Translations under genes and position numbers: made by a program
From: a virus
Lineage: Duplodnaviria; Caudoviricetes
Strand: one strand, 5' to 3'
Virus record (IMG/VR): IMGVR_UViG_3300034524_000079
Coordinates: 1 to 56,853 of that record
DNA: 56,853 nt
Notes under the pieces: generated by a model
Databases searched by the model: none
Seen by the model: the letters and a program-made list of their open reading frames with translations, nothing else
Told to the model about the DNA's origin: nothing
Shown: piece by piece, positions 1 through 56,853 of the stretch
How the letters are laid out: each line of letters opens with the position of its first letter
Position numbering within the stretch: position 1 is the first letter of the stretch

Positions 1-127
1 TCAGAGAGTTGGTACTGAGGAGTTTGCGGGACATGGTAAAAGTTAAAGTGGTGGGTGCCGACAAAAGCTAGTGGTTTATTTGCCGAAGTTTTTCAGTGTT
101 CTCTCAAAGTCTTTCAATGCTCGGTTA
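1..127. repeat. Terminal direct repeat (identical to 56727-56853); circular-assembly overlap
   Basis: Bases 1-127 (tcagagagtt...ctcggtta) recur exactly at 56727-56853. A length of 127 matches a common assembler k-mer size. Confidence 0.95.
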
Positions 128-315
128 GCATCTCTAAATTTTTTATCGGTTCCTTCTTCGTGCTCAATCGTAATTTCGCTCTTACATGAAGGGCATGTGA
201 CGGTGCTACCTTCATGCATCAACACTTTTACTTTGACTTTAAATTGATGACCGCATTCTTCATTGGGACATGTGAAGTCAACGTCTCCATCGCCAATGAG
301 TTGTTCAAGATCCAA
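76..315 (-). CDS. Small zinc-ribbon protein
   Basis: CPNEEC and CPSC motifs; GAGGA RBS upstream on the minus strand. Confidence 0.65.
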   Translation of the reverse strand: MDLEQLIGDGDVDFTCPNEECGHQFKVKVKVLMHEGSTVTCPSCKSEITIEHEEGTDKKFRDANRALKDFERTLKNFGK

Positions 316-772
316 AGATATTCCTCCTATGTCGGCACCCAGTTTACAATTTCGACACAGGAGAGGAAATACCTACCAGGAGGTGAGAAGTTGCGTAGTT
401 GGTTAAGATGCATAATCGCGGCAATCAGGTTTAAGCGTTCCTGGAACAAGAATTACTTCAAAGTTTCCCCGGAGCAACTTCTCCGGGCCGGGAAAGGAGT
501 GAGATAAATTTACTTTCTTAATGAGCACCTAATAATCACAGAAGCAAAGCTGGCCGGGTGGACGACAGGGCGACTGATATTTGACGACATCATCTACCTG
601 GAAACAGACGACGATAGCGACGATATCCCGATCACAGACGATTGTATCCTGGAAGCACTTAATGACGGCAAGTGGGAGCGCGTGACCGCTGAGGACTTAG
701 AAAAGAAAACTCCTGAGGGGTGGCCCATGTTGGGCGGGTTCACCGCCAGGTTAAAGAAAGGTGGTGGTAAGA

Positions 773-1093
773 ATGGCACTCGGTGACACGCACAAAACGG
801 AACAATTAATAGAGGACATTAAGAGATTAGGCTACCCGCAGATTATCGACTATTACCACGGCGGCAGGATTCACATGGCTGCCGATTCCCATAAAGTCAG
901 TGAGTTCGGCATCAAGCTCTTTGCAGGCAATAGTGAGTGTTTTATTTCCATCCTGAGCGCTTATCTGTTGGAGAAAGACCGGCCCGACAATGTTGTTGCC
1001 CGCTGTCGGAGATGTTATGAGGTAATGGAATATGAGGTAATGGAAAAGGAGATCGGAAAGTCAATGTTCACGCTGTACTGGCCGGAAGGATAG
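773..1093 (+). CDS. Hypothetical protein
   Basis: ORF with AAAGGTGGTGG RBS before ATG 773. Confidence 0.6.
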   Translation: MALGDTHKTEQLIEDIKRLGYPQIIDYYHGGRIHMAADSHKVSEFGIKLFAGNSECFISILSAYLLEKDRPDNVVARCRRCYEVMEYEVMEKEIGKSMFTLYWPEG

Positions 1094-1182
1094 TACCCGG
1101 CCACCGGTACCAGGCAGCCGGGATGGGGGTGAAACTGGGGCTTTCTTAATACTAATTCTAACCCGGAAGGAGGCGGAAATCT

Positions 1183-1680
1183 ATGTACAAAACGGCACGG
1201 AAACAGACCGGAATGAGCATTGAACATGCAGCTGACGCGCTTCACATTGGATACCGGACGCTAGTAAATTACGAGAACGGCCATACTACCATACCGCCGG
1301 AAATCGTCCTGGAAATGTCCCGGGTGTATAACCAACCGGCAATATGTGCAAAGCACTGCTCGGAAAACTGCCCAATCGGGCAAGTATATGCTCACTCAGT
1401 AGAAGAAAAGTGCCTGACAGAAAATGTCCTTACACTGCTTAAGGAGCTTAATGACATAAAGGGTGCTAAGGACGAATTAATTGAAATCGCTGCCGATGGA
1501 AAAATAGACAGTGACGAGAAACAGGCCTGGGACCGGATTATGAAAGAGCTGGATGATGTGGCCCGGGTGATTGAACGGATTAAGTGGCAGGCAAGGACCT
1601 GGGCAAAACAAAAACCCGCCCAGGCGCGAGTGGCTGAAGAGCGGGTTAAGTATCAGAAAAAGAAAACAGCCGCATTATAG
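1183..1680 (+). CDS. XRE-family HTH regulator with a CII-like C-terminal region
   Basis: N-terminal HTH (MSIEHAADALHIGYRTLVNYENG), CSENCPIG and IAADGKID motifs; GGAGG RBS. Confidence 0.75.
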   Translation: MYKTARKQTGMSIEHAADALHIGYRTLVNYENGHTTIPPEIVLEMSRVYNQPAICAKHCSENCPIGQVYAHSVEEKCLTENVLTLLKELNDIKGAKDELIEIAADGKIDSDEKQAWDRIMKELDDVARVIERIKWQARTWAKQKPAQARVAEERVKYQKKKTAAL

Positions 1681-1689
1681 AGCGGCCCA

Positions 1690-2010
1690 ATGCAAAATGG
1701 CTTAAGTCAGTATACCACGGGCCCCAGGCCCGGTCAAGGAGTTGATATTGTGAATAAGGCGCAGGAAGCGGCCACCGCGATCAAGGCGGCGATAGATAAG
1801 ACCAACGAAGTTATGCATTGCATCTGCATCATGGCAAACAATCATGGAGTTACCGTCCAGGTGCAAAGCCTGGATGACCTGGAGCAAGTGCCGGGCGAAG
1901 AGAGGCGGCAGCCCTTCAGCCACGATTACCCGGTTGAGGCATACAAGATGGTCGATGGCGTTAAGTTTTTCTGTTTGCTGACAGCGGAAGAAGTAAAGAA
2001 AGGTGCTTAA
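1690..2010 (+). CDS. Hypothetical protein
   Basis: Open frame in the early operon; the true start may be GTG 1750 (AAGGAG RBS). Confidence 0.55.
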   Translation: MQNGLSQYTTGPRPGQGVDIVNKAQEAATAIKAAIDKTNEVMHCICIMANNHGVTVQVQSLDDLEQVPGEERRQPFSHDYPVEAYKMVDGVKFFCLLTAEEVKKGA

Positions 2011-2017
2011 GTTTTGC

Positions 2018-2124
2018 GGGGCGGCGGCGCAAAGGTGAGCGCAGCGGAGATACCACGTGGCACACTGGACGCAAAGCCCGGGCCGGAGGTGTGCTGTGCA
2101 GGTTCGAATCCTGCCCGCCCTGCA
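2018..2124 (+). ncRNA. Atypical tRNA-like element (pseudo-tRNA)
   Basis: Acceptor GGGGCGG/CCGCCCT, D-arm GCGC-AAAGGTGA-GCGC and T-arm GCAGG-TTCGAAT-CCTGC. The anticodon arm is non-canonical and the variable arm is about 37 nt. Confidence 0.6.
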
Positions 2125-2150
2125 CAATTTTATAAATGGAGCGTGAGAGA

Positions 2151-2294
2151 ATGTACGTTTATATTCAGTCTGAGCCCGGTCTCTGGACTGTTGGTTTCTA
2201 CGACCCGAATGGGAACTGGCAACCGGAAAGCGACCACGATTCGCCAGAGAAGGCGGCAGAAAGGGTTGCTTATTTGAACGGAGGGATATCATGA
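2151..2294 (+). CDS. Small phage protein (MYVYIQSEPGLWTVGFYDPNGNWQPESDH...YLNGGIS, 47 aa)
   Basis: Hand-translated; GGAG RBS; stop overlaps the next start (ATGA). Confidence 0.7.
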   Translation: MYVYIQSEPGLWTVGFYDPNGNWQPESDHDSPEKAAERVAYLNGGIS

Positions 2295-4273
2295 AAATAC
2301 TGAGCCTTACCTTGAAAAACTTCAAAGGGATTAAGAGCTTTACCTTGGACACCAGGGGCGGAAATACTAGCGTCTATGGAGACAATGCTACAGGCAAGAC
2401 CACCCTGGCTGATGCACTGTATTGGCTCCTTTTCGATAAAGATAGCCAAAACCGCAAAGACTTTGATATAAAGACTATCACTCCCGACGGCCAGGTAGTT
2501 CACGGCCTGGAACATTCTGTTGAAGGCATTTTCGACATTGACGGTCAGAAACTCACCTTAAAGAAAGTATTTACTGAAAAATGGACCAAGAAGCGCGGTA
2601 GCGCTGAAAAGCAGTTTACTGGACACACCACCGACCACTATATTGACGGGGTGCCAGTTAAGAAAAAAGAATACACGGACCGCGTTTCTGAAATCGCTGA
2701 CGAAAGTATTTTCAAGCTACTCACATCACCCACCTACTTCAACACCCAACTCCACTGGCAGGAACGCCGCAATATTCTCCTTCAAGTTTGCGGCGATGTC
2801 AGCGACCAGGAAGTGATTGAATCAGATAAAGACCTTGCTAAGCTACCTGACATTTTACAGGGCCGCAAGCTGGAAGATCACCGCAAGGTTATAGCTGCCA
2901 GGCGCAGCGAGATCAACAAGGAGCTGGAGCGGATCCCGGTCCGTATCGATGAGGTCACACAGGGGCTGCCGGAGCTGCCGGCCGGCACCAAAACCGCCTA
3001 TGAGAACGAACTGAACATCTTGACCGAGCTGAAGAGCGGCAAGGAGCGGGAAAAGCTCCGCATTGAATCCGGCGGAGAAATCGCCGAGAAGCGCAAGGCC
3101 CTGGCCGAACTGGACGCGGAGCTGCAGGAGTTAAAGAACGGCCTACGTGCGGACATTGACGCGGGGATGGAGACTGAACGCAGCAAGATCCGGCAATACA
3201 GTAAAGAAGCCGACAATCTGAAATCTGAGATTGAGTTTCGGCAAGAATCCATAAACGGCAAGCGGAGGATGATCGAGGCTCGCAAGGCGGAAATGGACAG
3301 ACTGCGGACAGAATGGGAAACCGAAAATGCCCGCCAGTTTGAATATTCCGCGGAAGATACATGCCCGACGTGCGGCCAGACCCTGCCGGCGGAGCAGATC
3401 GAAGCTGCCCGGCAAAAAGCCCTTGAGCAATTTAATACTGCAAAAGCCGAGAAGCTGCAACGGATAAGCCATGAAGGCAAGACTCTTAAGGCCCGCGTCG
3501 AAGAGCTTGAAGCCGAGATCGCCGAAACCGAGGCAGAGATCGCGCGGCTGGAAAAAGATCTGGCCGACGCCGAAGCTGACAAGGCCGCTGCCCAGGCCCG
3601 GCTTGTAAAGCTCGAAGAACAACTCACCGCAATCGAGCAGAATGAGGAATACCAGCGGAAGCTCAAAGAGCGCCAGGCCCTAGCCGATGCCATTGCCGCC
3701 CTGGAGGCTGATAGTGGCCCCGCGCTGGAAGCCGCCCGGGCGGAGCTTGCCGAAATCGAAGAGAGGATCTCCTCCGCCCGGCTGCAGCTGCAGAAATTCG
3801 ATGACCACGCCCGCGGCCAGGCCCGCATCGAGGAACTCAAAGCACGGGAGCGCGAGCTGGCCGCAGAATTCGAATCGCTGGAGGAGGAGCTCTACTTAAC
3901 GGAGCAGTTTATTCGCTGCAAGGTCAAGCTCCTGGAGGATAAGATTAATTCCCGCTTTGAGTATGCCCGCTTTAAGCTCTTCGAGATCCAGGTCAACGGC
4001 GGAATATCTGAGTGCTGCGAGACCACCTACAAAGGCGTGCCCTACGGCAGCAGCCTCAATAATGCTGCCAGGATAAATGTCGGGCTCGACATCATAAACA
4101 CCCTGTCTGATTTTTATAACTTCTACCCGCCGATTTTCATCGACAACCGTGAGGCAGTCACCCAATTGATTGACACCCGGGCCCAGGTTATCAGCCTGGT
4201 AGTTAGCGAGCCTGACAAAGAGCTCAGAGTGGAGTACGAGAGCGACCAAATATCTCAAAGGGAGGCATCTTAA
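2291..4273 (+). CDS. Rad50/SbcC-like ABC ATPase with coiled coil (phage recombination)
   Basis: Walker A GDNATGKT, long coiled coil with central CPTCG zinc hook, C-terminal PIFIDNRE Walker B. Confidence 0.85.
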   Translation: MKILSLTLKNFKGIKSFTLDTRGGNTSVYGDNATGKTTLADALYWLLFDKDSQNRKDFDIKTITPDGQVVHGLEHSVEGIFDIDGQKLTLKKVFTEKWTKKRGSAEKQFTGHTTDHYIDGVPVKKKEYTDRVSEIADESIFKLLTSPTYFNTQLHWQERRNILLQVCGDVSDQEVIESDKDLAKLPDILQGRKLEDHRKVIAARRSEINKELERIPVRIDEVTQGLPELPAGTKTAYENELNILTELKSGKEREKLRIESGGEIAEKRKALAELDAELQELKNGLRADIDAGMETERSKIRQYSKEADNLKSEIEFRQESINGKRRMIEARKAEMDRLRTEWETENARQFEYSAEDTCPTCGQTLPAEQIEAARQKALEQFNTAKAEKLQRISHEGKTLKARVEELEAEIAETEAEIARLEKDLADAEADKAAAQARLVKLEEQLTAIEQNEEYQRKLKERQALADAIAALEADSGPALEAARAELAEIEERISSARLQLQKFDDHARGQARIEELKARERELAAEFESLEEELYLTEQFIRCKVKLLEDKINSRFEYARFKLFEIQVNGGISECCETTYKGVPYGSSLNNAARINVGLDIINTLSDFYNFYPPIFIDNREAVTQLIDTRAQVISLVVSEPDKELRVEYESDQISQREAS

Positions 4274-4274
4274 A

Positions 4275-5123
4275 TTGAGTAACAAGCCAGCAAACGCTGT
4301 TGCGCCTATGAACAAACTCAAAGCCCTTTTGAATGTCGATAGTGTCCAGGCGCAGTTTCAAAACGCGCTGAAGGAAAATGCCGGTGCTTTTATCGCTTCA
4401 ATTATTGACCTTTATGGGTCTGACCAATATTTACAGAAATGTGATCCCAACGCTGTAATCATGGAAGCGCTGAAAGCGGCCACCTTAAAGCTGCCCATCA
4501 ACAAGCAACTTGGATTTGCTTACATCGTTCCTTACAAAAAAAATGGCAAACCTATCCCTCAGTTTCAGCTTGGTTATAAGGGGTACATTCAGCTTGCAAT
4601 GAGAACCGGGCAATATAAATTCCTGAACGCCGGTACTGTTCCCGAAGGTATGGAAGTAGAGCGCGACATACTGACCGGACAAATAAAGTTCACTGGTGAG
4701 CCTACAGGCAATAATGTTCGAGGGTATTTTGCCCACATGGAGCTCCTCAACGGGTTTTCAAAAACGGTGTATATGAGCAAAGAGGAAGTAGTCGCCCATG
4801 CAAAGCGGTATAGTGCCAGCTACAACTCAAGTTCATCGGCCTGGAAAACTAACTTTGACGAAATGGCAATGAAGACAGTTACCAGAAGGCTTCTTTCCAA
4901 ATACGGTATTCTTTCCACCGATATGATATCTGCCCTTACGTCAGACCAGGACGATATTGAAAATCAGGTGGATGAAGAGATTGCCAACGAGGCAAATAAG
5001 GAAGCCATAGACGTGGAATATAACGCTTCCGATGAAGAAGGAGAAGCGCCGCAAGATGGCGGTATGGATGATGGGTACTATCAGGCCACAGGTACCGATG
5101 GTCCCACGGACCCGGGATTCTAA
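4275..5123 (+). CDS. recT: RecT-family single-strand annealing recombinase
   Basis: LGFAYIVPY, QFQLGYKGYIQLAMRTG and W...FDEMAMKT motifs; acidic tail. Confidence 0.9.
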   Translation: MSNKPANAVAPMNKLKALLNVDSVQAQFQNALKENAGAFIASIIDLYGSDQYLQKCDPNAVIMEALKAATLKLPINKQLGFAYIVPYKKNGKPIPQFQLGYKGYIQLAMRTGQYKFLNAGTVPEGMEVERDILTGQIKFTGEPTGNNVRGYFAHMELLNGFSKTVYMSKEEVVAHAKRYSASYNSSSSAWKTNFDEMAMKTVTRRLLSKYGILSTDMISALTSDQDDIENQVDEEIANEANKEAIDVEYNASDEEGEAPQDGGMDDGYYQATGTDGPTDPGF

Positions 5124-5827
5124 TGATCGAGATTACCACGTTCGCCTCCAGCAGCCGGGGTAATTGTTACCGAGTAACGGACGGAGAAACACCTTTGCTG
5201 CTAGAGTGCGGCATCCGGTACAAGGAAATACAGCGCGGTTTGCAGTTTCGGGTTTCAGAGATTGTTGGTTGCTTGATTTCACACGAACACAAAGATCACT
5301 GCAAGGCCCTGGCCGATATCACAAAAGCCGGTATTGATTGCTATATGACTAGGGGAACAACTGAGGCTTTGGGCGCTACAGGGCACCGGATAAAAATAAT
5401 TAAGCCCCGGGAACAGTTTAAGATTGGAACCTGGGCCATTCTCCCCTTGGAAATTCAGCACGATGCCGTTGAACCAGTGGGATTCTTAATGGCTAACCGG
5501 GCCGGGGATAAACTTTTATACGCCACGGACACTTACTATGTGCGGTACCGGTTCCGGGGACTAACACACATCATGGTCGAGTGCAATCACAGCAAAGATA
5601 TCCTGGAGGAAAACGTGAGGTCCGGGGCTGTACCGATAGAGCATAAAAACAGATTGCTTCGGTCGCACTTCAGCCTGGATAACGTGAAAGAATTCCTTCG
5701 AGCTAATGACCTGAGTAGGGTTCAGGAAATTCATTTGATACACCTTTCAGATGGGAACTCTGATGCTGAGCGATTTAAGCGAGAAATTCAGGAACTAACT
5801 GGAAAAGAAGTTTATGTTGCAGAGTAA
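5123..5827 (+). CDS. Metallo-beta-lactamase-fold nuclease (RecT partner exonuclease)
   Basis: SSSRGN, SHEHKDH (HxHxDH), HDA, TDT, ECNH and LIHLS motifs. Confidence 0.88.
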   Translation: MIEITTFASSSRGNCYRVTDGETPLLLECGIRYKEIQRGLQFRVSEIVGCLISHEHKDHCKALADITKAGIDCYMTRGTTEALGATGHRIKIIKPREQFKIGTWAILPLEIQHDAVEPVGFLMANRAGDKLLYATDTYYVRYRFRGLTHIMVECNHSKDILEENVRSGAVPIEHKNRLLRSHFSLDNVKEFLRANDLSRVQEIHLIHLSDGNSDAERFKREIQELTGKEVYVAE

Positions 5828-5913
5828 AGCCCCCGGCGGGACACAACACCCGCCACCAGGGCCATTTTTTGTACCCGTAGGCCCTGGTTATACCTACCAA
5901 GGGAGGCGAAATT

Positions 5914-6072
5914 GTGAAACATCGCAAGCGCTTAACGAGGAAGCAGAAGGAGATTGTGAAAGCAGCCCGGCTGAATCCAGAAAATTGGTTGAGAACAAAA
6001 GTCTTACCGGGCGAGCTGCACCTTGTTCACCGGCATACTGGTACCGTGAAGGTGTTGAGGTTGGCGGGGTAA
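5914..6072 (+). CDS. Small basic phage protein (MKHRKRLTRKQKEI...LNPENW...LHLVHRHTG)
   Basis: Hand-translated, 52 aa; GGGAGG RBS before GTG 5914. Confidence 0.65.
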   Translation: MKHRKRLTRKQKEIVKAARLNPENWLRTKVLPGELHLVHRHTGTVKVLRLAG

Positions 6073-6087
6073 GGAGGATTCAATAGT

Positions 6088-6288
6088 ATGCAGCAATCAG
6101 CAAAAGAATTTGACCGGGTAAGGATAGATGCCTTAAGAGAGAAAGTTAGCAGCCTGAGATCGGAAAACGCAAAGCTGCGGAGATTTCTAAAAGATATTTC
6201 AAATTATATCCAAAGAGAGTGTAAAGGTTGTGAAACCGGGACGGAGATCATTAGCGAGTGCACCAAGGTTTTGGGTGAGCAGAAGTGA
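6088..6288 (+). CDS. Hypothetical coiled-coil protein
   Basis: AAGGAGG RBS. Confidence 0.6.
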   Translation: MQQSAKEFDRVRIDALREKVSSLRSENAKLRRFLKDISNYIQRECKGCETGTEIISECTKVLGEQK

Positions 6289-6420
6289 CCTGCCCCAACT
6301 GCGGCCGCAAGTGCTGTCTTCTGAGCTGGGATCTGGAGCACTACCCAAACGGTTGGTGTATGAAGTGCAGGGAGGCTGAGCAATATTGTGCTACTTGCAA
6401 GGCGAGGGAGTGTGAAGCGG

Positions 6421-7062
6421 ATGCCTAACGAAAAACCGATTATTTTTTCAACTTCTATGGTGCGGGCAATTTTAGATGGGCGAAAGACGCAGACAAGAAG
6501 GGTGATTAAGCCGCAACCAAAACATCACTATGACGATAACTGCAAAAAACCTGGATGGTTTGATACAGGCGGGAATCGTTGGGCTTGTAAGGGGTGTGGT
6601 GGAGAAATTGAACCATTCACAGGGGACAGTAAAATATGTGCACCTTATCAGCCCGGCGACATCCTCTGGGTGCGGGAAACGTGGTTGAAAAATGCACCTG
6701 GGGGGATAACGAAATACTTTTATAAAGCCGACAAACACCCTGAGGAAGTAATTGGTCAAATGAATGCATTCGGTTATAAATGGCGACCATCCATCCACAT
6801 GCCCCGCAAAGCGGCCCGCTTATTCCTCCGGGTGAAAAATGTCAGGGTGGAGCGACTGCAGGATATTGCCGAAGCTGATGCAATTGCCGAGGGAATACGC
6901 CAAGTTGATTCAAGGAAATGGGAATCTAGTTTTAGGCTCGGCTGGTTTGACAGCCCAATATTGGCCTTTAAACAACTTTGGGACAGTATCAACGCTAAAC
7001 GTGGTTTTGGCTGGGAGATTAATCCTTGGGTGTGGGTTATTGATTTTGAGGTGATGAAATAA
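6421..7062 (+). CDS. Phage protein, ASCH/PUA-like family (KPIIFS..MVRAILDGRKTQTRR)
   Basis: Recognisable motifs GRKTQTRR, GDILWVRE, WRPSIHMP, VERLQDI and NPWVWVI. Confidence 0.75.
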   Translation: MPNEKPIIFSTSMVRAILDGRKTQTRRVIKPQPKHHYDDNCKKPGWFDTGGNRWACKGCGGEIEPFTGDSKICAPYQPGDILWVRETWLKNAPGGITKYFYKADKHPEEVIGQMNAFGYKWRPSIHMPRKAARLFLRVKNVRVERLQDIAEADAIAEGIRQVDSRKWESSFRLGWFDSPILAFKQLWDSINAKRGFGWEINPWVWVIDFEVMK

Positions 7063-8025
7063 ATGGGTCAAACAAAGATTGAATGGGCTGACATCAGCTG
7101 GAACCCCGTAACGGGGTGTTCCAAAATAAGCCCCGGCTGCCAGAACTGCTATGCTGAGCGCATGTCAAAGCGCCTGGCTGGGCGGTGCGGGTACCCGGCG
7201 GACGAGCCCTTTCGGGTGACCCTGCACCATGGTAGATTGAATCAGCCTTTAGGGTGGACAAAGCCAAGCAAAGTATTTGTTTGCAGTATGAGCGATTTAT
7301 TCCATGAAGACGTGCCGGATATTTTCATTATAAACGCATTAGCGGTTATGGCCGAGGCTTCGCAGCACATATTTCTCTTGTTGACCAAAAGGCCGGAGCG
7401 TATGAAGGAGATAATGACCCACGACACCATTGCTGCTGATGTTTGGTTGCAGACTTCAACCGGTGTAAGCGCCAGCCCTTTAGTGTGGCCGCTGCCCAAT
7501 GTTTGGCTAGGCGTAACTGCCGAGAATCAAGAGTATGTAAGCAAACGGGTACCTGTTCTTTTGCAGATACCGGCAGCAGCACGGTTTGTGTCAGTGGAGC
7601 CAATGTTAGGGCCGGTGGACTTGGAGAGTATACAGTTTGACCGAAATACACAAATGAATATCCTCGAAGGGTGCGGGGTGAGTTCCAGAGCGGGCGGGCA
7701 AATGATACCAAATGCTTTTTGTGAGCCATTAAACTGGGTTATTTGCGGCGGCGAGAGCGGGCCGGGGGCAAGACCGATGCATCCGGATTGGGTGCGGGAT
7801 TTAAGGGATCAGTGCCAGGCGGCTGGGGTGCCGTTTCTATTTAAACAGTGGGGTGAATATTGTCACCCCGACCAAATGCCGCCAGAAACTTACAGGCAGG
7901 TGGATGCGGCGCACAATCTATCCGGGCATGGGAATTACAATCAACCTTGGCGAGTTGGCAAAAATAAAGCCGGTCGCTTGTTGGACGGCCAAGGGTGGAA
8001 CCAGTTTCCGGAGGTGTTCCAATGA
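7063..8025 (+). CDS. Phage Gp37/Gp68 (DUF5131) family protein
   Basis: TKIEW..WNPVTGCSKISPGCQNCYA, SMSDLFH, LLTKRP, WVICGGESG and FLFKQWG motifs. Confidence 0.9.
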   Translation: MGQTKIEWADISWNPVTGCSKISPGCQNCYAERMSKRLAGRCGYPADEPFRVTLHHGRLNQPLGWTKPSKVFVCSMSDLFHEDVPDIFIINALAVMAEASQHIFLLLTKRPERMKEIMTHDTIAADVWLQTSTGVSASPLVWPLPNVWLGVTAENQEYVSKRVPVLLQIPAAARFVSVEPMLGPVDLESIQFDRNTQMNILEGCGVSSRAGGQMIPNAFCEPLNWVICGGESGPGARPMHPDWVRDLRDQCQAAGVPFLFKQWGEYCHPDQMPPETYRQVDAAHNLSGHGNYNQPWRVGKNKAGRLLDGQGWNQFPEVFQ

Positions 8026-8435
8026 AACTATACCACTTCACCCCGGAGTTCCTATTAAATCGGATCTTAAGCGAAGGTGTAACTTTGGGCAAAATACCCA
8101 TCTTAGATAGCAGCGGCAATGTAAAATCTTTTGCAACTGGCTGCCAGTGGCTGACCAGCGACGGGGGCTGGGACAAACAAAGCTGGGCCACAAGTCAGCT
8201 GATAAATTACGACCGGACGGCTTGTAGGATGATGATAAAAATACCAAAATCAAGCCGCGATAAGCTGTGCAAAGCCCATGACATTCTGGATCAGCTACCA
8301 AAGTCATCCCAGCGGCTGATAACTGACTGGCAAGGTAGTGAGAATTGGTACCTTTTTTTCGGTCGGATACCGCCGGGGTGGATTCGGCAGGTGGATAAGA
8401 AACCGGGGGATTTGAGGGAGGTTAATCATGGCTAA
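8022..8435 (+). CDS. Hypothetical protein, possible ADP-ribosyltransferase-like fold
   Basis: MKLYHFT...ILSEG, WLT and terminal GRIPP.WI pattern. Confidence 0.45.
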   Translation: MKLYHFTPEFLLNRILSEGVTLGKIPILDSSGNVKSFATGCQWLTSDGGWDKQSWATSQLINYDRTACRMMIKIPKSSRDKLCKAHDILDQLPKSSQRLITDWQGSENWYLFFGRIPPGWIRQVDKKPGDLREVNHG

Positions 8436-8589
8436 AAAGAAATGCTGCGCCTGCGGTGAGCCGGGCGCACACGATATAAAGGTGGACAAGCGGGGCACGG
8501 AAATGCCGCTATGCCCGATATGTGAGCGGATATGGGAAGCTAAGCGGGAGCAGGTGCTAAATAGCTTAAAGGAGCGGAGGACAGCATGA
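8428..8589 (+). CDS. Small zinc-finger protein
   Basis: Hand-translated, 53 aa, with CCACG and CPIC; GGGAGG RBS. Confidence 0.6.
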   Translation: MAKKKCCACGEPGAHDIKVDKRGTEMPLCPICERIWEAKREQVLNSLKERRTA

Positions 8590-8759
8590 GAGAGCCATAT
8601 ATTATTCGGGCCGAGCTTGAACTTGAGCGGGACAGGCTCATCCAGATGTTTTCTGAGCGGGGAGAAATCGACGACGAAATACTGGCGCAGTCCCAGCTGG
8701 TTGATATGCTGCACATGGAGCTAGTGAGGGCGGAGAGGGCGTTGGCCCGTGCGAGCTAA
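8586..8759 (+). CDS. Spo0E-like aspartyl-phosphate phosphatase family protein
   Basis: Hand-translated, 57 aa: ...ELERDRLIQMFSERGEIDDEILAQSQLVDML... resembles the Spo0E SQELD signature; GGAGG RBS. Confidence 0.55.
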   Translation: MREPYIIRAELELERDRLIQMFSERGEIDDEILAQSQLVDMLHMELVRAERALARAS

Positions 8760-10272
8760 CGAGTTAACTTTCGGAGTTCTTCACCTTTTCGCCGGTATCG
8801 GCGGGGCGGCTTTGGGGATGCAGGAAGCTACCACTGAGTACCGGGGTGTGAACGGGAACTTCGTCACTCTGGCAGGCATTGATTGTGACCTGGAGGCCTG
8901 TGACGATTTCGAGAAGCTGACCGGGGCCCCGGCGGTGAACATGGACCTGTTCTCCCGGGAGGATTACACGGCATTCCACGGCGAGGAGCCGCCGCAGGGG
9001 TGGCGGGAGGCTGTTCCGGGCGATATACGGGAAGCAACGCAGGGCATTTACCCGGACGCTATATTTCTTTCGCCGCCCTGTAAGGGCTTTTCGGGGCTGC
9101 TGCCCACCAAGAGCGCAAAGAGCGACAAGTACCAGGCTCTGAACAGGCTAACTGTGCGCGGGCTGTGGCTGTCCCTGGAGGCTTTCCGGGACAACCCGCC
9201 CGGGATAATCCTCCTGGAGAACGTGCCGCGCATTACTACCCGGGGCGCGGAGCTGCTGCGGCAGATAAAGGCGCTGCTTGCCGGATACGGGTACGTGTTT
9301 CATGAGGGAAGTCACGACTGCGGGGAGATAGGCGGCCTGGGCCAGCACCGGAGACGGTACCTGTTAATAGCCAGGTTACCGGATAAAATACCCAACTTTG
9401 TTTATAAGCCACCGGAGCTAAGGGTAAAGTCAATTGGTGAGATTGTCGGGCCGTTACCATTGCCGGACAATCAAAACGCAGGGCCTATGCACAGGATGCC
9501 AAGGCTCCAGTGGAAAACTTGGGTGCGGTTGGCGCTCATTCCTGCTGGCGGTGATTGGCGGGATTTAGAGAAGATAGCGCCGGAGCAATATTGCCTGCAG
9601 CATATACCGCGGAAATCTACCCTTGGCGTAAGCCCGTGGGATAAGCCCGGTCCAACCGTGATAGGACATGCCAGAGTTGGCGGCAGTCAAGCATCGGCAA
9701 TATCAGACCCAAGGCTTTCAGAAAGAGATAACCGTCACCCGGGAGTTTACCGGGTAGTAAGGTTTAATGAACCAGGCCCATGCGTTACAGGTACACGGTT
9801 CGGGTCCGGAGCTCCGGCCATAGCTGACCCAAGACTAGGTTGCAAATGCAGAAACGGTCTTTATGGCGTTCTGGACTGGGATAAGCCAAGCTGCACTGTT
9901 ACCGGGGCCCGGAACCTTCACAGCGGAACCGCGGCGGTGGCAGATCCACGGGTACCAAAAGATACTGAGCAGGGCGTGTGGATCATAATAGCCGAGGATG
10001 GGGCATGGCACAGGCCGCTGACGACATTAGAGCTTGCGGCACTACAAGGGTTTCCTACGGTGATGGATGATGGTTCGCCGTTAGTGCTGACCGGGAAATC
10101 GGATGCACGATGGCGAGAAAGGATCGGGAATGCGGTACCGCCGCCGGCGGCAAAGGCGATTGGGGAGCAGGTATTAAGGACGCTTTTACTGAGTGCATGT
10201 GATGGCTGGGAGTTAAGCGCAACACCTATATGGGTGGTGCCGGAGTTGCCAGCTGAGGCGGTGAAGCAATGA
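8749..10272 (+). CDS. C5 DNA cytosine methyltransferase
   Basis: Motif I LFAGIGG, catalytic SPPCKGFS, ENV, QHRRR and motif X IGNAV. Confidence 0.92.
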   Translation: MRANELTFGVLHLFAGIGGAALGMQEATTEYRGVNGNFVTLAGIDCDLEACDDFEKLTGAPAVNMDLFSREDYTAFHGEEPPQGWREAVPGDIREATQGIYPDAIFLSPPCKGFSGLLPTKSAKSDKYQALNRLTVRGLWLSLEAFRDNPPGIILLENVPRITTRGAELLRQIKALLAGYGYVFHEGSHDCGEIGGLGQHRRRYLLIARLPDKIPNFVYKPPELRVKSIGEIVGPLPLPDNQNAGPMHRMPRLQWKTWVRLALIPAGGDWRDLEKIAPEQYCLQHIPRKSTLGVSPWDKPGPTVIGHARVGGSQASAISDPRLSERDNRHPGVYRVVRFNEPGPCVTGTRFGSGAPAIADPRLGCKCRNGLYGVLDWDKPSCTVTGARNLHSGTAAVADPRVPKDTEQGVWIIIAEDGAWHRPLTTLELAALQGFPTVMDDGSPLVLTGKSDARWRERIGNAVPPPAAKAIGEQVLRTLLLSACDGWELSATPIWVVPELPAEAVKQ

Positions 10273-11366
10273 GCGCAATAACAGGACCGGTTTTGAAATA
10301 CCCTGGTAGTAAGTGGCGCATGGCGAATTGGATAATTAACCATATGCCTCCGCATTCCACATACTTGGAACCCTTTGCCGGTTCCCTGGCGGTCTTCTTT
10401 AATAAAACACCGTGCACCGTGGAAACAATTAACGACTTAGACGGTAATATTATCAATTTTTTCAAAGTGCTAAGGGAAAGGCCGCAGGAACTGGCGGAGC
10501 TGGTCAGCTTTACACCCTGGTCCCGGAAGGAATATGAAAGCCTTTTAACCACAGCCAGTGACCCGGATTACTTTGTTAGAACCGGGGATGAGTTGGAAGA
10601 TGCCAGGCGATTATTGATTCGTATGTGGATGGGTAGGGGCAGTAAAACAAGTGACCGGTCAAGCTGGAGGCATAATATACAGGCACCGGGGAGTACCACT
10701 TCAAGGCAGTGGAAGTATTTACCCAGGAACCTGCTACTGGCTGCCGAGAGGCTAAAGGATGCACAAATTGAGTGCCAGCCGGCAGTTAAGCTGATTAAGC
10801 GTTACAAGTTTCCGGACGTGTTGATATATGCAGACCCGCCTTACCCGCTAGTAACCAGGTCGAAACGAATTTACAAGCACGAAATGGACGATAGCGACCA
10901 TCTGGAACTATTGGATACACTGGATGAACACCCGGGCCCGGTATTACTTAGCGGTTACGTTTGCCAGTTATATGATGAGCGGCTGCATCACTGGGAGAGA
11001 AAAACCGCCCAGGCATGGGCCGAGGGCGGAGCACAAAGAGAAGAAGTGTTATGGCTTAATCCGGTGGCCGCCCGGGAGATTGGGAAGAATTCGTTATTCT
11101 GGGGGGATGATGCCGTGAGGACGGTTGATGTTATATACGAAAATTTACGCCGGGAGCAGGATATGCTTATTCAGATGGACAGGCGGGATCCGAATACTTA
11201 CCAACAATCGTGCGTAGTGGATAAGCTTATAAATGAGTATTATGCGGCTTTGAAGCGGGAGGGGCACAGCTTTTGCGGTGGCCCGGAGGAATGCTATGAG
11301 AGGCAGAGGGAACGGCATGAGATGATGAGCAAAAAGCTGGATGAGTATTTAAACACTACCATTTAA
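10269..11366 (+). CDS. D12-class DNA adenine methyltransferase with an in-frame C-terminal Spo0E-like extension
   Basis: KYPGSK, EPFAGS, DPPY and EVLWLN motifs; extension begins at GTG 11115. Confidence 0.88.
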   Translation: MSAITGPVLKYPGSKWRMANWIINHMPPHSTYLEPFAGSLAVFFNKTPCTVETINDLDGNIINFFKVLRERPQELAELVSFTPWSRKEYESLLTTASDPDYFVRTGDELEDARRLLIRMWMGRGSKTSDRSSWRHNIQAPGSTTSRQWKYLPRNLLLAAERLKDAQIECQPAVKLIKRYKFPDVLIYADPPYPLVTRSKRIYKHEMDDSDHLELLDTLDEHPGPVLLSGYVCQLYDERLHHWERKTAQAWAEGGAQREEVLWLNPVAAREIGKNSLFWGDDAVRTVDVIYENLRREQDMLIQMDRRDPNTYQQSCVVDKLINEYYAALKREGHSFCGGPEECYERQRERHEMMSKKLDEYLNTTI

Positions 11367-11381
11367 CTGGGAGGGCCAGGC

Positions 11382-12350
11382 GTGAGTAAAACTACACAGG
11401 CCGATATACCACAAAAAATAGATATGGATGATGGATATTTCCCCCTGGCCCAAACGGCCCTTTTAACACTCTCCAAGACTAAGTTATCAGGGGCCCAGCG
11501 GGCTATTATAGACGTTGTATTTACACAGACCTATGGATATTACAACGAGACAAGCCAGTACCAGGACAAGGCCAAGAAGCGTTTTACCAGGGCACAGATT
11601 TCCTATGACTTCTTTATGCAGCACACCTGGATGGGGAAGCAGGAAGTAAGCAGGGCAGTTAATCAGCTGGTAAAGTGGGGTATTCTTGGCCGAGATAAAA
11701 ACACAACACCATATACATATTGGTTCGTAGTACATACAGACAAGTGGGCCCCGGAGTGTTGGAGAGTTAGCAGGATAGCTAACAGTAAGCAGGATAGCGA
11801 ACAGTCAACAGGACAGCTAACAAAGAGTTCGCAGGATAGCGAACAAGGTGTTAGCAGGATAGCTAACAGTTCGCAAGTCTCAGCCCAGGATTCCCAAGGC
11901 TCGGCGGGGTCCCTAAATAAAAGTATAAATAAAAGAGAAATAAAAGATCATGTTGTTGATGATAATAACGCGCGTGCGCGCGAAGCAAACAATATACCAC
12001 TCACCTTACAGCAAGAATTTGGCAGGCCGGTTAGCTCATCCGAAATCGAGATACTTAACCACTATGCTAACCAGGGAATGCAGGAACCAGTTATTTGTGA
12101 GGCCGTGAAACGTGCTAAATTACACGGTTCCCCAAAGGTGTCATACGTTGAGGGCATTTTAAAGAACTGGCTTGCCGAAGGTGTTTACGACATGGCAGGC
12201 GTTGAACGTGTTGACCGCGAGTTTGAGGCTAAAAAGAACAAAAAGGGGGTAAAGATACGTGGACCCGATAACGCAAGCACTGGAAAGCATGAGGCAAAGC
12301 CAAAAAAATCGAAGTACGAGGGACTTGTCCCAAAGGTCGGAGGCGGTTGA
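11382..12350 (+). CDS. Replication initiator (lambda O-like N-terminus, DnaD-like C-terminus)
   Basis: VFTQTYGY winged-helix region, YVEGILKNW DnaD motif, internal iterons; lies upstream of a DnaC-like gene. Confidence 0.85.
   Translation: MSKTTQADIPQKIDMDDGYFPLAQTALLTLSKTKLSGAQRAIIDVVFTQTYGYYNETSQYQDKAKKRFTRAQISYDFFMQHTWMGKQEVSRAVNQLVKWGILGRDKNTTPYTYWFVVHTDKWAPECWRVSRIANSKQDSEQSTGQLTKSSQDSEQGVSRIANSSQVSAQDSQGSAGSLNKSINKREIKDHVVDDNNARAREANNIPLTLQQEFGRPVSSSEIEILNHYANQGMQEPVICEAVKRAKLHGSPKVSYVEGILKNWLAEGVYDMAGVERVDREFEAKKNKKGVKIRGPDNASTGKHEAKPKKSKYEGLVPKVGGG
11766..11947. repeat. Replication origin: five 18-bp iterons plus an AT-rich tract
   Basis: GTTMGCAGGATAGCKAAC-like copies at 11766, 11785, 11804, 11827 and 11850 (partial at 11869), followed by an A-rich tract at about 11914-11947. 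Confidence 0.8.
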
Positions 12351-13014
12351 GTGTCCTGAGTGCCAGGACAGGGAGTTTATCATCCGGGGAAATACTGCAA
12401 TCCCTTGCAAGTGCCGGGAAATGAAAACCATACGCAGGCTTATTAAGAGTTCTGGCATTACCGAGGAGCAGAGGAAAATTACGTTTGATAAGCTCGACCC
12501 AAAGCGCTCAAATAGCCAGATGTACTGGATGGCAAAGCAATACCTGGATGAATTTCACGACATAGCTGCCATGGATACCGAAGCCAAGGGAATAGGCTTT
12601 GCCGGCTCTGTGGGGACAGGTAAGACAACCCTGCTTATTGCCGTGGCTAACGGGTTGATTGTTCAACAAATACCGGTGCTTTTTGTTAACACCTCAGACC
12701 TGGTTGCTGAGCTCTACGATGCCCAGTGGGGCCGCGATGAGGAAACGCTGAACACTAAAATACACAAGGTCAGCACGGCAAAACTGGTTATCTTTGACGA
12801 TGTGGGCAAAGAGAAAATCACCGACTGGGTGAGGGCCCAGTATTATCGGATTATTAACCACCGGTACGCAAACAGGCTGCCTACCTGCTTTACAAGCAAT
12901 CTTAACTTTGACGAAATTGCAGACCAGGTAGGAGACGCAACTGCAAGCCGGTTGTATGCTTTGACTAAGGGTTGGCAGATACACATTGATGCCGAGGATT
13001 ACCGGCTGGTGTAG
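12259..13014 (+). CDS. DnaC/IstB-like helicase loader ATPase
   Basis: N-terminal CPEC...CKC, Walker A GSVGTGKT, Walker B LVIFDD, TSN, DYR. Confidence 0.88.
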   Translation: MDPITQALESMRQSQKNRSTRDLSQRSEAVECPECQDREFIIRGNTAIPCKCREMKTIRRLIKSSGITEEQRKITFDKLDPKRSNSQMYWMAKQYLDEFHDIAAMDTEAKGIGFAGSVGTGKTTLLIAVANGLIVQQIPVLFVNTSDLVAELYDAQWGRDEETLNTKIHKVSTAKLVIFDDVGKEKITDWVRAQYYRIINHRYANRLPTCFTSNLNFDEIADQVGDATASRLYALTKGWQIHIDAEDYRLV

Positions 13015-13139
13015 CAAAACAAACAAACTCTTTTTGGGAGGGTTTTCCATGGTCTGCTATTCATGCCGCTGCTGCCCGTGGCACTTTACGGATCAGTGCC
13101 CGGGCCTGGCGGAGTGGTCGAGAGAGGGGTGTATTAAGC

Positions 13140-13571
13140 GTGGATAAAATAGAACAGGCTGCAAGAGTGGCTTTTAAAACTAATCATGACGTTAACTCGA
13201 TATTAGAAATTCTGGAAGCCGCCGAACATTTTGAGTTATTGGCAGAGCGAAATAAGATCTGTGCCACCATAAACGTGATGGTAGAAGCATTAAAATCCTT
13301 GCGAGACGGGCCATATATCTTTCACCCTGATTACTGCAAAATGATCGAGGAAGCATTGGCCGGTTCCGCCGTTAGGGATGAAGCCGATCGCATCCGAAAA
13401 CTGGAGGACATTGCCAAAGCGGCGCGGGAATATATCAACTCTCTAAACATGAGCAGGTGTATATCACCGCAGGAGATTGCTTTGGTTAGGGCCCTGGCCG
13501 AGTTAGAAAGAGCAGTTGAAAAGGGTGGTGTCGCCAATGCGAATAAAAAAAAGTTAAGCTCACCAAATTAG
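13140..13571 (+). CDS. Hypothetical protein
   Basis: ORF with GAGGGG RBS. Confidence 0.6.
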   Translation: MDKIEQAARVAFKTNHDVNSILEILEAAEHFELLAERNKICATINVMVEALKSLRDGPYIFHPDYCKMIEEALAGSAVRDEADRIRKLEDIAKAAREYINSLNMSRCISPQEIALVRALAELERAVEKGGVANANKKKLSSPN

Positions 13572-13579
13572 AAAAAATC

Positions 13580-14017
13580 ATGATGGTCTACGAAAAACAG
13601 AGCAATATGGGCGTTTGGGATGAATACTCCCTTAGTTGTTCCGAGGCTGCCAAGCCATCATTCTACGAAGCACTTGAAAAGCTGGCCGCGCATGTCGTTG
13701 AGATGTGCGAACTGCCGGAGGAATACGAAGACAGGATCAAGGTGAAAGGCGTTTCCTTCAGCTACGGCGGCGAGAATGAGGTTATGGGGGCCACAATCAG
13801 CGCACAAATGGAGCTTGAAAACTCATACCAGAATCTTAACATCAACACCCCACATAAAGCCTCTGACATGTACGCTCCAAACGCTGAGCCGGATGAAATG
13901 CAGTTACTGACCAGTGACTGTATTGAGGACCTGGAAAAGCTGCAGGATGAATGTAGAGCCTATATCAAAGGCGACCGGGCGCAAGGTAGGTTGCAGTTTG
14001 AGGAGATGGCGTCCTGA
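13580..14017 (+). CDS. Hypothetical acidic protein (natural start may be 13537, out of frame at an A8 run)
   Basis: Long open frame; see the frameshift finding. Confidence 0.65.
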   Translation: MMVYEKQSNMGVWDEYSLSCSEAAKPSFYEALEKLAAHVVEMCELPEEYEDRIKVKGVSFSYGGENEVMGATISAQMELENSYQNLNINTPHKASDMYAPNAEPDEMQLLTSDCIEDLEKLQDECRAYIKGDRAQGRLQFEEMAS

Positions 14018-14077
14018 TCTACTGCGGCCAGTTAGGCCAGAAGAGTTGGTATCTTAAAATCCAGGGAGGCGGTACCT

Positions 14078-14869
14078 TTGAGCAAAACACAAAACACAAG
14101 CCTGCGCAAATCAAAGATGGGGTGCCGCCTGCCCCATGAAAGCCATGACGTGGGAGACGGGTATACTGCACCAAGCCCGGTGAAAAAATATCGACTTAGC
14201 CCGGAAGAGTTAGCTAAGTATGGCCCGATAAAGAAAGTTGAGCACCGCCGACAATTACTGACACGTGATGTACTGGTTGAAAAATTAAAAACACTGACCG
14301 TGGGTCAGGTGGCCCAGCGTCATAACATACCTGCGGTAATGGTTTTTAAGCTGGTTGAAAAGTATGGTTTGGAGCTGGACAAGAAAAACCGGTTGAAGGA
14401 GGGTGAAAGCATGGAAAATGTTGATAAATCTTTACGCAAAAATGAATTCGAGCCTTATGAGCCCAAGAAGACCCGCCTGGAAATCGCCCGGGAAAAGATT
14501 GACTTGGAGAAATATAAGAACCTAAAAGCGCAAGGGAAAACCGACAAGGATATGTATGAGGAGCTAGACATACCGGTGGATGTGTTTTACACACTCAAAA
14601 AAGAGTGGGGGATTGCTCAGACAATAGCCAAAAGTAAGCCTGATCCCAAAAACGATAAGGCTGCCGGTAAAAAGATGACGATCTCTAAGGCTATGGAGTT
14701 GCGAGAGGAATTGTGCGCTGATAGGTCTTGCATTGCGGATATTATGGATCCGGGAAAATTGGAAATATCACCAAAAGTGCGGGAACTGTTAAGTAATCAT
14801 TACGAAAAGTGCGGGGAGAGGTTGGAGCGGATCGACAAAGTTTTCGACTCCACGGAAATTGAGGTGTGA
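14078..14869 (+). CDS. Hypothetical protein with HTH-like segments (internal RBS and ATG at 14411)
   Basis: GGGAGG RBS; TVGQVAQRHNIP and TDKDMYEELDI HTH-like stretches. Confidence 0.6.
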   Translation: MSKTQNTSLRKSKMGCRLPHESHDVGDGYTAPSPVKKYRLSPEELAKYGPIKKVEHRRQLLTRDVLVEKLKTLTVGQVAQRHNIPAVMVFKLVEKYGLELDKKNRLKEGESMENVDKSLRKNEFEPYEPKKTRLEIAREKIDLEKYKNLKAQGKTDKDMYEELDIPVDVFYTLKKEWGIAQTIAKSKPDPKNDKAAGKKMTISKAMELREELCADRSCIADIMDPGKLEISPKVRELLSNHYEKCGERLERIDKVFDSTEIEV

Positions 14870-15138
14870 GTATGAACCTTAGCTTTAATTTTAACCCGGT
14901 GGATACCGTAGCGATTTACGCTGATGATCCGGAATACCAGATCGGCAAAAAGGCAGTTAAAGGCGATTATCGGCTTACTGAGCGGCAGGAGCAGGTAAAG
15001 AATATGTTTTTACACCTGGTTAGCGTGGTGCGGAGAAAAGAATTGCCGGTGAACATTGATCGGCTTCTGGACGCCACCAGGGATTATGTTCAAGAACGGA
15101 GGCTGGAGGAATATGAGTGGACTCGGAGGGTTGGCTAA
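14866..15138 (+). CDS. Hypothetical protein directly upstream of and overlapping the Tas-like gene
   Basis: Overlaps both neighbours, implying operon coupling. Confidence 0.6.
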   Translation: MSMNLSFNFNPVDTVAIYADDPEYQIGKKAVKGDYRLTERQEQVKNMFLHLVSVVRRKELPVNIDRLLDATRDYVQERRLEEYEWTRRVG

Positions 15139-15916
15139 GGTTTACCAGGATATCCAGGGGCTCAGAGTAGCCCTTGGAAACAAAACCTGGAGCGCGGAAA
15201 ATGCGGACGGCCGGGCAGTGCCGGCGATATATGAAACAATGATTGCCCAATTAAAAGAAATGGAAGCCGGCCTTGTTAAAGAGGCAAAACAGTACCTTAA
15301 AGAGCACCCAGCATGGATGGGATTTGGTAAAGACGTAAAGGGACTGGGCCCAACGCTGGGCGCTCAACTGATCGGGTACATCGAAGATATCGGGCGCTTT
15401 GATACCGTGAGTAAGCTCTGGAAATACTGCGGCCTGGCCTGTGTGGACGGAAAGGCCGACAGGATGAGGAAGGGGCAGAAGGCGAGCTATAATCCGAAGA
15501 TCAAGAGCCTGCTTTACAACATTGGGTGTAGCTTTATCAAGACCAAGAGTCCGTACCGGCGTATCTATGACGATAAAAAGCAATACTACCGGCAAGTAAA
15601 GCAGGACCCGCAGATCATGGCAGTAACCGGTGACAATGCCGGGATAATAAACAATATTCGACAGGATAAAAAAGAGTGGCCCAGGTATCTCGCGACCGCC
15701 ATCAAGGAAGCCAAAAAGCAAGGAAAACAAAAACCCTGGACGGACAATCACGTTCACATGGCAGCCCTCAGGAAGATGGAAAAGATATTCCTTGCCCACC
15801 TCTGGGAGCAGTGGAGAATTGCCGAGGGTTTGCCAACCAGGCGGGAGTACGTGTTTGATTGCCTCGGACATACAAGTAGGTACGAAGCCAAAGATTTTAA
15901 AAAGCAAGCCAGTTAG
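15113..15916 (+). CDS. tasA: TasA-like RNA-binding protein (IS110 C-terminal/Nop-like domain, no nuclease domain)
   Basis: GGAGGA RBS; coiled coil, then VKGLGPTLGAQLI...RFDTVSKLWKYCGL and H.HMAALRKMEKIFL. No N-terminal DEDD RuvC domain and no IS110 catalytic SG motif. A dual-repeat array follows directly. Confidence 0.78.
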   Translation: MSGLGGLAKVYQDIQGLRVALGNKTWSAENADGRAVPAIYETMIAQLKEMEAGLVKEAKQYLKEHPAWMGFGKDVKGLGPTLGAQLIGYIEDIGRFDTVSKLWKYCGLACVDGKADRMRKGQKASYNPKIKSLLYNIGCSFIKTKSPYRRIYDDKKQYYRQVKQDPQIMAVTGDNAGIINNIRQDKKEWPRYLATAIKEAKKQGKQKPWTDNHVHMAALRKMEKIFLAHLWEQWRIAEGLPTRREYVFDCLGHTSRYEAKDFKKQAS

Positions 15917-16343
15917 CCTTTAAAGATATGAGGACTTCTGTAAAATGCGAGCCTTACACGCCCTGAGGCCCACCTATCTTTGCGAGCCTTCGAAAAAATG
16001 AAACCTGAACAGTATTGCGAGCTGGAATTCAGATGATACCCTTCGGACCATGCGAGCTTATGGATATTTGAGGACTATATTAGTGTGCGAGCTGTGGATA
16101 CTTGTAAACTAAGTCTCTAATGCGAGCCGGAAATAAAACTTGAAATCGATACTACTTGCGAGCCCGGGTAAAAATAAGTATTGGATGCTTGTGCGAGCTT
16201 GGCAATATTTTTGATACAATAACAAACTGCGAGCTACCGTATTAGTGAGAACTTGGGAAGGCTGCGAGCTGCTGTGATTTCGAGATCTTATCATGAATGC
16301 GAGCCTAACTTCAATCGATGTGAATGTAAGAAATGTGCGAGAC
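15911..16343 (+). repeat. TIGR-like dual-repeat guide-RNA array (~12 units, ~35-nt period)
   Basis: TGCGAGC at 15946, 15981, 16016, 16051, 16086, 16121, 16157, 16192, 16228, 16263 and 16298; degenerate copies at 15911 and 16336. A second mid-unit TGANNNC-like repeat lies between unique ~10-nt segments. Confidence 0.85.
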
Positions 16344-16605
16344 CCGGCCACACAAACCACGAAAGGAGGATGCTCCGACGGAAGACGTATAAACGCTGTT
16401 CATGAGCTGGCCGGGTTTTATTTCTAATTACCCAAAATACTTGAAGGGAGGTGTCACCGCCTTCCTTCTCTCCCGATTTTTTGATTGGCGGAGGTTGGGC
16501 TTTATATCCTCCCGGTGAACCTTGTTACAAAGTGAAAATTAGGCCATACCGGAAGAGAAATATTTACGTTGTGCCACTAAAAGATATCATATCTATGACC
16601 GTGGG

Positions 16606-17097
16606 GTGGTAGTTGTGAACAGAATGAGCGTAGCGGAAGCGAGGGCAAAGGGGTATCTACCAGCAACGAAGGCCAAAAAACAAAAGTCGGTACCGGCAGT
16701 GACCACGGCCCGTTGGGATCTACAGACCCAGGACGACTACTACATAATAACAATCCCGGAACAGCTGCCGAGTCTGAATGTCTGGAATAAGTGGCACTGG
16801 AGTACCAAAAGCCAACTGCTCAACTATCTGGCTAACTCTATAGGCTGGCTGGTGAACGCGAAAAGGGTTCCCTGCCTCCAGCGGCCGCAGGTGAAAGTGG
16901 TTTACTATTTCCGGACCAGGCGCAGGCGCGATAAGGACAATTATGCTCCCAAGTTTATTTTAGATGCGCTGAGGTATGCCAGGATAATCGCCGAAGATAA
17001 CGCGGAAGTATTGGAACTCCTGCCGGTGGAGTTTAAGGTTGATAAGGTTAGCCCCAGGGTGGAGGTTTGGGTGAAGGAGCGTAAGCCGGATGGATAA
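16606..17097 (+). CDS. rusA: RusA-like Holliday junction resolvase
   Basis: PSLN; RRRDKDNYAPKFILDAL...IIAEDN matches the RusA catalytic DxDN..K...DAL pattern. Confidence 0.78.
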   Translation: MVVVNRMSVAEARAKGYLPATKAKKQKSVPAVTTARWDLQTQDDYYIITIPEQLPSLNVWNKWHWSTKSQLLNYLANSIGWLVNAKRVPCLQRPQVKVVYYFRTRRRRDKDNYAPKFILDALRYARIIAEDNAEVLELLPVEFKVDKVSPRVEVWVKERKPDG

Positions 17098-17332
17098 AGT
17101 GAGTAGAGTTCTTTTAAGGCCAGTTGATACAACGGATTGGGCGGAGAGACCAAAGCTGTTCGTGGATATATTTGGCGGCTGGAATGCAATGGAATATATG
17201 GGCTGGGTAGAGCGGGGCAAGAAAAAATATTTGGATCAACTGAGTAAAAAGCGTGGCCACCGGATAGTGATCATTACAGACCAGGATGATTTTACCGAGT
17301 TTTTGAAGAGGGAGGCGAGCCCCGTGGGGTGA
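17090..17332 (+). CDS. Hypothetical protein
   Basis: AAGGAG RBS; overlaps the rusA stop. Confidence 0.55.
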   Translation: MDKVSRVLLRPVDTTDWAERPKLFVDIFGGWNAMEYMGWVERGKKKYLDQLSKKRGHRIVIITDQDDFTEFLKREASPVG

Positions 17333-17687
17333 AGCGCTACTGCCAAAAGTGTGGGGACGAGCTTTTCCAGGTGTATGGCCTGCGCTGGGAAGCTTGGAGA
17401 TGTTTGCGGTGCGATTTACTGTATACGATAGTTGGTGGCAAATTGAAGCGGTGGACGTTGCTATCCAAGAGCGGATCGGAGGGGGCGTGATTAAGTGTTT
17501 GACGGGATCGGAACCTGGTTGATTGTCGTTGGTGGTGGCATGTCTTTTAGATCATCATTCCAAAACTTTATTAGGGCAGGGTTTGAGCCTATACACCCTC
17601 CCAGCGGCCTGCGGATCGGCAAAACCATCACCCCTTACGCCCGGGCGAACCTAAGGCCCGGGTGCCGGGGGCCGGAGGTGGAGGCGG

Positions 17688-17990
17688 ATGGCTAGGAAGC
17701 AGAGGCTGCGGCCGCACGAGGTACACATAACCAAGCACGGCTATGAACGGTATGTGGAGCGGATGGAGCGCATGGGAGCGGAGCCGCTAAAGATTAAGAG
17801 GCTGCGGTTAAAAATAAAGGGTCGGCTGAACGATAAGATCGGCAAAGGAATCGGGATAGAAAGTGGTATAGCAGTGAGAATTGAGGTTGCGCCGGGGCTG
17901 GACGCGATATTGAAGCTTGACTTGGATGGGTGGGTGGTTCTCACGTTTGTTTACTGGCATGAGCTTGCTGTAGTTGGGTTGGGGGCGTAG
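17688..17990 (+). CDS. Hypothetical protein with HxxxRxxER motif
   Basis: ITKHGYERYVER and VVLTF; GGAGG RBS. Confidence 0.55.
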   Translation: MARKQRLRPHEVHITKHGYERYVERMERMGAEPLKIKRLRLKIKGRLNDKIGKGIGIESGIAVRIEVAPGLDAILKLDLDGWVVLTFVYWHELAVVGLGA

Positions 17991-18036
17991 ACGCAACAAG
18001 GTAATTTAATGACTTGATTTTTTTAGGAGGTTTAGG

Positions 18037-18282
18037 ATGAATCCAACACAAAGAAAAGATTCCGAGAAATGTGAACAGATGGCAGAACAGGGAAAGGATA
18101 TGGATTGCTTGGGATGTAGTTGTAATGTGTGTATAGCAAACTATGGATTAGACCAGAAATTAGAGTATGTAAAAGGAAGATTGGAAGATATTTTAGGTGT
18201 TATCGAGTTTAAGGAATCTAAAACTGTACCATCTAAGGATTTAAAAGAGTATATAGAAACAACATTAAAGCAATTGCGGTAA
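18037..18282 (+). CDS. Hypothetical Cys-rich protein
   Basis: AGGAGG RBS; CLGCSCNVC motif; AT-rich. Confidence 0.6.
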   Translation: MNPTQRKDSEKCEQMAEQGKDMDCLGCSCNVCIANYGLDQKLEYVKGRLEDILGVIEFKESKTVPSKDLKEYIETTLKQLR

Positions 18283-18312
18283 ATAGGTATTATCTGCCTA
18301 GTAATAAGGAGG

Positions 18313-18603
18313 ATGATTAACTTGACCAATCAAGAAAAGGTAGAACTTATAAACACATTGCACAATAAAGTAGTAGACTATGATTGTGAAGAAGGTATTT
18401 GCTTGAGTGTTTTGGTGCCCTTAGATGAAAACACAAAAAAGGTTCTTAAACAATTAGGTAAAAACGAAAATTGGATTGAAAGAAACAAGATTTCATGCTC
18501 TCTAACTGAAAGCGATGTTATTGATCTAACTTCCGTAGGTTTTGAGTTTGCAAAATGGTGGGATAGTGAGCAAGGTTTCAGCTTGGAACCAAAGCAATCT
18601 TAG
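18313..18603 (+). CDS. Hypothetical protein
   Basis: AAGGAGG RBS; AT-rich. Confidence 0.6.
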   Translation: MINLTNQEKVELINTLHNKVVDYDCEEGICLSVLVPLDENTKKVLKQLGKNENWIERNKISCSLTESDVIDLTSVGFEFAKWWDSEQGFSLEPKQS

Positions 18604-18683
18604 TTTCTAGTCACAAAATGTATGTGATACGCAAAGAACTTTGACACCAAGGGGATAAATGCTGATTAGTTAACCAGGAGGGG

Positions 18684-19196
18684 ATGAGATTGATGGCGGC
18701 CAAGGCGCTTGACTCTGAGATTAAGAAGGATAATAAGATAGTGGCCGGCTGGCTTCTTTATTACCACGAGCGCAAAATTGATTATGAACAGCAGAGGGAA
18801 TTTATTCTACATTCCTCCGGTCCCTGCCTGTCTGATGTTATTCCGGGTGGTACGAACATCACTAGCGACACGACTGGGCGCAAAGGCCAGAAACTGGGGG
18901 ATTTGCAGGATACGGAGAAGTGGTTGGCTTTAGTGGAAGAGGTCGAGCGCCGGTTGCCATGGAAACTTCAAAAGTTTTTGCTTTTGAGAAGGGAATATAG
19001 GCATAGCCCTAAAAGAGGGCCGGGACGGCCAAGCTGGGTTCCTGTTGTGCAGAGAAGGTATGCTGAGGAGTTGGCCAAGCATCTGGGTAAGGCTGAAGAA
19101 GATGTGTGGATTAATAGCCCAAATACGTTTCATGAATGGTGGGATCGGATAGTTGATTATACTGCCAGGCTGGCGGGGAAGAGGGGATTGTTGTAA
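18684..19196 (+). CDS. Late transcriptional activator (ArpU/RinA-like)
   Basis: Last early gene before the packaging genes; SDTTG..G motif and C-terminal helical DNA-binding region. Confidence 0.6.
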   Translation: MRLMAAKALDSEIKKDNKIVAGWLLYYHERKIDYEQQREFILHSSGPCLSDVIPGGTNITSDTTGRKGQKLGDLQDTEKWLALVEEVERRLPWKLQKFLLLRREYRHSPKRGPGRPSWVPVVQRRYAEELAKHLGKAEEDVWINSPNTFHEWWDRIVDYTARLAGKRGLL

Positions 19197-19254
19197 AAAA
19201 TAATTTTCTCGCCGAGAATATTTGAGTTAAAGTGTGTTATTATGTTAGAAAGAG

Positions 19255-19280
19255 CCGCCTGCGGGAAGGGCGGTTTTCTT
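19255..19280 (+). terminator. Rho-independent terminator-like hairpin
   Basis: GCCGCC...GGCGG followed by TTTTCTT. Confidence 0.55.
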
Positions 19281-19335
19281 ATGTCCTTTTTTAAATTATG
19301 GGCCCACAGGGCTCTTTTCTTTTTGGAGTGATTCT

Positions 19336-19509
19336 ATGTCTGTCAATAAACCAAGTGTAAGTAATAGTGGTCAACAAAAAGAAAAATTTACTCCGCTTGA
19401 TTTTACTATAGGATTAATTGTTGTTATGTTTATGTTTTTTGCGGTTGTTGCCGGTCTTTGGATGATTATGAATCCGGAGGTAAGCATCCTTGATGCGTTT
19501 AAATACTAG
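19336..19509 (+). CDS. Small membrane protein
   Basis: Hand-translated, 57 aa, with one hydrophobic helix (IGLIVVMFMFFAVVAGLWMIM); GGAG RBS. Confidence 0.55.
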   Translation: MSVNKPSVSNSGQQKEKFTPLDFTIGLIVVMFMFFAVVAGLWMIMNPEVSILDAFKY

Positions 19510-19577
19510 GCATGGAAAAGTAAAGCGATTTCAATTGACGGTTAATTATATTTAAATTTTTAAATTGCACAAAGAAG

Positions 19578-20066
19578 GTGGTGGTATTGGCAAGGTGGAC
19601 AAAAGAACAAAAACAGGAAGTATTGGCCTATGCCGAGACTGCTACCATTCGAGAAGCGGCTGAGAAGTTCGGTGTTCCGGAAGGGACCATAAAACGCTGG
19701 CGAAGTGAACAGCGCAGGAAAAACGAACCGAACCCCAAAAGCGAACCAAAAGCGAACCGAACTAAAAAGAGAACCGAACCAAAGAGTAAAAAAGCTGAGC
19801 ATAAAAACGATGGCAAAACAACCGAGGTTGAAAACCCTAAACTCACTGAAAAACAAAAGCTTTTCTGTCTCTACTACATAAAAAACTTTAACGCTACCCA
19901 AGCATACCTAAAGGCGTTCGGTTGCAGTTATGATGTGGCAAATGCAGAGGGATATAAAATGCTTGTAAAGCCTTGTGTGAAAGAAGAAATTGCACGGCTC
20001 AAGGAAATAAAGCGTCAGTCTATTATGCTGGACGAAGATGATATCGTTGATGCCAGGTCAATTTGA
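19578..20066 (+). CDS. Terminase small subunit of the SPP1/PBSX-like type, probably truncated relic
   Basis: N-terminal HTH and LTEKQKLFCLYYIKNFNATQAY motif; ends soon after the core. Confidence 0.75.
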   Translation: MVVLARWTKEQKQEVLAYAETATIREAAEKFGVPEGTIKRWRSEQRRKNEPNPKSEPKANRTKKRTEPKSKKAEHKNDGKTTEVENPKLTEKQKLFCLYYIKNFNATQAYLKAFGCSYDVANAEGYKMLVKPCVKEEIARLKEIKRQSIMLDEDDIVDARSI

Positions 20067-20112
20067 AGACCGGACAAAACGCGGACAAAAATCTGCCTAA
20101 AATGTGTTATAG

Positions 20113-20331
20113 TCATATCATAGGGAACCGCCCCGAGAGGGCGGTTTTTTTAACACGAAGAAGCGGGATACTTAAGGTTATTCCTAGGGAGCTAAGAAAT
20201 TCTAACAAATTCCGTGTTGTCGCATTTTGGGCAAGCGGTAATACGTCAGAATTATCGTCCAAGGTAACAAGCTGACCGTCTTTTGTGCATTTGTAAGTAC
20301 CTTTGCCTGGTTTTTCACCTGTGGTTGGCAT
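20113..20331 (-). pseudogene. Frameshifted small zinc-ribbon protein (MPTTGEKPGKGTYKC...)
   Basis: Adding one base after LP restores PCPKCDNTEF; AAAGGAGG RBS. Confidence 0.6.
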
Positions 20332-20508
20332 AAATAACACCTCCTTTCATAAAAACAAATTTGTTAATGGTAACGTTCCATGGTGAAGAAGGTTTTCCTT
20401 TATCTAACATTGTCGGAAAAGGACGGATTATTTCGGAAGGAAGCTACAAATTCATGCCGAATTTATTGAGGTAAATAAAGGCAGTTATGACAAACTGGAG
20501 GTGTTGAA

Positions 20509-20985
20509 GTGAGGAAATTTATTTTTCTATTATGTTTAGCGATGCTGTTGGTGGCTGGTTGTAGTAATGAAACTGAAGTGGTAACCGATGCATCGACCGA
20601 TGTTGAACAAAGGACGCCGGAAACCAGAGAAGATGAGATAATGATAGGTATAGAACAAATAGTTAAGGAACAATATGGCAGTACGTCAATTAAAGAAATT
20701 GATATTAACCAACATTATGGCACAGATGACACAGATGACTACATAGCATTAATATATTTATCCTTTGATGCTAAAAACACTGTAGGAACCTCTAAAGAAA
20801 TGATTGAAATGTACGGTAGTGACTTAGCAGCAAGGCTGGCGGATGAAAAGGATATAAGTGAAATAACGATATTCTGGGAAGTACCTTATCTTAAAGAGGG
20901 GGTAAATATAGCAAAGTTTAATCTTGTTAGAGAAGGAGAAGACATGGTTTTTAAAGATAAATGGTTTGCCCCTTTATTTAATTAA
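20509..20985 (+). CDS. Lipoprotein (moron)
   Basis: Signal peptide with lipobox LVAGC; hairpin terminator at about 21020-21045. Confidence 0.8.
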   Translation: MRKFIFLLCLAMLLVAGCSNETEVVTDASTDVEQRTPETREDEIMIGIEQIVKEQYGSTSIKEIDINQHYGTDDTDDYIALIYLSFDAKNTVGTSKEMIEMYGSDLAARLADEKDISEITIFWEVPYLKEGVNIAKFNLVREGEDMVFKDKWFAPLFN

Positions 20986-21057
20986 GCATAGGTTTATTAT
21001 AGCTACTTTGTAATAAATAAGAGCCTGAGGGCTCTTATTTTTATTTGAGGTGATTTT

Positions 21058-21423
21058 ATGCCAAAGCGACCTCCAATTCCCTGCCGCTATCCCGGGTGTC
21101 CGGTCCTAGTGGAGGGTGGTAGGTACTGCGATCAGCATCGTAAACAGGAACGCAAGCAGCAGGATAGCCGGAGGGGTACTGCGGCACAGCGCGGTTATGA
21201 CGGAAGGTGGCAGCGGTACCGGAAATGGTTCCTGAAACGGAATCCGTTGTGTGTCAAGTGTCAAGAGAATGGGAATATTAATTCAGCAACTGTGGTTGAC
21301 CATATAAATCCTCATAAAGGGGACCGGAAACTGTTTTGGGATCCAGAGAATCACCAGGCATTATGTAAGCGGTGTCACGATAGAAAGACAGTGAAAGAGG
21401 ATGGAGGATTTGGGAATGGATAA
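21058..21423 (+). CDS. HNH endonuclease (cos-packaging associated)
   Basis: PLCVKC...VVDHINPH.G...N.QALCKRCH motif; upstream of terS. Confidence 0.9.
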   Translation: MPKRPPIPCRYPGCPVLVEGGRYCDQHRKQERKQQDSRRGTAAQRGYDGRWQRYRKWFLKRNPLCVKCQENGNINSATVVDHINPHKGDRKLFWDPENHQALCKRCHDRKTVKEDGGFGNG

Positions 21424-21676
21424 AACCAAGGAAGCAAAAGCTAACGGATTTTCTGTTGCGGTAAACATAGATACCGATAATCTTGTTTTAAAGTGCAGGG
21501 CTATTACTAGGCATTTAACTGCATTAGCTAATGACCTGGAGCGTATAGACAAGCAGGTAGATAGCGAGGCGAAAGTTTGCATGGTAATTGATCTGCTAAA
21601 TGACTTGAGTCATAAGGACCTAAAGGAAATGGCGGATTACGTAAAGGCCTTGGTTGATTGTGATAGAGGTAAATGA
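21416..21676 (+). CDS. Hypothetical protein
   Basis: GGAGG RBS; overlaps the HNH stop. Confidence 0.55.
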   Translation: MDKTKEAKANGFSVAVNIDTDNLVLKCRAITRHLTALANDLERIDKQVDSEAKVCMVIDLLNDLSHKDLKEMADYVKALVDCDRGK

Positions 21677-21821
21677 TAAGCGAAACTTATGGTTGTAGTG
21701 GGTAGGGGGGTCTCATTTTCTGGAAAGTTTGGCCTATAGACCGGCGGGGGGCCTTCGTGCAAGATTTTTTCCCAAAATGAGAAACTTTTATAATAAAAAT
21801 CGCTAATGGGAGGTGGTAGTG

Positions 21822-22376
21822 ATGGCAGGTAGACCTCCAAAACCAGTTTCAGTCCTGAAAATGGAAAAAAAGAGCCACCGTACAAAAGCGGAACTTGAGG
21901 CCCGGGAAAAAGCAGAAAGTCAGTTACTGACTGGTGTTACCTTAAAGGCTTGGCCAGAGGTTAAGCAAAACAAGATCGCCAACAAGGAGTTTAACCGGCT
22001 GAAGAAACTCCTTAAGATAATCAACCACAACGACGCCTTACATGAGGCCGTCATAAACCGGTACTGCCTTTTGGTGGCAGAGTGTAAACAGGTAGAGGAA
22101 ACCCTTGACCAGCTTCGGGGGGATATTAACGAACTGGCAAGGGTGTACACTGAAGGAGAAATAGAATATCTTCAGTACATCAATGAAAGAGGAAAGCTCC
22201 AGGACCGCATGTTGGCCTGGGATAAAAAGCTTATGGACAAACGAAAGATGCTTCTGCAAATTGAGAAGGAATCAGTCATGACAATCCTGGGTGCACTTCG
22301 GGCTATTCCTAAAAAACCAGAGGAAAAGAAGGAAAGCCCTATGGCCGAATATTTGCGAAGGAAACGAGGAAGTTAA
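21822..22376 (+). CDS. terS: Terminase small subunit (P27-like)
   Basis: MAGRPPKP start and INRYC motif; lies between HNH and terL. Confidence 0.8.
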   Translation: MAGRPPKPVSVLKMEKKSHRTKAELEAREKAESQLLTGVTLKAWPEVKQNKIANKEFNRLKKLLKIINHNDALHEAVINRYCLLVAECKQVEETLDQLRGDINELARVYTEGEIEYLQYINERGKLQDRMLAWDKKLMDKRKMLLQIEKESVMTILGALRAIPKKPEEKKESPMAEYLRRKRGS

Positions 22377-22419
22377 ATAATGGAGTTGATTTGACGAAGG
22401 GATAAAAGCTGGTGATGAT

Positions 22420-23970
22420 ATGCAGCACAGCAAACAAAAAGCACTAGACGTGATCGAATTCATTCAGATGCTGCACCACACGGGTGATTTTTACGGCCAG
22501 CCTTTTATACTGCTTGATTGGGAATATGAAGTTATCTGGGATGTTTACGGTACCGTCAATGATGGCGGTTATCGGCAATATCAATACGCTTACCTGGAGA
22601 TACCCAAAAAGAACGGAAAGACCGAGCTTACTGCCGGTCTTTCTTTATATCACCTGTTTAACGATCCACCCAGCGGACAGATATACTGCTGTGCGGCAGA
22701 AAAAGATCAAGCTGGTTTAGTTTATAAAGCTGCCAAGGAAATGATTGAGCAGGATGAGACCTTGGAAGAATTAGTCAAGGTGGTTGATAGTAAGAAGGAA
22801 ATTTATAACCGGGAAACCGGTACGTTTATAAAAGTTCTTTCTGCAGAGGCATATTCCAAGCACGGTCTCAATCCTACTGTAGTTATATTTGACGAACTTC
22901 ATGCTCAACCCAATAGAGACCTCTGGGACGTGATGACCTTTGGTGCCGGTGCCGCCCGGAAAGAGCCGCTTTGGTGGGTTATAACCACTGCCGGTGACGA
23001 TCCGGATCGGCATTCAATCGGGTGGGAAGTTCATGAATATGCACGCCGGTTAATTGACGGAGAAATTGAAGACCCTATCTGGTACGCCAAAATATACGGC
23101 GCCGGAGAGGATGACGATATATTTGATGAGGCAACCTGGTACAAAGCTAACCCAAGTTTAGGCCATACTATTGACGTTGAGAAAGTAAGGCAAGAGGCAA
23201 TTGGGGCCCGGAACGACGAAGGTAAGGAAAAATTATTTCGATGGCTCAGATTAAATCAGTGGGTGTCTCTGAAATCTGTAGGATGGCTGCCGCTGACGCT
23301 TTGGGATTCAACGGTGGGTGATTGGAACCCGGCAGAACTACTAGGTAGAAAGTGTTACATTGGCCTGGACTTATCAAGCACTGTCGACCTGACGGCAGCG
23401 GCTTTATTATTCCCGCCCCAGGAAAATCAGGATAACTGGAGGGTTATCTTTGAGGCATGGATCCCTGAAGACAATATGAAAGAGCGCATCCAGCGCGACC
23501 ACGTGCCTTATGACCGGTGGGTAAAAGAAAGATATTTGCATGCCACCCCCGGGAATGCCGTTGATTATGATTTTGTAGAGGCCAGGATAAAAAGCATGGC
23601 CCAGCAGTATGATATTAAATATTTATGTGCTGACCCTTGGAATAGCAGGATGCTTACCCAGCGACTTGCAAAGGCGGCTATTGAACCAGTTGAAGTGCCG
23701 CAAACAATAGCAGGTTTATCCCCGGGCATGAAAGAGATGGAACGGTTGTTTAGAACCGGTCATTTAACACACGAGAAAAACCCTGTTGCTCGGTGGTGTT
23801 TTGGCAACATTGTTGTCGCTGTGGATGGCAACGAGAACATAAAGCCCATGAAGAACAAGTCAAAGGATCGTATAGACCTTATTGTTGCTCTCATTAACGC
23901 TATGAACATAGCCATAAGGCTTGAAGATAAGCGTAGTGTCTACGAAGAGAGGGGGATTAGAAAGCTTTGA
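22420..23970 (+). CDS. terL: Terminase large subunit (cos-type)
   Basis: IPKKNGKT Walker A, VIFDELH, ITTAG, GLDLS..DLT and RIDLIVA motifs. Confidence 0.95.
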   Translation: MQHSKQKALDVIEFIQMLHHTGDFYGQPFILLDWEYEVIWDVYGTVNDGGYRQYQYAYLEIPKKNGKTELTAGLSLYHLFNDPPSGQIYCCAAEKDQAGLVYKAAKEMIEQDETLEELVKVVDSKKEIYNRETGTFIKVLSAEAYSKHGLNPTVVIFDELHAQPNRDLWDVMTFGAGAARKEPLWWVITTAGDDPDRHSIGWEVHEYARRLIDGEIEDPIWYAKIYGAGEDDDIFDEATWYKANPSLGHTIDVEKVRQEAIGARNDEGKEKLFRWLRLNQWVSLKSVGWLPLTLWDSTVGDWNPAELLGRKCYIGLDLSSTVDLTAAALLFPPQENQDNWRVIFEAWIPEDNMKERIQRDHVPYDRWVKERYLHATPGNAVDYDFVEARIKSMAQQYDIKYLCADPWNSRMLTQRLAKAAIEPVEVPQTIAGLSPGMKEMERLFRTGHLTHEKNPVARWCFGNIVVAVDGNENIKPMKNKSKDRIDLIVALINAMNIAIRLEDKRSVYEERGIRKL

Positions 23971-25247
23971 GCCAACAAAAAACAAGAGCTCCTACCATTC
24001 GGGAAAGGCTATCTGCTGCCTGGTCCGCTATTAAGGGCCAGGCTTATTCGATGGAGGATTTTGACCGGGATATTAGACGGTCAATAATTGGAGGCAGGCC
24101 AACTCATTCCGGTGTAAGAGTGAATGAAGAGAGCTCATTGCGGTATGTTACGGTTTATTCCTGTGCCCGTATCTTGGCTGAAACCGTGGGCAGTTTACCG
24201 TTCTTTGTTTATCGGGAACGTGATGGCAAGAAAGGAAAGGCCAGGGACCACCCCTTGTTCTGGCTTTTGCATGATGAGCCCAATGATGAAATGGATAGCC
24301 TAACATTGCGGGAAACCCTTACCAGCCAAATGGCGCTTTCAGGCAATGCTTATGGAATTTTAACTCTTAATCGACGCGGAGAGGTTATGGAGATTTACCC
24401 CTGGGAGTGGCATAAAGTAAGGCCAGACAGAGATAAGGAAACAAGAAAGGTTTTTTACTGGATAAACGATAGGGGTAAAGAAGAAAAGATGCCGGCTGAG
24501 CGCATTTTGCACATTCACCTTTGGGGCCCGGATGGCATTATGGGTTATTCTCCTATTCGTATGGCTCGTGAAGCCGTAGGTCTAGGATTGGCTGCCACTG
24601 AATTTGCCGCTCGGTTTTATGGGCAGGGCATGAATGTTGGCGGGGTTTTGGAGCATGCCGGGGAGTTAAGTGACAAGGCGTATGAACGCCTGAAAAAATC
24701 TGTTGATGAACAGTGGGTCGGCCTGGAAAACTCATGGAAGCCGATTATCCTGGAAGAGGGGATGAAGTACAACCGTATCCCAATGCCACTGAAAGATGCT
24801 CAGTTTATTGAGCAACAGAAGTTTACCCGGGAAGAAATGTGTTCCCTTTTTCGTGTGCCGCCTCACATGGTGGCAAATTTAGACCGCGCTACTCACAGCA
24901 ATATTGAACACCAGTCTTTGGAGTTTGTGATGTACACTATGCTTCCTTGGTTAAACCGCTGGGAACAAGCTATAAACCGGAGACTATTTACCCGCCGGGA
25001 AAGGGAGCAGGGTTACTATTGCAAGTTTAACCTTTCCGGTTTACTCCGCGGCGATTCCAAAAGCCGTGCGGAAGCGCTTCATATTATGCGCCAGGATGGT
25101 GTGATAAACGCTGATGAATGGCGCGAGCTGGAAGAAATGAATCCCCAAGAAGGAGGCGTCGGCAAGTTGTACCTGATTAACGGTAACATGGTGCCTATAG
25201 GGGATGACGGGAAGCCACAACCAAACGAAGGAGGTGGAGGAGATTGA
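23967..25247 (+). CDS. HK97-family portal protein
   Basis: VYSC..ILAETVGSLP, GYSPI, ILEEGMKY and FRVPPHM motifs. Confidence 0.93.
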   Translation: MSQQKTRAPTIRERLSAAWSAIKGQAYSMEDFDRDIRRSIIGGRPTHSGVRVNEESSLRYVTVYSCARILAETVGSLPFFVYRERDGKKGKARDHPLFWLLHDEPNDEMDSLTLRETLTSQMALSGNAYGILTLNRRGEVMEIYPWEWHKVRPDRDKETRKVFYWINDRGKEEKMPAERILHIHLWGPDGIMGYSPIRMAREAVGLGLAATEFAARFYGQGMNVGGVLEHAGELSDKAYERLKKSVDEQWVGLENSWKPIILEEGMKYNRIPMPLKDAQFIEQQKFTREEMCSLFRVPPHMVANLDRATHSNIEHQSLEFVMYTMLPWLNRWEQAINRRLFTRREREQGYYCKFNLSGLLRGDSKSRAEALHIMRQDGVINADEWRELEEMNPQEGGVGKLYLINGNMVPIGDDGKPQPNEGGGGD

Positions 25248-26155
25248 AGAAAGCTCGAAAGTTTTGGCAATTCCGTAATGCTGCTGACGATTCCAATGTT
25301 GGAGAATTACTGATATACGGAATCATAGGCGACTGGCTTTTCGATGACGTAAACCCTAAAGAGTTTAAGAAAGAGCTGGATGATCTGGGGGACGTTGAAG
25401 AAATTAGGGTCTTTATCAACTCTGATGGCGGAGATGTATTTGCTGGCCAGGCTATCCATAGCATGCTCAAGCGCCATAAGGCAAAGGTCAGTGTCTACAT
25501 TGACGGCCTGGCTGCCAGCATAGCTTCGGTAGTGGCCATGGCCGGGGATACTGTTTACATGCCGAAAAATGCCATGATGATGATTCATAATCCCTGGACG
25601 ATTGCCCTTGGTGATGCAAACGAATTCAGGGAAATGGCTGAGATTCTTGATAAGGTGCGCGAGAGCATCATTATCGCTTATCAACAAAAGTCTGATCTTG
25701 ACCGGGAAGAGATTATCGAGCTTCTTGATGCTGAAACCTGGATGAGCGCGGAAGAAGCTGTTGAGAAGGGGTTTGCCGACGAGATAGAAGAGACAAAAAA
25801 GGTGGCTGCACTATTTGACCGGAACAACAAAAAGCTGATTATGAATGACCAGGAACACGACTTAAGTCGGTTTCACAAGTTGCCTCAGTTAGAACATATC
25901 CCGGAAGCTCCGGCTGGCAAGCATAAAACAAAGCCGAGCAAACAGGACAGTCAACAGCAAGACTCTTTATCGGCACTTCTTGAGGGTGTTTATGCTAATG
26001 AGAAGCTTCTCAAAAGGGCCTGCGATGCTTTAAATGAGTTGCTGGAAAGGATAAATGGAAAAGAGGATCAACGTCCTAAACAACAGCGGCTAAAGCCGCT
26101 GTCTTTATATGAAAAGCGCCTGCAGGTAAATGAGAAATCACTAAAATTTTTATAG
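25244..26155 (+). CDS. ClpP-like prohead protease
   Basis: INSDGGDVF, IDGLAASIAS, MMIHNPW and ETWMSAEEA motifs. Confidence 0.92.
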   Translation: MKKARKFWQFRNAADDSNVGELLIYGIIGDWLFDDVNPKEFKKELDDLGDVEEIRVFINSDGGDVFAGQAIHSMLKRHKAKVSVYIDGLAASIASVVAMAGDTVYMPKNAMMMIHNPWTIALGDANEFREMAEILDKVRESIIIAYQQKSDLDREEIIELLDAETWMSAEEAVEKGFADEIEETKKVAALFDRNNKKLIMNDQEHDLSRFHKLPQLEHIPEAPAGKHKTKPSKQDSQQQDSLSALLEGVYANEKLLKRACDALNELLERINGKEDQRPKQQRLKPLSLYEKRLQVNEKSLKFL

Positions 26156-26166
26156 GAGTGGTACAA

Positions 26167-27528
26167 ATGAAAACGCTTAAAGAGTTGCTTGCGAAGCGTG
26201 CTAAAAAAATCAAAAACCAGCGTGAGCTTATCGATGCTGCAAAAAAAGAAGAGCGTAACCTGACTGAGGAAGAAGCAAAGAAGTTTGACGAACTGGAAGA
26301 TGAGATCAAGGCCCTGGATGAAAAAATCGAAACCGTTAAAGCACAGGATGAGCGCGAGCAAAAACTTGCTCAGCGGGAAAAAGAATTGGGCGACCCTGCA
26401 CAACATCAATTCCGCCCAGCCGGAGCTATCCCCGGAGAAACAGGCAAAGAAAAGCTGGATAATGGCGGCTTTAAAAACATCGGTGAATTCATTGACGCTA
26501 TTCGGTTTGGAGATTCTGAGGGGCGGCTAAATAGTGTGAAGAAAGATGATAATGGTGCTTATGAAGTACCGGATGCTTTTAAAGGCAAACTGCTTGCACG
26601 CATTCGTAACGAGTGGACTATGGGTACCGGCAGTGAAGGCGGATTTGCTGTTCCTGAACAGTATCAACAAGGTATTCTTATGATGAGCCCCGGGGTAGAA
26701 ATTATTCGTCAGCGAGCTACTGTCATTCCGGCCGGCGACCCGCCCGACGGGAAAATAACTATTCCGGCGTTCCACCAAGGGGCAGATGGTGTGTGGGGCG
26801 GCGTAGAAGTTTACTGGACTGAAGAAGGCGGCGAGAAAAAAGAAACTGAGGGCAAATTACGAGATGTATCCCTCGAACCCCATGAAGTATCTGCCCTTAC
26901 TGTCGTAACCGATAAACTGCTTCGCAATTGGCAGGCAGCCAATACTTTCATAACCTTCCTGCTTCGTGGGGCCATGATGGCAACAGAAGATCAGGTGTTT
27001 ATTAAAGGTAATGGTGTCGGCAAGCCGATTGGAGTTATTAATGGAAAGGGCGCCATGGCTGTTAATCGTGATACTGCGAATGAAATTAAGTACATCGATG
27101 TTGTAAAAATGCTGGCCAAACTTCCGCCTGAAAGTCAGAGCAATGCAATGTGGATTGCCAACCAGAGCGCAATGCCGCAGCTTATGACGCTGCAGGATGC
27201 AGCTGGTAATTATATTTTTATCCGCGGCGATGCCACCCGGGGTATTCCGGATACTTTAGCCGGCATCCCGATCCGTTTCACCGGTAAAACATATCCGCTG
27301 GGAACTAAAGGCGACCTTATTTTGGTGGACCTGCAATACTATCTCATTAAGGATGGCAGTGGTCCGTTTATCCGCGCCAGCGAGCACGTATATTTCAAAA
27401 ACAATAAGACAGTGATTAAAGCTTTCTGGAACGTTGACGGCAAAGGCTGGGTTGATGAGCCGCTTACTTTGGAGGACGGTTCTACCCAGGTAAGTCCTTA
27501 CGTTGTCCTGGATGTGCCGGCGGCGTAA
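26167..27528 (+). CDS. HK97-fold major capsid protein with N-terminal scaffold domain
   Basis: Coiled-coil delta domain, GGFAVPE and GNGVGKP motifs; position after the protease. Confidence 0.92.
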   Translation: MKTLKELLAKRAKKIKNQRELIDAAKKEERNLTEEEAKKFDELEDEIKALDEKIETVKAQDEREQKLAQREKELGDPAQHQFRPAGAIPGETGKEKLDNGGFKNIGEFIDAIRFGDSEGRLNSVKKDDNGAYEVPDAFKGKLLARIRNEWTMGTGSEGGFAVPEQYQQGILMMSPGVEIIRQRATVIPAGDPPDGKITIPAFHQGADGVWGGVEVYWTEEGGEKKETEGKLRDVSLEPHEVSALTVVTDKLLRNWQAANTFITFLLRGAMMATEDQVFIKGNGVGKPIGVINGKGAMAVNRDTANEIKYIDVVKMLAKLPPESQSNAMWIANQSAMPQLMTLQDAAGNYIFIRGDATRGIPDTLAGIPIRFTGKTYPLGTKGDLILVDLQYYLIKDGSGPFIRASEHVYFKNNKTVIKAFWNVDGKGWVDEPLTLEDGSTQVSPYVVLDVPAA

Positions 27529-27561
27529 GCGCATTCGCTAATTGAATAATGAAAATAATGA

Positions 27562-27586
27562 AAGGGAGGGCAACCCCCTCCCTTTG
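27562..27586 (+). terminator. Hairpin terminator after the capsid gene
   Basis: AAAGGGAGGG-caacc-CCTCCCTTT. Confidence 0.55.
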
Positions 27587-27611
27587 AAAATTCTATAAGG
27601 AGAGATTTGAA

Positions 27612-28019
27612 ATGCCTATGAAGATTTCTGAACGTGTACAGGTCAAAGAGGCGATAACCCCGCAGGACATTGCAACTGCTGATGTGACGAGTGCTTATTA
27701 TGATTTACAGGGCATCGGCCAGGTAATGGTGGTGATTACCACCGGTACCATTGCCGAAACTAAGAAGGTTACAGTCCAGCTAATGCAGGCCAAAGATGAC
27801 CAGGGCACCGATGCAAAAACTCTTGGAGATGCGGTGGAATTAGTGGCCGGTAACGGCGGCGAAAAGCTGTTTATCACTACAGAAGCAAACGCAGCCAGCT
27901 TGGATCTGGCTAATGGTTTTAGCCATATTGCTGTAAAAGTTGGGTCCGATGATCCTGCCGCTACTCCTCCGGATGGGGCTGCCGTTTTGATATTCGGCGA
28001 TTTGTCCTTTAGGGGATAA
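27612..28019 (+). CDS. Putative capsid-associated (decoration) protein
   Basis: Directly after the major capsid gene; beta-rich composition. Confidence 0.55.
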   Translation: MPMKISERVQVKEAITPQDIATADVTSAYYDLQGIGQVMVVITTGTIAETKKVTVQLMQAKDDQGTDAKTLGDAVELVAGNGGEKLFITTEANAASLDLANGFSHIAVKVGSDDPAATPPDGAAVLIFGDLSFRG

Positions 28020-28084
28020 TAAATAAAACTATTACTAAAGAGGGCGGGGATTTCCCCGCTCCTTTTGGTAAGGATGGTGATTAT

Positions 28085-28438
28085 GTGCCGCACTTTAAGG
28101 TCGTCGCTGAATTTATCGATAAGAAAAGCGGTAAACGGTTGAAGCCCGGTGATACTGTAGATGCATCCGGTGACCGCGTAGAAAGGCTTAAAAAAGCCGG
28201 TGTTATAGAGAGGGAAATATCTATGCCGGTAAACAAAACAAATATTGATCCCTCATTTGTCCCACAGCATCTGGGTGGGGATTTGTACTTACTGCCCAAC
28301 GGCGATAAGGTGCAGGGTAAGGATGAGGCTATAAAAGCTATATTTGCCCTGGAGGAAGAAGTGGATGCAGAAGAAGAAAAGCCCAGGAAGTCCGCCGGCA
28401 AAAACAATAAAAAGAAAGGCAGAAAGGCGGGAAAATAA
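28085..28438 (+). CDS. Hypothetical head-associated protein
   Basis: Position; PQHLGG..Y.LPNGDKV.GK motif. Confidence 0.6.
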   Translation: MPHFKVVAEFIDKKSGKRLKPGDTVDASGDRVERLKKAGVIEREISMPVNKTNIDPSFVPQHLGGDLYLLPNGDKVQGKDEAIKAIFALEEEVDAEEEKPRKSAGKNNKKKGRKAGK

Positions 28439-29020
28439 ATGTCCCTGGTATTAGTAACTGCGCCACAGGTAGAGCCTGTTACACTGGATGAAGTAAAGAC
28501 GCACCTACGCATAGACGGTACCGATGAGGACGTTTTTCTTACTGCCCTCGTCAAAGCTGCCCGTGAATATTGCGAATCCCCCGGTCTAAACCGTGCCCTA
28601 ATTGCCCAGACATGGGATCTATGGCTTGATAAGTGGCCGGATAAAGATTATATTGTTTTGCCCAGGCCCCCTTTACTGGCAGTTAACAGCGTGAAGTATT
28701 ATGACACTGATGATGCTGAATACACTTTTGATTCTGTTAATTACTTTGTAGATACAAAGAGCGAGCCCAGCCGGATAGCACTTGCTTATAATAAAACCTG
28801 GCCTACTACAACATTGCGCCCTGCCAATGGTATTGTGGTTAATTTTGATGCAGGTTATGGGACCGCAGATAAAGTGCCGCAGACCATTAAGCAGGCAATG
28901 TTATTACTGATAGGTGGCTGGTATGAAAACCGTGAATCTACTATAGCCGGTACGATTGCGCGGGAAGTCCCTTTCTCGGTAAAAGCATTGCTTAGCCCGT
29001 TAAGGGTGGTGCCGGTATGA
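28439..29020 (+). CDS. Head-tail connector (HK97 gp6-like)
   Basis: EPVTLDEVKTHLRID and IKQAMLLLIG.WYENRE motifs. Confidence 0.9.
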   Translation: MSLVLVTAPQVEPVTLDEVKTHLRIDGTDEDVFLTALVKAAREYCESPGLNRALIAQTWDLWLDKWPDKDYIVLPRPPLLAVNSVKYYDTDDAEYTFDSVNYFVDTKSEPSRIALAYNKTWPTTTLRPANGIVVNFDAGYGTADKVPQTIKQAMLLLIGGWYENRESTIAGTIAREVPFSVKALLSPLRVVPV

Positions 29021-29343
29021 GAGCTGGGGAATTGCGACACAGGATAACCATTCAAAAGCCGGTGGAAGTTAAGGATGAATATAAAACGATAATTGATGTT
29101 GGTTGGCAGGACTTTGCCACGGTATGGGCGGCAGTAGAGCCAGTACGTGGGAGTGAGTATATTCAGCTGCAAAACTCAAAATCTGAGCTTACTGTGCGGG
29201 TTAGAATACGTTATCTTGCTGGCGTAAATGATTCGATGCGTATACTTTATGGGGGCAGAATTCTTTATATTAACTCCCCTCCAATTGATGTCGATGGAAG
29301 ACACCGGGAAATGGAGCTCATGTGCGTTGAGGATGATGGTTAA
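29017..29343 (+). CDS. Head closure protein (SPP1 gp16-like)
   Basis: GELRHRITIQ, W...ATVWA and IRY motifs. Confidence 0.88.
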   Translation: MRAGELRHRITIQKPVEVKDEYKTIIDVGWQDFATVWAAVEPVRGSEYIQLQNSKSELTVRVRIRYLAGVNDSMRILYGGRILYINSPPIDVDGRHREMELMCVEDDG

Positions 29344-29807
29344 TGCCGCAAACAATAACATTGGCGCAATTTCAAGCGCAATTAAAAAGAATACTGGCCA
29401 CCTATCCGGAGAGAAAGCAAGAGCTGTTAACCCAGGCCGGTGAATTACTTTTGGATAACGCAGCCGATATCACCGACGAGGACGAGGGGAGGCTGAAAGC
29501 TTCTTATAACCGCATTCCCTGGAACGGGGAAAAGGAATGGGTTCTTGATGTAGAGGATGACCAGGTAACCGCCGGCACTGACGTTTTTTATGCAAGGATG
29601 GTTGAGGAAGGACACAAGTTAGTTCGGGTTGTAAGAAGGGTCAAGCGCGGTCGGCGGGTTTACCGAATCAAAGAAGACCTGGGTTTTGTCCCGGGTAAAC
29701 ACTATTTTCGCAGGGCTTTCGAGCAGACAGAAAGAGAACTTCCTGACATGGTTGTGAATTTTATGCGCGAGTTGGGGAAGGAGATGGGCTTTGATGTTAA
29801 GGGATAG
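29343..29807 (+). CDS. HK97 gp10-like neck protein
   Basis: GRLKAS, YARMVEEGH and GFVPGKHYF motifs. Confidence 0.82.
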   Translation: MPQTITLAQFQAQLKRILATYPERKQELLTQAGELLLDNAADITDEDEGRLKASYNRIPWNGEKEWVLDVEDDQVTAGTDVFYARMVEEGHKLVRVVRRVKRGRRVYRIKEDLGFVPGKHYFRRAFEQTERELPDMVVNFMRELGKEMGFDVKG

Positions 29808-30240
29808 CCTCGATGCTCTCCGGGGGGTATTAATCAGTGCCTTCCCTAATGTGGACACAATCTACATTAAGAATGTGCCGGAAAAGTTTGAGAGGCCCAG
29901 CTTCCTCGTAGATCTTGTGAGCCAGGCGGAAGAACATATTAATAAAAGGTATTACCAGCTCCAGGCTACCTGGCAAATTGTATATTTTGCTCCCGAGGAT
30001 AAAGTTAAAAACCCGGATAAGCTTGACCAGTACAGTGTGTCAGATGCGTTAACAACAAAGTTGATGGAAGGGATGGTGGTTTCCGGCCCCGGCGGTACCA
30101 TATACAGGATACTTGATTGCAGTGGGGGCCCCAGGAACGAGGAAGTATATTTAACGGTCAGGCTTGAAACCCATGCGGCCAGGCCAGAACCGGAGCATGA
30201 TCTAATGCAGGACGTCGATCACGTATTTAAGGAGGAATAA
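29794..30240 (+). CDS. Tail terminator/completion protein
   Basis: FERPSF motif; position before the sheath. Confidence 0.7.
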   Translation: MLRDSLDALRGVLISAFPNVDTIYIKNVPEKFERPSFLVDLVSQAEEHINKRYYQLQATWQIVYFAPEDKVKNPDKLDQYSVSDALTTKLMEGMVVSGPGGTIYRILDCSGGPRNEEVYLTVRLETHAARPEPEHDLMQDVDHVFKEE

Positions 30241-30243
30241 AAA

Positions 30244-31329
30244 GTGCCTCTTCCGAGTGTAGTTATTACGTTTAGGAGCAAGGCGATCGCGGCAATTCAG
30301 CGGGGAGCCGTGGGTATACTGGCGGTGGTGCTTAAGGATGCAAGTGTGGCGTCGGGCGTGGAAGAACACAGGCTACAGGATATTGCTGATATTCCGGATA
30401 CTTTAAGCGTGACTAACCAGGAGTACCTGGAACTTGCTTTCATGGGCATCCCAAAGGAAATTAAAGCTGTGGTGATATCTGATGCTGCGGTGGATTACAA
30501 TGATGCGTTAAATTACTTGGAAACCATCAAGTGGAATACAGGGTGTATTCCTGGTATTGACGCCGCTGACGTTTCCACTGTCACCACCTGGGCCAAGAGC
30601 ATGCGAGACAATAAAGAGCGTAAAATCATAATGGTTCTGCCCGATAGCGATGCAGATCATGAAGCAGTGGTTAATTTTGTTGTTGAAGACGGTGAAGGCA
30701 CTCCGGGCACTGTCGATGTTGGGGAAGAGAACTATTCAGTTAGTGAATACAGCGCAAGGGTTGCCGGATTGATTGCCGGGTTGCCGTTGACCGTGGCCCC
30801 CACTTTCCAAGTTCTCAGTGAGGTGGATGACGTTCCACACATGACGAAATCAGAGGCTGACGCAATGGTGGACGCGGGGAAATTTTTCCTCTACCACGAT
30901 GGCGAGAAAGTTAAAGTAGCCCGGGGCGTCACCAGTCTTGTAACAACAACCGAAACCAAGGGTGCTGATTGGAAGAAAATCAAACTTGTCCGCATTCTGG
31001 ACATGGTTTACCACGATATTAAAAGCACTATCGAAGATGTGTATATTGGCAAATACCAAAACAGTTACGAAAATAAACTGCTTTTGCTATCGGCCATTAA
31101 CGCATATTTTGAAGTGCTGGAGCAAGAGCTAGTGCTGGACCCCGGCAAGAACCGGTGTGAAATTAATGTGCCGGCCCAGAAAACCTACCTGCGGTCCATT
31201 GGTGAAGATGTGGACAATATGACTGAACAAGAGATCAAAGAAGCCAACACGCGGGACCAGGTATTCCTGGTATCCACAGTGCGCCCGCTGGACGCTATTG
31301 AGGACGTCGACCTGATTATAAACCTTTAA
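30244..31329 (+). CDS. Tail sheath protein (XkdK-like)
   Basis: ARVAGLIAG, KVARGVTSL and KKIK.V...D motifs. Confidence 0.88.
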   Translation: MPLPSVVITFRSKAIAAIQRGAVGILAVVLKDASVASGVEEHRLQDIADIPDTLSVTNQEYLELAFMGIPKEIKAVVISDAAVDYNDALNYLETIKWNTGCIPGIDAADVSTVTTWAKSMRDNKERKIIMVLPDSDADHEAVVNFVVEDGEGTPGTVDVGEENYSVSEYSARVAGLIAGLPLTVAPTFQVLSEVDDVPHMTKSEADAMVDAGKFFLYHDGEKVKVARGVTSLVTTTETKGADWKKIKLVRILDMVYHDIKSTIEDVYIGKYQNSYENKLLLLSAINAYFEVLEQELVLDPGKNRCEINVPAQKTYLRSIGEDVDNMTEQEIKEANTRDQVFLVSTVRPLDAIEDVDLIINL

Positions 31330-31342
31330 GGGGGTGTTATAG

Positions 31343-31774
31343 TTGACCGGTGAACAAGTTATAAACGGTACCCACGGAGAGCTCTGGCTGGATGGAGAAA
31401 AGGTCAGCGAGTGCTATGGCTTGGAAGCCAGGGTAGAACTTAACAAGGAGGATGTGGACATCTGCGGGAAGCTCGGCACCGATACAAAAATGATGGGCTA
31501 TAAGGGAGCCGGCACGTTGAAGCTGCACAAAACAAACAGCCGGATGATGCTTAAGCTTTCTGACGAAATCAAAAGGGGGATTAACCCCCGCCTTCAAATA
31601 TTGAGCGCTCTTAAAGATCCGGCGGCCCTGGGCGCAGAAAGGGTATTGATAAAAGATGCCGCTTTTGATGAAATAGCTCTTGCCAACTGGGAGGCAAAAC
31701 AAAAGGGTACCAATGAGGTGCCTTTTACTTTTACTGACTGGGACCCCATCGACTTGATTGAGCCCAGGGAATAG
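31343..31774 (+). CDS. Tail tube protein (XkdM-like)
   Basis: INGTHGELWLDG, L.DP...GAER and EVPFTF motifs. Confidence 0.9.
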   Translation: MTGEQVINGTHGELWLDGEKVSECYGLEARVELNKEDVDICGKLGTDTKMMGYKGAGTLKLHKTNSRMMLKLSDEIKRGINPRLQILSALKDPAALGAERVLIKDAAFDEIALANWEAKQKGTNEVPFTFTDWDPIDLIEPRE

Positions 31775-31799
31775 AGATCGGTTAAGGAGGGTAAATGAA

Positions 31800-32195
31800 T
31801 TGAGTACACTTGACCTGTTGCTGAAAATAGACGAGGCAAAGATCAAAAAACCTACAAGACGAGTTGAGATTAAGCGGCTTTCCGAGTTGGTCGGAGAGAA
31901 GGTGGTATTCACCTGCGAGGCTGTTACCCATGACAGGTTGACTGAGATCCAGGAAATGTCTGTGGATTACAAGACCCAGGAAGCTGACATTAGTGAGCTG
32001 CAAATACAAACGGTTTTAAGCGGCATTAAAGAACCGGACTTAAAAAACAAAGAATTGATGGAAAAGTTTAAGGCGCATACGCCTAAAGAGCTGCTGAAAA
32101 AAATGCTTTTAACCGGGGAAATTACAAACCTGTACAACGTTATTTCTGAGCTTTCCGGCTTTGGGGCAGGAGCTGTTGAGGAAATAAAAAACTAA
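31800..32195 (+). CDS. Tail assembly chaperone (XkdN-like) with -1 frameshift extension to 32374
   Basis: EPDLKN..L, GEI, ELSGF and terminal IKN; slippery A-AAA-AAC at 32186-32192. Confidence 0.85.
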   Translation: MSTLDLLLKIDEAKIKKPTRRVEIKRLSELVGEKVVFTCEAVTHDRLTEIQEMSVDYKTQEADISELQIQTVLSGIKEPDLKNKELMEKFKAHTPKELLKKMLLTGEITNLYNVISELSGFGAGAVEEIKN

Positions 32196-32488
32196 TAAAA
32201 ACTGACGGGCTTGCTGAAATGTGCTACTACTACTGGTCTGAAAAAGGTGTGAGACCGTCGGTTATTTATAATATGGCCCCGGGAGAGAGGTTGTTCATCC
32301 GAGCGTGTTATGAAATTGAGTTAAGCGAAAAGAAAAACCGTCCAACATGCCCTTTGTTGACAAGACGAAAGTAAAGCCCTAGCTATTTAGCTTTAGCTGG
32401 GGCTTGCTCTTGTAATGATTGCCATGTGTTGTTGTAATCTAATAGTTTTGCCATTCCCGCCAATATGTTATAAAAAGTGGTGAGCTGT

Positions 32489-34678
32489 ATGATTTTAGGG
32501 GCCTCTTTTAGACTAAAAGATAATTTTACCTCTACAATGGTAAAGGCCCAAAAGGCCACTCAGGACACAACTAAATCTATGCGTTCTGCTCAGGTCTTTA
32601 CAGGGGAGATGTCAAAATCAACAGCCCAGCTCAGAAGTACGATGAGGCTTTATAAGGCTGAGTTAAGGGCAACGACAGCGCGTATGGATGATGCAAAGAA
32701 TTCCACCGAGGCTTTAAGGGCTAAATCAGATTCCTATAGTAAACAGCTTATTGTTCAGCGTCAGATTTTAAATAACCTATCTGATCAGCACAGGCGTGTT
32801 GCACAAGCTGAAGGGGAAAACTCAAAAGAGGCCATGCGCCTGGCCACGGCAGTGCAAAGGGCAAAAGCAGAAGAGGCCCGGATTGAGAGGCAACTTAAAA
32901 CCACAAATAAGGCCATCACAGACCAGTCAAGTTCGTGGCGGCGTTTAAGAAGTGAGTACGACAAGGCTAAAGCAGATGCTGCACCCCCTACATCATTTGA
33001 TGCAATGCGCGGTGCCGGTATGGCGGTTACCGGTGTTGGAATTGGGGCGACTGCCGGCATTGCCGGTACAGTTAAAGTTGCTGCTGATTTTGAAAGCGCC
33101 ATGAGCAGGGTGGGCGCATTGTCCGGGGCCACCGATGCAGAACTGCAAAAAATGAATAAGACGGCCCAGGAACTTGGCAGCAGTACAGCATTTAGCGCAA
33201 CCCAGGCGGCAGAAGGCATGCAATTTTTGTCTATGGCAGGTTTTAATGCAAGTGAGACCATCGCCGCCATGCCGGGTATGTTGGATATGGCTGCAGCCGG
33301 CCAGGTTGAGCTCGGACGCGCGGCTGATATTTCGTCCAACATTCTATCCGCATTCGGTTTAGAGGCCAGCGAGATGAGACGCGTGGGGGATGTGCTGACT
33401 AAAGCTTTTACATCCTCAAACGTTAACCTTGAAATGTTGGGAAATACCATGCAGTATGTAGGCCCGATAGCTAAGGCCGCTGGCTTCAGTCTTGAAGAGG
33501 TAAGTGCCGCTGCCGGGTTACTTGGTAACGCTGGTATTCAGGGTGAGAAAGCCGGTACTGCCTTGCGGTCTGTGATAACCAGGCTTGCTGACCCTCCCAA
33601 AGAAGCATCTGACGCAATGGATAAGCTTGGGCTGCAAATAACGGATTCAAACGGTAAGATGCTCCCTATGGCTAACATTTTAGGACAAGCAGAAGAGGGC
33701 ATGAAAGGGATGACAAATGCCCAAAGGACTGCTATTGCTTCTCAGTTAGCGGGTACAGAGGCGGCCAGTGCATTTCTTGCCCTTATGGATACAGGCCCGG
33801 ACAGATTAAAAGATTTCACTGGTGAGCTTGAAAACTCTGGCGGCACAGCCCGTAGGGTGGCAAAAGAGCAGCTTGACAATTTAAATGGCAGCTTGACAGA
33901 GCTGAAGTCAGCATCTGAAGGGGCTGCTATATCAATTGGTTCTACACTTTCACCATACATTAGGCAGGCGGCAGAATTTATAAAGGGCTTAGTGAATAGA
34001 TTTAACAACCTGTCTCCAGAGATGAAAAAAGCAATAGCTATTACTGCAGCTGTCGCCGCTGGGGTGGCTTTAATAGGGGGCCCTGTGTTGCTCCTCATAG
34101 GACTTTTGCCAACCATTGCGGCCGGGTTCTCAACTCTTGTTGGTATTTTCGGGGCCTTCAATACTGTTATGCTTGCCAACCCGATAGGACTTGTGATTGT
34201 AGCTATAACGGCTCTTATTGCGGCCGGAGTTTTGCTTTATAAGAACTGGGATAAAGTGAAATCATCAGCCAGTAGTCTATGGGAAGGCATAAAGAACGCA
34301 TTTAAAAAAGGTGTTAATGTGGCTATAGGCTGGCTCAATACTTTGATCGATAAGATCAACATGATTCCAGGCATCACCATACCAAAAGTAGAGAAGCTTG
34401 ATATCAAAAACCTTTCTACCAGCTACAATCCCATGGCTCATGGCCACGCGTCAGGTCTCCCTTATGTACCTTATGACAATTACCCCGCACTATTGCACAG
34501 AGGAGAATCAGTATTAACCAGGGCAGAGGCTGATAATCACCGCAAGGAAGGCACTGGTAAAGTGATTAAAATAGCTAATCTCAATATTAATGGCATGAAT
34601 AAGACGGTTAAAGAGATTTTTGACGAGATCATGGATATAGCCGAGCGGGAGGAATTTAACACCGGTGAGGTTGTTTAA
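32489..34678 (+). CDS. Tape measure protein (TP901-type core)
   Basis: FESAMSRV, T.FSA.QAAEG and G..AGTALR motifs; C-terminal HASG...LHRGE.VL. Confidence 0.92.
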   Translation: MILGASFRLKDNFTSTMVKAQKATQDTTKSMRSAQVFTGEMSKSTAQLRSTMRLYKAELRATTARMDDAKNSTEALRAKSDSYSKQLIVQRQILNNLSDQHRRVAQAEGENSKEAMRLATAVQRAKAEEARIERQLKTTNKAITDQSSSWRRLRSEYDKAKADAAPPTSFDAMRGAGMAVTGVGIGATAGIAGTVKVAADFESAMSRVGALSGATDAELQKMNKTAQELGSSTAFSATQAAEGMQFLSMAGFNASETIAAMPGMLDMAAAGQVELGRAADISSNILSAFGLEASEMRRVGDVLTKAFTSSNVNLEMLGNTMQYVGPIAKAAGFSLEEVSAAAGLLGNAGIQGEKAGTALRSVITRLADPPKEASDAMDKLGLQITDSNGKMLPMANILGQAEEGMKGMTNAQRTAIASQLAGTEAASAFLALMDTGPDRLKDFTGELENSGGTARRVAKEQLDNLNGSLTELKSASEGAAISIGSTLSPYIRQAAEFIKGLVNRFNNLSPEMKKAIAITAAVAAGVALIGGPVLLLIGLLPTIAAGFSTLVGIFGAFNTVMLANPIGLVIVAITALIAAGVLLYKNWDKVKSSASSLWEGIKNAFKKGVNVAIGWLNTLIDKINMIPGITIPKVEKLDIKNLSTSYNPMAHGHASGLPYVPYDNYPALLHRGESVLTRAEADNHRKEGTGKVIKIANLNINGMNKTVKEIFDEIMDIAEREEFNTGEVV

Positions 34679-34690
34679 GGTGGGATCGAT

Positions 34691-35320
34691 ATGGAGTTTT
34701 GGTTGAGTTTTGATAATTTTACTGAGAAGCTGCAGCTTCCTGTAAATCCGGGGGTATTTCGCGTTTTCACGGGGAACAGCAACAATATTGTAGATATCGT
34801 TGCTCTGGGTGAATTAAACCTTATTGGCGGCGAGAGGCTTGCTGAGGTTCAGCTTACTTCTTTCTTCCCGAGGCAGTGGGCTCCGTACTGCGCCTATCGT
34901 AGTATCCCAGACCCTTACGACGCAGTAGACCAAATTGAGAAATGGCGGCAATCAAAAAAGCCTGTACGCTTGATTATAACGGACACCCCGGTAAATATGG
35001 CCTGTGCTATTGAAGGCTTTGAATATGGTGAGCAGGGCGGGAGTAGGGATGTAAATTATACGCTGTCGTTGCGCGAATACCGGTTTGTCGAAATAAGACA
35101 GGTTACAGACTCGGTGCCAACCGGGATGAGTGCCCCCCGGCCGGACACTAAGCCCAAACCAAAGACCTATGAGGTGAGATCCGGCGATAGCCTGTATATG
35201 ATTGCAAAAAAAATCTATGGTGAAGGAAGTAAGTGGCGTGACTTGTATGCGGACAACAAATCTGTTATTGGCCCGGATGCCAACCTGATTAAGCCCGGTC
35301 AGCAGTTGGTGGTAGCATGA
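34691..35320 (+). CDS. LysM-domain tail protein (XkdP-like)
   Basis: LPVNP N-terminus; C-terminal LysM YEVRSGDSLYMIA...IKPGQQL. Confidence 0.88.
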   Translation: MEFWLSFDNFTEKLQLPVNPGVFRVFTGNSNNIVDIVALGELNLIGGERLAEVQLTSFFPRQWAPYCAYRSIPDPYDAVDQIEKWRQSKKPVRLIITDTPVNMACAIEGFEYGEQGGSRDVNYTLSLREYRFVEIRQVTDSVPTGMSAPRPDTKPKPKTYEVRSGDSLYMIAKKIYGEGSKWRDLYADNKSVIGPDANLIKPGQQLVVA

Positions 35321-36318
35321 ACTATAAACTTATAAACCAACAGCCAGCCGGGATTTTTGATATCACCCCACTCGTAGAAAGTATAAGTTGGGGCGGTGAC
35401 ATACGCCAGGCGGCCAGGAAAATGGACATAAGCCTAATTCATTCTCGTGACGATAACCAGCCCAAATATATTCCTCCCTTGGCCACTTGGTTAATGCTAA
35501 AGAATGATGAAAGAGAAATCCTGCGAACTGTCCCGTTTTCTACGGCAGTAGATACTTCCGGGACGCTGAAGGTAACGTCTTATACCCATGCTATATACAT
35601 GCTTAAAAGCCGGCACACGGCTAAATTTAAAAGCATGACTGCTGATGCAATAATACGACAGCTTTGCAAAGCCTTTGGTATTAATGTGGGTACCATACCG
35701 AGCACCGGGGTAACACTGGACAAGCTTATTTTAAGAAACCAGACCATTTGGGATATGTGTGTGATTGCTTTAACTGAAACCACGGAGCGCAACGGTAAAA
35801 AATATCAGATCAGATTTGACCAGGGAAAGCTAAATGTCATAGAAAAAGCACAGCAAACAGTGCGCTGGTTAATTACTCAGGGTTCTAATCTTATGAATGC
35901 CAGCTATTCTGAGAGCATTGAAGATATGCGGAATAGGATCGTTGTTGTTGGTGATAAGGATAAAGTTTTGGCCAGAGTTGAAGACGTTGACCTGATAAGG
36001 CAATACGGTCTGCTCCAGGAGTTGAAACAGCAAAATGATATAAAATCAGGAGAAGCGCGGAATATTGCCAAAAACGTACTGAAGGAACTTGGCCGGGTGT
36101 TTCGCGAGGCAAATATTGAGTGCCTGGGCCTGGATGATGTGGAAGCAGGAACGGCGGTTGAAGTGGAGGAAAAGCTTACCGGGTTAACCGGTACTTTTTA
36201 TGTGGATACCGATGAACACGTGTGGCAAAATGGTCACCACACAATGAGGCTAAAATTAAACTGGACTGATGAGGTTGCCACCAAGGAGGCTCCCCAGGAC
36301 AATGAGCAGGCTGAGTAA
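35317..36318 (+). CDS. Baseplate hub protein (XkdQ-like)
   Basis: SWGG....AARK and YGLLQ motifs; gene order. Confidence 0.82.
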   Translation: MNYKLINQQPAGIFDITPLVESISWGGDIRQAARKMDISLIHSRDDNQPKYIPPLATWLMLKNDEREILRTVPFSTAVDTSGTLKVTSYTHAIYMLKSRHTAKFKSMTADAIIRQLCKAFGINVGTIPSTGVTLDKLILRNQTIWDMCVIALTETTERNGKKYQIRFDQGKLNVIEKAQQTVRWLITQGSNLMNASYSESIEDMRNRIVVVGDKDKVLARVEDVDLIRQYGLLQELKQQNDIKSGEARNIAKNVLKELGRVFREANIECLGLDDVEAGTAVEVEEKLTGLTGTFYVDTDEHVWQNGHHTMRLKLNWTDEVATKEAPQDNEQAE

Positions 36319-36703
36319 ATTAATACAAAAGAGGGCTGGTGGGATGGTTCCCCGGGGTATCGAATTAGCTACTGTTATTGCCCCGCCTCCCGGCTTAATT
36401 ATTAAAATAGATAATATGGCTATCAATCTTGAAGCCGATGATTTGATTGTTTGTGAGCATCTTTTGGAGCACCAGCGCAGTTATTCAACCTCGCCAGCTG
36501 TGGCCAGTAGTGAAGTATCAGAATGGGAAGATATCGATCCGCCAACACACAATCACAGCCACCAGGTAAAAAGGCTAACTTTAAACAGTCAGTCAGTTAC
36601 TATATATACTAAATTACAGGCAGGTACGAGGGTAGCTGTTATGGCACTTCCTGGGGGGCAGCAATACCTAGTTTGGGATAAGGTGGTGGAAATGGGTGTC
36701 TAG
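36302..36703 (+). CDS. Baseplate spike protein (XkdR/DUF2577-like)
   Basis: ATVIAPPP.L.I, HNHSH, L.AG.RV and GQQYLV.DKV motifs. Confidence 0.75.
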   Translation: MSRLSKLIQKRAGGMVPRGIELATVIAPPPGLIIKIDNMAINLEADDLIVCEHLLEHQRSYSTSPAVASSEVSEWEDIDPPTHNHSHQVKRLTLNSQSVTIYTKLQAGTRVAVMALPGGQQYLVWDKVVEMGV

Positions 36704-37130
36704 TATTTTCCCCGAATTGGAAGTTACCGAAATAAATAAAGCCGATGACGAAAGGGTTGCATACGGTAAGGAGTTAGCCTTTGATTTTGCCGGCGGTGAC
36801 TTCATCATGGTTGACGGCAGCCCAAAGGTAGTGGAAGGTGTCGAAGCCTTGAAAGTTTGGATCGAAAAGGCTATTCGGACGGCCCGGTATCGGTTCCCGG
36901 CGTATACTTTCAATTATGGTTGTGAAATAGAAGAAATAATCGGGTACGATATTCCCCGACCTGTCTTAGAAAGCGAGGTGCAGCGGGTTATCCGCGAGGC
37001 ATTAATTTACGATGATCGCATTGAGGATGTCCGAGATTTTATTATCGAACGGGGCGGCGATTGGCTTAAAGTAACATTCCGGGTAATTACTTTTTTGGGT
37101 GACTCCTTTGAACAGGAGGTGGCGGCATAA
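36696..37130 (+). CDS. Baseplate wedge protein (XkdS/DUF2634-like)
   Basis: EALKVWI.K...T.RYR...Y...YG.E motif. Confidence 0.85.
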   Translation: MSSIFPELEVTEINKADDERVAYGKELAFDFAGGDFIMVDGSPKVVEGVEALKVWIEKAIRTARYRFPAYTFNYGCEIEEIIGYDIPRPVLESEVQRVIREALIYDDRIEDVRDFIIERGGDWLKVTFRVITFLGDSFEQEVAA

Positions 37131-38195
37131 ATGTATGAAGACCAAACAGAATCTACAATAAGACAGCGTATGCTGGATGCGGTGCCTTCCGACTTAAACA
37201 AACGGGAAGGCAGTTTTATTTATGACGGCATTTCACCGGCTGCCATTGAGTTAGCCCTGGCTTACATTGAGCTGGATCGGGTAATTAACCTCGGATTTAT
37301 CCAAACAACCTATGGCCAATACCTTGATTATCGGGCCGCTGAACATGGCCTTACCCGGAAGGCCGCGACAAAGGCTACCGGACAGGTAACTATATTAGGC
37401 AGCCAGGGTACCGTGGTTCCGGTTGGATCTGTCTTTGCAACCGGATCAGGGGTGGAGTTTGAAACTACGGACGAGGTTACCATCGATGAAACCGGGCAAG
37501 TTAGTGCGGATATCGAAGCAGTGGATGCTGGCACGGGCGGGAATGTGCCGGCGGAAACAATAACTGAGATCCTGGTATCCATTCAAGGGGTAACCGATGT
37601 GATAAACAATGATCCAACCGAGGGTGGGACGGATGAGGAAACAGATGACGCCCTTGTTTCGAGGTTATTGGAAAAAGTGAGGCTACCGGCAACCAGTGGC
37701 AACGTTGCACACTACAAACAATGGGCGCTGGAAGTAGCCGGGGTGGGGGACGCAAAGGTGTTTCCTACTTGGGATGGTCCTTTAACAGTTAAAGTAGCTG
37801 TCATAGATAGTAATAAACAGCCTGCCAGCGCTGAGATTGTCCAGGACGTGGCGGGTTACATTGAAGAGGTCCGGCCAATCGGGGCCACGGTAACAGTTGA
37901 AAGCGCCGCCGGGTTAAACATTGATGTTTCTGCAACCGTGGTTCTGGACACAGGAGCCGTGTTAGCTGATGTGCAGGCAGCCTTTGAAAGTGCCCTGGAT
38001 GAATACCTGCAAGAAATAGCTTTTGAGCAAAATTACGTCAGCTATGCCCAAATCGGAGCTTTGTTGCTTAATACTTCGGGAGTGCTTGATTACAGTAACC
38101 TGCTTTTAAATGGAGCATCTGCAAATGTTTCTGTAGGGGATACGGCAAGCAACTGCCGGGTGGCCATTAGGGGGACGGTGTCGCTCAGTGAGTAG
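37131..38195 (+). CDS. Baseplate J-like protein (XkdT-like)
   Basis: REGSFIYD, GG.DEETD..L..R, SGN..HY..WA and RPIGA motifs. Confidence 0.9.
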   Translation: MYEDQTESTIRQRMLDAVPSDLNKREGSFIYDGISPAAIELALAYIELDRVINLGFIQTTYGQYLDYRAAEHGLTRKAATKATGQVTILGSQGTVVPVGSVFATGSGVEFETTDEVTIDETGQVSADIEAVDAGTGGNVPAETITEILVSIQGVTDVINNDPTEGGTDEETDDALVSRLLEKVRLPATSGNVAHYKQWALEVAGVGDAKVFPTWDGPLTVKVAVIDSNKQPASAEIVQDVAGYIEEVRPIGATVTVESAAGLNIDVSATVVLDTGAVLADVQAAFESALDEYLQEIAFEQNYVSYAQIGALLLNTSGVLDYSNLLLNGASANVSVGDTASNCRVAIRGTVSLSE

Positions 38196-38757
38196 AGCTG
38201 ATGTCATGCTGGCGTATGTACCGAAGTTTATACAGCAGGTCCAGGCTTACAAGGCGGTTATAGATGCCCAGGGTGCTGAATTTGATACACTGCGTACCAA
38301 TATTGAGGATATCCTGAAACAATTTTATGTGGAAACCGCCACCGAGTGGGGCCTTGACCTTTGGGAACAGATGCTGGACCTGAAAAGCTATGCTGGAAAG
38401 CCCCTGGACCAGCGCCGCAGCAGGATAATATCAAAGCTAAGGGGTATGGGGACAGTAACCATTTCCCTGATTAAAAACGTGGCCGAAAGTTATGTGAATG
38501 GAACGGTGGAGGTTGCTGAAAACACCTCCGAGTACGGATTCACAATTAAGTTCATTGATACGCGCGGGGTACCACCGAACTTGGATGATTTGAAAAACGC
38601 AATAGAAGAGATAAAGCCGGCCCATCTGGCTGTGGAATATAAATTCCGTTATCTAATTTGGGATGAACTGGATAACATAAACACAACTTGGGATTCGCTA
38701 GATGCGCATCTTTATAGCTGGGATCAGCTAGAGGTTCTGGACCCAGCTACTTATTAA
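38188..38757 (+). CDS. Baseplate protein (XkdU/YmfQ, DUF2313-like)
   Basis: TATEWGLDLWE and IKPAHL motifs; C-terminal WD-x-L repeats. Confidence 0.85.
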   Translation: MSRADVMLAYVPKFIQQVQAYKAVIDAQGAEFDTLRTNIEDILKQFYVETATEWGLDLWEQMLDLKSYAGKPLDQRRSRIISKLRGMGTVTISLIKNVAESYVNGTVEVAENTSEYGFTIKFIDTRGVPPNLDDLKNAIEEIKPAHLAVEYKFRYLIWDELDNINTTWDSLDAHLYSWDQLEVLDPATY

Positions 38758-38797
38758 TTATGATTGCAATTTACCGGGTTTGGTTGGAGGTGACTTA

Positions 38798-38956
38798 ATG
38801 AAATACCGAAACGGACAAAGAGTATTCATTGTCCTCAAAGGAGAAACCAAAAAGGCAACAGTCATCGAATACAACAATGAAAATTATATTGTACAGCTGC
38901 TCGATGGGAGCAAGGTGGTTATTAAAGAGAGTGACATTGTAAGTGAAACATATTAA
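38798..38956 (+). CDS. Small hypothetical protein
   Basis: Hand-translated, 52 aa; GGAGGTG RBS. Confidence 0.55.
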   Translation: MKYRNGQRVFIVLKGETKKATVIEYNNENYIVQLLDGSKVVIKESDIVSETY

Positions 38957-38971
38957 TAAGGGGTGAGTTAA

Positions 38972-39649
38972 TTGCCAAACTATTTCAACCTAACGCTTGA
39001 CACCACGGGCCCGGCGAACCCCAGCATAACAATAGAGGGCGGGGCTCAATATGCAACTCAGCAATTAGTTGACTGTGCTATTGGTACTACAGACGGGAAC
39101 ACGACCGGGTACCAGATGAAAATTTGGGGTGATGTAGATACCGCCTATGACACTGATGTGCAAGGCACGGAGGCAACATCAAACTGGATAACGTTCCAAG
39201 AATCAAAGCAGGTAAAATTAGCAAGCGGTGATGGCAATAAAACACTGTATGTCCGTATCCGTGACGACGTGCATAACGAATCTGGCCAGGCCAGCGACAG
39301 CATAAACCTTGATACCACGAAACCGGTAGTTACGATTTCCGGACCGGACGTAACTAAAATTTCTAAAGTGGCTGGCAAGGATGTCTGTGCTTTCAGCTTC
39401 CAGGTAGATTCTAACTTTACAGAGTATAAGGTTAAAGTTGTGTCCAGCACGGGTGCATCCCACGATACCGGTACTGTTATACCCACGACTGCCGGTTCAA
39501 CCAATATGTCAGACAGTGGCAGTTTTGCAGCCACCACACCCATCGACTGTTCCATAAAAGGCGCAGACCTTGAAGCAGCAAGCGCCGGGGACGGTACTAA
39601 GATAATTAAAGTGTTCGCAAAGGACGAGGCTGGAAACTGGAGTGCGTAA
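38972..39649 (+). CDS. Ig-like beta-sandwich virion protein
   Basis: LDTT.P...I repeated; GDGNKT.YV...D..HN.S and GDG.K.I....KDEAGNWS motifs. Confidence 0.7.
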   Translation: MPNYFNLTLDTTGPANPSITIEGGAQYATQQLVDCAIGTTDGNTTGYQMKIWGDVDTAYDTDVQGTEATSNWITFQESKQVKLASGDGNKTLYVRIRDDVHNESGQASDSINLDTTKPVVTISGPDVTKISKVAGKDVCAFSFQVDSNFTEYKVKVVSSTGASHDTGTVIPTTAGSTNMSDSGSFAATTPIDCSIKGADLEAASAGDGTKIIKVFAKDEAGNWSA

Positions 39650-39652
39650 GTT

Positions 39653-40138
39653 ATGACCGCACCCAATATTGTGATTAAATCAGTAAGCCAGGCAAAAATC
39701 AGCGACGAACCCGGAATGGATAACTGCGAAGTGCAATTCCTTGCTGATCAGGACCTGGTGGATTGGGAAGCCCGGGCGGATGGAAGCGGGGTAAAGCAGG
39801 GGCTTTTGGTCGGCAAAGCAGTGACTGACCCTATCCCAAAAACTTGGGATGAGCTTGACACGAAGGCATATTCCTGGGATCAATTCGATGCTTTAAGTCA
39901 AACCTGGGATGAGCTGGATGACCGGCGCATACTAATTCCGGACACTACCTGGGACGAGTTAGATGCCCTGGCGCAGACGTGGGACCAGCTTAATGCGAAA
40001 AGTGAAACCTGGAATGAGTTTGACGGCCGGGAGGCATCTTTCATCGTTAAGGACGAGGAACTTACCCTGGGCGATAAAACATATCGCATAAACGTATACG
40101 GTAAAAATGAAGCCGGGGAGTGGACACCCTATGGCTAA
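39653..40138 (+). CDS. Virion protein with inserted TWDELD repeats
   Basis: Resembles the C-terminal half of the preceding ORF; six (T/S)W(D/N)(E/Q)(L/F)(D/N) repeats. Confidence 0.65.
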   Translation: MTAPNIVIKSVSQAKISDEPGMDNCEVQFLADQDLVDWEARADGSGVKQGLLVGKAVTDPIPKTWDELDTKAYSWDQFDALSQTWDELDDRRILIPDTTWDELDALAQTWDQLNAKSETWNEFDGREASFIVKDEELTLGDKTYRINVYGKNEAGEWTPYG

Positions 40139-40619
40139 TTTTTTTCAGTTAGAATTAGACACATCCCCGCCGGTAATATCGATAACTGCACCAAGTTACA
40201 CGGTACCACATATCGACACTGAAATAATTATCTCATCCGACGAACCCCTGGATAACTACCAGGAGTTTTTTATTGTCGACAGTGCGGGCACCAGGCATGA
40301 TGTGATATTTGATTACCTGGGAGACTCCTTCCGGGGAGTGATAGACTTCTGGGATTACGCTCTCGGAATAGCCACTATTTATGCCCGGGTGAGGGACGAG
40401 ATGCATAACCTATCCCAGATTGTCATGGCCACGATAGACATTAAGAAAGCGGCTCAAGTATTTATCACAATTAAGGATATTTTCAAGGATATACAAATAA
40501 CCGAAAACATAATGCCGCTGGCTATATCGCAAAACCAAAGGGAAGTGCAAATATCAGAAACAACCAGGGAAGTGATGCTTGATGAAATGACGCGGAAAGT
40601 TGAGGTGGCGGCAAAATGA
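40131..40619 (+). CDS. Ig-like virion protein
   Basis: NFFQLELDTSPP start parallels the 38972 ORF (NYFNLTLDTTGP). Confidence 0.65.
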   Translation: MANFFQLELDTSPPVISITAPSYTVPHIDTEIIISSDEPLDNYQEFFIVDSAGTRHDVIFDYLGDSFRGVIDFWDYALGIATIYARVRDEMHNLSQIVMATIDIKKAAQVFITIKDIFKDIQITENIMPLAISQNQREVQISETTREVMLDEMTRKVEVAAK

Positions 40620-40900
40620 AGCAGCATATTCAAATGGGTAACACCGTAAGGCTTACAGCCCAATTTAGCGACTGGGACGGTAACCCAGTGGACCCGGCCC
40701 TTATAAAAGTCAAGTTCTATGATACCAGGTTCAAGCTACTTGAAGAACACAGCGTCGGGGCTGCCAACAAATTGGATGTGGGCAGCTATTATTTTGATTA
40801 CGTTCCTCAAGTTCCCGACACCATTTATTACGAATGGTACGCGGAAATTGACGGGCTGCCGTCACTAAAACGTGAAAGCTTGACGGTGCGAAAAATTTAG
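40616..40900 (+). CDS. Hypothetical tail-associated protein
   Basis: GNTVRL.A.F.D..G..VDP motif; gene order. Confidence 0.6.
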   Translation: MKQHIQMGNTVRLTAQFSDWDGNPVDPALIKVKFYDTRFKLLEEHSVGAANKLDVGSYYFDYVPQVPDTIYYEWYAEIDGLPSLKRESLTVRKI

Positions 40901-40913
40901 GGAGGTGTAAAGA

Positions 40914-41537
40914 TTGCCAGAACAAACACCTAAACTTGGCATCAAAAAGCCACTGGGAAATGAAACAGTATCCCGGGCGGCTTTTAATGAAAATTACGAT
41001 ATTATCGACCAAAATGCCGCTGCCCAGGCTGACCTTGATGCGCATTTGGCCGATACTGCGCCACACTCTGCAACCTCGTCGCCAACAGCAAACCGATTGG
41101 TTTTGCGCGATTCAAGTGGTAGGGCACAATTTGTTTCGGCCATGGTTGAATATTCCCCTGCCAGTGTAGATACCCCAGGAAATGAATACCCTGTCGGTAT
41201 ATCATACTCTAATGTCAGTATCAGTAGTGGTTGGCCTTTTGGTGGCACGCTTCAAACAATCCACATTAGTAATATCCGTATAATGCAAATATTAATGGAA
41301 CACGGCAACAGTACGATTGGAACGGGTGCGCCTAGAGTGTACTTCAGAGCGTGGCACTACGAACGTGGTAATTGGGCTAATTGGAGACAAATAAACCTCG
41401 AACAAGGAACGGGCAGTCCTGAAGGAGTGCTCACAGCTAACGTAGGCACAATCTACCAGAGGCTTGATGGTGGTGCAGGTACGACATTGTACGTCAAAGA
41501 ATCCGGTACCGGAAATACAGGGTGGGTGGCAAAATGA
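40914..41537 (+). CDS. Tail fibre/receptor-binding protein
   Basis: TPKLG...P...E....FNENYDIID anchor; knob-like YFR......W.NW; terminal GSPEGV.TA..G..Y....GG....LYVK.SG.GNTGW. Confidence 0.75.
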   Translation: MPEQTPKLGIKKPLGNETVSRAAFNENYDIIDQNAAAQADLDAHLADTAPHSATSSPTANRLVLRDSSGRAQFVSAMVEYSPASVDTPGNEYPVGISYSNVSISSGWPFGGTLQTIHISNIRIMQILMEHGNSTIGTGAPRVYFRAWHYERGNWANWRQINLEQGTGSPEGVLTANVGTIYQRLDGGAGTTLYVKESGTGNTGWVAK

Positions 41538-41758
41538 TAAAAGAGTGTGTAGTTTTAAATGGGAAGGTTATAAATGTTGGGCCTTGGGATGACCAGGGAG
41601 GCAGTAATCCAATCCCTGATGGCGCAGTTGTTGAGGAAAGAGATTTTGAGTACCATCCAGATAGAGGTTGGTATGAGGTAGGAAATCCTGCTATTCCAAC
41701 AGCAGAAGAACGGTTAGAGGCTCTTGAAATGGCTATGTTAGCCATGCTTGACCTATAA
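41534..41758 (+). CDS. Tail fibre chaperone-like protein (XkdW-like position)
   Basis: PT.EERLEALE motif; lies between the fibre and the XkdX-like gene. Confidence 0.55.
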   Translation: MIKECVVLNGKVINVGPWDDQGGSNPIPDGAVVEERDFEYHPDRGWYEVGNPAIPTAEERLEALEMAMLAMLDL

Positions 41759-41777
41759 AATCATAGGAGGTAAACAA

Positions 41778-41909
41778 ATGATGTATCAATTCATTCTTAA
41801 TATGTGGATTATGGGCAAAATCACTGAGGAAAAGGTTAATTCATATGTTGCCAAGGGCTTTATTACCCAGGAACAAGCAAATATGATTCTAGCAACGCCT
41901 CAGCTTTAA
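41778..41909 (+). CDS. XkdX-like small protein
   Basis: Hand-translated ...V..YVAKGFITQEQA..I; AGGAGG RBS. Confidence 0.7.
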   Translation: MMYQFILNMWIMGKITEEKVNSYVAKGFITQEQANMILATPQL

Positions 41910-41951
41910 TATCACAGTAGGCAAATAAACGCATTATTAGGCAAGGGACTA

Positions 41952-41980
41952 TGTACAAAGTGAATGTGTAATTCTATAAT
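41952..41980 (+). promoter_or_regulatory. Putative sigma-A promoter of the moron
   Basis: TGTACA-17 nt-TATAAT upstream of AAGGAG RBS and ATG 42019. Confidence 0.55.
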
Positions 41981-42018
41981 ATTAGTATATTTAATTTCTT
42001 TAGTTAAGGAGAAACATC

Positions 42019-43260
42019 ATGTCGTTAGAAGAATTAATCCAATCTTTGCCTGATAGTGCAGTTAGAAAAATGAATAATTTCCAAGAAAAGAAAGACTCTC
42101 TATCCGCATATCAACTTGCAAGGCACCTAATAGATATAAAAATGACCCAAATTATACCGGAAATTTTTAGTAACATCCTTCCGATAAAAATTAGAACTGA
42201 TGAAACCGAATTTTATGGAATGCTTATGGAAATATACTGTTTCTGGGTTAATAGACATTACAAAAAAAATGAGGCCATCAATATTATTCAAGATTTAATT
42301 GAGCGTGACTTTGCCATAAATGGTGAAAGTTATTGGTATTTCCATCACCGTGCACATATTGCGGAGAACCTAAAGCATAATTCTTTTGAAGCTGATACAT
42401 TTTATGCGCTGGCGGCATCAAAAGCTAAAGGTTTAAATTTATATCATATCACTAATGGCATATTCACTATACGACCTGATGAATATGTAAAAGAGTTGTT
42501 AACTAAACAGGAACCTGAATTTACTCATAGAAATTTCAAAATAATAGATTATTATAAGCCGGACAGATATAAAGATTGTGTATATCTCGTTTGTGCCGAT
42601 GCCAATTATTTCAAATTATATTCAGAACTTCTAATAAATAGTGTGATTGAAATGGAACCAGAAAATATAGTTGTTCACTTTCATATTATTAATCCAGACC
42701 AAGATTGTCTTGAATTAGCTAAAAGATTAAGTAGGTTATCTCGTACAAATTACAGCGTAGAGTACATTAATTTCCCTGACGGAATGATCGAAAGAAGTAA
42801 GATGGCATATTACACAACCCCAAGATACACACTTATTCCCGAGCTAATGGACCGCTATGGAACAGATTTCATTGTTACGGATATTGATGTATCTATTAAG
42901 GAGAAATGGAATAACTTTCTTGAGGTTACTCGCAAGCATGATTTAGCCCTTTCTTCTGGGGTTCTGAGCCAACAAAATTATTATCCATGGACACGTGTAT
43001 CGGCAGGGTTATCTTACTTTGGTAATAATTCGCTTTCTCGTGCATACTTAAAGATTGTTAAAAAATACATTACTACTTTTTTTGATTTTTCGCCTTCCGG
43101 GGTTAATTGGTTGATAGATCAGAACGCTTTATGGAAAGCTCATAAGTTGCTTAATTTAACTGCCTACGATAATCGAGTTGGGAAAATACATCTTGCTATG
43201 CTTGTGAATCTGGCCCAAGATCATCCACAGGGGAAAAAGGGGTTCATTCAAAAAAAGTAA
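42019..43260 (+). CDS. AT-rich moron; putative GT-A (nucleotide-diphospho-sugar) glycosyltransferase
   Basis: CADANYF, HFHIINP, R...IPELM, VTDID (DxD), SAG and W..DQNAL motifs; own promoter and terminator. Confidence 0.6.
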   Translation: MSLEELIQSLPDSAVRKMNNFQEKKDSLSAYQLARHLIDIKMTQIIPEIFSNILPIKIRTDETEFYGMLMEIYCFWVNRHYKKNEAINIIQDLIERDFAINGESYWYFHHRAHIAENLKHNSFEADTFYALAASKAKGLNLYHITNGIFTIRPDEYVKELLTKQEPEFTHRNFKIIDYYKPDRYKDCVYLVCADANYFKLYSELLINSVIEMEPENIVVHFHIINPDQDCLELAKRLSRLSRTNYSVEYINFPDGMIERSKMAYYTTPRYTLIPELMDRYGTDFIVTDIDVSIKEKWNNFLEVTRKHDLALSSGVLSQQNYYPWTRVSAGLSYFGNNSLSRAYLKIVKKYITTFFDFSPSGVNWLIDQNALWKAHKLLNLTAYDNRVGKIHLAMLVNLAQDHPQGKKGFIQKK

Positions 43261-43276
43261 TAATAGTTTAAGAATT

Positions 43277-43312
43277 GTTCGTCGCATTTGGATTTTTATG
43301 CGACGAAAAAAA
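43277..43312. terminator. Hairpin terminator after the moron
   Basis: TTCGTCGCAT...ATGCGACGAA inverted repeat with an A-run. Confidence 0.55.
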
Positions 43313-43342
43313 CGCCCCTTCTAGGGCATTGAAAAACTATTC

Positions 43343-43561
43343 TTAAGGTAATAAATCATATTTTGGGGCGAGGGCGTTGCCTTTTTTAATTGCATCATTA
43401 TCAGATTCAGCTGTAAACATTTCAAGAAATTTCCGGTTACTTAATACGTTCCCTGATGGTTTTTTAAGTATTGCGTACTCATTAGATAAATCGTTTTTCT
43501 TGATAATCCAAAATATTTCTGAATTATCATGAGAAATTAATTTACTCCATTCCGCATTCAT
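43343..43561 (-). CDS. Small hypothetical protein
   Basis: AAGGAGTG RBS on the minus strand; AT-rich. Confidence 0.55.
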   Translation of the reverse strand: MNAEWSKLISHDNSEIFWIIKKNDLSNEYAILKKPSGNVLSNRKFLEMFTAESDNDAIKKGNALAPKYDLLP

Positions 43562-43700
43562 TTTACTCGATTCACTCCTTTATTATGCTTTTTTAAAAGA
43601 TATTAAACATTAAGTGAGTGTTTCCTTTAAAAAAGAATGCCGAAATTAAGGCGCCCATCGGGGCGTTATTTTTATGCCCTGGTTTCTGAATAGGGGGTGA

Positions 43701-43970
43701 TTGCCATTGACGGATAGAGACATCTTGAACGAAATGCGGGAAGACATAAGGGAGATGAAAAAATCAATAGAGGGATTACTTAGATTTGAGCGGAAGGCGT
43801 TGGAAAACTACGTTACTATTGAGCACTGTGAGAGGAACCGACAGGGATGCCTTGAACAGCGGAAGATGCAGGAGCAAAACTTTAAGTGGGGCGTAGGTAT
43901 TATACTTACTTTAGGCGCACTTACCATTTCTGCTCTGGTGGCTTTAGGTGGGTGGGCCACAGGGAAGTGA
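43701..43970 (+). CDS. XhlA-like/holin-associated membrane protein
   Basis: Coiled coil plus a C-terminal transmembrane helix at the start of the lysis module. Confidence 0.6.
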   Translation: MPLTDRDILNEMREDIREMKKSIEGLLRFERKALENYVTIEHCERNRQGCLEQRKMQEQNFKWGVGIILTLGALTISALVALGGWATGK

Positions 43971-43974
43971 CGTA

Positions 43975-44175
43975 ATGATTGATGAACTGGAATGGACGTG
44001 CCCGGACTGTGGCCTCCAACAAAAGGATATGATCTACAGTATTAAGGGCTCTACTTTACGATGTAAAAAATGCTTAGGCACATACGGGTTCTATTTTAAA
44101 GGCCCCTATCTTTTCAAGATGCTGGCGGGTGTTCGGAAGGAATCAATACAAAAAAATAAGGAGAGGGTAAAATGA
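43975..44175 (+). CDS. Small zinc-ribbon protein
   Basis: CPDC and CKKC motifs. Confidence 0.55.
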   Translation: MIDELEWTCPDCGLQQKDMIYSIKGSTLRCKKCLGTYGFYFKGPYLFKMLAGVRKESIQKNKERVK

Positions 44176-45269
44176 TTCAGTTAGCTGATTTTAAAGTCAT
44201 GGCCACTGCTGCGGATCCCCCGCAGCTTTCTTATGCCACAAAAATGCTGGGTGTAGAGTTAGAGTGGCCGGAAACCAAGGGCGCAGGGGTAAAGGTAGCG
44301 GTTATTGATACCGGTGCCGACATTAAACATCCAGACCTGCAGCACTTGGCTGATGCTGTTGACTTCACCGGTGAAGGCCCAAATGACGGGAACGGTCACG
44401 GTACATGGTGCCTGGGTGCTATCGGGGCCCGGGGCAAAATGACGGGAGCAGCACCTGAAGTAGAATTATACTCCGTGAAAGGGCTAAAAAATAATGGGTC
44501 CGGTGAAACATCTCACCTATTAAAATCCTTAGAATGGTGCCTGGCCAACAAAATGGATATAGTGAGTATGTCATGGGGCGGCGGCATGCCGCTTAATGTG
44601 CAGAAGCAATATCGAGAAATTCTAGGTGAAATGGTAAAGCAGGGGATTAAACCGGTAGCGGCCGCCGGCAATCTTTACAGGTTGTTCCCGGACGAAGATA
44701 CTGTAATATTCCCGGCCGATTTCCCTGACACAATTGCGGTGGCCAGTGTCAATATTGAAAAGCGCCATTCCCCGTTTAGCAGCGCAGGTAAAAACATCGA
44801 TGTGGCCGTAGCAGGAGAAGAGGTGTGGGGCCTGTGGAAAGGGCAAACCTATGCAAAGGTTTCCGGTACATCTATGGCCTGTCCGGCATACGCTGCTGCA
44901 CTGGCTATTTTCGACGGCAAGTCCATGCTCCGGTTTAATCGTAAGTTGACGCTGGAGGAAGCCCGATTAATTGGTAATATCTACGCCGAAGATCGTGGCG
45001 AAAAAGGTCCTGACAGGAAGTATGGGTTTGGTGTATTTTCCTTTGGCCGTATCTCTGATGGAGGTCTTGCTCCTGACCGTGCGTCCATTGATCTTAAATT
45101 TGAAGTGGGTAGCACCCGGTACTGGAAGAACGGTGTAGAGAAACGGGCATGCCTTGCTCCGTTCATCACTCCGGAGGATAGGGCAGTATTAAGTATTCGT
45201 GATGTTGGCGAGGCTTTTGACGCTTACGTTGACGGCAACAACCTGCCTTTCATTACGGTCAAGAGGTGA
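44172..45269 (+). CDS. Subtilisin-like S8 serine protease with C-terminal stalk/cell-surface domain
   Basis: Catalytic triad motifs VIDTG, HGT and GTSMA; oxyanion AAGN; C-terminus resembles a copper-amine-oxidase N-terminal domain. Confidence 0.9.
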   Translation: MIQLADFKVMATAADPPQLSYATKMLGVELEWPETKGAGVKVAVIDTGADIKHPDLQHLADAVDFTGEGPNDGNGHGTWCLGAIGARGKMTGAAPEVELYSVKGLKNNGSGETSHLLKSLEWCLANKMDIVSMSWGGGMPLNVQKQYREILGEMVKQGIKPVAAAGNLYRLFPDEDTVIFPADFPDTIAVASVNIEKRHSPFSSAGKNIDVAVAGEEVWGLWKGQTYAKVSGTSMACPAYAAALAIFDGKSMLRFNRKLTLEEARLIGNIYAEDRGEKGPDRKYGFGVFSFGRISDGGLAPDRASIDLKFEVGSTRYWKNGVEKRACLAPFITPEDRAVLSIRDVGEAFDAYVDGNNLPFITVKR

Positions 45270-45275
45270 TATTGG

Positions 45276-45764
45276 ATGAGTATTGAGGATGTCATTAGGG
45301 ACCCCGCCAATGAAAGCACTACAATTCAGGCACTTGATTGGACCTATATTATTATCCACCATACCGGAGCATGGGAGAAGAGCCCCCAGCAGGTAAAGGA
45401 TTATCATCTGTCCTTGGGTTGGCGTGACGTAGGATACAACTACCTGATTGATTATGCTGGGAAGGTGCATGCCGGTCGATCCCTGAGCATTCCCGGGGCG
45501 CACTGTATTGCCGGAAATATGAATTTTCGTGGTATAGGCGTTGCGCTGCTGGGTAATTTCGAGGAAAAGAAACCAACACCGAACCAGATGAACAGCCTAT
45601 TTGCTCTTAGCGCTGAGTTGTGTGCGGAGCACCAGGTTCATCCGGATAGGATACTTGGTCATGGGGAAGTGCCAGGAGCATATACAGGATGCCCTGGGAG
45701 ATATTTGGATTTATCAGCGGTGCGGCGGGTTGTGAAGCGTGTGGTAATAAAAAATGATATTTGA
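45276..45764 (+). CDS. N-acetylmuramoyl-L-alanine amidase endolysin (Amidase_2/PGRP type)
   Basis: IIIHHT, GW.DVGYNYLI, GAHC and GH.E.....T.CPG motifs; no cell-wall-binding domain. Confidence 0.9.
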   Translation: MSIEDVIRDPANESTTIQALDWTYIIIHHTGAWEKSPQQVKDYHLSLGWRDVGYNYLIDYAGKVHAGRSLSIPGAHCIAGNMNFRGIGVALLGNFEEKKPTPNQMNSLFALSAELCAEHQVHPDRILGHGEVPGAYTGCPGRYLDLSAVRRVVKRVVIKNDI

Positions 45765-45790
45765 TTATCAGGAAAGGATAAGGTGATAAC

Positions 45791-46126
45791 ATGCCAAATG
45801 AATTCATTACAATTGATTACCTGGCCACCTTCGCCGGTATGGTGGTTACCGTGGCCCTGGTTGTTCAGTTCACCAAAAGCGTTTTGAAGAAGAAGTTTAA
45901 AGACTGGGTGATCCGGTTATATGCGTTGGCCTGGGCTTGGGTGCTGCAGGCTTTTTTACTATTTGTTAAAGGCAACTTGACTGTAGAAGCTGTTGGCTTG
46001 GCCGTGCTTAATGGTTTCCTAGTGGCCCTGGCGGCCGCCGGCACTTATGAGACTATCGCTGACCCGGGGGCCGCCAAAGCTAAATTAAATAGTCGATATA
46101 CGGAGGCAACTAAATCAAGGAGGTGA
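45791..46126 (+). CDS. Holin
   Basis: Three hydrophobic helices and a basic C-terminus; follows the endolysin. Confidence 0.78.
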   Translation: MPNEFITIDYLATFAGMVVTVALVVQFTKSVLKKKFKDWVIRLYALAWAWVLQAFLLFVKGNLTVEAVGLAVLNGFLVALAAAGTYETIADPGAAKAKLNSRYTEATKSRR

Positions 46127-46156
46127 AAGCCTCCTGAGATTGTTGCCTCGTTGTTG

Positions 46157-46183
46157 CCCCTGACCGGAAGGTCGGGGGTTTTT
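46157..46183 (+). terminator. Terminator of the late operon
   Basis: CCCCTGACC-ggaa-GGTCGGGGG followed by a T-run. Confidence 0.7.
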
Positions 46184-47360
46184 ATCTTTTTTTCTTTCGT
46201 TTAATCTCGTTTATTAAGCTTAAATTAAGTACGTTTTCTTCTCTGCTTAACATCTTTTCTGGTAGAAACAATAAGGAGGTAATTTCATCCTTGTTCATTG
46301 AAAATTGATCCAATAGCTCATCAACCGAAAATATAGAGTTATCAATTAAAAGTTCTAATGCTTGTTTGAAAAGATATGGTTGTTCAAACTTAATAACATT
46401 ATCCAAAGGTTCTCTTTTTTTGTAACCTTTTTTATTGATTTGCATAAATAAATATCTGGTTTGGTTTTCGGTAAGCAGTTGAAGGTTTCTGCAACGCATA
46501 ATCATGGCTTGAATAGATACTTTCCACCGTTTTTTTAACATAATAAAATGGTCAATTGAAACAGATGTTATATCACTGGAAAAGGAATCATAAGGCAAAA
46601 GAAAAGCACCAGCAAAGTACATTGCTTCCTCTTCAACTCTATCAAAAACCTCTTTTTTGGATAATTCGGACTGATCAATATTAGGATGCAAAATTAAGTG
46701 ACCAAGTTCGTGAGCCAAATCAAACCTAGCTCTTACAGCAGAATCGAATCCAGTACCGTATACGATATATGGGACGTTGTGGTACCATTGAGAGAAAGCA
46801 TCAACTTTTTTGTTTTTTATGCCAATATTACAAATAACAAAGCCTTTTTCTTGTAGTAGACTTACCATGTTAGGAATGGGGGCTTTACCAAGATCCCAGT
46901 GTTCTCTTAAGCGCTCAGCTACTTCTTCAATTATCGAGTAGTCTAAATCATCTGTTATTAAATCACTAAAGTCAGGCAAATCAACCTTTGGAAAATCAAT
47001 ATATTTACTTAAAAATTGATAAAATTCATCTGTCCACTTTATGCGATATTTATATGATTCCTTGTCTTTTTTCGTAGCACTTTTCATGCTGCGAAAATAT
47101 ACTGCACTATTTGAATAATCTTCGTTTATATTATTTTGGGGCTTTTTGAAAAACCTAACTGGGAAATCAAGCACTTCGGACATCTTCATCAAGACAGCTG
47201 GGCTAGGTTTTGATAAACCCAATTCGTATTGAGATATTGCTTGGCTAGATACGCCGACAAGTTCAGATAACCCTTTTAATGAATAACCCCTTGCTAATCT
47301 AGCCTCTTTTATTCTTGATGGAATAATATGTACTTGATCTTTATTGAAATGGCTTTTCAT
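46182..47360 (-). CDS. XRE HTH fused to ImmA/IrrE (M78) metallopeptidase
   Basis: N-terminal HTH (VGVSSQAISQYELG); RFDLAHELGH (HExxH) and E.EA..FAGAFLLP motifs. Confidence 0.9.
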   Translation of the reverse strand: MKSHFNKDQVHIIPSRIKEARLARGYSLKGLSELVGVSSQAISQYELGLSKPSPAVLMKMSEVLDFPVRFFKKPQNNINEDYSNSAVYFRSMKSATKKDKESYKYRIKWTDEFYQFLSKYIDFPKVDLPDFSDLITDDLDYSIIEEVAERLREHWDLGKAPIPNMVSLLQEKGFVICNIGIKNKKVDAFSQWYHNVPYIVYGTGFDSAVRARFDLAHELGHLILHPNIDQSELSKKEVFDRVEEEAMYFAGAFLLPYDSFSSDITSVSIDHFIMLKKRWKVSIQAMIMRCRNLQLLTENQTRYLFMQINKKGYKKREPLDNVIKFEQPYLFKQALELLIDNSIFSVDELLDQFSMNKDEITSLLFLPEKMLSREENVLNLSLINEIKRKKKR

Positions 47361-47375
47361 AAATACCCCTTCCCT

Positions 47376-48047
47376 CTAAGCATCTCTAAATTTAACCTTT
47401 GCCAATATCTCCTCTTTGAGAGCGGTAATTTTCTTTTCTTTTTCAGCAACATCGATTATTTCTTTTTCTGGCTCATAGAATGCGTATTCAGATTTAAGGT
47501 CAATATTTTTTAAAACAGAGTTCATTTTTTGGTCAGGGACAATCAAATTCACTGTTTCTAATTGGTCAGATACTACTTCGTATGTAAGAAAACAACAGTA
47601 TGGTTCATTATTTAAAAAAAGTCTATTCTTATGGTTAACGTCAAAGAATAAATTAATACTCTTAAAATCATTCTGAGCGCATTTCTTTAGGCGATGAAAA
47701 GATTTGTTGGGGAGTCCGTTGGGTTGTCGAGCACGACTAATGTTTATAATCACATTGCCTGATTTCAGAATACCGTTCTTGTAACCAAAATTATTAACTT
47801 TTTCCGCGTAGTAATAAAAAGGAAAGTTTGGGCTCACCATATCTGGCTCAAAGTGTCTGCATACAATATAGCTCAATAAATGCCCCTTTGTGTTTTTAAA
47901 AAATTCCGATTGGAACAAGGAATCATGTTCAAGTAAAAAGTCATTAAAAAAGTTAAAAGCGTCATTTATTACAGGATAAAGGCGTGCCCTTTTCCCAATA
48001 GGAAGTTCCTGATCAATAAGCTCGTCTGGAGTTTGGTATATCCTCAA
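47376..48047 (-). CDS. Hypothetical protein co-transcribed with the HTH-M78 gene
   Basis: AT-rich ORF 15 bp upstream of the HTH-M78 gene; AAAGGGG RBS. Confidence 0.7.
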   Translation of the reverse strand: MRIYQTPDELIDQELPIGKRARLYPVINDAFNFFNDFLLEHDSLFQSEFFKNTKGHLLSYIVCRHFEPDMVSPNFPFYYYAEKVNNFGYKNGILKSGNVIINISRARQPNGLPNKSFHRLKKCAQNDFKSINLFFDVNHKNRLFLNNEPYCCFLTYEVVSDQLETVNLIVPDQKMNSVLKNIDLKSEYAFYEPEKEIIDVAEKEKKITALKEEILAKVKFRDA

Positions 48048-48080
48048 ACAACATACCCCTTTTGCTTTAGTATTGGTTTC

Positions 48081-48150
48081 TCAAGTATTTTATAATTTGT
48101 TAGTTAATCTGTCAAGTAAATTTGATTTAAGTTTTAAATTTATCAAGTAA
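48081..48150 (-). promoter_or_regulatory. Sigma-A promoter with three TCAAGTA direct repeats at 31-bp spacing
   Basis: Minus strand TTGACA (48115-48110)-17 nt-TAAAAT (48092-48087); TCAAGTA at 48081, 48112 and 48143. Confidence 0.7.
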
Positions 48151-48277
48151 ACTAATGCCTTATAACCAAATGCCAGCTACTCAGGTTTTAAGATAAAGAT
48201 TAATTCGGGCATACTAAACTACTCACGAATTATCTTTCCTCCCTGCGGGGAGTTATTTTTTTGCACAAAGAAGCCAC

Positions 48278-48994
48278 CTAAAGGTGGCGGTAAATATCCT
48301 TACGGACCTGCTCCAGCGTCACAACCTTAAACCGAAGCTTCTCTTTGTTACACTTTTTTATCGTTTCGCTCACAACCTCTGGACGATCCGTGAGCACGAC
48401 CACCTTCGGGAACCGGTATTTCCCTTCTTCATTTTTCTTAGCCCACCATTGCTGGGTCCATGCTTTACTCAAAAAGTACGACGAGTATAACTTCACTTTA
48501 TCAAACTGGTTATTGCTATCGGCCCGGTCTACCTCCACAAAGTAAGGCTGTAGCACTTCCTTTGCCGTATTCTTCAGCACCAGCAACGCATCACTGACCA
48601 GCCTATTCTTCTCTCCCCACTCCTGAAAGTATTCGCGCACGAACGCCTGGATCTTAAACCAGCTTTTCCGCTGGGTGACCAGTGACACATAAACCCAGTT
48701 CACCAGCACCGCATGCTCCATCTTTTGATTACGCCTTCCAGTAAAGTATGCATACTGTTCATCCAGACCGGTCCTTGCCCGTTTCAGCTTCTTATCCTTA
48801 TATAATTTGGTTAACCTCTGCACTGCCTTCGCCGGTGTCTTGTGGTCAGCAAAAAACAATGCGTGAATCTGGTCCCGGGTGTAAGGTCCGGATTCAGAAA
48901 TCAGCTGCACGATTTTCTTATCCCGCTCCATGCCCAGGCGAACAAAGTCACGCGGGTCTGGTTTTACCTTCTCCTGCGCTATCACCATTTCCAT
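48278..48994 (-). CDS. Replication-relaxation family protein (wHTH plus PD-(D/E)XK-like)
   Basis: RD..I...I......TRDQI..LFF, H...V, SDAL, FVEVDR, K...Y and FPKV motifs. Confidence 0.75.
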   Translation of the reverse strand: MEMVIAQEKVKPDPRDFVRLGMERDKKIVQLISESGPYTRDQIHALFFADHKTPAKAVQRLTKLYKDKKLKRARTGLDEQYAYFTGRRNQKMEHAVLVNWVYVSLVTQRKSWFKIQAFVREYFQEWGEKNRLVSDALLVLKNTAKEVLQPYFVEVDRADSNNQFDKVKLYSSYFLSKAWTQQWWAKKNEEGKYRFPKVVVLTDRPEVVSETIKKCNKEKLRFKVVTLEQVRKDIYRHL

Positions 48995-49197
48995 CCCCTT
49001 TCTAAGTCCTCAAATATGGAGTAACAGGCCGGCTCTTTGCCCAAGTCCAAACTGCTGCACTGCGGATTTTTGCCCTGAATCAAATACCTTTCCTCTCTTA
49101 TCGCCTCCGACCGGTCATGCCTCACTTTATTGCCTAGGGACTGGCCCAGGTGCTTCGCCCCAAGTTTTGCCATCCGGTTTAAGATTCCCATAATCAA
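48982..49197 (-). CDS. Small hypothetical protein
   Basis: AGGAGG RBS; overlaps the next start. Confidence 0.5.
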   Translation of the reverse strand: MIMGILNRMAKLGAKHLGQSLGNKVRHDRSEAIREERYLIQGKNPQCSSLDLGKEPACYSIFEDLERGWKW

Positions 49198-49351
49198 CCT
49201 CCTAACTAGCGAATGAGATTTTTGCGCTGCGCTCTTACTTCTATCCCGTCATTTCCCTATAGTTTCGTTTCCCTCATCCTTATTATTACTCGCCTTAGGG
49301 TTCAAAAACGTATGCTGTTATAACGGGGTTTAAAACGTATCAACGAACGTA

Positions 49352-50485
49352 TTAAGGGCAAATCTCGATGTCCTCCGGGACGGGATCCGGCTCCCACGTG
49401 GACAACTCGGTGGCCGTGGCAGGGATTTTGGACAAGGTTTTCTGCACCCCTTCAGGTGCCTTCAAAAACATAGTCTGCACTTCCCGGGACTTGTTCCCAA
49501 ATCGGTATATTGCCCTCCCTGGAACCGTGGGCAAGTAAGCAGCCTGCGGACCATCCAGGATGATTTCACTATTTTTGCGGTCAGCCGTCCGGAAAGAAAT
49601 TCGCGCCGTAAATAAGGCCCTGGTATCCCCGTCGATGACCTTCGTGCTAGGCCTCTGGGTGGCGGCCACAATACTGATACCCAGGGCCCGGGCCAATCTA
49701 ACCAACCGGTCTAAAATATCCCAAGCCTTTTCATCCCGAAGCTCCGCAATTTCATCGATGACCACCACGATATACGGTAGCTGCTCCCCTTCCCAGTCCT
49801 GCACCTTCACCACTCTGTTTTCCAGGAGCTCCATTCTCCGATCCATTTCTTCCTCAACCTGCTTAAGCACCTGAAGCGCTCCCTGCTCAGTGTGAACGCA
49901 AGTGGCGTGATTCCGGTACCACGCAAACTCCAACCGCTTCAAGTCAATGATATACACCACCACATTAGCCCGGAGAAGGGTGCAAATAGCTTGGTGCAGC
50001 CAATTACTTTTGCCGGCACCGGAACCACCACCCAGGAGCAAGTGTGGGGCGTCGGCTAGGTCCAACATGATGAGCCCTTCCCGACCGTAACCCACCGGCA
50101 CCGGCTGGAGCATATTGTTGACCTCAACAAAATGGTATCGGTAAAAGTTTTTTATCTGCCCGGTGAACACCCGGAGAAGCAATGTACCGTGCCGCGGTTC
50201 AATCTCCACCTCACCTCCAAGTGACCAGGCGAGGGAATGTTTTTTGGCCCGGAAATGGAGATCCGAAAGGCCGTTTGGTAGGTGTAAGAGTAGGCTAAAA
50301 CCGTAACTTTCTTTTTGCTCCTGGAGCACTATAGGGTATAGTAGTTGCCCGGACTGCGCTTTGACATAAAGTTTGTGATTATGCCAGATGTCCCGAAGTC
50401 CATGCGCTGCGCCGGTGGTTTTTAGCTTCCGCTTTTCCTTTGCCCGCTTATCCATGTACTTTAAAACCTCCGCCAAGCTACTCAT
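49352..50485 (-). CDS. FtsK/SpoIIIE-family ATPase
   Basis: PHLLLGGGSGAGKS, IDLK, VVIDEIAEL, ATQRPS and PGRAI motifs; GAGGTG RBS before ATG 50485. Confidence 0.9.
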   Translation of the reverse strand: MSSLAEVLKYMDKRAKEKRKLKTTGAAHGLRDIWHNHKLYVKAQSGQLLYPIVLQEQKESYGFSLLLHLPNGLSDLHFRAKKHSLAWSLGGEVEIEPRHGTLLLRVFTGQIKNFYRYHFVEVNNMLQPVPVGYGREGLIMLDLADAPHLLLGGGSGAGKSNWLHQAICTLLRANVVVYIIDLKRLEFAWYRNHATCVHTEQGALQVLKQVEEEMDRRMELLENRVVKVQDWEGEQLPYIVVVIDEIAELRDEKAWDILDRLVRLARALGISIVAATQRPSTKVIDGDTRALFTARISFRTADRKNSEIILDGPQAAYLPTVPGRAIYRFGNKSREVQTMFLKAPEGVQKTLSKIPATATELSTWEPDPVPEDIEICP

Positions 50486-50741
50486 TGCCCAACACCTCAA
50501 ATAAACGTATTGCGTCACTGAGCTGGCCGAAATCGTACCCGTCAATCATAAACCCGTTAATAATCTTGAGCCCCTGGAAGAACGCGAGCAGGATAATAAT
50601 TACCATCACTGCGCTGGCCGCTCCGGTGAAAAGTTTATCCAGCTCACCTTTGCCGAACATATGCAGAAAGATGGATACTACCATGACGATTACAGCGATT
50701 AGGAAGGCAACAGTAAACAGGATCAGGCCCACCTTAAGCAT
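50478..50741 (-). CDS. Small two-helix membrane protein
   Basis: Two hydrophobic segments; overlaps the FtsK start. Confidence 0.6.
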   Translation of the reverse strand: MLKVGLILFTVAFLIAVIVMVVSIFLHMFGKGELDKLFTGAASAVMVIIILLAFFQGLKIINGFMIDGYDFGQLSDAIRLFEVLGNE

Positions 50742-51103
50742 CTCACCATATCCCCTTTCTTTTGCTGCAGAACCAGATTTTAAGGAAGAGAAGTATTGCC
50801 ACAAAAAGAAAAGCCAACTTCAAGTCACTTCACCACCTTCAAATGATTTTGCTTTCGCCTGGTTTTCTTGCGTGCTTTAGGTTTGCTTTCCCCCCAGGCC
50901 CAGGGCATCCGCAAAAGTGGGTCCCAGCGCTGGACGGCTTTCTCGTAGGCATAAAGGCCTAGGAAGATGAGTAGCAGCCGGCCAAAGAAAACGGTTTCCA
51001 TGGGGTACCTCCTTTCTGGTTGTAATGTTCTCTACAACGTTTGTTTATGGATATTGCAACATGCCTGTCCATGATTCCATGAAAAGAAAACCTGCAGAGT
51101 TAA

Positions 51104-51481
51104 TTACTCACTCTGCAGGTAAAATAGATCTTCTACGGCCATGTTGAGAGCATGTGATATAAGTAGTGCCATCTCAACGGATGGCTTATATTTGCCGCTA
51201 ATCAAATGGCTTATGTATACCCGTTCAATGCCAGTTTCCTTTGCAACTTCAGATTGCGTTTTGTTAGCTACGTGGAAGGCATTTTTTAAATCATTTCTCA
51301 ATATTACATTATTTCTGTGTAGAGGCTTGCAACTTCGCAAGTAAGGCTTTAGTCCGTTTCTAATAATCCGCTCCATGAAAATACTTTCTGTTATTTCTGG
51401 CTCTATTCTTTTAAGTTTTTTAAAAGCCGCTTCCAGCGTCTCTTTTAGCCCTGGTTGTAACTCCACCTTGGAAAAGTCCAT
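51104..51481 (-). CDS. XRE-family HTH regulator
   Basis: C-terminal TQSEVAKETGIERVYISHLISGKYKPS...VEDLF. Confidence 0.82.
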   Translation of the reverse strand: MDFSKVELQPGLKETLEAAFKKLKRIEPEITESIFMERIIRNGLKPYLRSCKPLHRNNVILRNDLKNAFHVANKTQSEVAKETGIERVYISHLISGKYKPSVEMALLISHALNMAVEDLFYLQSE

Positions 51482-51890
51482 CCGAACACCACCTTCGTAA
51501 TGTATTCATTACATGCTTTGTGGAAATACTACGTGGCGGAGGTGGGGAAAATGCTATCTTTAATTCGGGATATAAATAACAATCCTGATTACGACCGGGA
51601 TGACTATGATGTGAATAAACTTGTGCAGGCTTTGGCTCAAACAAACAATGATAGAAATAAGTAACCCGGACCTGAGCCGGGTTTTTCTTTAGTTGTTGCA
51701 ATTAGGGTAAGTAAGTGGGATAATTAGTCCGGCAGGAATGAAAAAGCTGGTGCCCTTGGTGCCCAAATTGGTGCCCATGGTGCCGAAAATGCGGGTAAAA
51801 ATGGTGAGTAGGGTAAAAACGGAAAATGGCGAAAATGCAGAAATGACGGGCTGTTTAAGGTTTCTGCGGGGTTAATAAAATTGCTTACCC

Positions 51891-51940
51891 TCAGCTTCCC
51901 AAGCTGAGGGCTGAGGGTTCGATCCCCTTCACCCGCTCCA
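51891..51940 (+). other. attP core: 3' part of tRNA-Gly(CCC)
   Basis: TCAGC-TTCCCAA-GCTGA anticodon arm, GAGGG-TTCGATC-CCCTT T-arm and CACCCGC-T-CCA end; adjacent to the integrase stop. Confidence 0.88.
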
Positions 51941-51948
51941 ATAAAATC

Positions 51949-51989
51949 AAGGCCTCCGAGGACCTACTTGATCCTCCGGAGGCCTTTTT
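51949..51989. terminator. Hairpin terminator after the tRNA fragment
   Basis: AAGGCCTCCG...CGGAGGCCTT followed by a T-run. Confidence 0.65.
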
Positions 51990-53259
51990 GGTGCCCATTT
52001 GGTGCCCGAGTGCCTTCATTTTCTTTCTTGGTGCCCATAACATCGTCAAGCCTGTTGATAGCCTGGCGCTTCAATTTGTCGGCTACGTGAGCATAAATAT
52101 CTGCTGTTGTACCATACTTGGAGTGACCTAAGAGTTCCTGGATTACTTTCATGTCCTCACCCAGCTCCAGGAGTCTGGATGCAAAGGTGTGCCTGAGAGC
52201 ATGTGGTGAGATGTGGTTAAGGTCGAGCTTGTCCCTTAACTGCTCAAATGAGCGGCTGAGATTTCGAGGCCATATATAAGTGCCGGCTCTGCTCGGGAAC
52301 ACCATAGAATCTTTTTGATATTTGTTCTTTTCCTGGAGGTGCTCTCTGTGTTTTAATAGAAATGTAACTACCATAGTTGGAAGTGGTATGGTCCGCCTGC
52401 TTTTTGCTGTTTTAGGCTCCCCGACAACAAGACCCTGGCCTTTAACAGCTACAACTGATCTTACGATTTGAATATATCTCTCATTTTTAAGGTTCTTTAT
52501 TTCTTGTTCAACAATTCTTACTTCTTCAATTGAAGCTTTATTTTTAGTGAGCTCCCAGAGCTCTTTTTCTTTTTCTAGTTGGGCAACATAAGCATCTATG
52601 GCAGGGTCTACATCCTCCCAGTGCAACCCGATTACTTCTTCCCGGCGCAGGCCGGTGCCCAGCATGGTAACGAAAGCGGCACCAAGTTTATGGTCAGCCA
52701 AAGCATTTAAAAGCTTGTCCTGTTCCTCCACTGTCATTATTCTTTTTTCTTTATATTTAAGCGGCGGTCTAGTGGTGGCTTCACAAGGGTTAAACTTAAT
52801 AATACGGTTTTTAATGGCCTGTTTAAATGCACCGTTAAAAAGCTGATGAACCTGGTGCACAGCTCTAGATGATTTTCCGTCTTCAATGAGTGAGTTGTAT
52901 AATCGTTGAAGATGCTCTGGTCGGAGTTTTTGAAGAGGAACGTTGCCTAAAGTAGGCCTAATAAAATGGTCAATGTAGTAAGCATAAAGCTCATACGTAC
53001 TTGGACGCAGAGTAGGTTTTTTATACTCCCTTAACCATTCTTCCATCCACTCAATCACGGTAATTTTGTCAATATCAACGTGGGTACCCTGTTCAAGTTC
53101 AGCAATGATTAGAGCCATGATATTTTTAGCTTCTGACTCCCGCCCGGTATGATACCGAACAATGCGCTTTCTTTTGCCGGTGACCGGGTCCTTGCCTGCC
53201 TCCACAACGATTTTCCATTTGTTTTTTGTGTTTTTTACTTTTCTAATGTGGCCGGCCAC
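51964..53259 (-). CDS. int: Tyrosine integrase
   Basis: Arm-binding N-terminus, [16 protein letters not shown] and LLGHS...TADIY motifs. Confidence 0.95.
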
Positions 53260-53346
53260 AGGATCACTCCTTTATTCGATATTATATCTCTACAGTTTGT
53301 ATCAGTAAAAAAGAAAAATTTCCCGGCCGGGTGGCCGGGGATAGGG

Positions 53347-54084
53347 TTAATTATCATTTGCATCTTGTACGCCAAACATAATACCAATTTCTTTAGAACT
53401 GTTAACGAAGTATTTTTTTCCATTACACACGGTTTCGCTGTCTAAATTTAGTATATCTACATTATCCCCTACAATCTTCAGTTCTCTAAGAATATCCCCT
53501 CTTTTATTTGGACTTATTTCCGGGTTTACGGCCGCAATTAGGATACCCATAGAAGTAATAATATTTAGCCCTGATTGCGCAGTTCCATCACCTTGCCCTA
53601 AAATTGTAACGCTGCGGATGCTGCCATCCTGCTTATTAATCGAACCTATGAGCCCCAAATGACTGGTTAGCATATATTGAAATGTATCCTGAACTGATCC
53701 TTCATCAACATTTAAATCGGTGATGCGCAAATCTGAATCAAATTCGGTAGCGGCCTGATTGAAGCGGTCTTTGAATTCATCAGGTTTTAAGCCTATACTA
53801 AAAATCTTTTCCGTTTCATTTTTCGGTTTACTTTGGTTTAGATTGGCTTGATTAGCTGATACAGACTGCGTTTCGGATGGACTTTTGTTAGTGATATCTT
53901 TCTGGTTAGCATTTTCTTCTTCGCCTGCAAAAATTCCAATAACAGTCAGTAATACACAAAGATAAAAGATACTCGCAATTATTTTCTTCCACATTTTTCC
54001 CGACCTAAAGCCAGGAATTTTTGATTTATTTTTCTCTAATTTTTCTTCTTGGTTAACATCGTTATTTTGAGTTTCATCTGACAA
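53347..54084 (-). CDS. Membrane-anchored protein of the lysogeny module
   Basis: KIPGFRSG..WKKIIAS followed by a transmembrane helix; lies between int and immA. Confidence 0.7.
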   Translation of the reverse strand: MSDETQNNDVNQEEKLEKNKSKIPGFRSGKMWKKIIASIFYLCVLLTVIGIFAGEEENANQKDITNKSPSETQSVSANQANLNQSKPKNETEKIFSIGLKPDEFKDRFNQAATEFDSDLRITDLNVDEGSVQDTFQYMLTSHLGLIGSINKQDGSIRSVTILGQGDGTAQSGLNIITSMGILIAAVNPEISPNKRGDILRELKIVGDNVDILNLDSETVCNGKKYFVNSSKEIGIMFGVQDANDN

Positions 54085-54163
54085 GAAATCGACCTCCTTT
54101 AAACTGATTTGTTGATATATGTAAAATTACGTCGAAACCCCCTTAAAACACAAAAACCGCTAC

Positions 54164-54643
54164 CTAGTAGCGCTTTATTATGTCTCTCCATTTAAACGGG
54201 TGTTTTCTTCTCATAAACCCTATTTTTGTCCGCATAAACCAGTCTTCCACATCAAAGTGTTCTATCCATTCCCACAATTCATGCGGGCCGATCCTTGCAA
54301 AGTCCCAGAATGCCTCATCCGGAATAAGTATACTTGTACCCCACTGAAGGGCTAAGTGTTCATCTTTTGCTACTAATACCGCCAGGTTATCGCGGCTGCT
54401 TTGGGTTAAACTTCTAAACTTTGCGCCGTGGTATGCTACGTGCTGAGCTCTGGGTGGGTACAGACAATGTCCTATTTCTTCTAAAAGGATACATTTCTTC
54501 TGGCGGGGTAATTTGTCCAATTTGGGATCAAGATAAACATACGGCGGCTCGGCATAAGCAATAAACTCTGGATGAATCTTAGACAAATTTCGGTATCTAA
54601 TCTTTATATTCATTTGATCAGCTAAAAAATAAATATAATCCAA
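54164..54643 (-). CDS. ImmA/IrrE-family metallopeptidase (anti-repressor protease)
   Basis: KCILLEEIGH (ExxH variant) and E..A..W....LIP motifs; adjacent to the repressor. Confidence 0.8.
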   Translation of the reverse strand: MDYIYFLADQMNIKIRYRNLSKIHPEFIAYAEPPYVYLDPKLDKLPRQKKCILLEEIGHCLYPPRAQHVAYHGAKFRSLTQSSRDNLAVLVAKDEHLALQWGTSILIPDEAFWDFARIGPHELWEWIEHFDVEDWFMRTKIGFMRRKHPFKWRDIIKRY

Positions 54644-54700
54644 GTCTGGGCCCGCAAACTTTTTTATCTTACAAATGCCTAATATTATCAGCCTCCTTAC

Positions 54701-55414
54701 TTATTCTTTGTCTTCATCGTCTTCATCATCAAAATTTATTTGTCCTGGTATTTTAGGGCCATGAGCTGCCTTCCCAGGGTTTTGGGGGTATTCCGGTTTG
54801 CCATATATTTCAAACACGCGACGTGTAAGATACTTTCTTGCCTCTTCGGGCAATTGATGCTCATATACTATTTCTTGTACTTTTACCGTTGCTTCTGCCA
54901 CGTTGATTTCATTTCTGGGAATTAACTTTTCCCAATCTGGGTGGAAGTTATTATTGTCTTTAGATTGGGGGTTAGGGCTGTGCCCCGCTATGTTTTCACC
55001 TCCGTCATGAATTTGTGTTTGCTTCGGTGAATTTACAAACTTTTCTTTTGCTTTACGAATCAATTTTAATATATCTTCATCCGGAAGGTCAAGAGCTGTA
55101 TCAATTTCAGCGATCTTCTGTAGTGCCTTTTCGAAGTTTTCCTGGTGGAGCGGGGCATCGATGTCAATTTTGGTGGGGTTTTTAGAATTGCCGGGGTCAT
55201 CAGTGCGGCCTAAAAGGTAATCAGTAGATACATTGTACAAATCAGCAAGTGTTTTTAATGTTTCATAATCCGGCTCACTCACGCCGTTTTCGTACCCTGA
55301 CAAAGTTTTATTATTAATGTTGGTTAGCCTTTTTACTTGTACCTGAGTTAATCCTTTATTCTGCCTTGCCTTTTTTAGGCGCCTTCCGACCTTATTCAAT
55401 GAGATCACCACCAA
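54701..55414 (-). CDS. CI-like repressor (XRE HTH)
   Basis: RLKKARQNKGLTQ...TLSGYENG..EP...VSTDYLLGR; divergent from the cro-like gene. Confidence 0.88.
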   Translation of the reverse strand: MVVISLNKVGRRLKKARQNKGLTQVQVKRLTNINNKTLSGYENGVSEPDYETLKTLADLYNVSTDYLLGRTDDPGNSKNPTKIDIDAPLHQENFEKALQKIAEIDTALDLPDEDILKLIRKAKEKFVNSPKQTQIHDGGENIAGHSPNPQSKDNNNFHPDWEKLIPRNEINVAEATVKVQEIVYEHQLPEEARKYLTRRVFEIYGKPEYPQNPGKAAHGPKIPGQINFDDEDDEDKE

Positions 55415-55430
55415 TCATATTTTAACACCA

Positions 55431-55532
55431 TTCTTTGAATCACAGAATAAAAGTCTTAGAATTTTAGAAAATGCTCTTGACATCTTAAAAATTAAGATAT
55501 ATTATTAGTATGACAGTCTTAGAAATTAAGAC
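55431..55532. promoter_or_regulatory. Lysis/lysogeny switch: four 17-bp operators and the rightward sigma-A promoter
   Basis: TCTTA-N5-TAAGA-like palindromes at 55431, 55453, 55482 and 55516 (a fifth at 55750); TTGACA 55477-17 nt-TATTAT 55500. Confidence 0.82.
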
Positions 55533-55551
55533 CTGGGGAGGGTGGTGAACG

Positions 55552-55812
55552 GTGAAATTACATGAAAAATTAAGGCTTTATCGTTCTAGTCGTGGGATCA
55601 CCCAGACGTGGCTTGCGAATCAAATAGGCATACCTTTAAAAACATTGAACGGCATTGAACTTGGCAGGCAACGCTTAAGCGCTGATATGTTTGAGCTTAT
55701 TTGTCGCAAAGGTTTTGATGTTAATCCGGGTATTTTTTTTAAGGATGGGTTCTTAGAAACTAAGACAGACAATGATGTTTCCAGCTTTGTGCCCACCGGT
55801 ACCGAAGATTAA
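55552..55812 (+). CDS. Cro-like HTH regulator
   Basis: GITQTWLANQIGIP..TLNGIELG; first gene after the rightward promoter. Confidence 0.82.
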   Translation: MKLHEKLRLYRSSRGITQTWLANQIGIPLKTLNGIELGRQRLSADMFELICRKGFDVNPGIFFKDGFLETKTDNDVSSFVPTGTED

Positions 55813-55994
55813 TTCGTTTTCTCCGTAGGCCCTGGTGCATACAAAACCATGGTGCAGTATATGAATTCAGCGCCATCAGCAACAAACTTTGTTTCAAATA
55901 TGCGTTGCGGCTTTTCAATCTTTAACCACTCATTGAAGAGTTCTTGCAGTTCCTTATGGTCGTTGGATGCCAGAAACTCCGAACGATAATTCAT
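55809..55994 (-). CDS. Cse60/DUF2758-like small protein
   Basis: F....DHKELQELFNEWL....IFETKF......YCTMVLY pattern; GAGGGG RBS. Confidence 0.55.
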   Translation of the reverse strand: MNYRSEFLASNDHKELQELFNEWLKIEKPQRIFETKFVADGAEFIYCTMVLYAPGPTEKTN

Positions 55995-56078
55995 CTTTAC
56001 CCCTCTCAAACTTGAAAAGTTAATGCTTAATATACCCTAAACTTTTCGAAGTTAAGAAGGAAAAAGGAGGGATGCAAA

Positions 56079-56279
56079 ATACCACATTATGACGTAAAAA
56101 TATTCGCCGACAGCGATCACGAGGTGCTGGAAGTAAAAATCAGGGATTGGTTGCGCCGTGAGAAGCCAAAAAAAATCATTAATGTCCAAGATATGCCGAA
56201 CAGTGAACATCCATATTGCGTAATGTTTGTTTTCGAATCGGCAGCAAGGCCTCTACCTAAAGACAAGAAAGGCAGGTGA
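56079..56279 (+). CDS. Second Cse60/DUF2758-like small protein (non-canonical ATA start)
   Basis: Hand-translated IPHYDVKIFADSDHEVLEVKIRDWLRREKPKKIINVQ...YCVMFVFE; AAAGGAGG RBS. Confidence 0.5.
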   Translation: MPHYDVKIFADSDHEVLEVKIRDWLRREKPKKIINVQDMPNSEHPYCVMFVFESAARPLPKDKKGR

Positions 56280-56283
56280 TAAG

Positions 56284-56565
56284 ATGCCAGCAGCACTTAA
56301 AGAGCGTCTAGCTTATACAGTGGAGGAAACGGCAAACGCCCTGGGTGTGTCGGTAACAACTGTATACCGAATGGTGGAAAATGGTTCTCTCCCACATAAA
56401 CGTCTCCCTGGGAGAGGAACAGGAGAAAGAGGTCGCATTATTATTTTGGCTGATGCGCTCAGAAAATGGATATCCCAACCGGATGAACCACGGCAGATAA
56501 CAGTGCAAAAGAACGCGGAAAAAATTGCTAAGGATGCGGCAAGAAAACTAAGATCGGTAAGGTAG
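56284..56565 (+). CDS. Excisionase-like HTH_17 DNA-binding protein
   Basis: AYTVEETANALGVSVTTVYRMVENGSLP and I....LRKWI motifs. Confidence 0.8.
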   Translation: MPAALKERLAYTVEETANALGVSVTTVYRMVENGSLPHKRLPGRGTGERGRIIILADALRKWISQPDEPRQITVQKNAEKIAKDAARKLRSVR

Positions 56566-56726
56566 CGGCTAAACCCTCACAACCTTAATCACCGCAGCGG
56601 CCACCACATAAAATCATCCTTTCAGGAGGTGAAAGCGGATGCCGGAAGCACGACAGTTCACGGCAAAGGTTAGGTTCGATATGAGCGGCTTGATTGAGAC
56701 CCTGAAAGTTGCAAGGAAGGCCACGG

Positions 56727-56853
56727 TCAGAGAGTTGGTACTGAGGAGTTTGCGGGACATGGTAAAAGTTAAAGTGGTGGGTGCCGACAAAAGCTAGTGG
56801 TTTATTTGCCGAAGTTTTTCAGTGTTCTCTCAAAGTCTTTCAATGCTCGGTTA
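56727..56853. repeat. Terminal direct repeat copy (identical to 1-127)
   Basis: Exact match to the window start. Confidence 0.95.

Follow-up and report, generated by a model that had tools for sequence, protein, structure and literature searches.

A very probable dual-repeat TIGR-TasA system in the early or replication gene block of a temperate tailed phage

Introduction

The kind of system considered here is already known from the description of TIGR-Tas in 2025 (PMC12045711) and from a 2026 preprint in which TasA was characterised as an RNA-guided repressor (10.64898/2026.09.09.750476). So far, 6,685 TIGR arrays have been catalogued. The published array unit is 36 nt long and consists of 14-nt box C-spacer-box D intervals with 4 nt between them. 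Edge and loop repeats alike begin with box D (UG) and end with box C (CCA), and the two kinds of repeat covary (PMC12045711, section 8). What TasA guides target, and how this benefits the phage, is the main question in the field, and the discussion sections of PMC12045711 and 10.64898/2026.09.09.750476 hold that determining natural targets is not yet possible.

Here we analysed a 56,853-nt stretch of viral DNA (hereafter the window) and describe a locus that is very likely a dual-repeat TIGR-TasA system, which a temperate tailed phage carries among its early or replication genes. Its protein resembles several described Tas proteins. FpTasA of Flavonifractor plautii (PMC12045711) is, like the window protein, a solo, nuclease-free Nop-type Tas carried by a phage. 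TaTasR (PDB ID 9MTY; PMC12045711), the best match in both sequence and fold, shares the coiled coil and the Nop domain, and its tigRNA has UG and C-rich boxes as does the window array; however, it carries a 118-residue RuvC domain that is missing from the window protein and has a Trp where the latter has Y246. TaTasR reportedly does not process its precursor RNA itself (PMC12045711; preprint 10.64898/2026.08.11.744272, section 3). SpTasH of Salicola phage CGphi29 (PDB IDs 9W03, 9W04 and 21KL), as reported in PMC13421893, also has a Nop domain, a coiled coil and a dual-repeat array, but it cuts DNA with an N-terminal HNH nuclease, whereas the window protein has no nuclease domain.

The stem-loop TIGR-TasA systems (PlTasA and MbTasA; 2026 preprints) are likewise nuclease-free, and for MbTasA both DNA binding and a reversible, RNA-guided repression of transcription have been demonstrated. 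In these systems, palindromic stems replace the edge repeats and the Y/H loop is missing, whereas the window locus has both edges and the Tyr/His dyad. IS110/IS621 recombinases and box C/D snoRNPs (Nop5) share the Nop-type RNA-binding fold and the two-guide logic (PMC12045711). Unlike the former, the window protein lacks a DEDD recombinase domain and is accompanied by an array of many units rather than one bridge RNA; unlike the latter, it has no fibrillarin or L7 partners, and its guides lie in an array rather than in dispersed snoRNAs. As a clean and complete TIGR-TasA locus with near-identical relatives in soil metagenomes, the window locus could offer a natural setting in which to study the targets of TasA guides and their use to a phage.

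The phage and the gene surroundings

The 57-kb record is that of a temperate phage, with terminase, portal, capsid, sheath, tape measure, integrase and DnaD/DnaC-like loaders detected using PHROGs. The nearest relative of the capsid protein, with 57% identity, comes from a Thermoanaerobacteraceae MAG, and the terminase gene shows about 66% DNA identity with those of Paenibacillus phages. The DnaD/DnaC-like loaders are encoded at 11382-13011, and the tas locus lies just 3' of these replication genes. Of the public runs listed for this DNA, none is recorded as RNA.

Searches of 73 proteins with PHROGs (most of the 82 called ORFs, with some alternative ORFs substituted) and of 52 proteins with PADLOC (the virion-structure block excluded) detected no cas or other CRISPR protein, in agreement with the preliminary description. 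That description had also considered the repeats too short for CRISPR, and at 8 nt they are indeed far below the 23-47 nt of CRISPR repeats. Rfam returned no family at gathering score anywhere in the window. A CRISPR-Cas identity was rejected on these three grounds. A ParB-like gene was not found in the phage using PHROGs and further protein searches.

The Tas protein

The protein-coding gene of the system is as follows.

15113..15916, + strand: tasA, 267 aa, with an N-terminal coiled coil, an IS110-type helix-hairpin-helix module and a Nop-type C-terminal domain

The gene has a GGAGG ribosome-binding site 5 nt 5' of its ATG. The preliminary description had seen a protein that keeps the coiled coil and the IS110-like C-terminal module but lacks the DEDD RuvC domain, and this was borne out. 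The only Pfam family above cut-off was PF02371 ('Transposase IS116/IS110/IS902', E 1.4e-8), and Pfam revealed no DEDD/RuvC or HNH domain; both Pfam and PHROGs name the protein a 'transposase'. A phmmer search of PDB chains revealed TasR (9mty_A, E 1.8e-27, query residues 9-160 on chain residues 119-264) and TasH (21kl_A, E 3.5e-14). Residue 9 of the window protein pairs with residue 119 of TasR, and the RuvC part of TasR has no counterpart. Because its start coincides with the end of the TasR RuvC domain, we assigned the protein to TasA.

The AF2 model of TasA (pLDDT 91.1, pTM 0.86) was compared with known structures using Foldseek. The top ten matches were all TasR or TasH chains, with E values from 1e-11 to 1e-7, followed by the IS621 and ISCro4 recombinases with E about 1e-2 and rmsd of 6.7-8.6 Å. 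The best match was 9mty_B (E 2.1e-11), on which the model superposes with an rmsd of 1.7 Å over 245 columns. Thus, the structure prediction proposed earlier as a check agrees with the TIGR-TasA identity that had been read from the letters, as do the sequence match to TasR and the dual-repeat, dual-spacer array. Sequence and modelled fold together support membership of the Tas family, and a Nop core without a fused HNH or RuvC nuclease supports assignment to the TasA subtype. An IS110-family insertion sequence was also considered as an identity and was rejected, with the C-terminal domain alone detected by Pfam and an rmsd of at least 6.7 Å for the IS621 fold match (E about 1e-2).

Maturation of pre-tigRNA by SpTasH proceeds without metal, and its catalytic residues are reported to be Y289 and H296 (PMC13421893). 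These residues fall on Y246 and H253 of the window TasA in a gap-free HMMER alignment. Both residues are invariant in 24 of 24 homologues, as are 17 further columns, and all 24 homologues are full-length and without a DEDD domain. The Tyr/His dyad, on the C-terminal loop of the Nop domain, is reported to be kept in dual-repeat systems and missing from stem-loop systems (preprint 10.64898/2026.09.09.750476, section 10). Y246 and H253 therefore represent, judging from the alignment, a putative pre-tigRNA processing dyad.

The repeat-spacer array

The noncoding part of the locus comprises the following features.

15911..15945, + strand: unit 0, with a 5'-degenerate edge AGTTAGCC that includes the tasA stop, spacer A, loop TGAGGACT and spacer B
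15946..16085, + strand: units 1-4, canonical, 35 nt (edge 8, spacer A 10, loop UGA-NNN-CY 8, spacer B 9)
16086..16227, + strand: units 5-8, edges intact, interiors irregular
within 16086..16227, + strand: unit 5, loop displaced by 1
within 16086..16227, + strand: units 6 and 8, length 36 nt
within 16086..16227, + strand: unit 7, loop UA...UU
16228..16297, + strand: units 9-10, canonical, 35 nt; the loop of unit 10 begins with CG, not UG
16298..16335, + strand: unit 11, irregular, 38 nt; a position that varies among near-identical relatives
16336..16343, + strand: terminal edge, a 3'-altered repeat TGCGAGAC; end of the array
16339..16424, + strand: terminator-like structure, with a GC-rich stem CCCGGCCA / UGGCCGGG, a large internal loop and then UUUUAUUU

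The array thus has 12 units at 15911-16335 plus the terminal edge to 16343, and its successive periods are 35, 35, 35, 35, 35, 35, 36, 35, 36, 35, 35 and 38 nt, counting the variant edge TGCGAGA at 16336 and the degenerate first edge at 15911. The TAG stop of tasA (15914-15916) sits inside this first edge. The ORF of 267 aa, the start of the array at its stop codon, the 12 units and the list of periods all reproduced the preliminary description exactly. The word TGCGAGC occurs 13 times on the two strands of the window, with 11 copies on the + strand at 15946-16304 and two outside the array, at 3278 (- strand) and 8750 (+ strand). Across 100 shuffles that preserved dinucleotides, the count averaged 5.33 (sd 2.03, maximum 11) and never reached 13.

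Alignment of the nine 35-nt units revealed where the conserved letters lie. Columns 1-7 read TGCGAGC in eight or nine of the nine units, and column 8 is C or T in all nine. Columns 19-21 are T (7/9), G (7/9) and A (9/9), column 25 is C (7/9), and column 26 is C or T (8/9); all remaining columns are variable. The edge is therefore UG-CGAG-CY, as had been described. The loop had been given as a TGANNNC-like word with about 10 unique letters on either side, and is better described as the 8-nt UGA-NNN-CY, with 10 and 9 variable letters, or 9 and 8 if box C is counted as three letters as in the published systems. Box D is well kept in the edges (T 8/9, G 9/9) and is found in the loops at 7/9 for each letter. 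Box C is CY, not CCA, in nine of nine edges, and in the loops C is found in 7/9 and Y in 8/9. Because edge and loop share one box C variant, and the related locus L002 also has CT in both, the array follows the covariation rule of the family.

[quoted passage not shown] The window array differs in its box C, which is CY(N) rather than CCA, in the unconserved inner letters of its loop, and in its modal unit of 35 nt (9/12 units) against the published 36 nt. This unit length is within the tolerated variation, because the TIGRFinder method, as described, accepts spacers of 8-10 nt.

Loops or lengths are irregular in four of the 12 units (6, 7, 8 and 11), suggesting that some guides may be non-functional. 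Downstream, RNA folding of 16339..16424 gave -33.1 kcal/mol (z = -3.2), and none of 200 shuffles was as stable. A simple terminator scan, which covers loops of 3-8 only, did not list this structure. It is terminator-like, but it is no textbook short hairpin.

Target searches

The target predicted for a guide is spacer A followed by the reverse complement of spacer B. We chose this order of half-sites because of the published 8-nt 3' overhangs (PMC12045711, section 7). The same paper places the cut both 3' (section 7) and 5' (section 8) of the nucleotide paired to spacer base 5; therefore, both orders were run, each as the other's control. Within the window, gaps of 0-2 and up to 3 mismatches of 18 were allowed, and 132 mis-paired guides served as controls. 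The 12 cognate guides gave four matches in the chosen order and six in the opposite order, and the controls gave 34 and 35, respectively. None of the matches at this threshold, in either order, lay inside the array.

Guide 8 gave, in the opposite order, two matches of 16/18, at 40910-40927 (+ strand) and 46812-46829 (- strand), which fall on the start codon of ORF 40914 and on an RmrA-like regulator gene. Two matches were found with 264 mis-paired patterns, and shuffles gave one match in 2 of 500 cases and two matches in 0 of 500. The pair could hint at self-regulation of the phage, but it is probably due to chance.

The self-target test was extended to 16 records with 126 guides, leaving out units outside 35-37 nt or with edges missed by the pattern. 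In the chosen order, there were no matches with up to 2 mismatches and four with up to 3, compared with 2 and 36 for 1,190 controls. In the opposite order, there were two and four matches, compared with 4 and 46 for 1,190 controls, and the two were the guide 8 pair, the sole cognate matches at this stringency. A version with six records gave the same picture. Self-matches were thus no commoner than in the controls, which argues against simple self-regulation and points outward, to hosts or rival elements.

In 67 fetched loci (479 kb), the window guides had no match with up to 2 mismatches. In the viral collection, no exact predicted target of guides 1, 3 and 9 (19 nt, gap 0-2) was found, and no exact 17-nt core of guides 1 and 9. 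For the related prophage of Ornatilinea apprima, a cultured lysogen, four of the five guides were searched in the chosen order with up to 2 mismatches against its own 4.3-Mb genome and gave 0, 0, 1 and 0 matches; the single match has 2 mismatches and is about what chance would give. The sites proposed in the preliminary description, spacer A next to the reverse complement of spacer B, did not appear beyond control level in the phage records or beyond about chance level in the genome of this one relative's host. Neither this phage nor the 15 related phage records, the viral collection or the one lysogen yielded a natural target.

Proposed mechanism and alternative explanations

By analogy with the published family, from which processing, dimerisation, dual-strand pairing and repression are taken over, tasA and the array would be transcribed together from the + strand. 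TasA would bind the precursor RNA and, most probably through its Tyr246/His253 pair, would itself cut this RNA inside every TGCGAGCY edge. Cutting would yield about twelve tigRNAs of about 35 nt with the order box C (CY)-spacer A-box D (UG)-loop-box C (CY)-spacer B-box D (UG). Because TasA has no nuclease domain, the predicted outcome is DNA binding, with a block of transcription or replication, and not cleavage. An activity like the repression by MbTasA may be ascribed to the window TasA on this analogy, and its role may be to repress genes of the host or of rival elements.

The best surviving alternative is a decaying or domesticated TIGR locus, in which the protein and the edges persist, many guides are dead and there is no current targeting role. 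Four of 12 units with irregular loops or lengths are compatible with such decay, as is the lack of a target in every search made. However, the reading frame of tasA is intact, with the Y/H dyad and 17 other columns invariant among 24 homologues, and units 0-10 are kept in a relative of about 97% identity from another study. The loose loops are also common to the 19-edge array of the nearest relative (G015/L001), and the inner loop letters have no base-specific contacts in the TasR structure (PMC12045711, section 8). We consider decay improbable.

Less probable still is that the repeats are iterons, protein-binding sites of an origin or a partition site, and that the ORF encodes an IS110-derived DNA-binding protein that reads DNA, not RNA. 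The position just 3' of the replication genes, short tandem repeats at the helical-scale spacing typical of iterons, and the 'transposase' label would suit such a site. However, an iteron-like cluster distinct from the array already exists inside the DnaD-like initiator gene, where GCAGGATAGC(T/G)AAC occurs five times at 11765-11875. Moreover, every unit has two UG...CY boxes separated by variable stretches of constant length, the layout of a tigRNA and not of an iteron; the closest relatives with solved structures bind RNAs of exactly this kind; and the RNA-processing dyad is conserved. An IS110-family remnant, i.e., a transposase minus its DEDD domain beside unrelated or bridge-RNA-derived repeats, would account for the PF02371 match and for IS621 and ISCro4 among the fold matches, but its probability is close to nil, as these folds match far more weakly than TasR and TasH, the homologues are full-length proteins that all lack DEDD, and bridge RNAs are single two-loop units that do not form regular arrays (PMC12045711, discussion).

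Relatives of the locus and the small upstream ORF

The dual-repeat TIGR-TasA reading was also compared with related loci. We fetched 49 tas loci (33 viral and 16 genomic) and searched beside tas for a periodic chain, defined as at least four exact 6-mers at 30-44 nt spacing. Such a chain was found in 30 of the 49 loci, and an edge word with a CGAG core recurs in at least 17 of these 30. In the arrays displayed, the spacers are unrelated between relatives. The preliminary description had set beforehand, as its refuting test, whether homologous genes lack an adjacent array with variable spacers; instead, arrays with the same edge core stand beside homologues in other phages, and their spacers differ in the arrays displayed. 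The related array of O. apprima ends with a compact hairpin and a U run.

The TasA proteins of the window and of loci L001, L002 and L093 form a well-supported clade of four members. The clade is marked by a 35-nt unit, by CY in place of CCA and by a conserved ORF of about 90 aa that overlaps the start of tasA. Unit length follows the TasA phylogeny, with 35 nt in the window's clade and 34 nt in its sister clade; the mode among the other loci with a detected chain is 36 nt, and two have 37 nt. The preliminary description had read the 35-nt period and the spacers of about 10 nt as a variant subtype. It is better described as a variation in unit length and box C (35 nt, CY) at the level of the clade, and not as a different architecture.

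In the window, the small ORF is as follows.

14872..15138, + strand: small ORF (P0026/P0028), 88 aa from the ATG at 14872 or 90 aa from the GTG at 14866

It overlaps the start of tasA by 26 nt in another frame. Relatives lie directly 5' of tasA in L001 (48% identity) and L002 (34%). An HMM built from these three ORFs matched two of the 49 related loci (L001 and L002) and identified an ORF of the same family in L093 (E 2.9e-23), so that its carriers coincide with the four-member TasA clade of the window. No match was found in Pfam, PHROGs, PADLOC or the PDB; a word search with P0026 returned nothing beyond itself, and a protein atlas returned nothing (best score 0.78). The AF2 model (pLDDT 54) is too poor to assign a fold class, and neither it nor the PDB and Pfam searches gave a nuclease-like match.

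From its distribution and sequence conservation, the small ORF is a candidate clade-specific companion of tasA; a companion named in published work is tasParB. It is rather doubtful that the four loci represent a distinct TIGR-TasA subtype in which a dedicated, translationally coupled helical protein of about 90 aa would act with CY-boxed guides of about 35 nt, as an effector or a loading partner, the kind of role suspected for tasParB in other TasA operons. Both the 34- and 35-nt clades and the conserved ORF 5' of tasA add modestly to what has been catalogued.

Near-identical DNA was found in soil metagenomes. A contig from another study has about 97% identity over tasA and units 0-10 and differs at the last unit. 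In run X2, 75 letters stand where the window has 37 (16304-16342), and in a contig from run X3 the edge at 16298 is followed by a different, well-formed unit. So far, array change relative to near-identical relatives is confined to the terminator-proximal unit.

TasA is a nuclease-free relative of TasR and TasH

The tasA ORF (15113-15916, +) encodes 267 aa and is preceded by GGAGG 5 nt upstream of its ATG. A Pfam search of the product returned PF02371 alone, the IS110 C-terminal domain (E 1.4e-8), with the HhH motif scoring under the cut-off, and its PHROGs label is 'transposase'. The best sequence matches among solved structures were TasR (9mty, E 1.8e-27) and TasH (E 3.5e-14). Residue 9 of the query aligns to TasR residue 119, past RuvC; nothing in this protein therefore corresponds to the TasR RuvC domain, and this bears out the nuclease loss claimed in the preliminary description. 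The structural comparison proposed there was also carried out, using an AlphaFold model (pLDDT 91) with 24 homologues as input. A Foldseek search with this predicted structure placed only TasR or TasH chains among the top ten (best E 2.1e-11, rmsd 1.7 Å), whereas the IS621 and ISCro4 recombinases ranked far below them.

SpTasH is reported to cut pre-tigRNA without metal through Y289 and H296 (PMC13421893), and a preprint describes a Tyr/His pair as a hallmark of dual-repeat systems (10.64898/2026.09.09.750476). In the sequence alignment these residues correspond, gap-free, to Y246 and H253 of TasA, a putative processing dyad; both positions are invariant in 24/24 homologues. At the Tyr position the residue in TaTasR is Trp; TaTasR reportedly leaves its own precursor uncut.

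Anatomy of the array

The array adjoins tasA, and its repeat positions are as follows.

15914-15916 (+), tasA stop codon TAG, inside AGTTAGCC, a degenerate form of the 8-nt repeat TGCGAGCY
15946, 15981, 16016, 16051, 16086, 16121, 16157, 16192, 16228, 16263 and 16298 (+), TGCGAGCY edge copies
16336 (+), last edge, in the altered form TGCGAGAC

The successive periods (35 nt six times, then 36, 35, 36, 35, 35 and 38 nt) agree exactly with those first described. The window contains 13 copies of TGCGAGC, 11 of them within the 360-nt array stretch; shuffled windows had a mean of 5.3 copies, and 0/100 reached 13. Across the nine units of 35 nt, TGCGAGCY occupies columns 1-8, columns 19-21 are T (7/9), G (7/9) and A (9/9), columns 25-26 are C (7/9) and C/T (8/9), and all remaining columns vary. 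This conservation defines the unit as UG-CGAG-CY, 10 variable letters, UGA-NNN-CY and 9 variable letters. A three-letter box C, the length in published systems, would leave 9 and 8 variable letters. The units vary in regularity.

Units 0-4 and 9: canonical
Unit 10: CG replaces UG; unit 5: loop off by one
Units 6, 7, 8 and 11: irregular

A long-range GC stem and then UUUUAUUU lie 3' of the last edge (fold -33.1 kcal/mol, z -3.2); an Rfam search of the window matched no family.

The 35-nt period is a clade trait

The comparison covered 49 related tas loci, 33 of them viral and 16 genomic. Beside tas, 30/49 have four or more exact 6-mers in a chain at 30-44 nt spacing, and an edge word with a CGAG core recurs in at least 17 of these 30. 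A missing chain in the other 19 does not imply an absent array, because some of these loci are truncated at the end of a contig and some arrays have repeats that have drifted too far to match as exact words. Most 36-nt arrays examined read (U/A)GCGAGCCA, 9 nt, (U/A)GAAAACCA, 9 nt, the UG/CCA box pattern published in PMC12045711. Spacers differ between the relatives' arrays examined, so homologues do carry adjacent variable-spacer arrays, as had been expected.

A maximum-likelihood tree of 49 TasA rows places the window with loci L001, L002 and L093 (support 100/98). Like the window, L001 and L002 have a ~35-nt period and edges of the TGCGAGCT type; L093 has degenerate edges at ~35-nt spacing, judged by eye only. 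In the sister clade (L010, L020, L034) units are 34 nt long and the repeats are UGUGAACCA and UGAGAACCA; among the other rows with a detected chain the modal unit is 36 nt, two rows having 37 nt. Unit length thus follows the TasA clades, and TIGRFinder is described as accepting 8-10 nt spacers. Of the suggested variant subtype, the 35-nt period is therefore real and clade-specific, but it lies within the known tolerance of the family.

In L093, 3430-4400 holds an array of perhaps about 25 units, counted by eye, whose edges drift through TGTGAGYY, TGCGAACC and AGTGAACC; exact-word repeat finders miss it. A contig of Ornatilinea apprima (L035, 3656-3870) carries a five-guide TIGR-TasA array with a truncated terminal edge and a clean hairpin terminator. 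This cultured Chloroflexota lysogen is tractable for TasA biology.

A small helical ORF of 86-97 aa lies directly upstream of tasA, overlapping or adjoining its start, in all four clade members and in 0/47 other tas loci.

Window 14872-15138 (+)
L001 1974-2234
L002 2727-3020
L093 2197-2463

Three aligned products share 34-50% identity, and family, fold and database searches found no relative. The product is possibly a companion protein of TasA in this clade.

TIGR-Tas systems were described in 2025 (PMC12045711). A 2026 preprint (10.64898/2026.09.09.750476) lists 6,685 arrays drawn from 20,096 tas loci and reports that one TasA is a DNA-binding, reversible repressor of transcription. The window locus agrees with published dual-repeat TIGR-TasA in protein, architecture and dyad, and departs only in unit length and box C letters. 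These agreements support the original TIGR-TasA-like interpretation, and the locus as a member of a kind already published, in a clade with minor variant features and a possible small companion.

Near-identical relatives and target searches

Three public runs contain the stretch: X1, which is probably the source, and X2 and X3, which are soil metagenomes from a different study. A 6.2-kb X2 contig differs from window 14000-16304 by 68 substitutions and 10 gaps, with small indels within three array units; at 16304-16342 it has 75 letters versus 37 in the window. Past edge 16298, an X3 contig has a different, well-formed unit. Guides 0-10 are thus kept at about 3% divergence, while the terminator-proximal position turns over.

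From the published 3' overhangs, we infer that a target would read spacer A and then the reverse complement of spacer B. Because the cut side is given inconsistently within the Science text (PMC12045711), both half-site orders were searched. In neither order did the proposed phage-genome search find self-matches beyond the level of mis-paired controls, whether within the window or in 16 phage records (126 guides). Five exact scans of the viral collection for predicted targets gave zero matches, and for four guides of the Ornatilinea apprima prophage the best match in the 4.3-Mb host genome was a single site with 2 mismatches.

Guide 8 (unit at 16192) matches two window sites, read as the reverse complement of spacer A and then spacer B, opposite to the literature-inferred order.

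40910-40927 (+), 16/18, covering the TTG start of ORF 40914-41537
46812-46829 (-), 16/18, inside the RmrA-like regulator gene

Two matches from one guide pattern are unusual by the controls (2 matches in 264 mis-paired patterns); among the 16 phage records, no other guide behaves so.

Phage context

The window constitutes a complete virus record by itself, and the claimed absence of cas genes agrees with PHROGs and PADLOC searches of 73 and 52 of its proteins. Genes for recombination, a pair of DNA methyltransferases and DnaD/DnaC-like loaders precede tasA and a RusA-like resolvase. The phage also encodes terminase, portal, protease, capsid, sheath, tape measure and baseplate, as well as lysis genes, repressor-like regulators and an integrase. 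Four regions follow in detail.

8749-11366, two adjoining DNA methyltransferase genes (one cytosine-type, one type II-like), upstream of the replication genes
11765-11875, GCAGGATAGC(T/G)AAC in five copies inside the gene for the DnaD-like replication initiator, with an A-rich run after them
46185-48047 (-), gene pair matching PADLOC RmrA (E 2.9e-138; HTH plus metallopeptidase-type regulator) and RmrT (E 5.6e-16)
48281-53259, Rep-like gene, FtsK/SpoIIIE-like gene and tyrosine integrase adjoining tRNA-Gly (51866-51940)

The repeats at 11765-11875 are probably the phage replication origin, with iterons within the initiator gene. The RmrA/RmrT pair, beside the lysis genes, could serve in defence or as a toxin-antitoxin-like module. 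The genes at the right end could belong to a second small integrative element, or could be the module with which the prophage itself integrates at a tRNA site.
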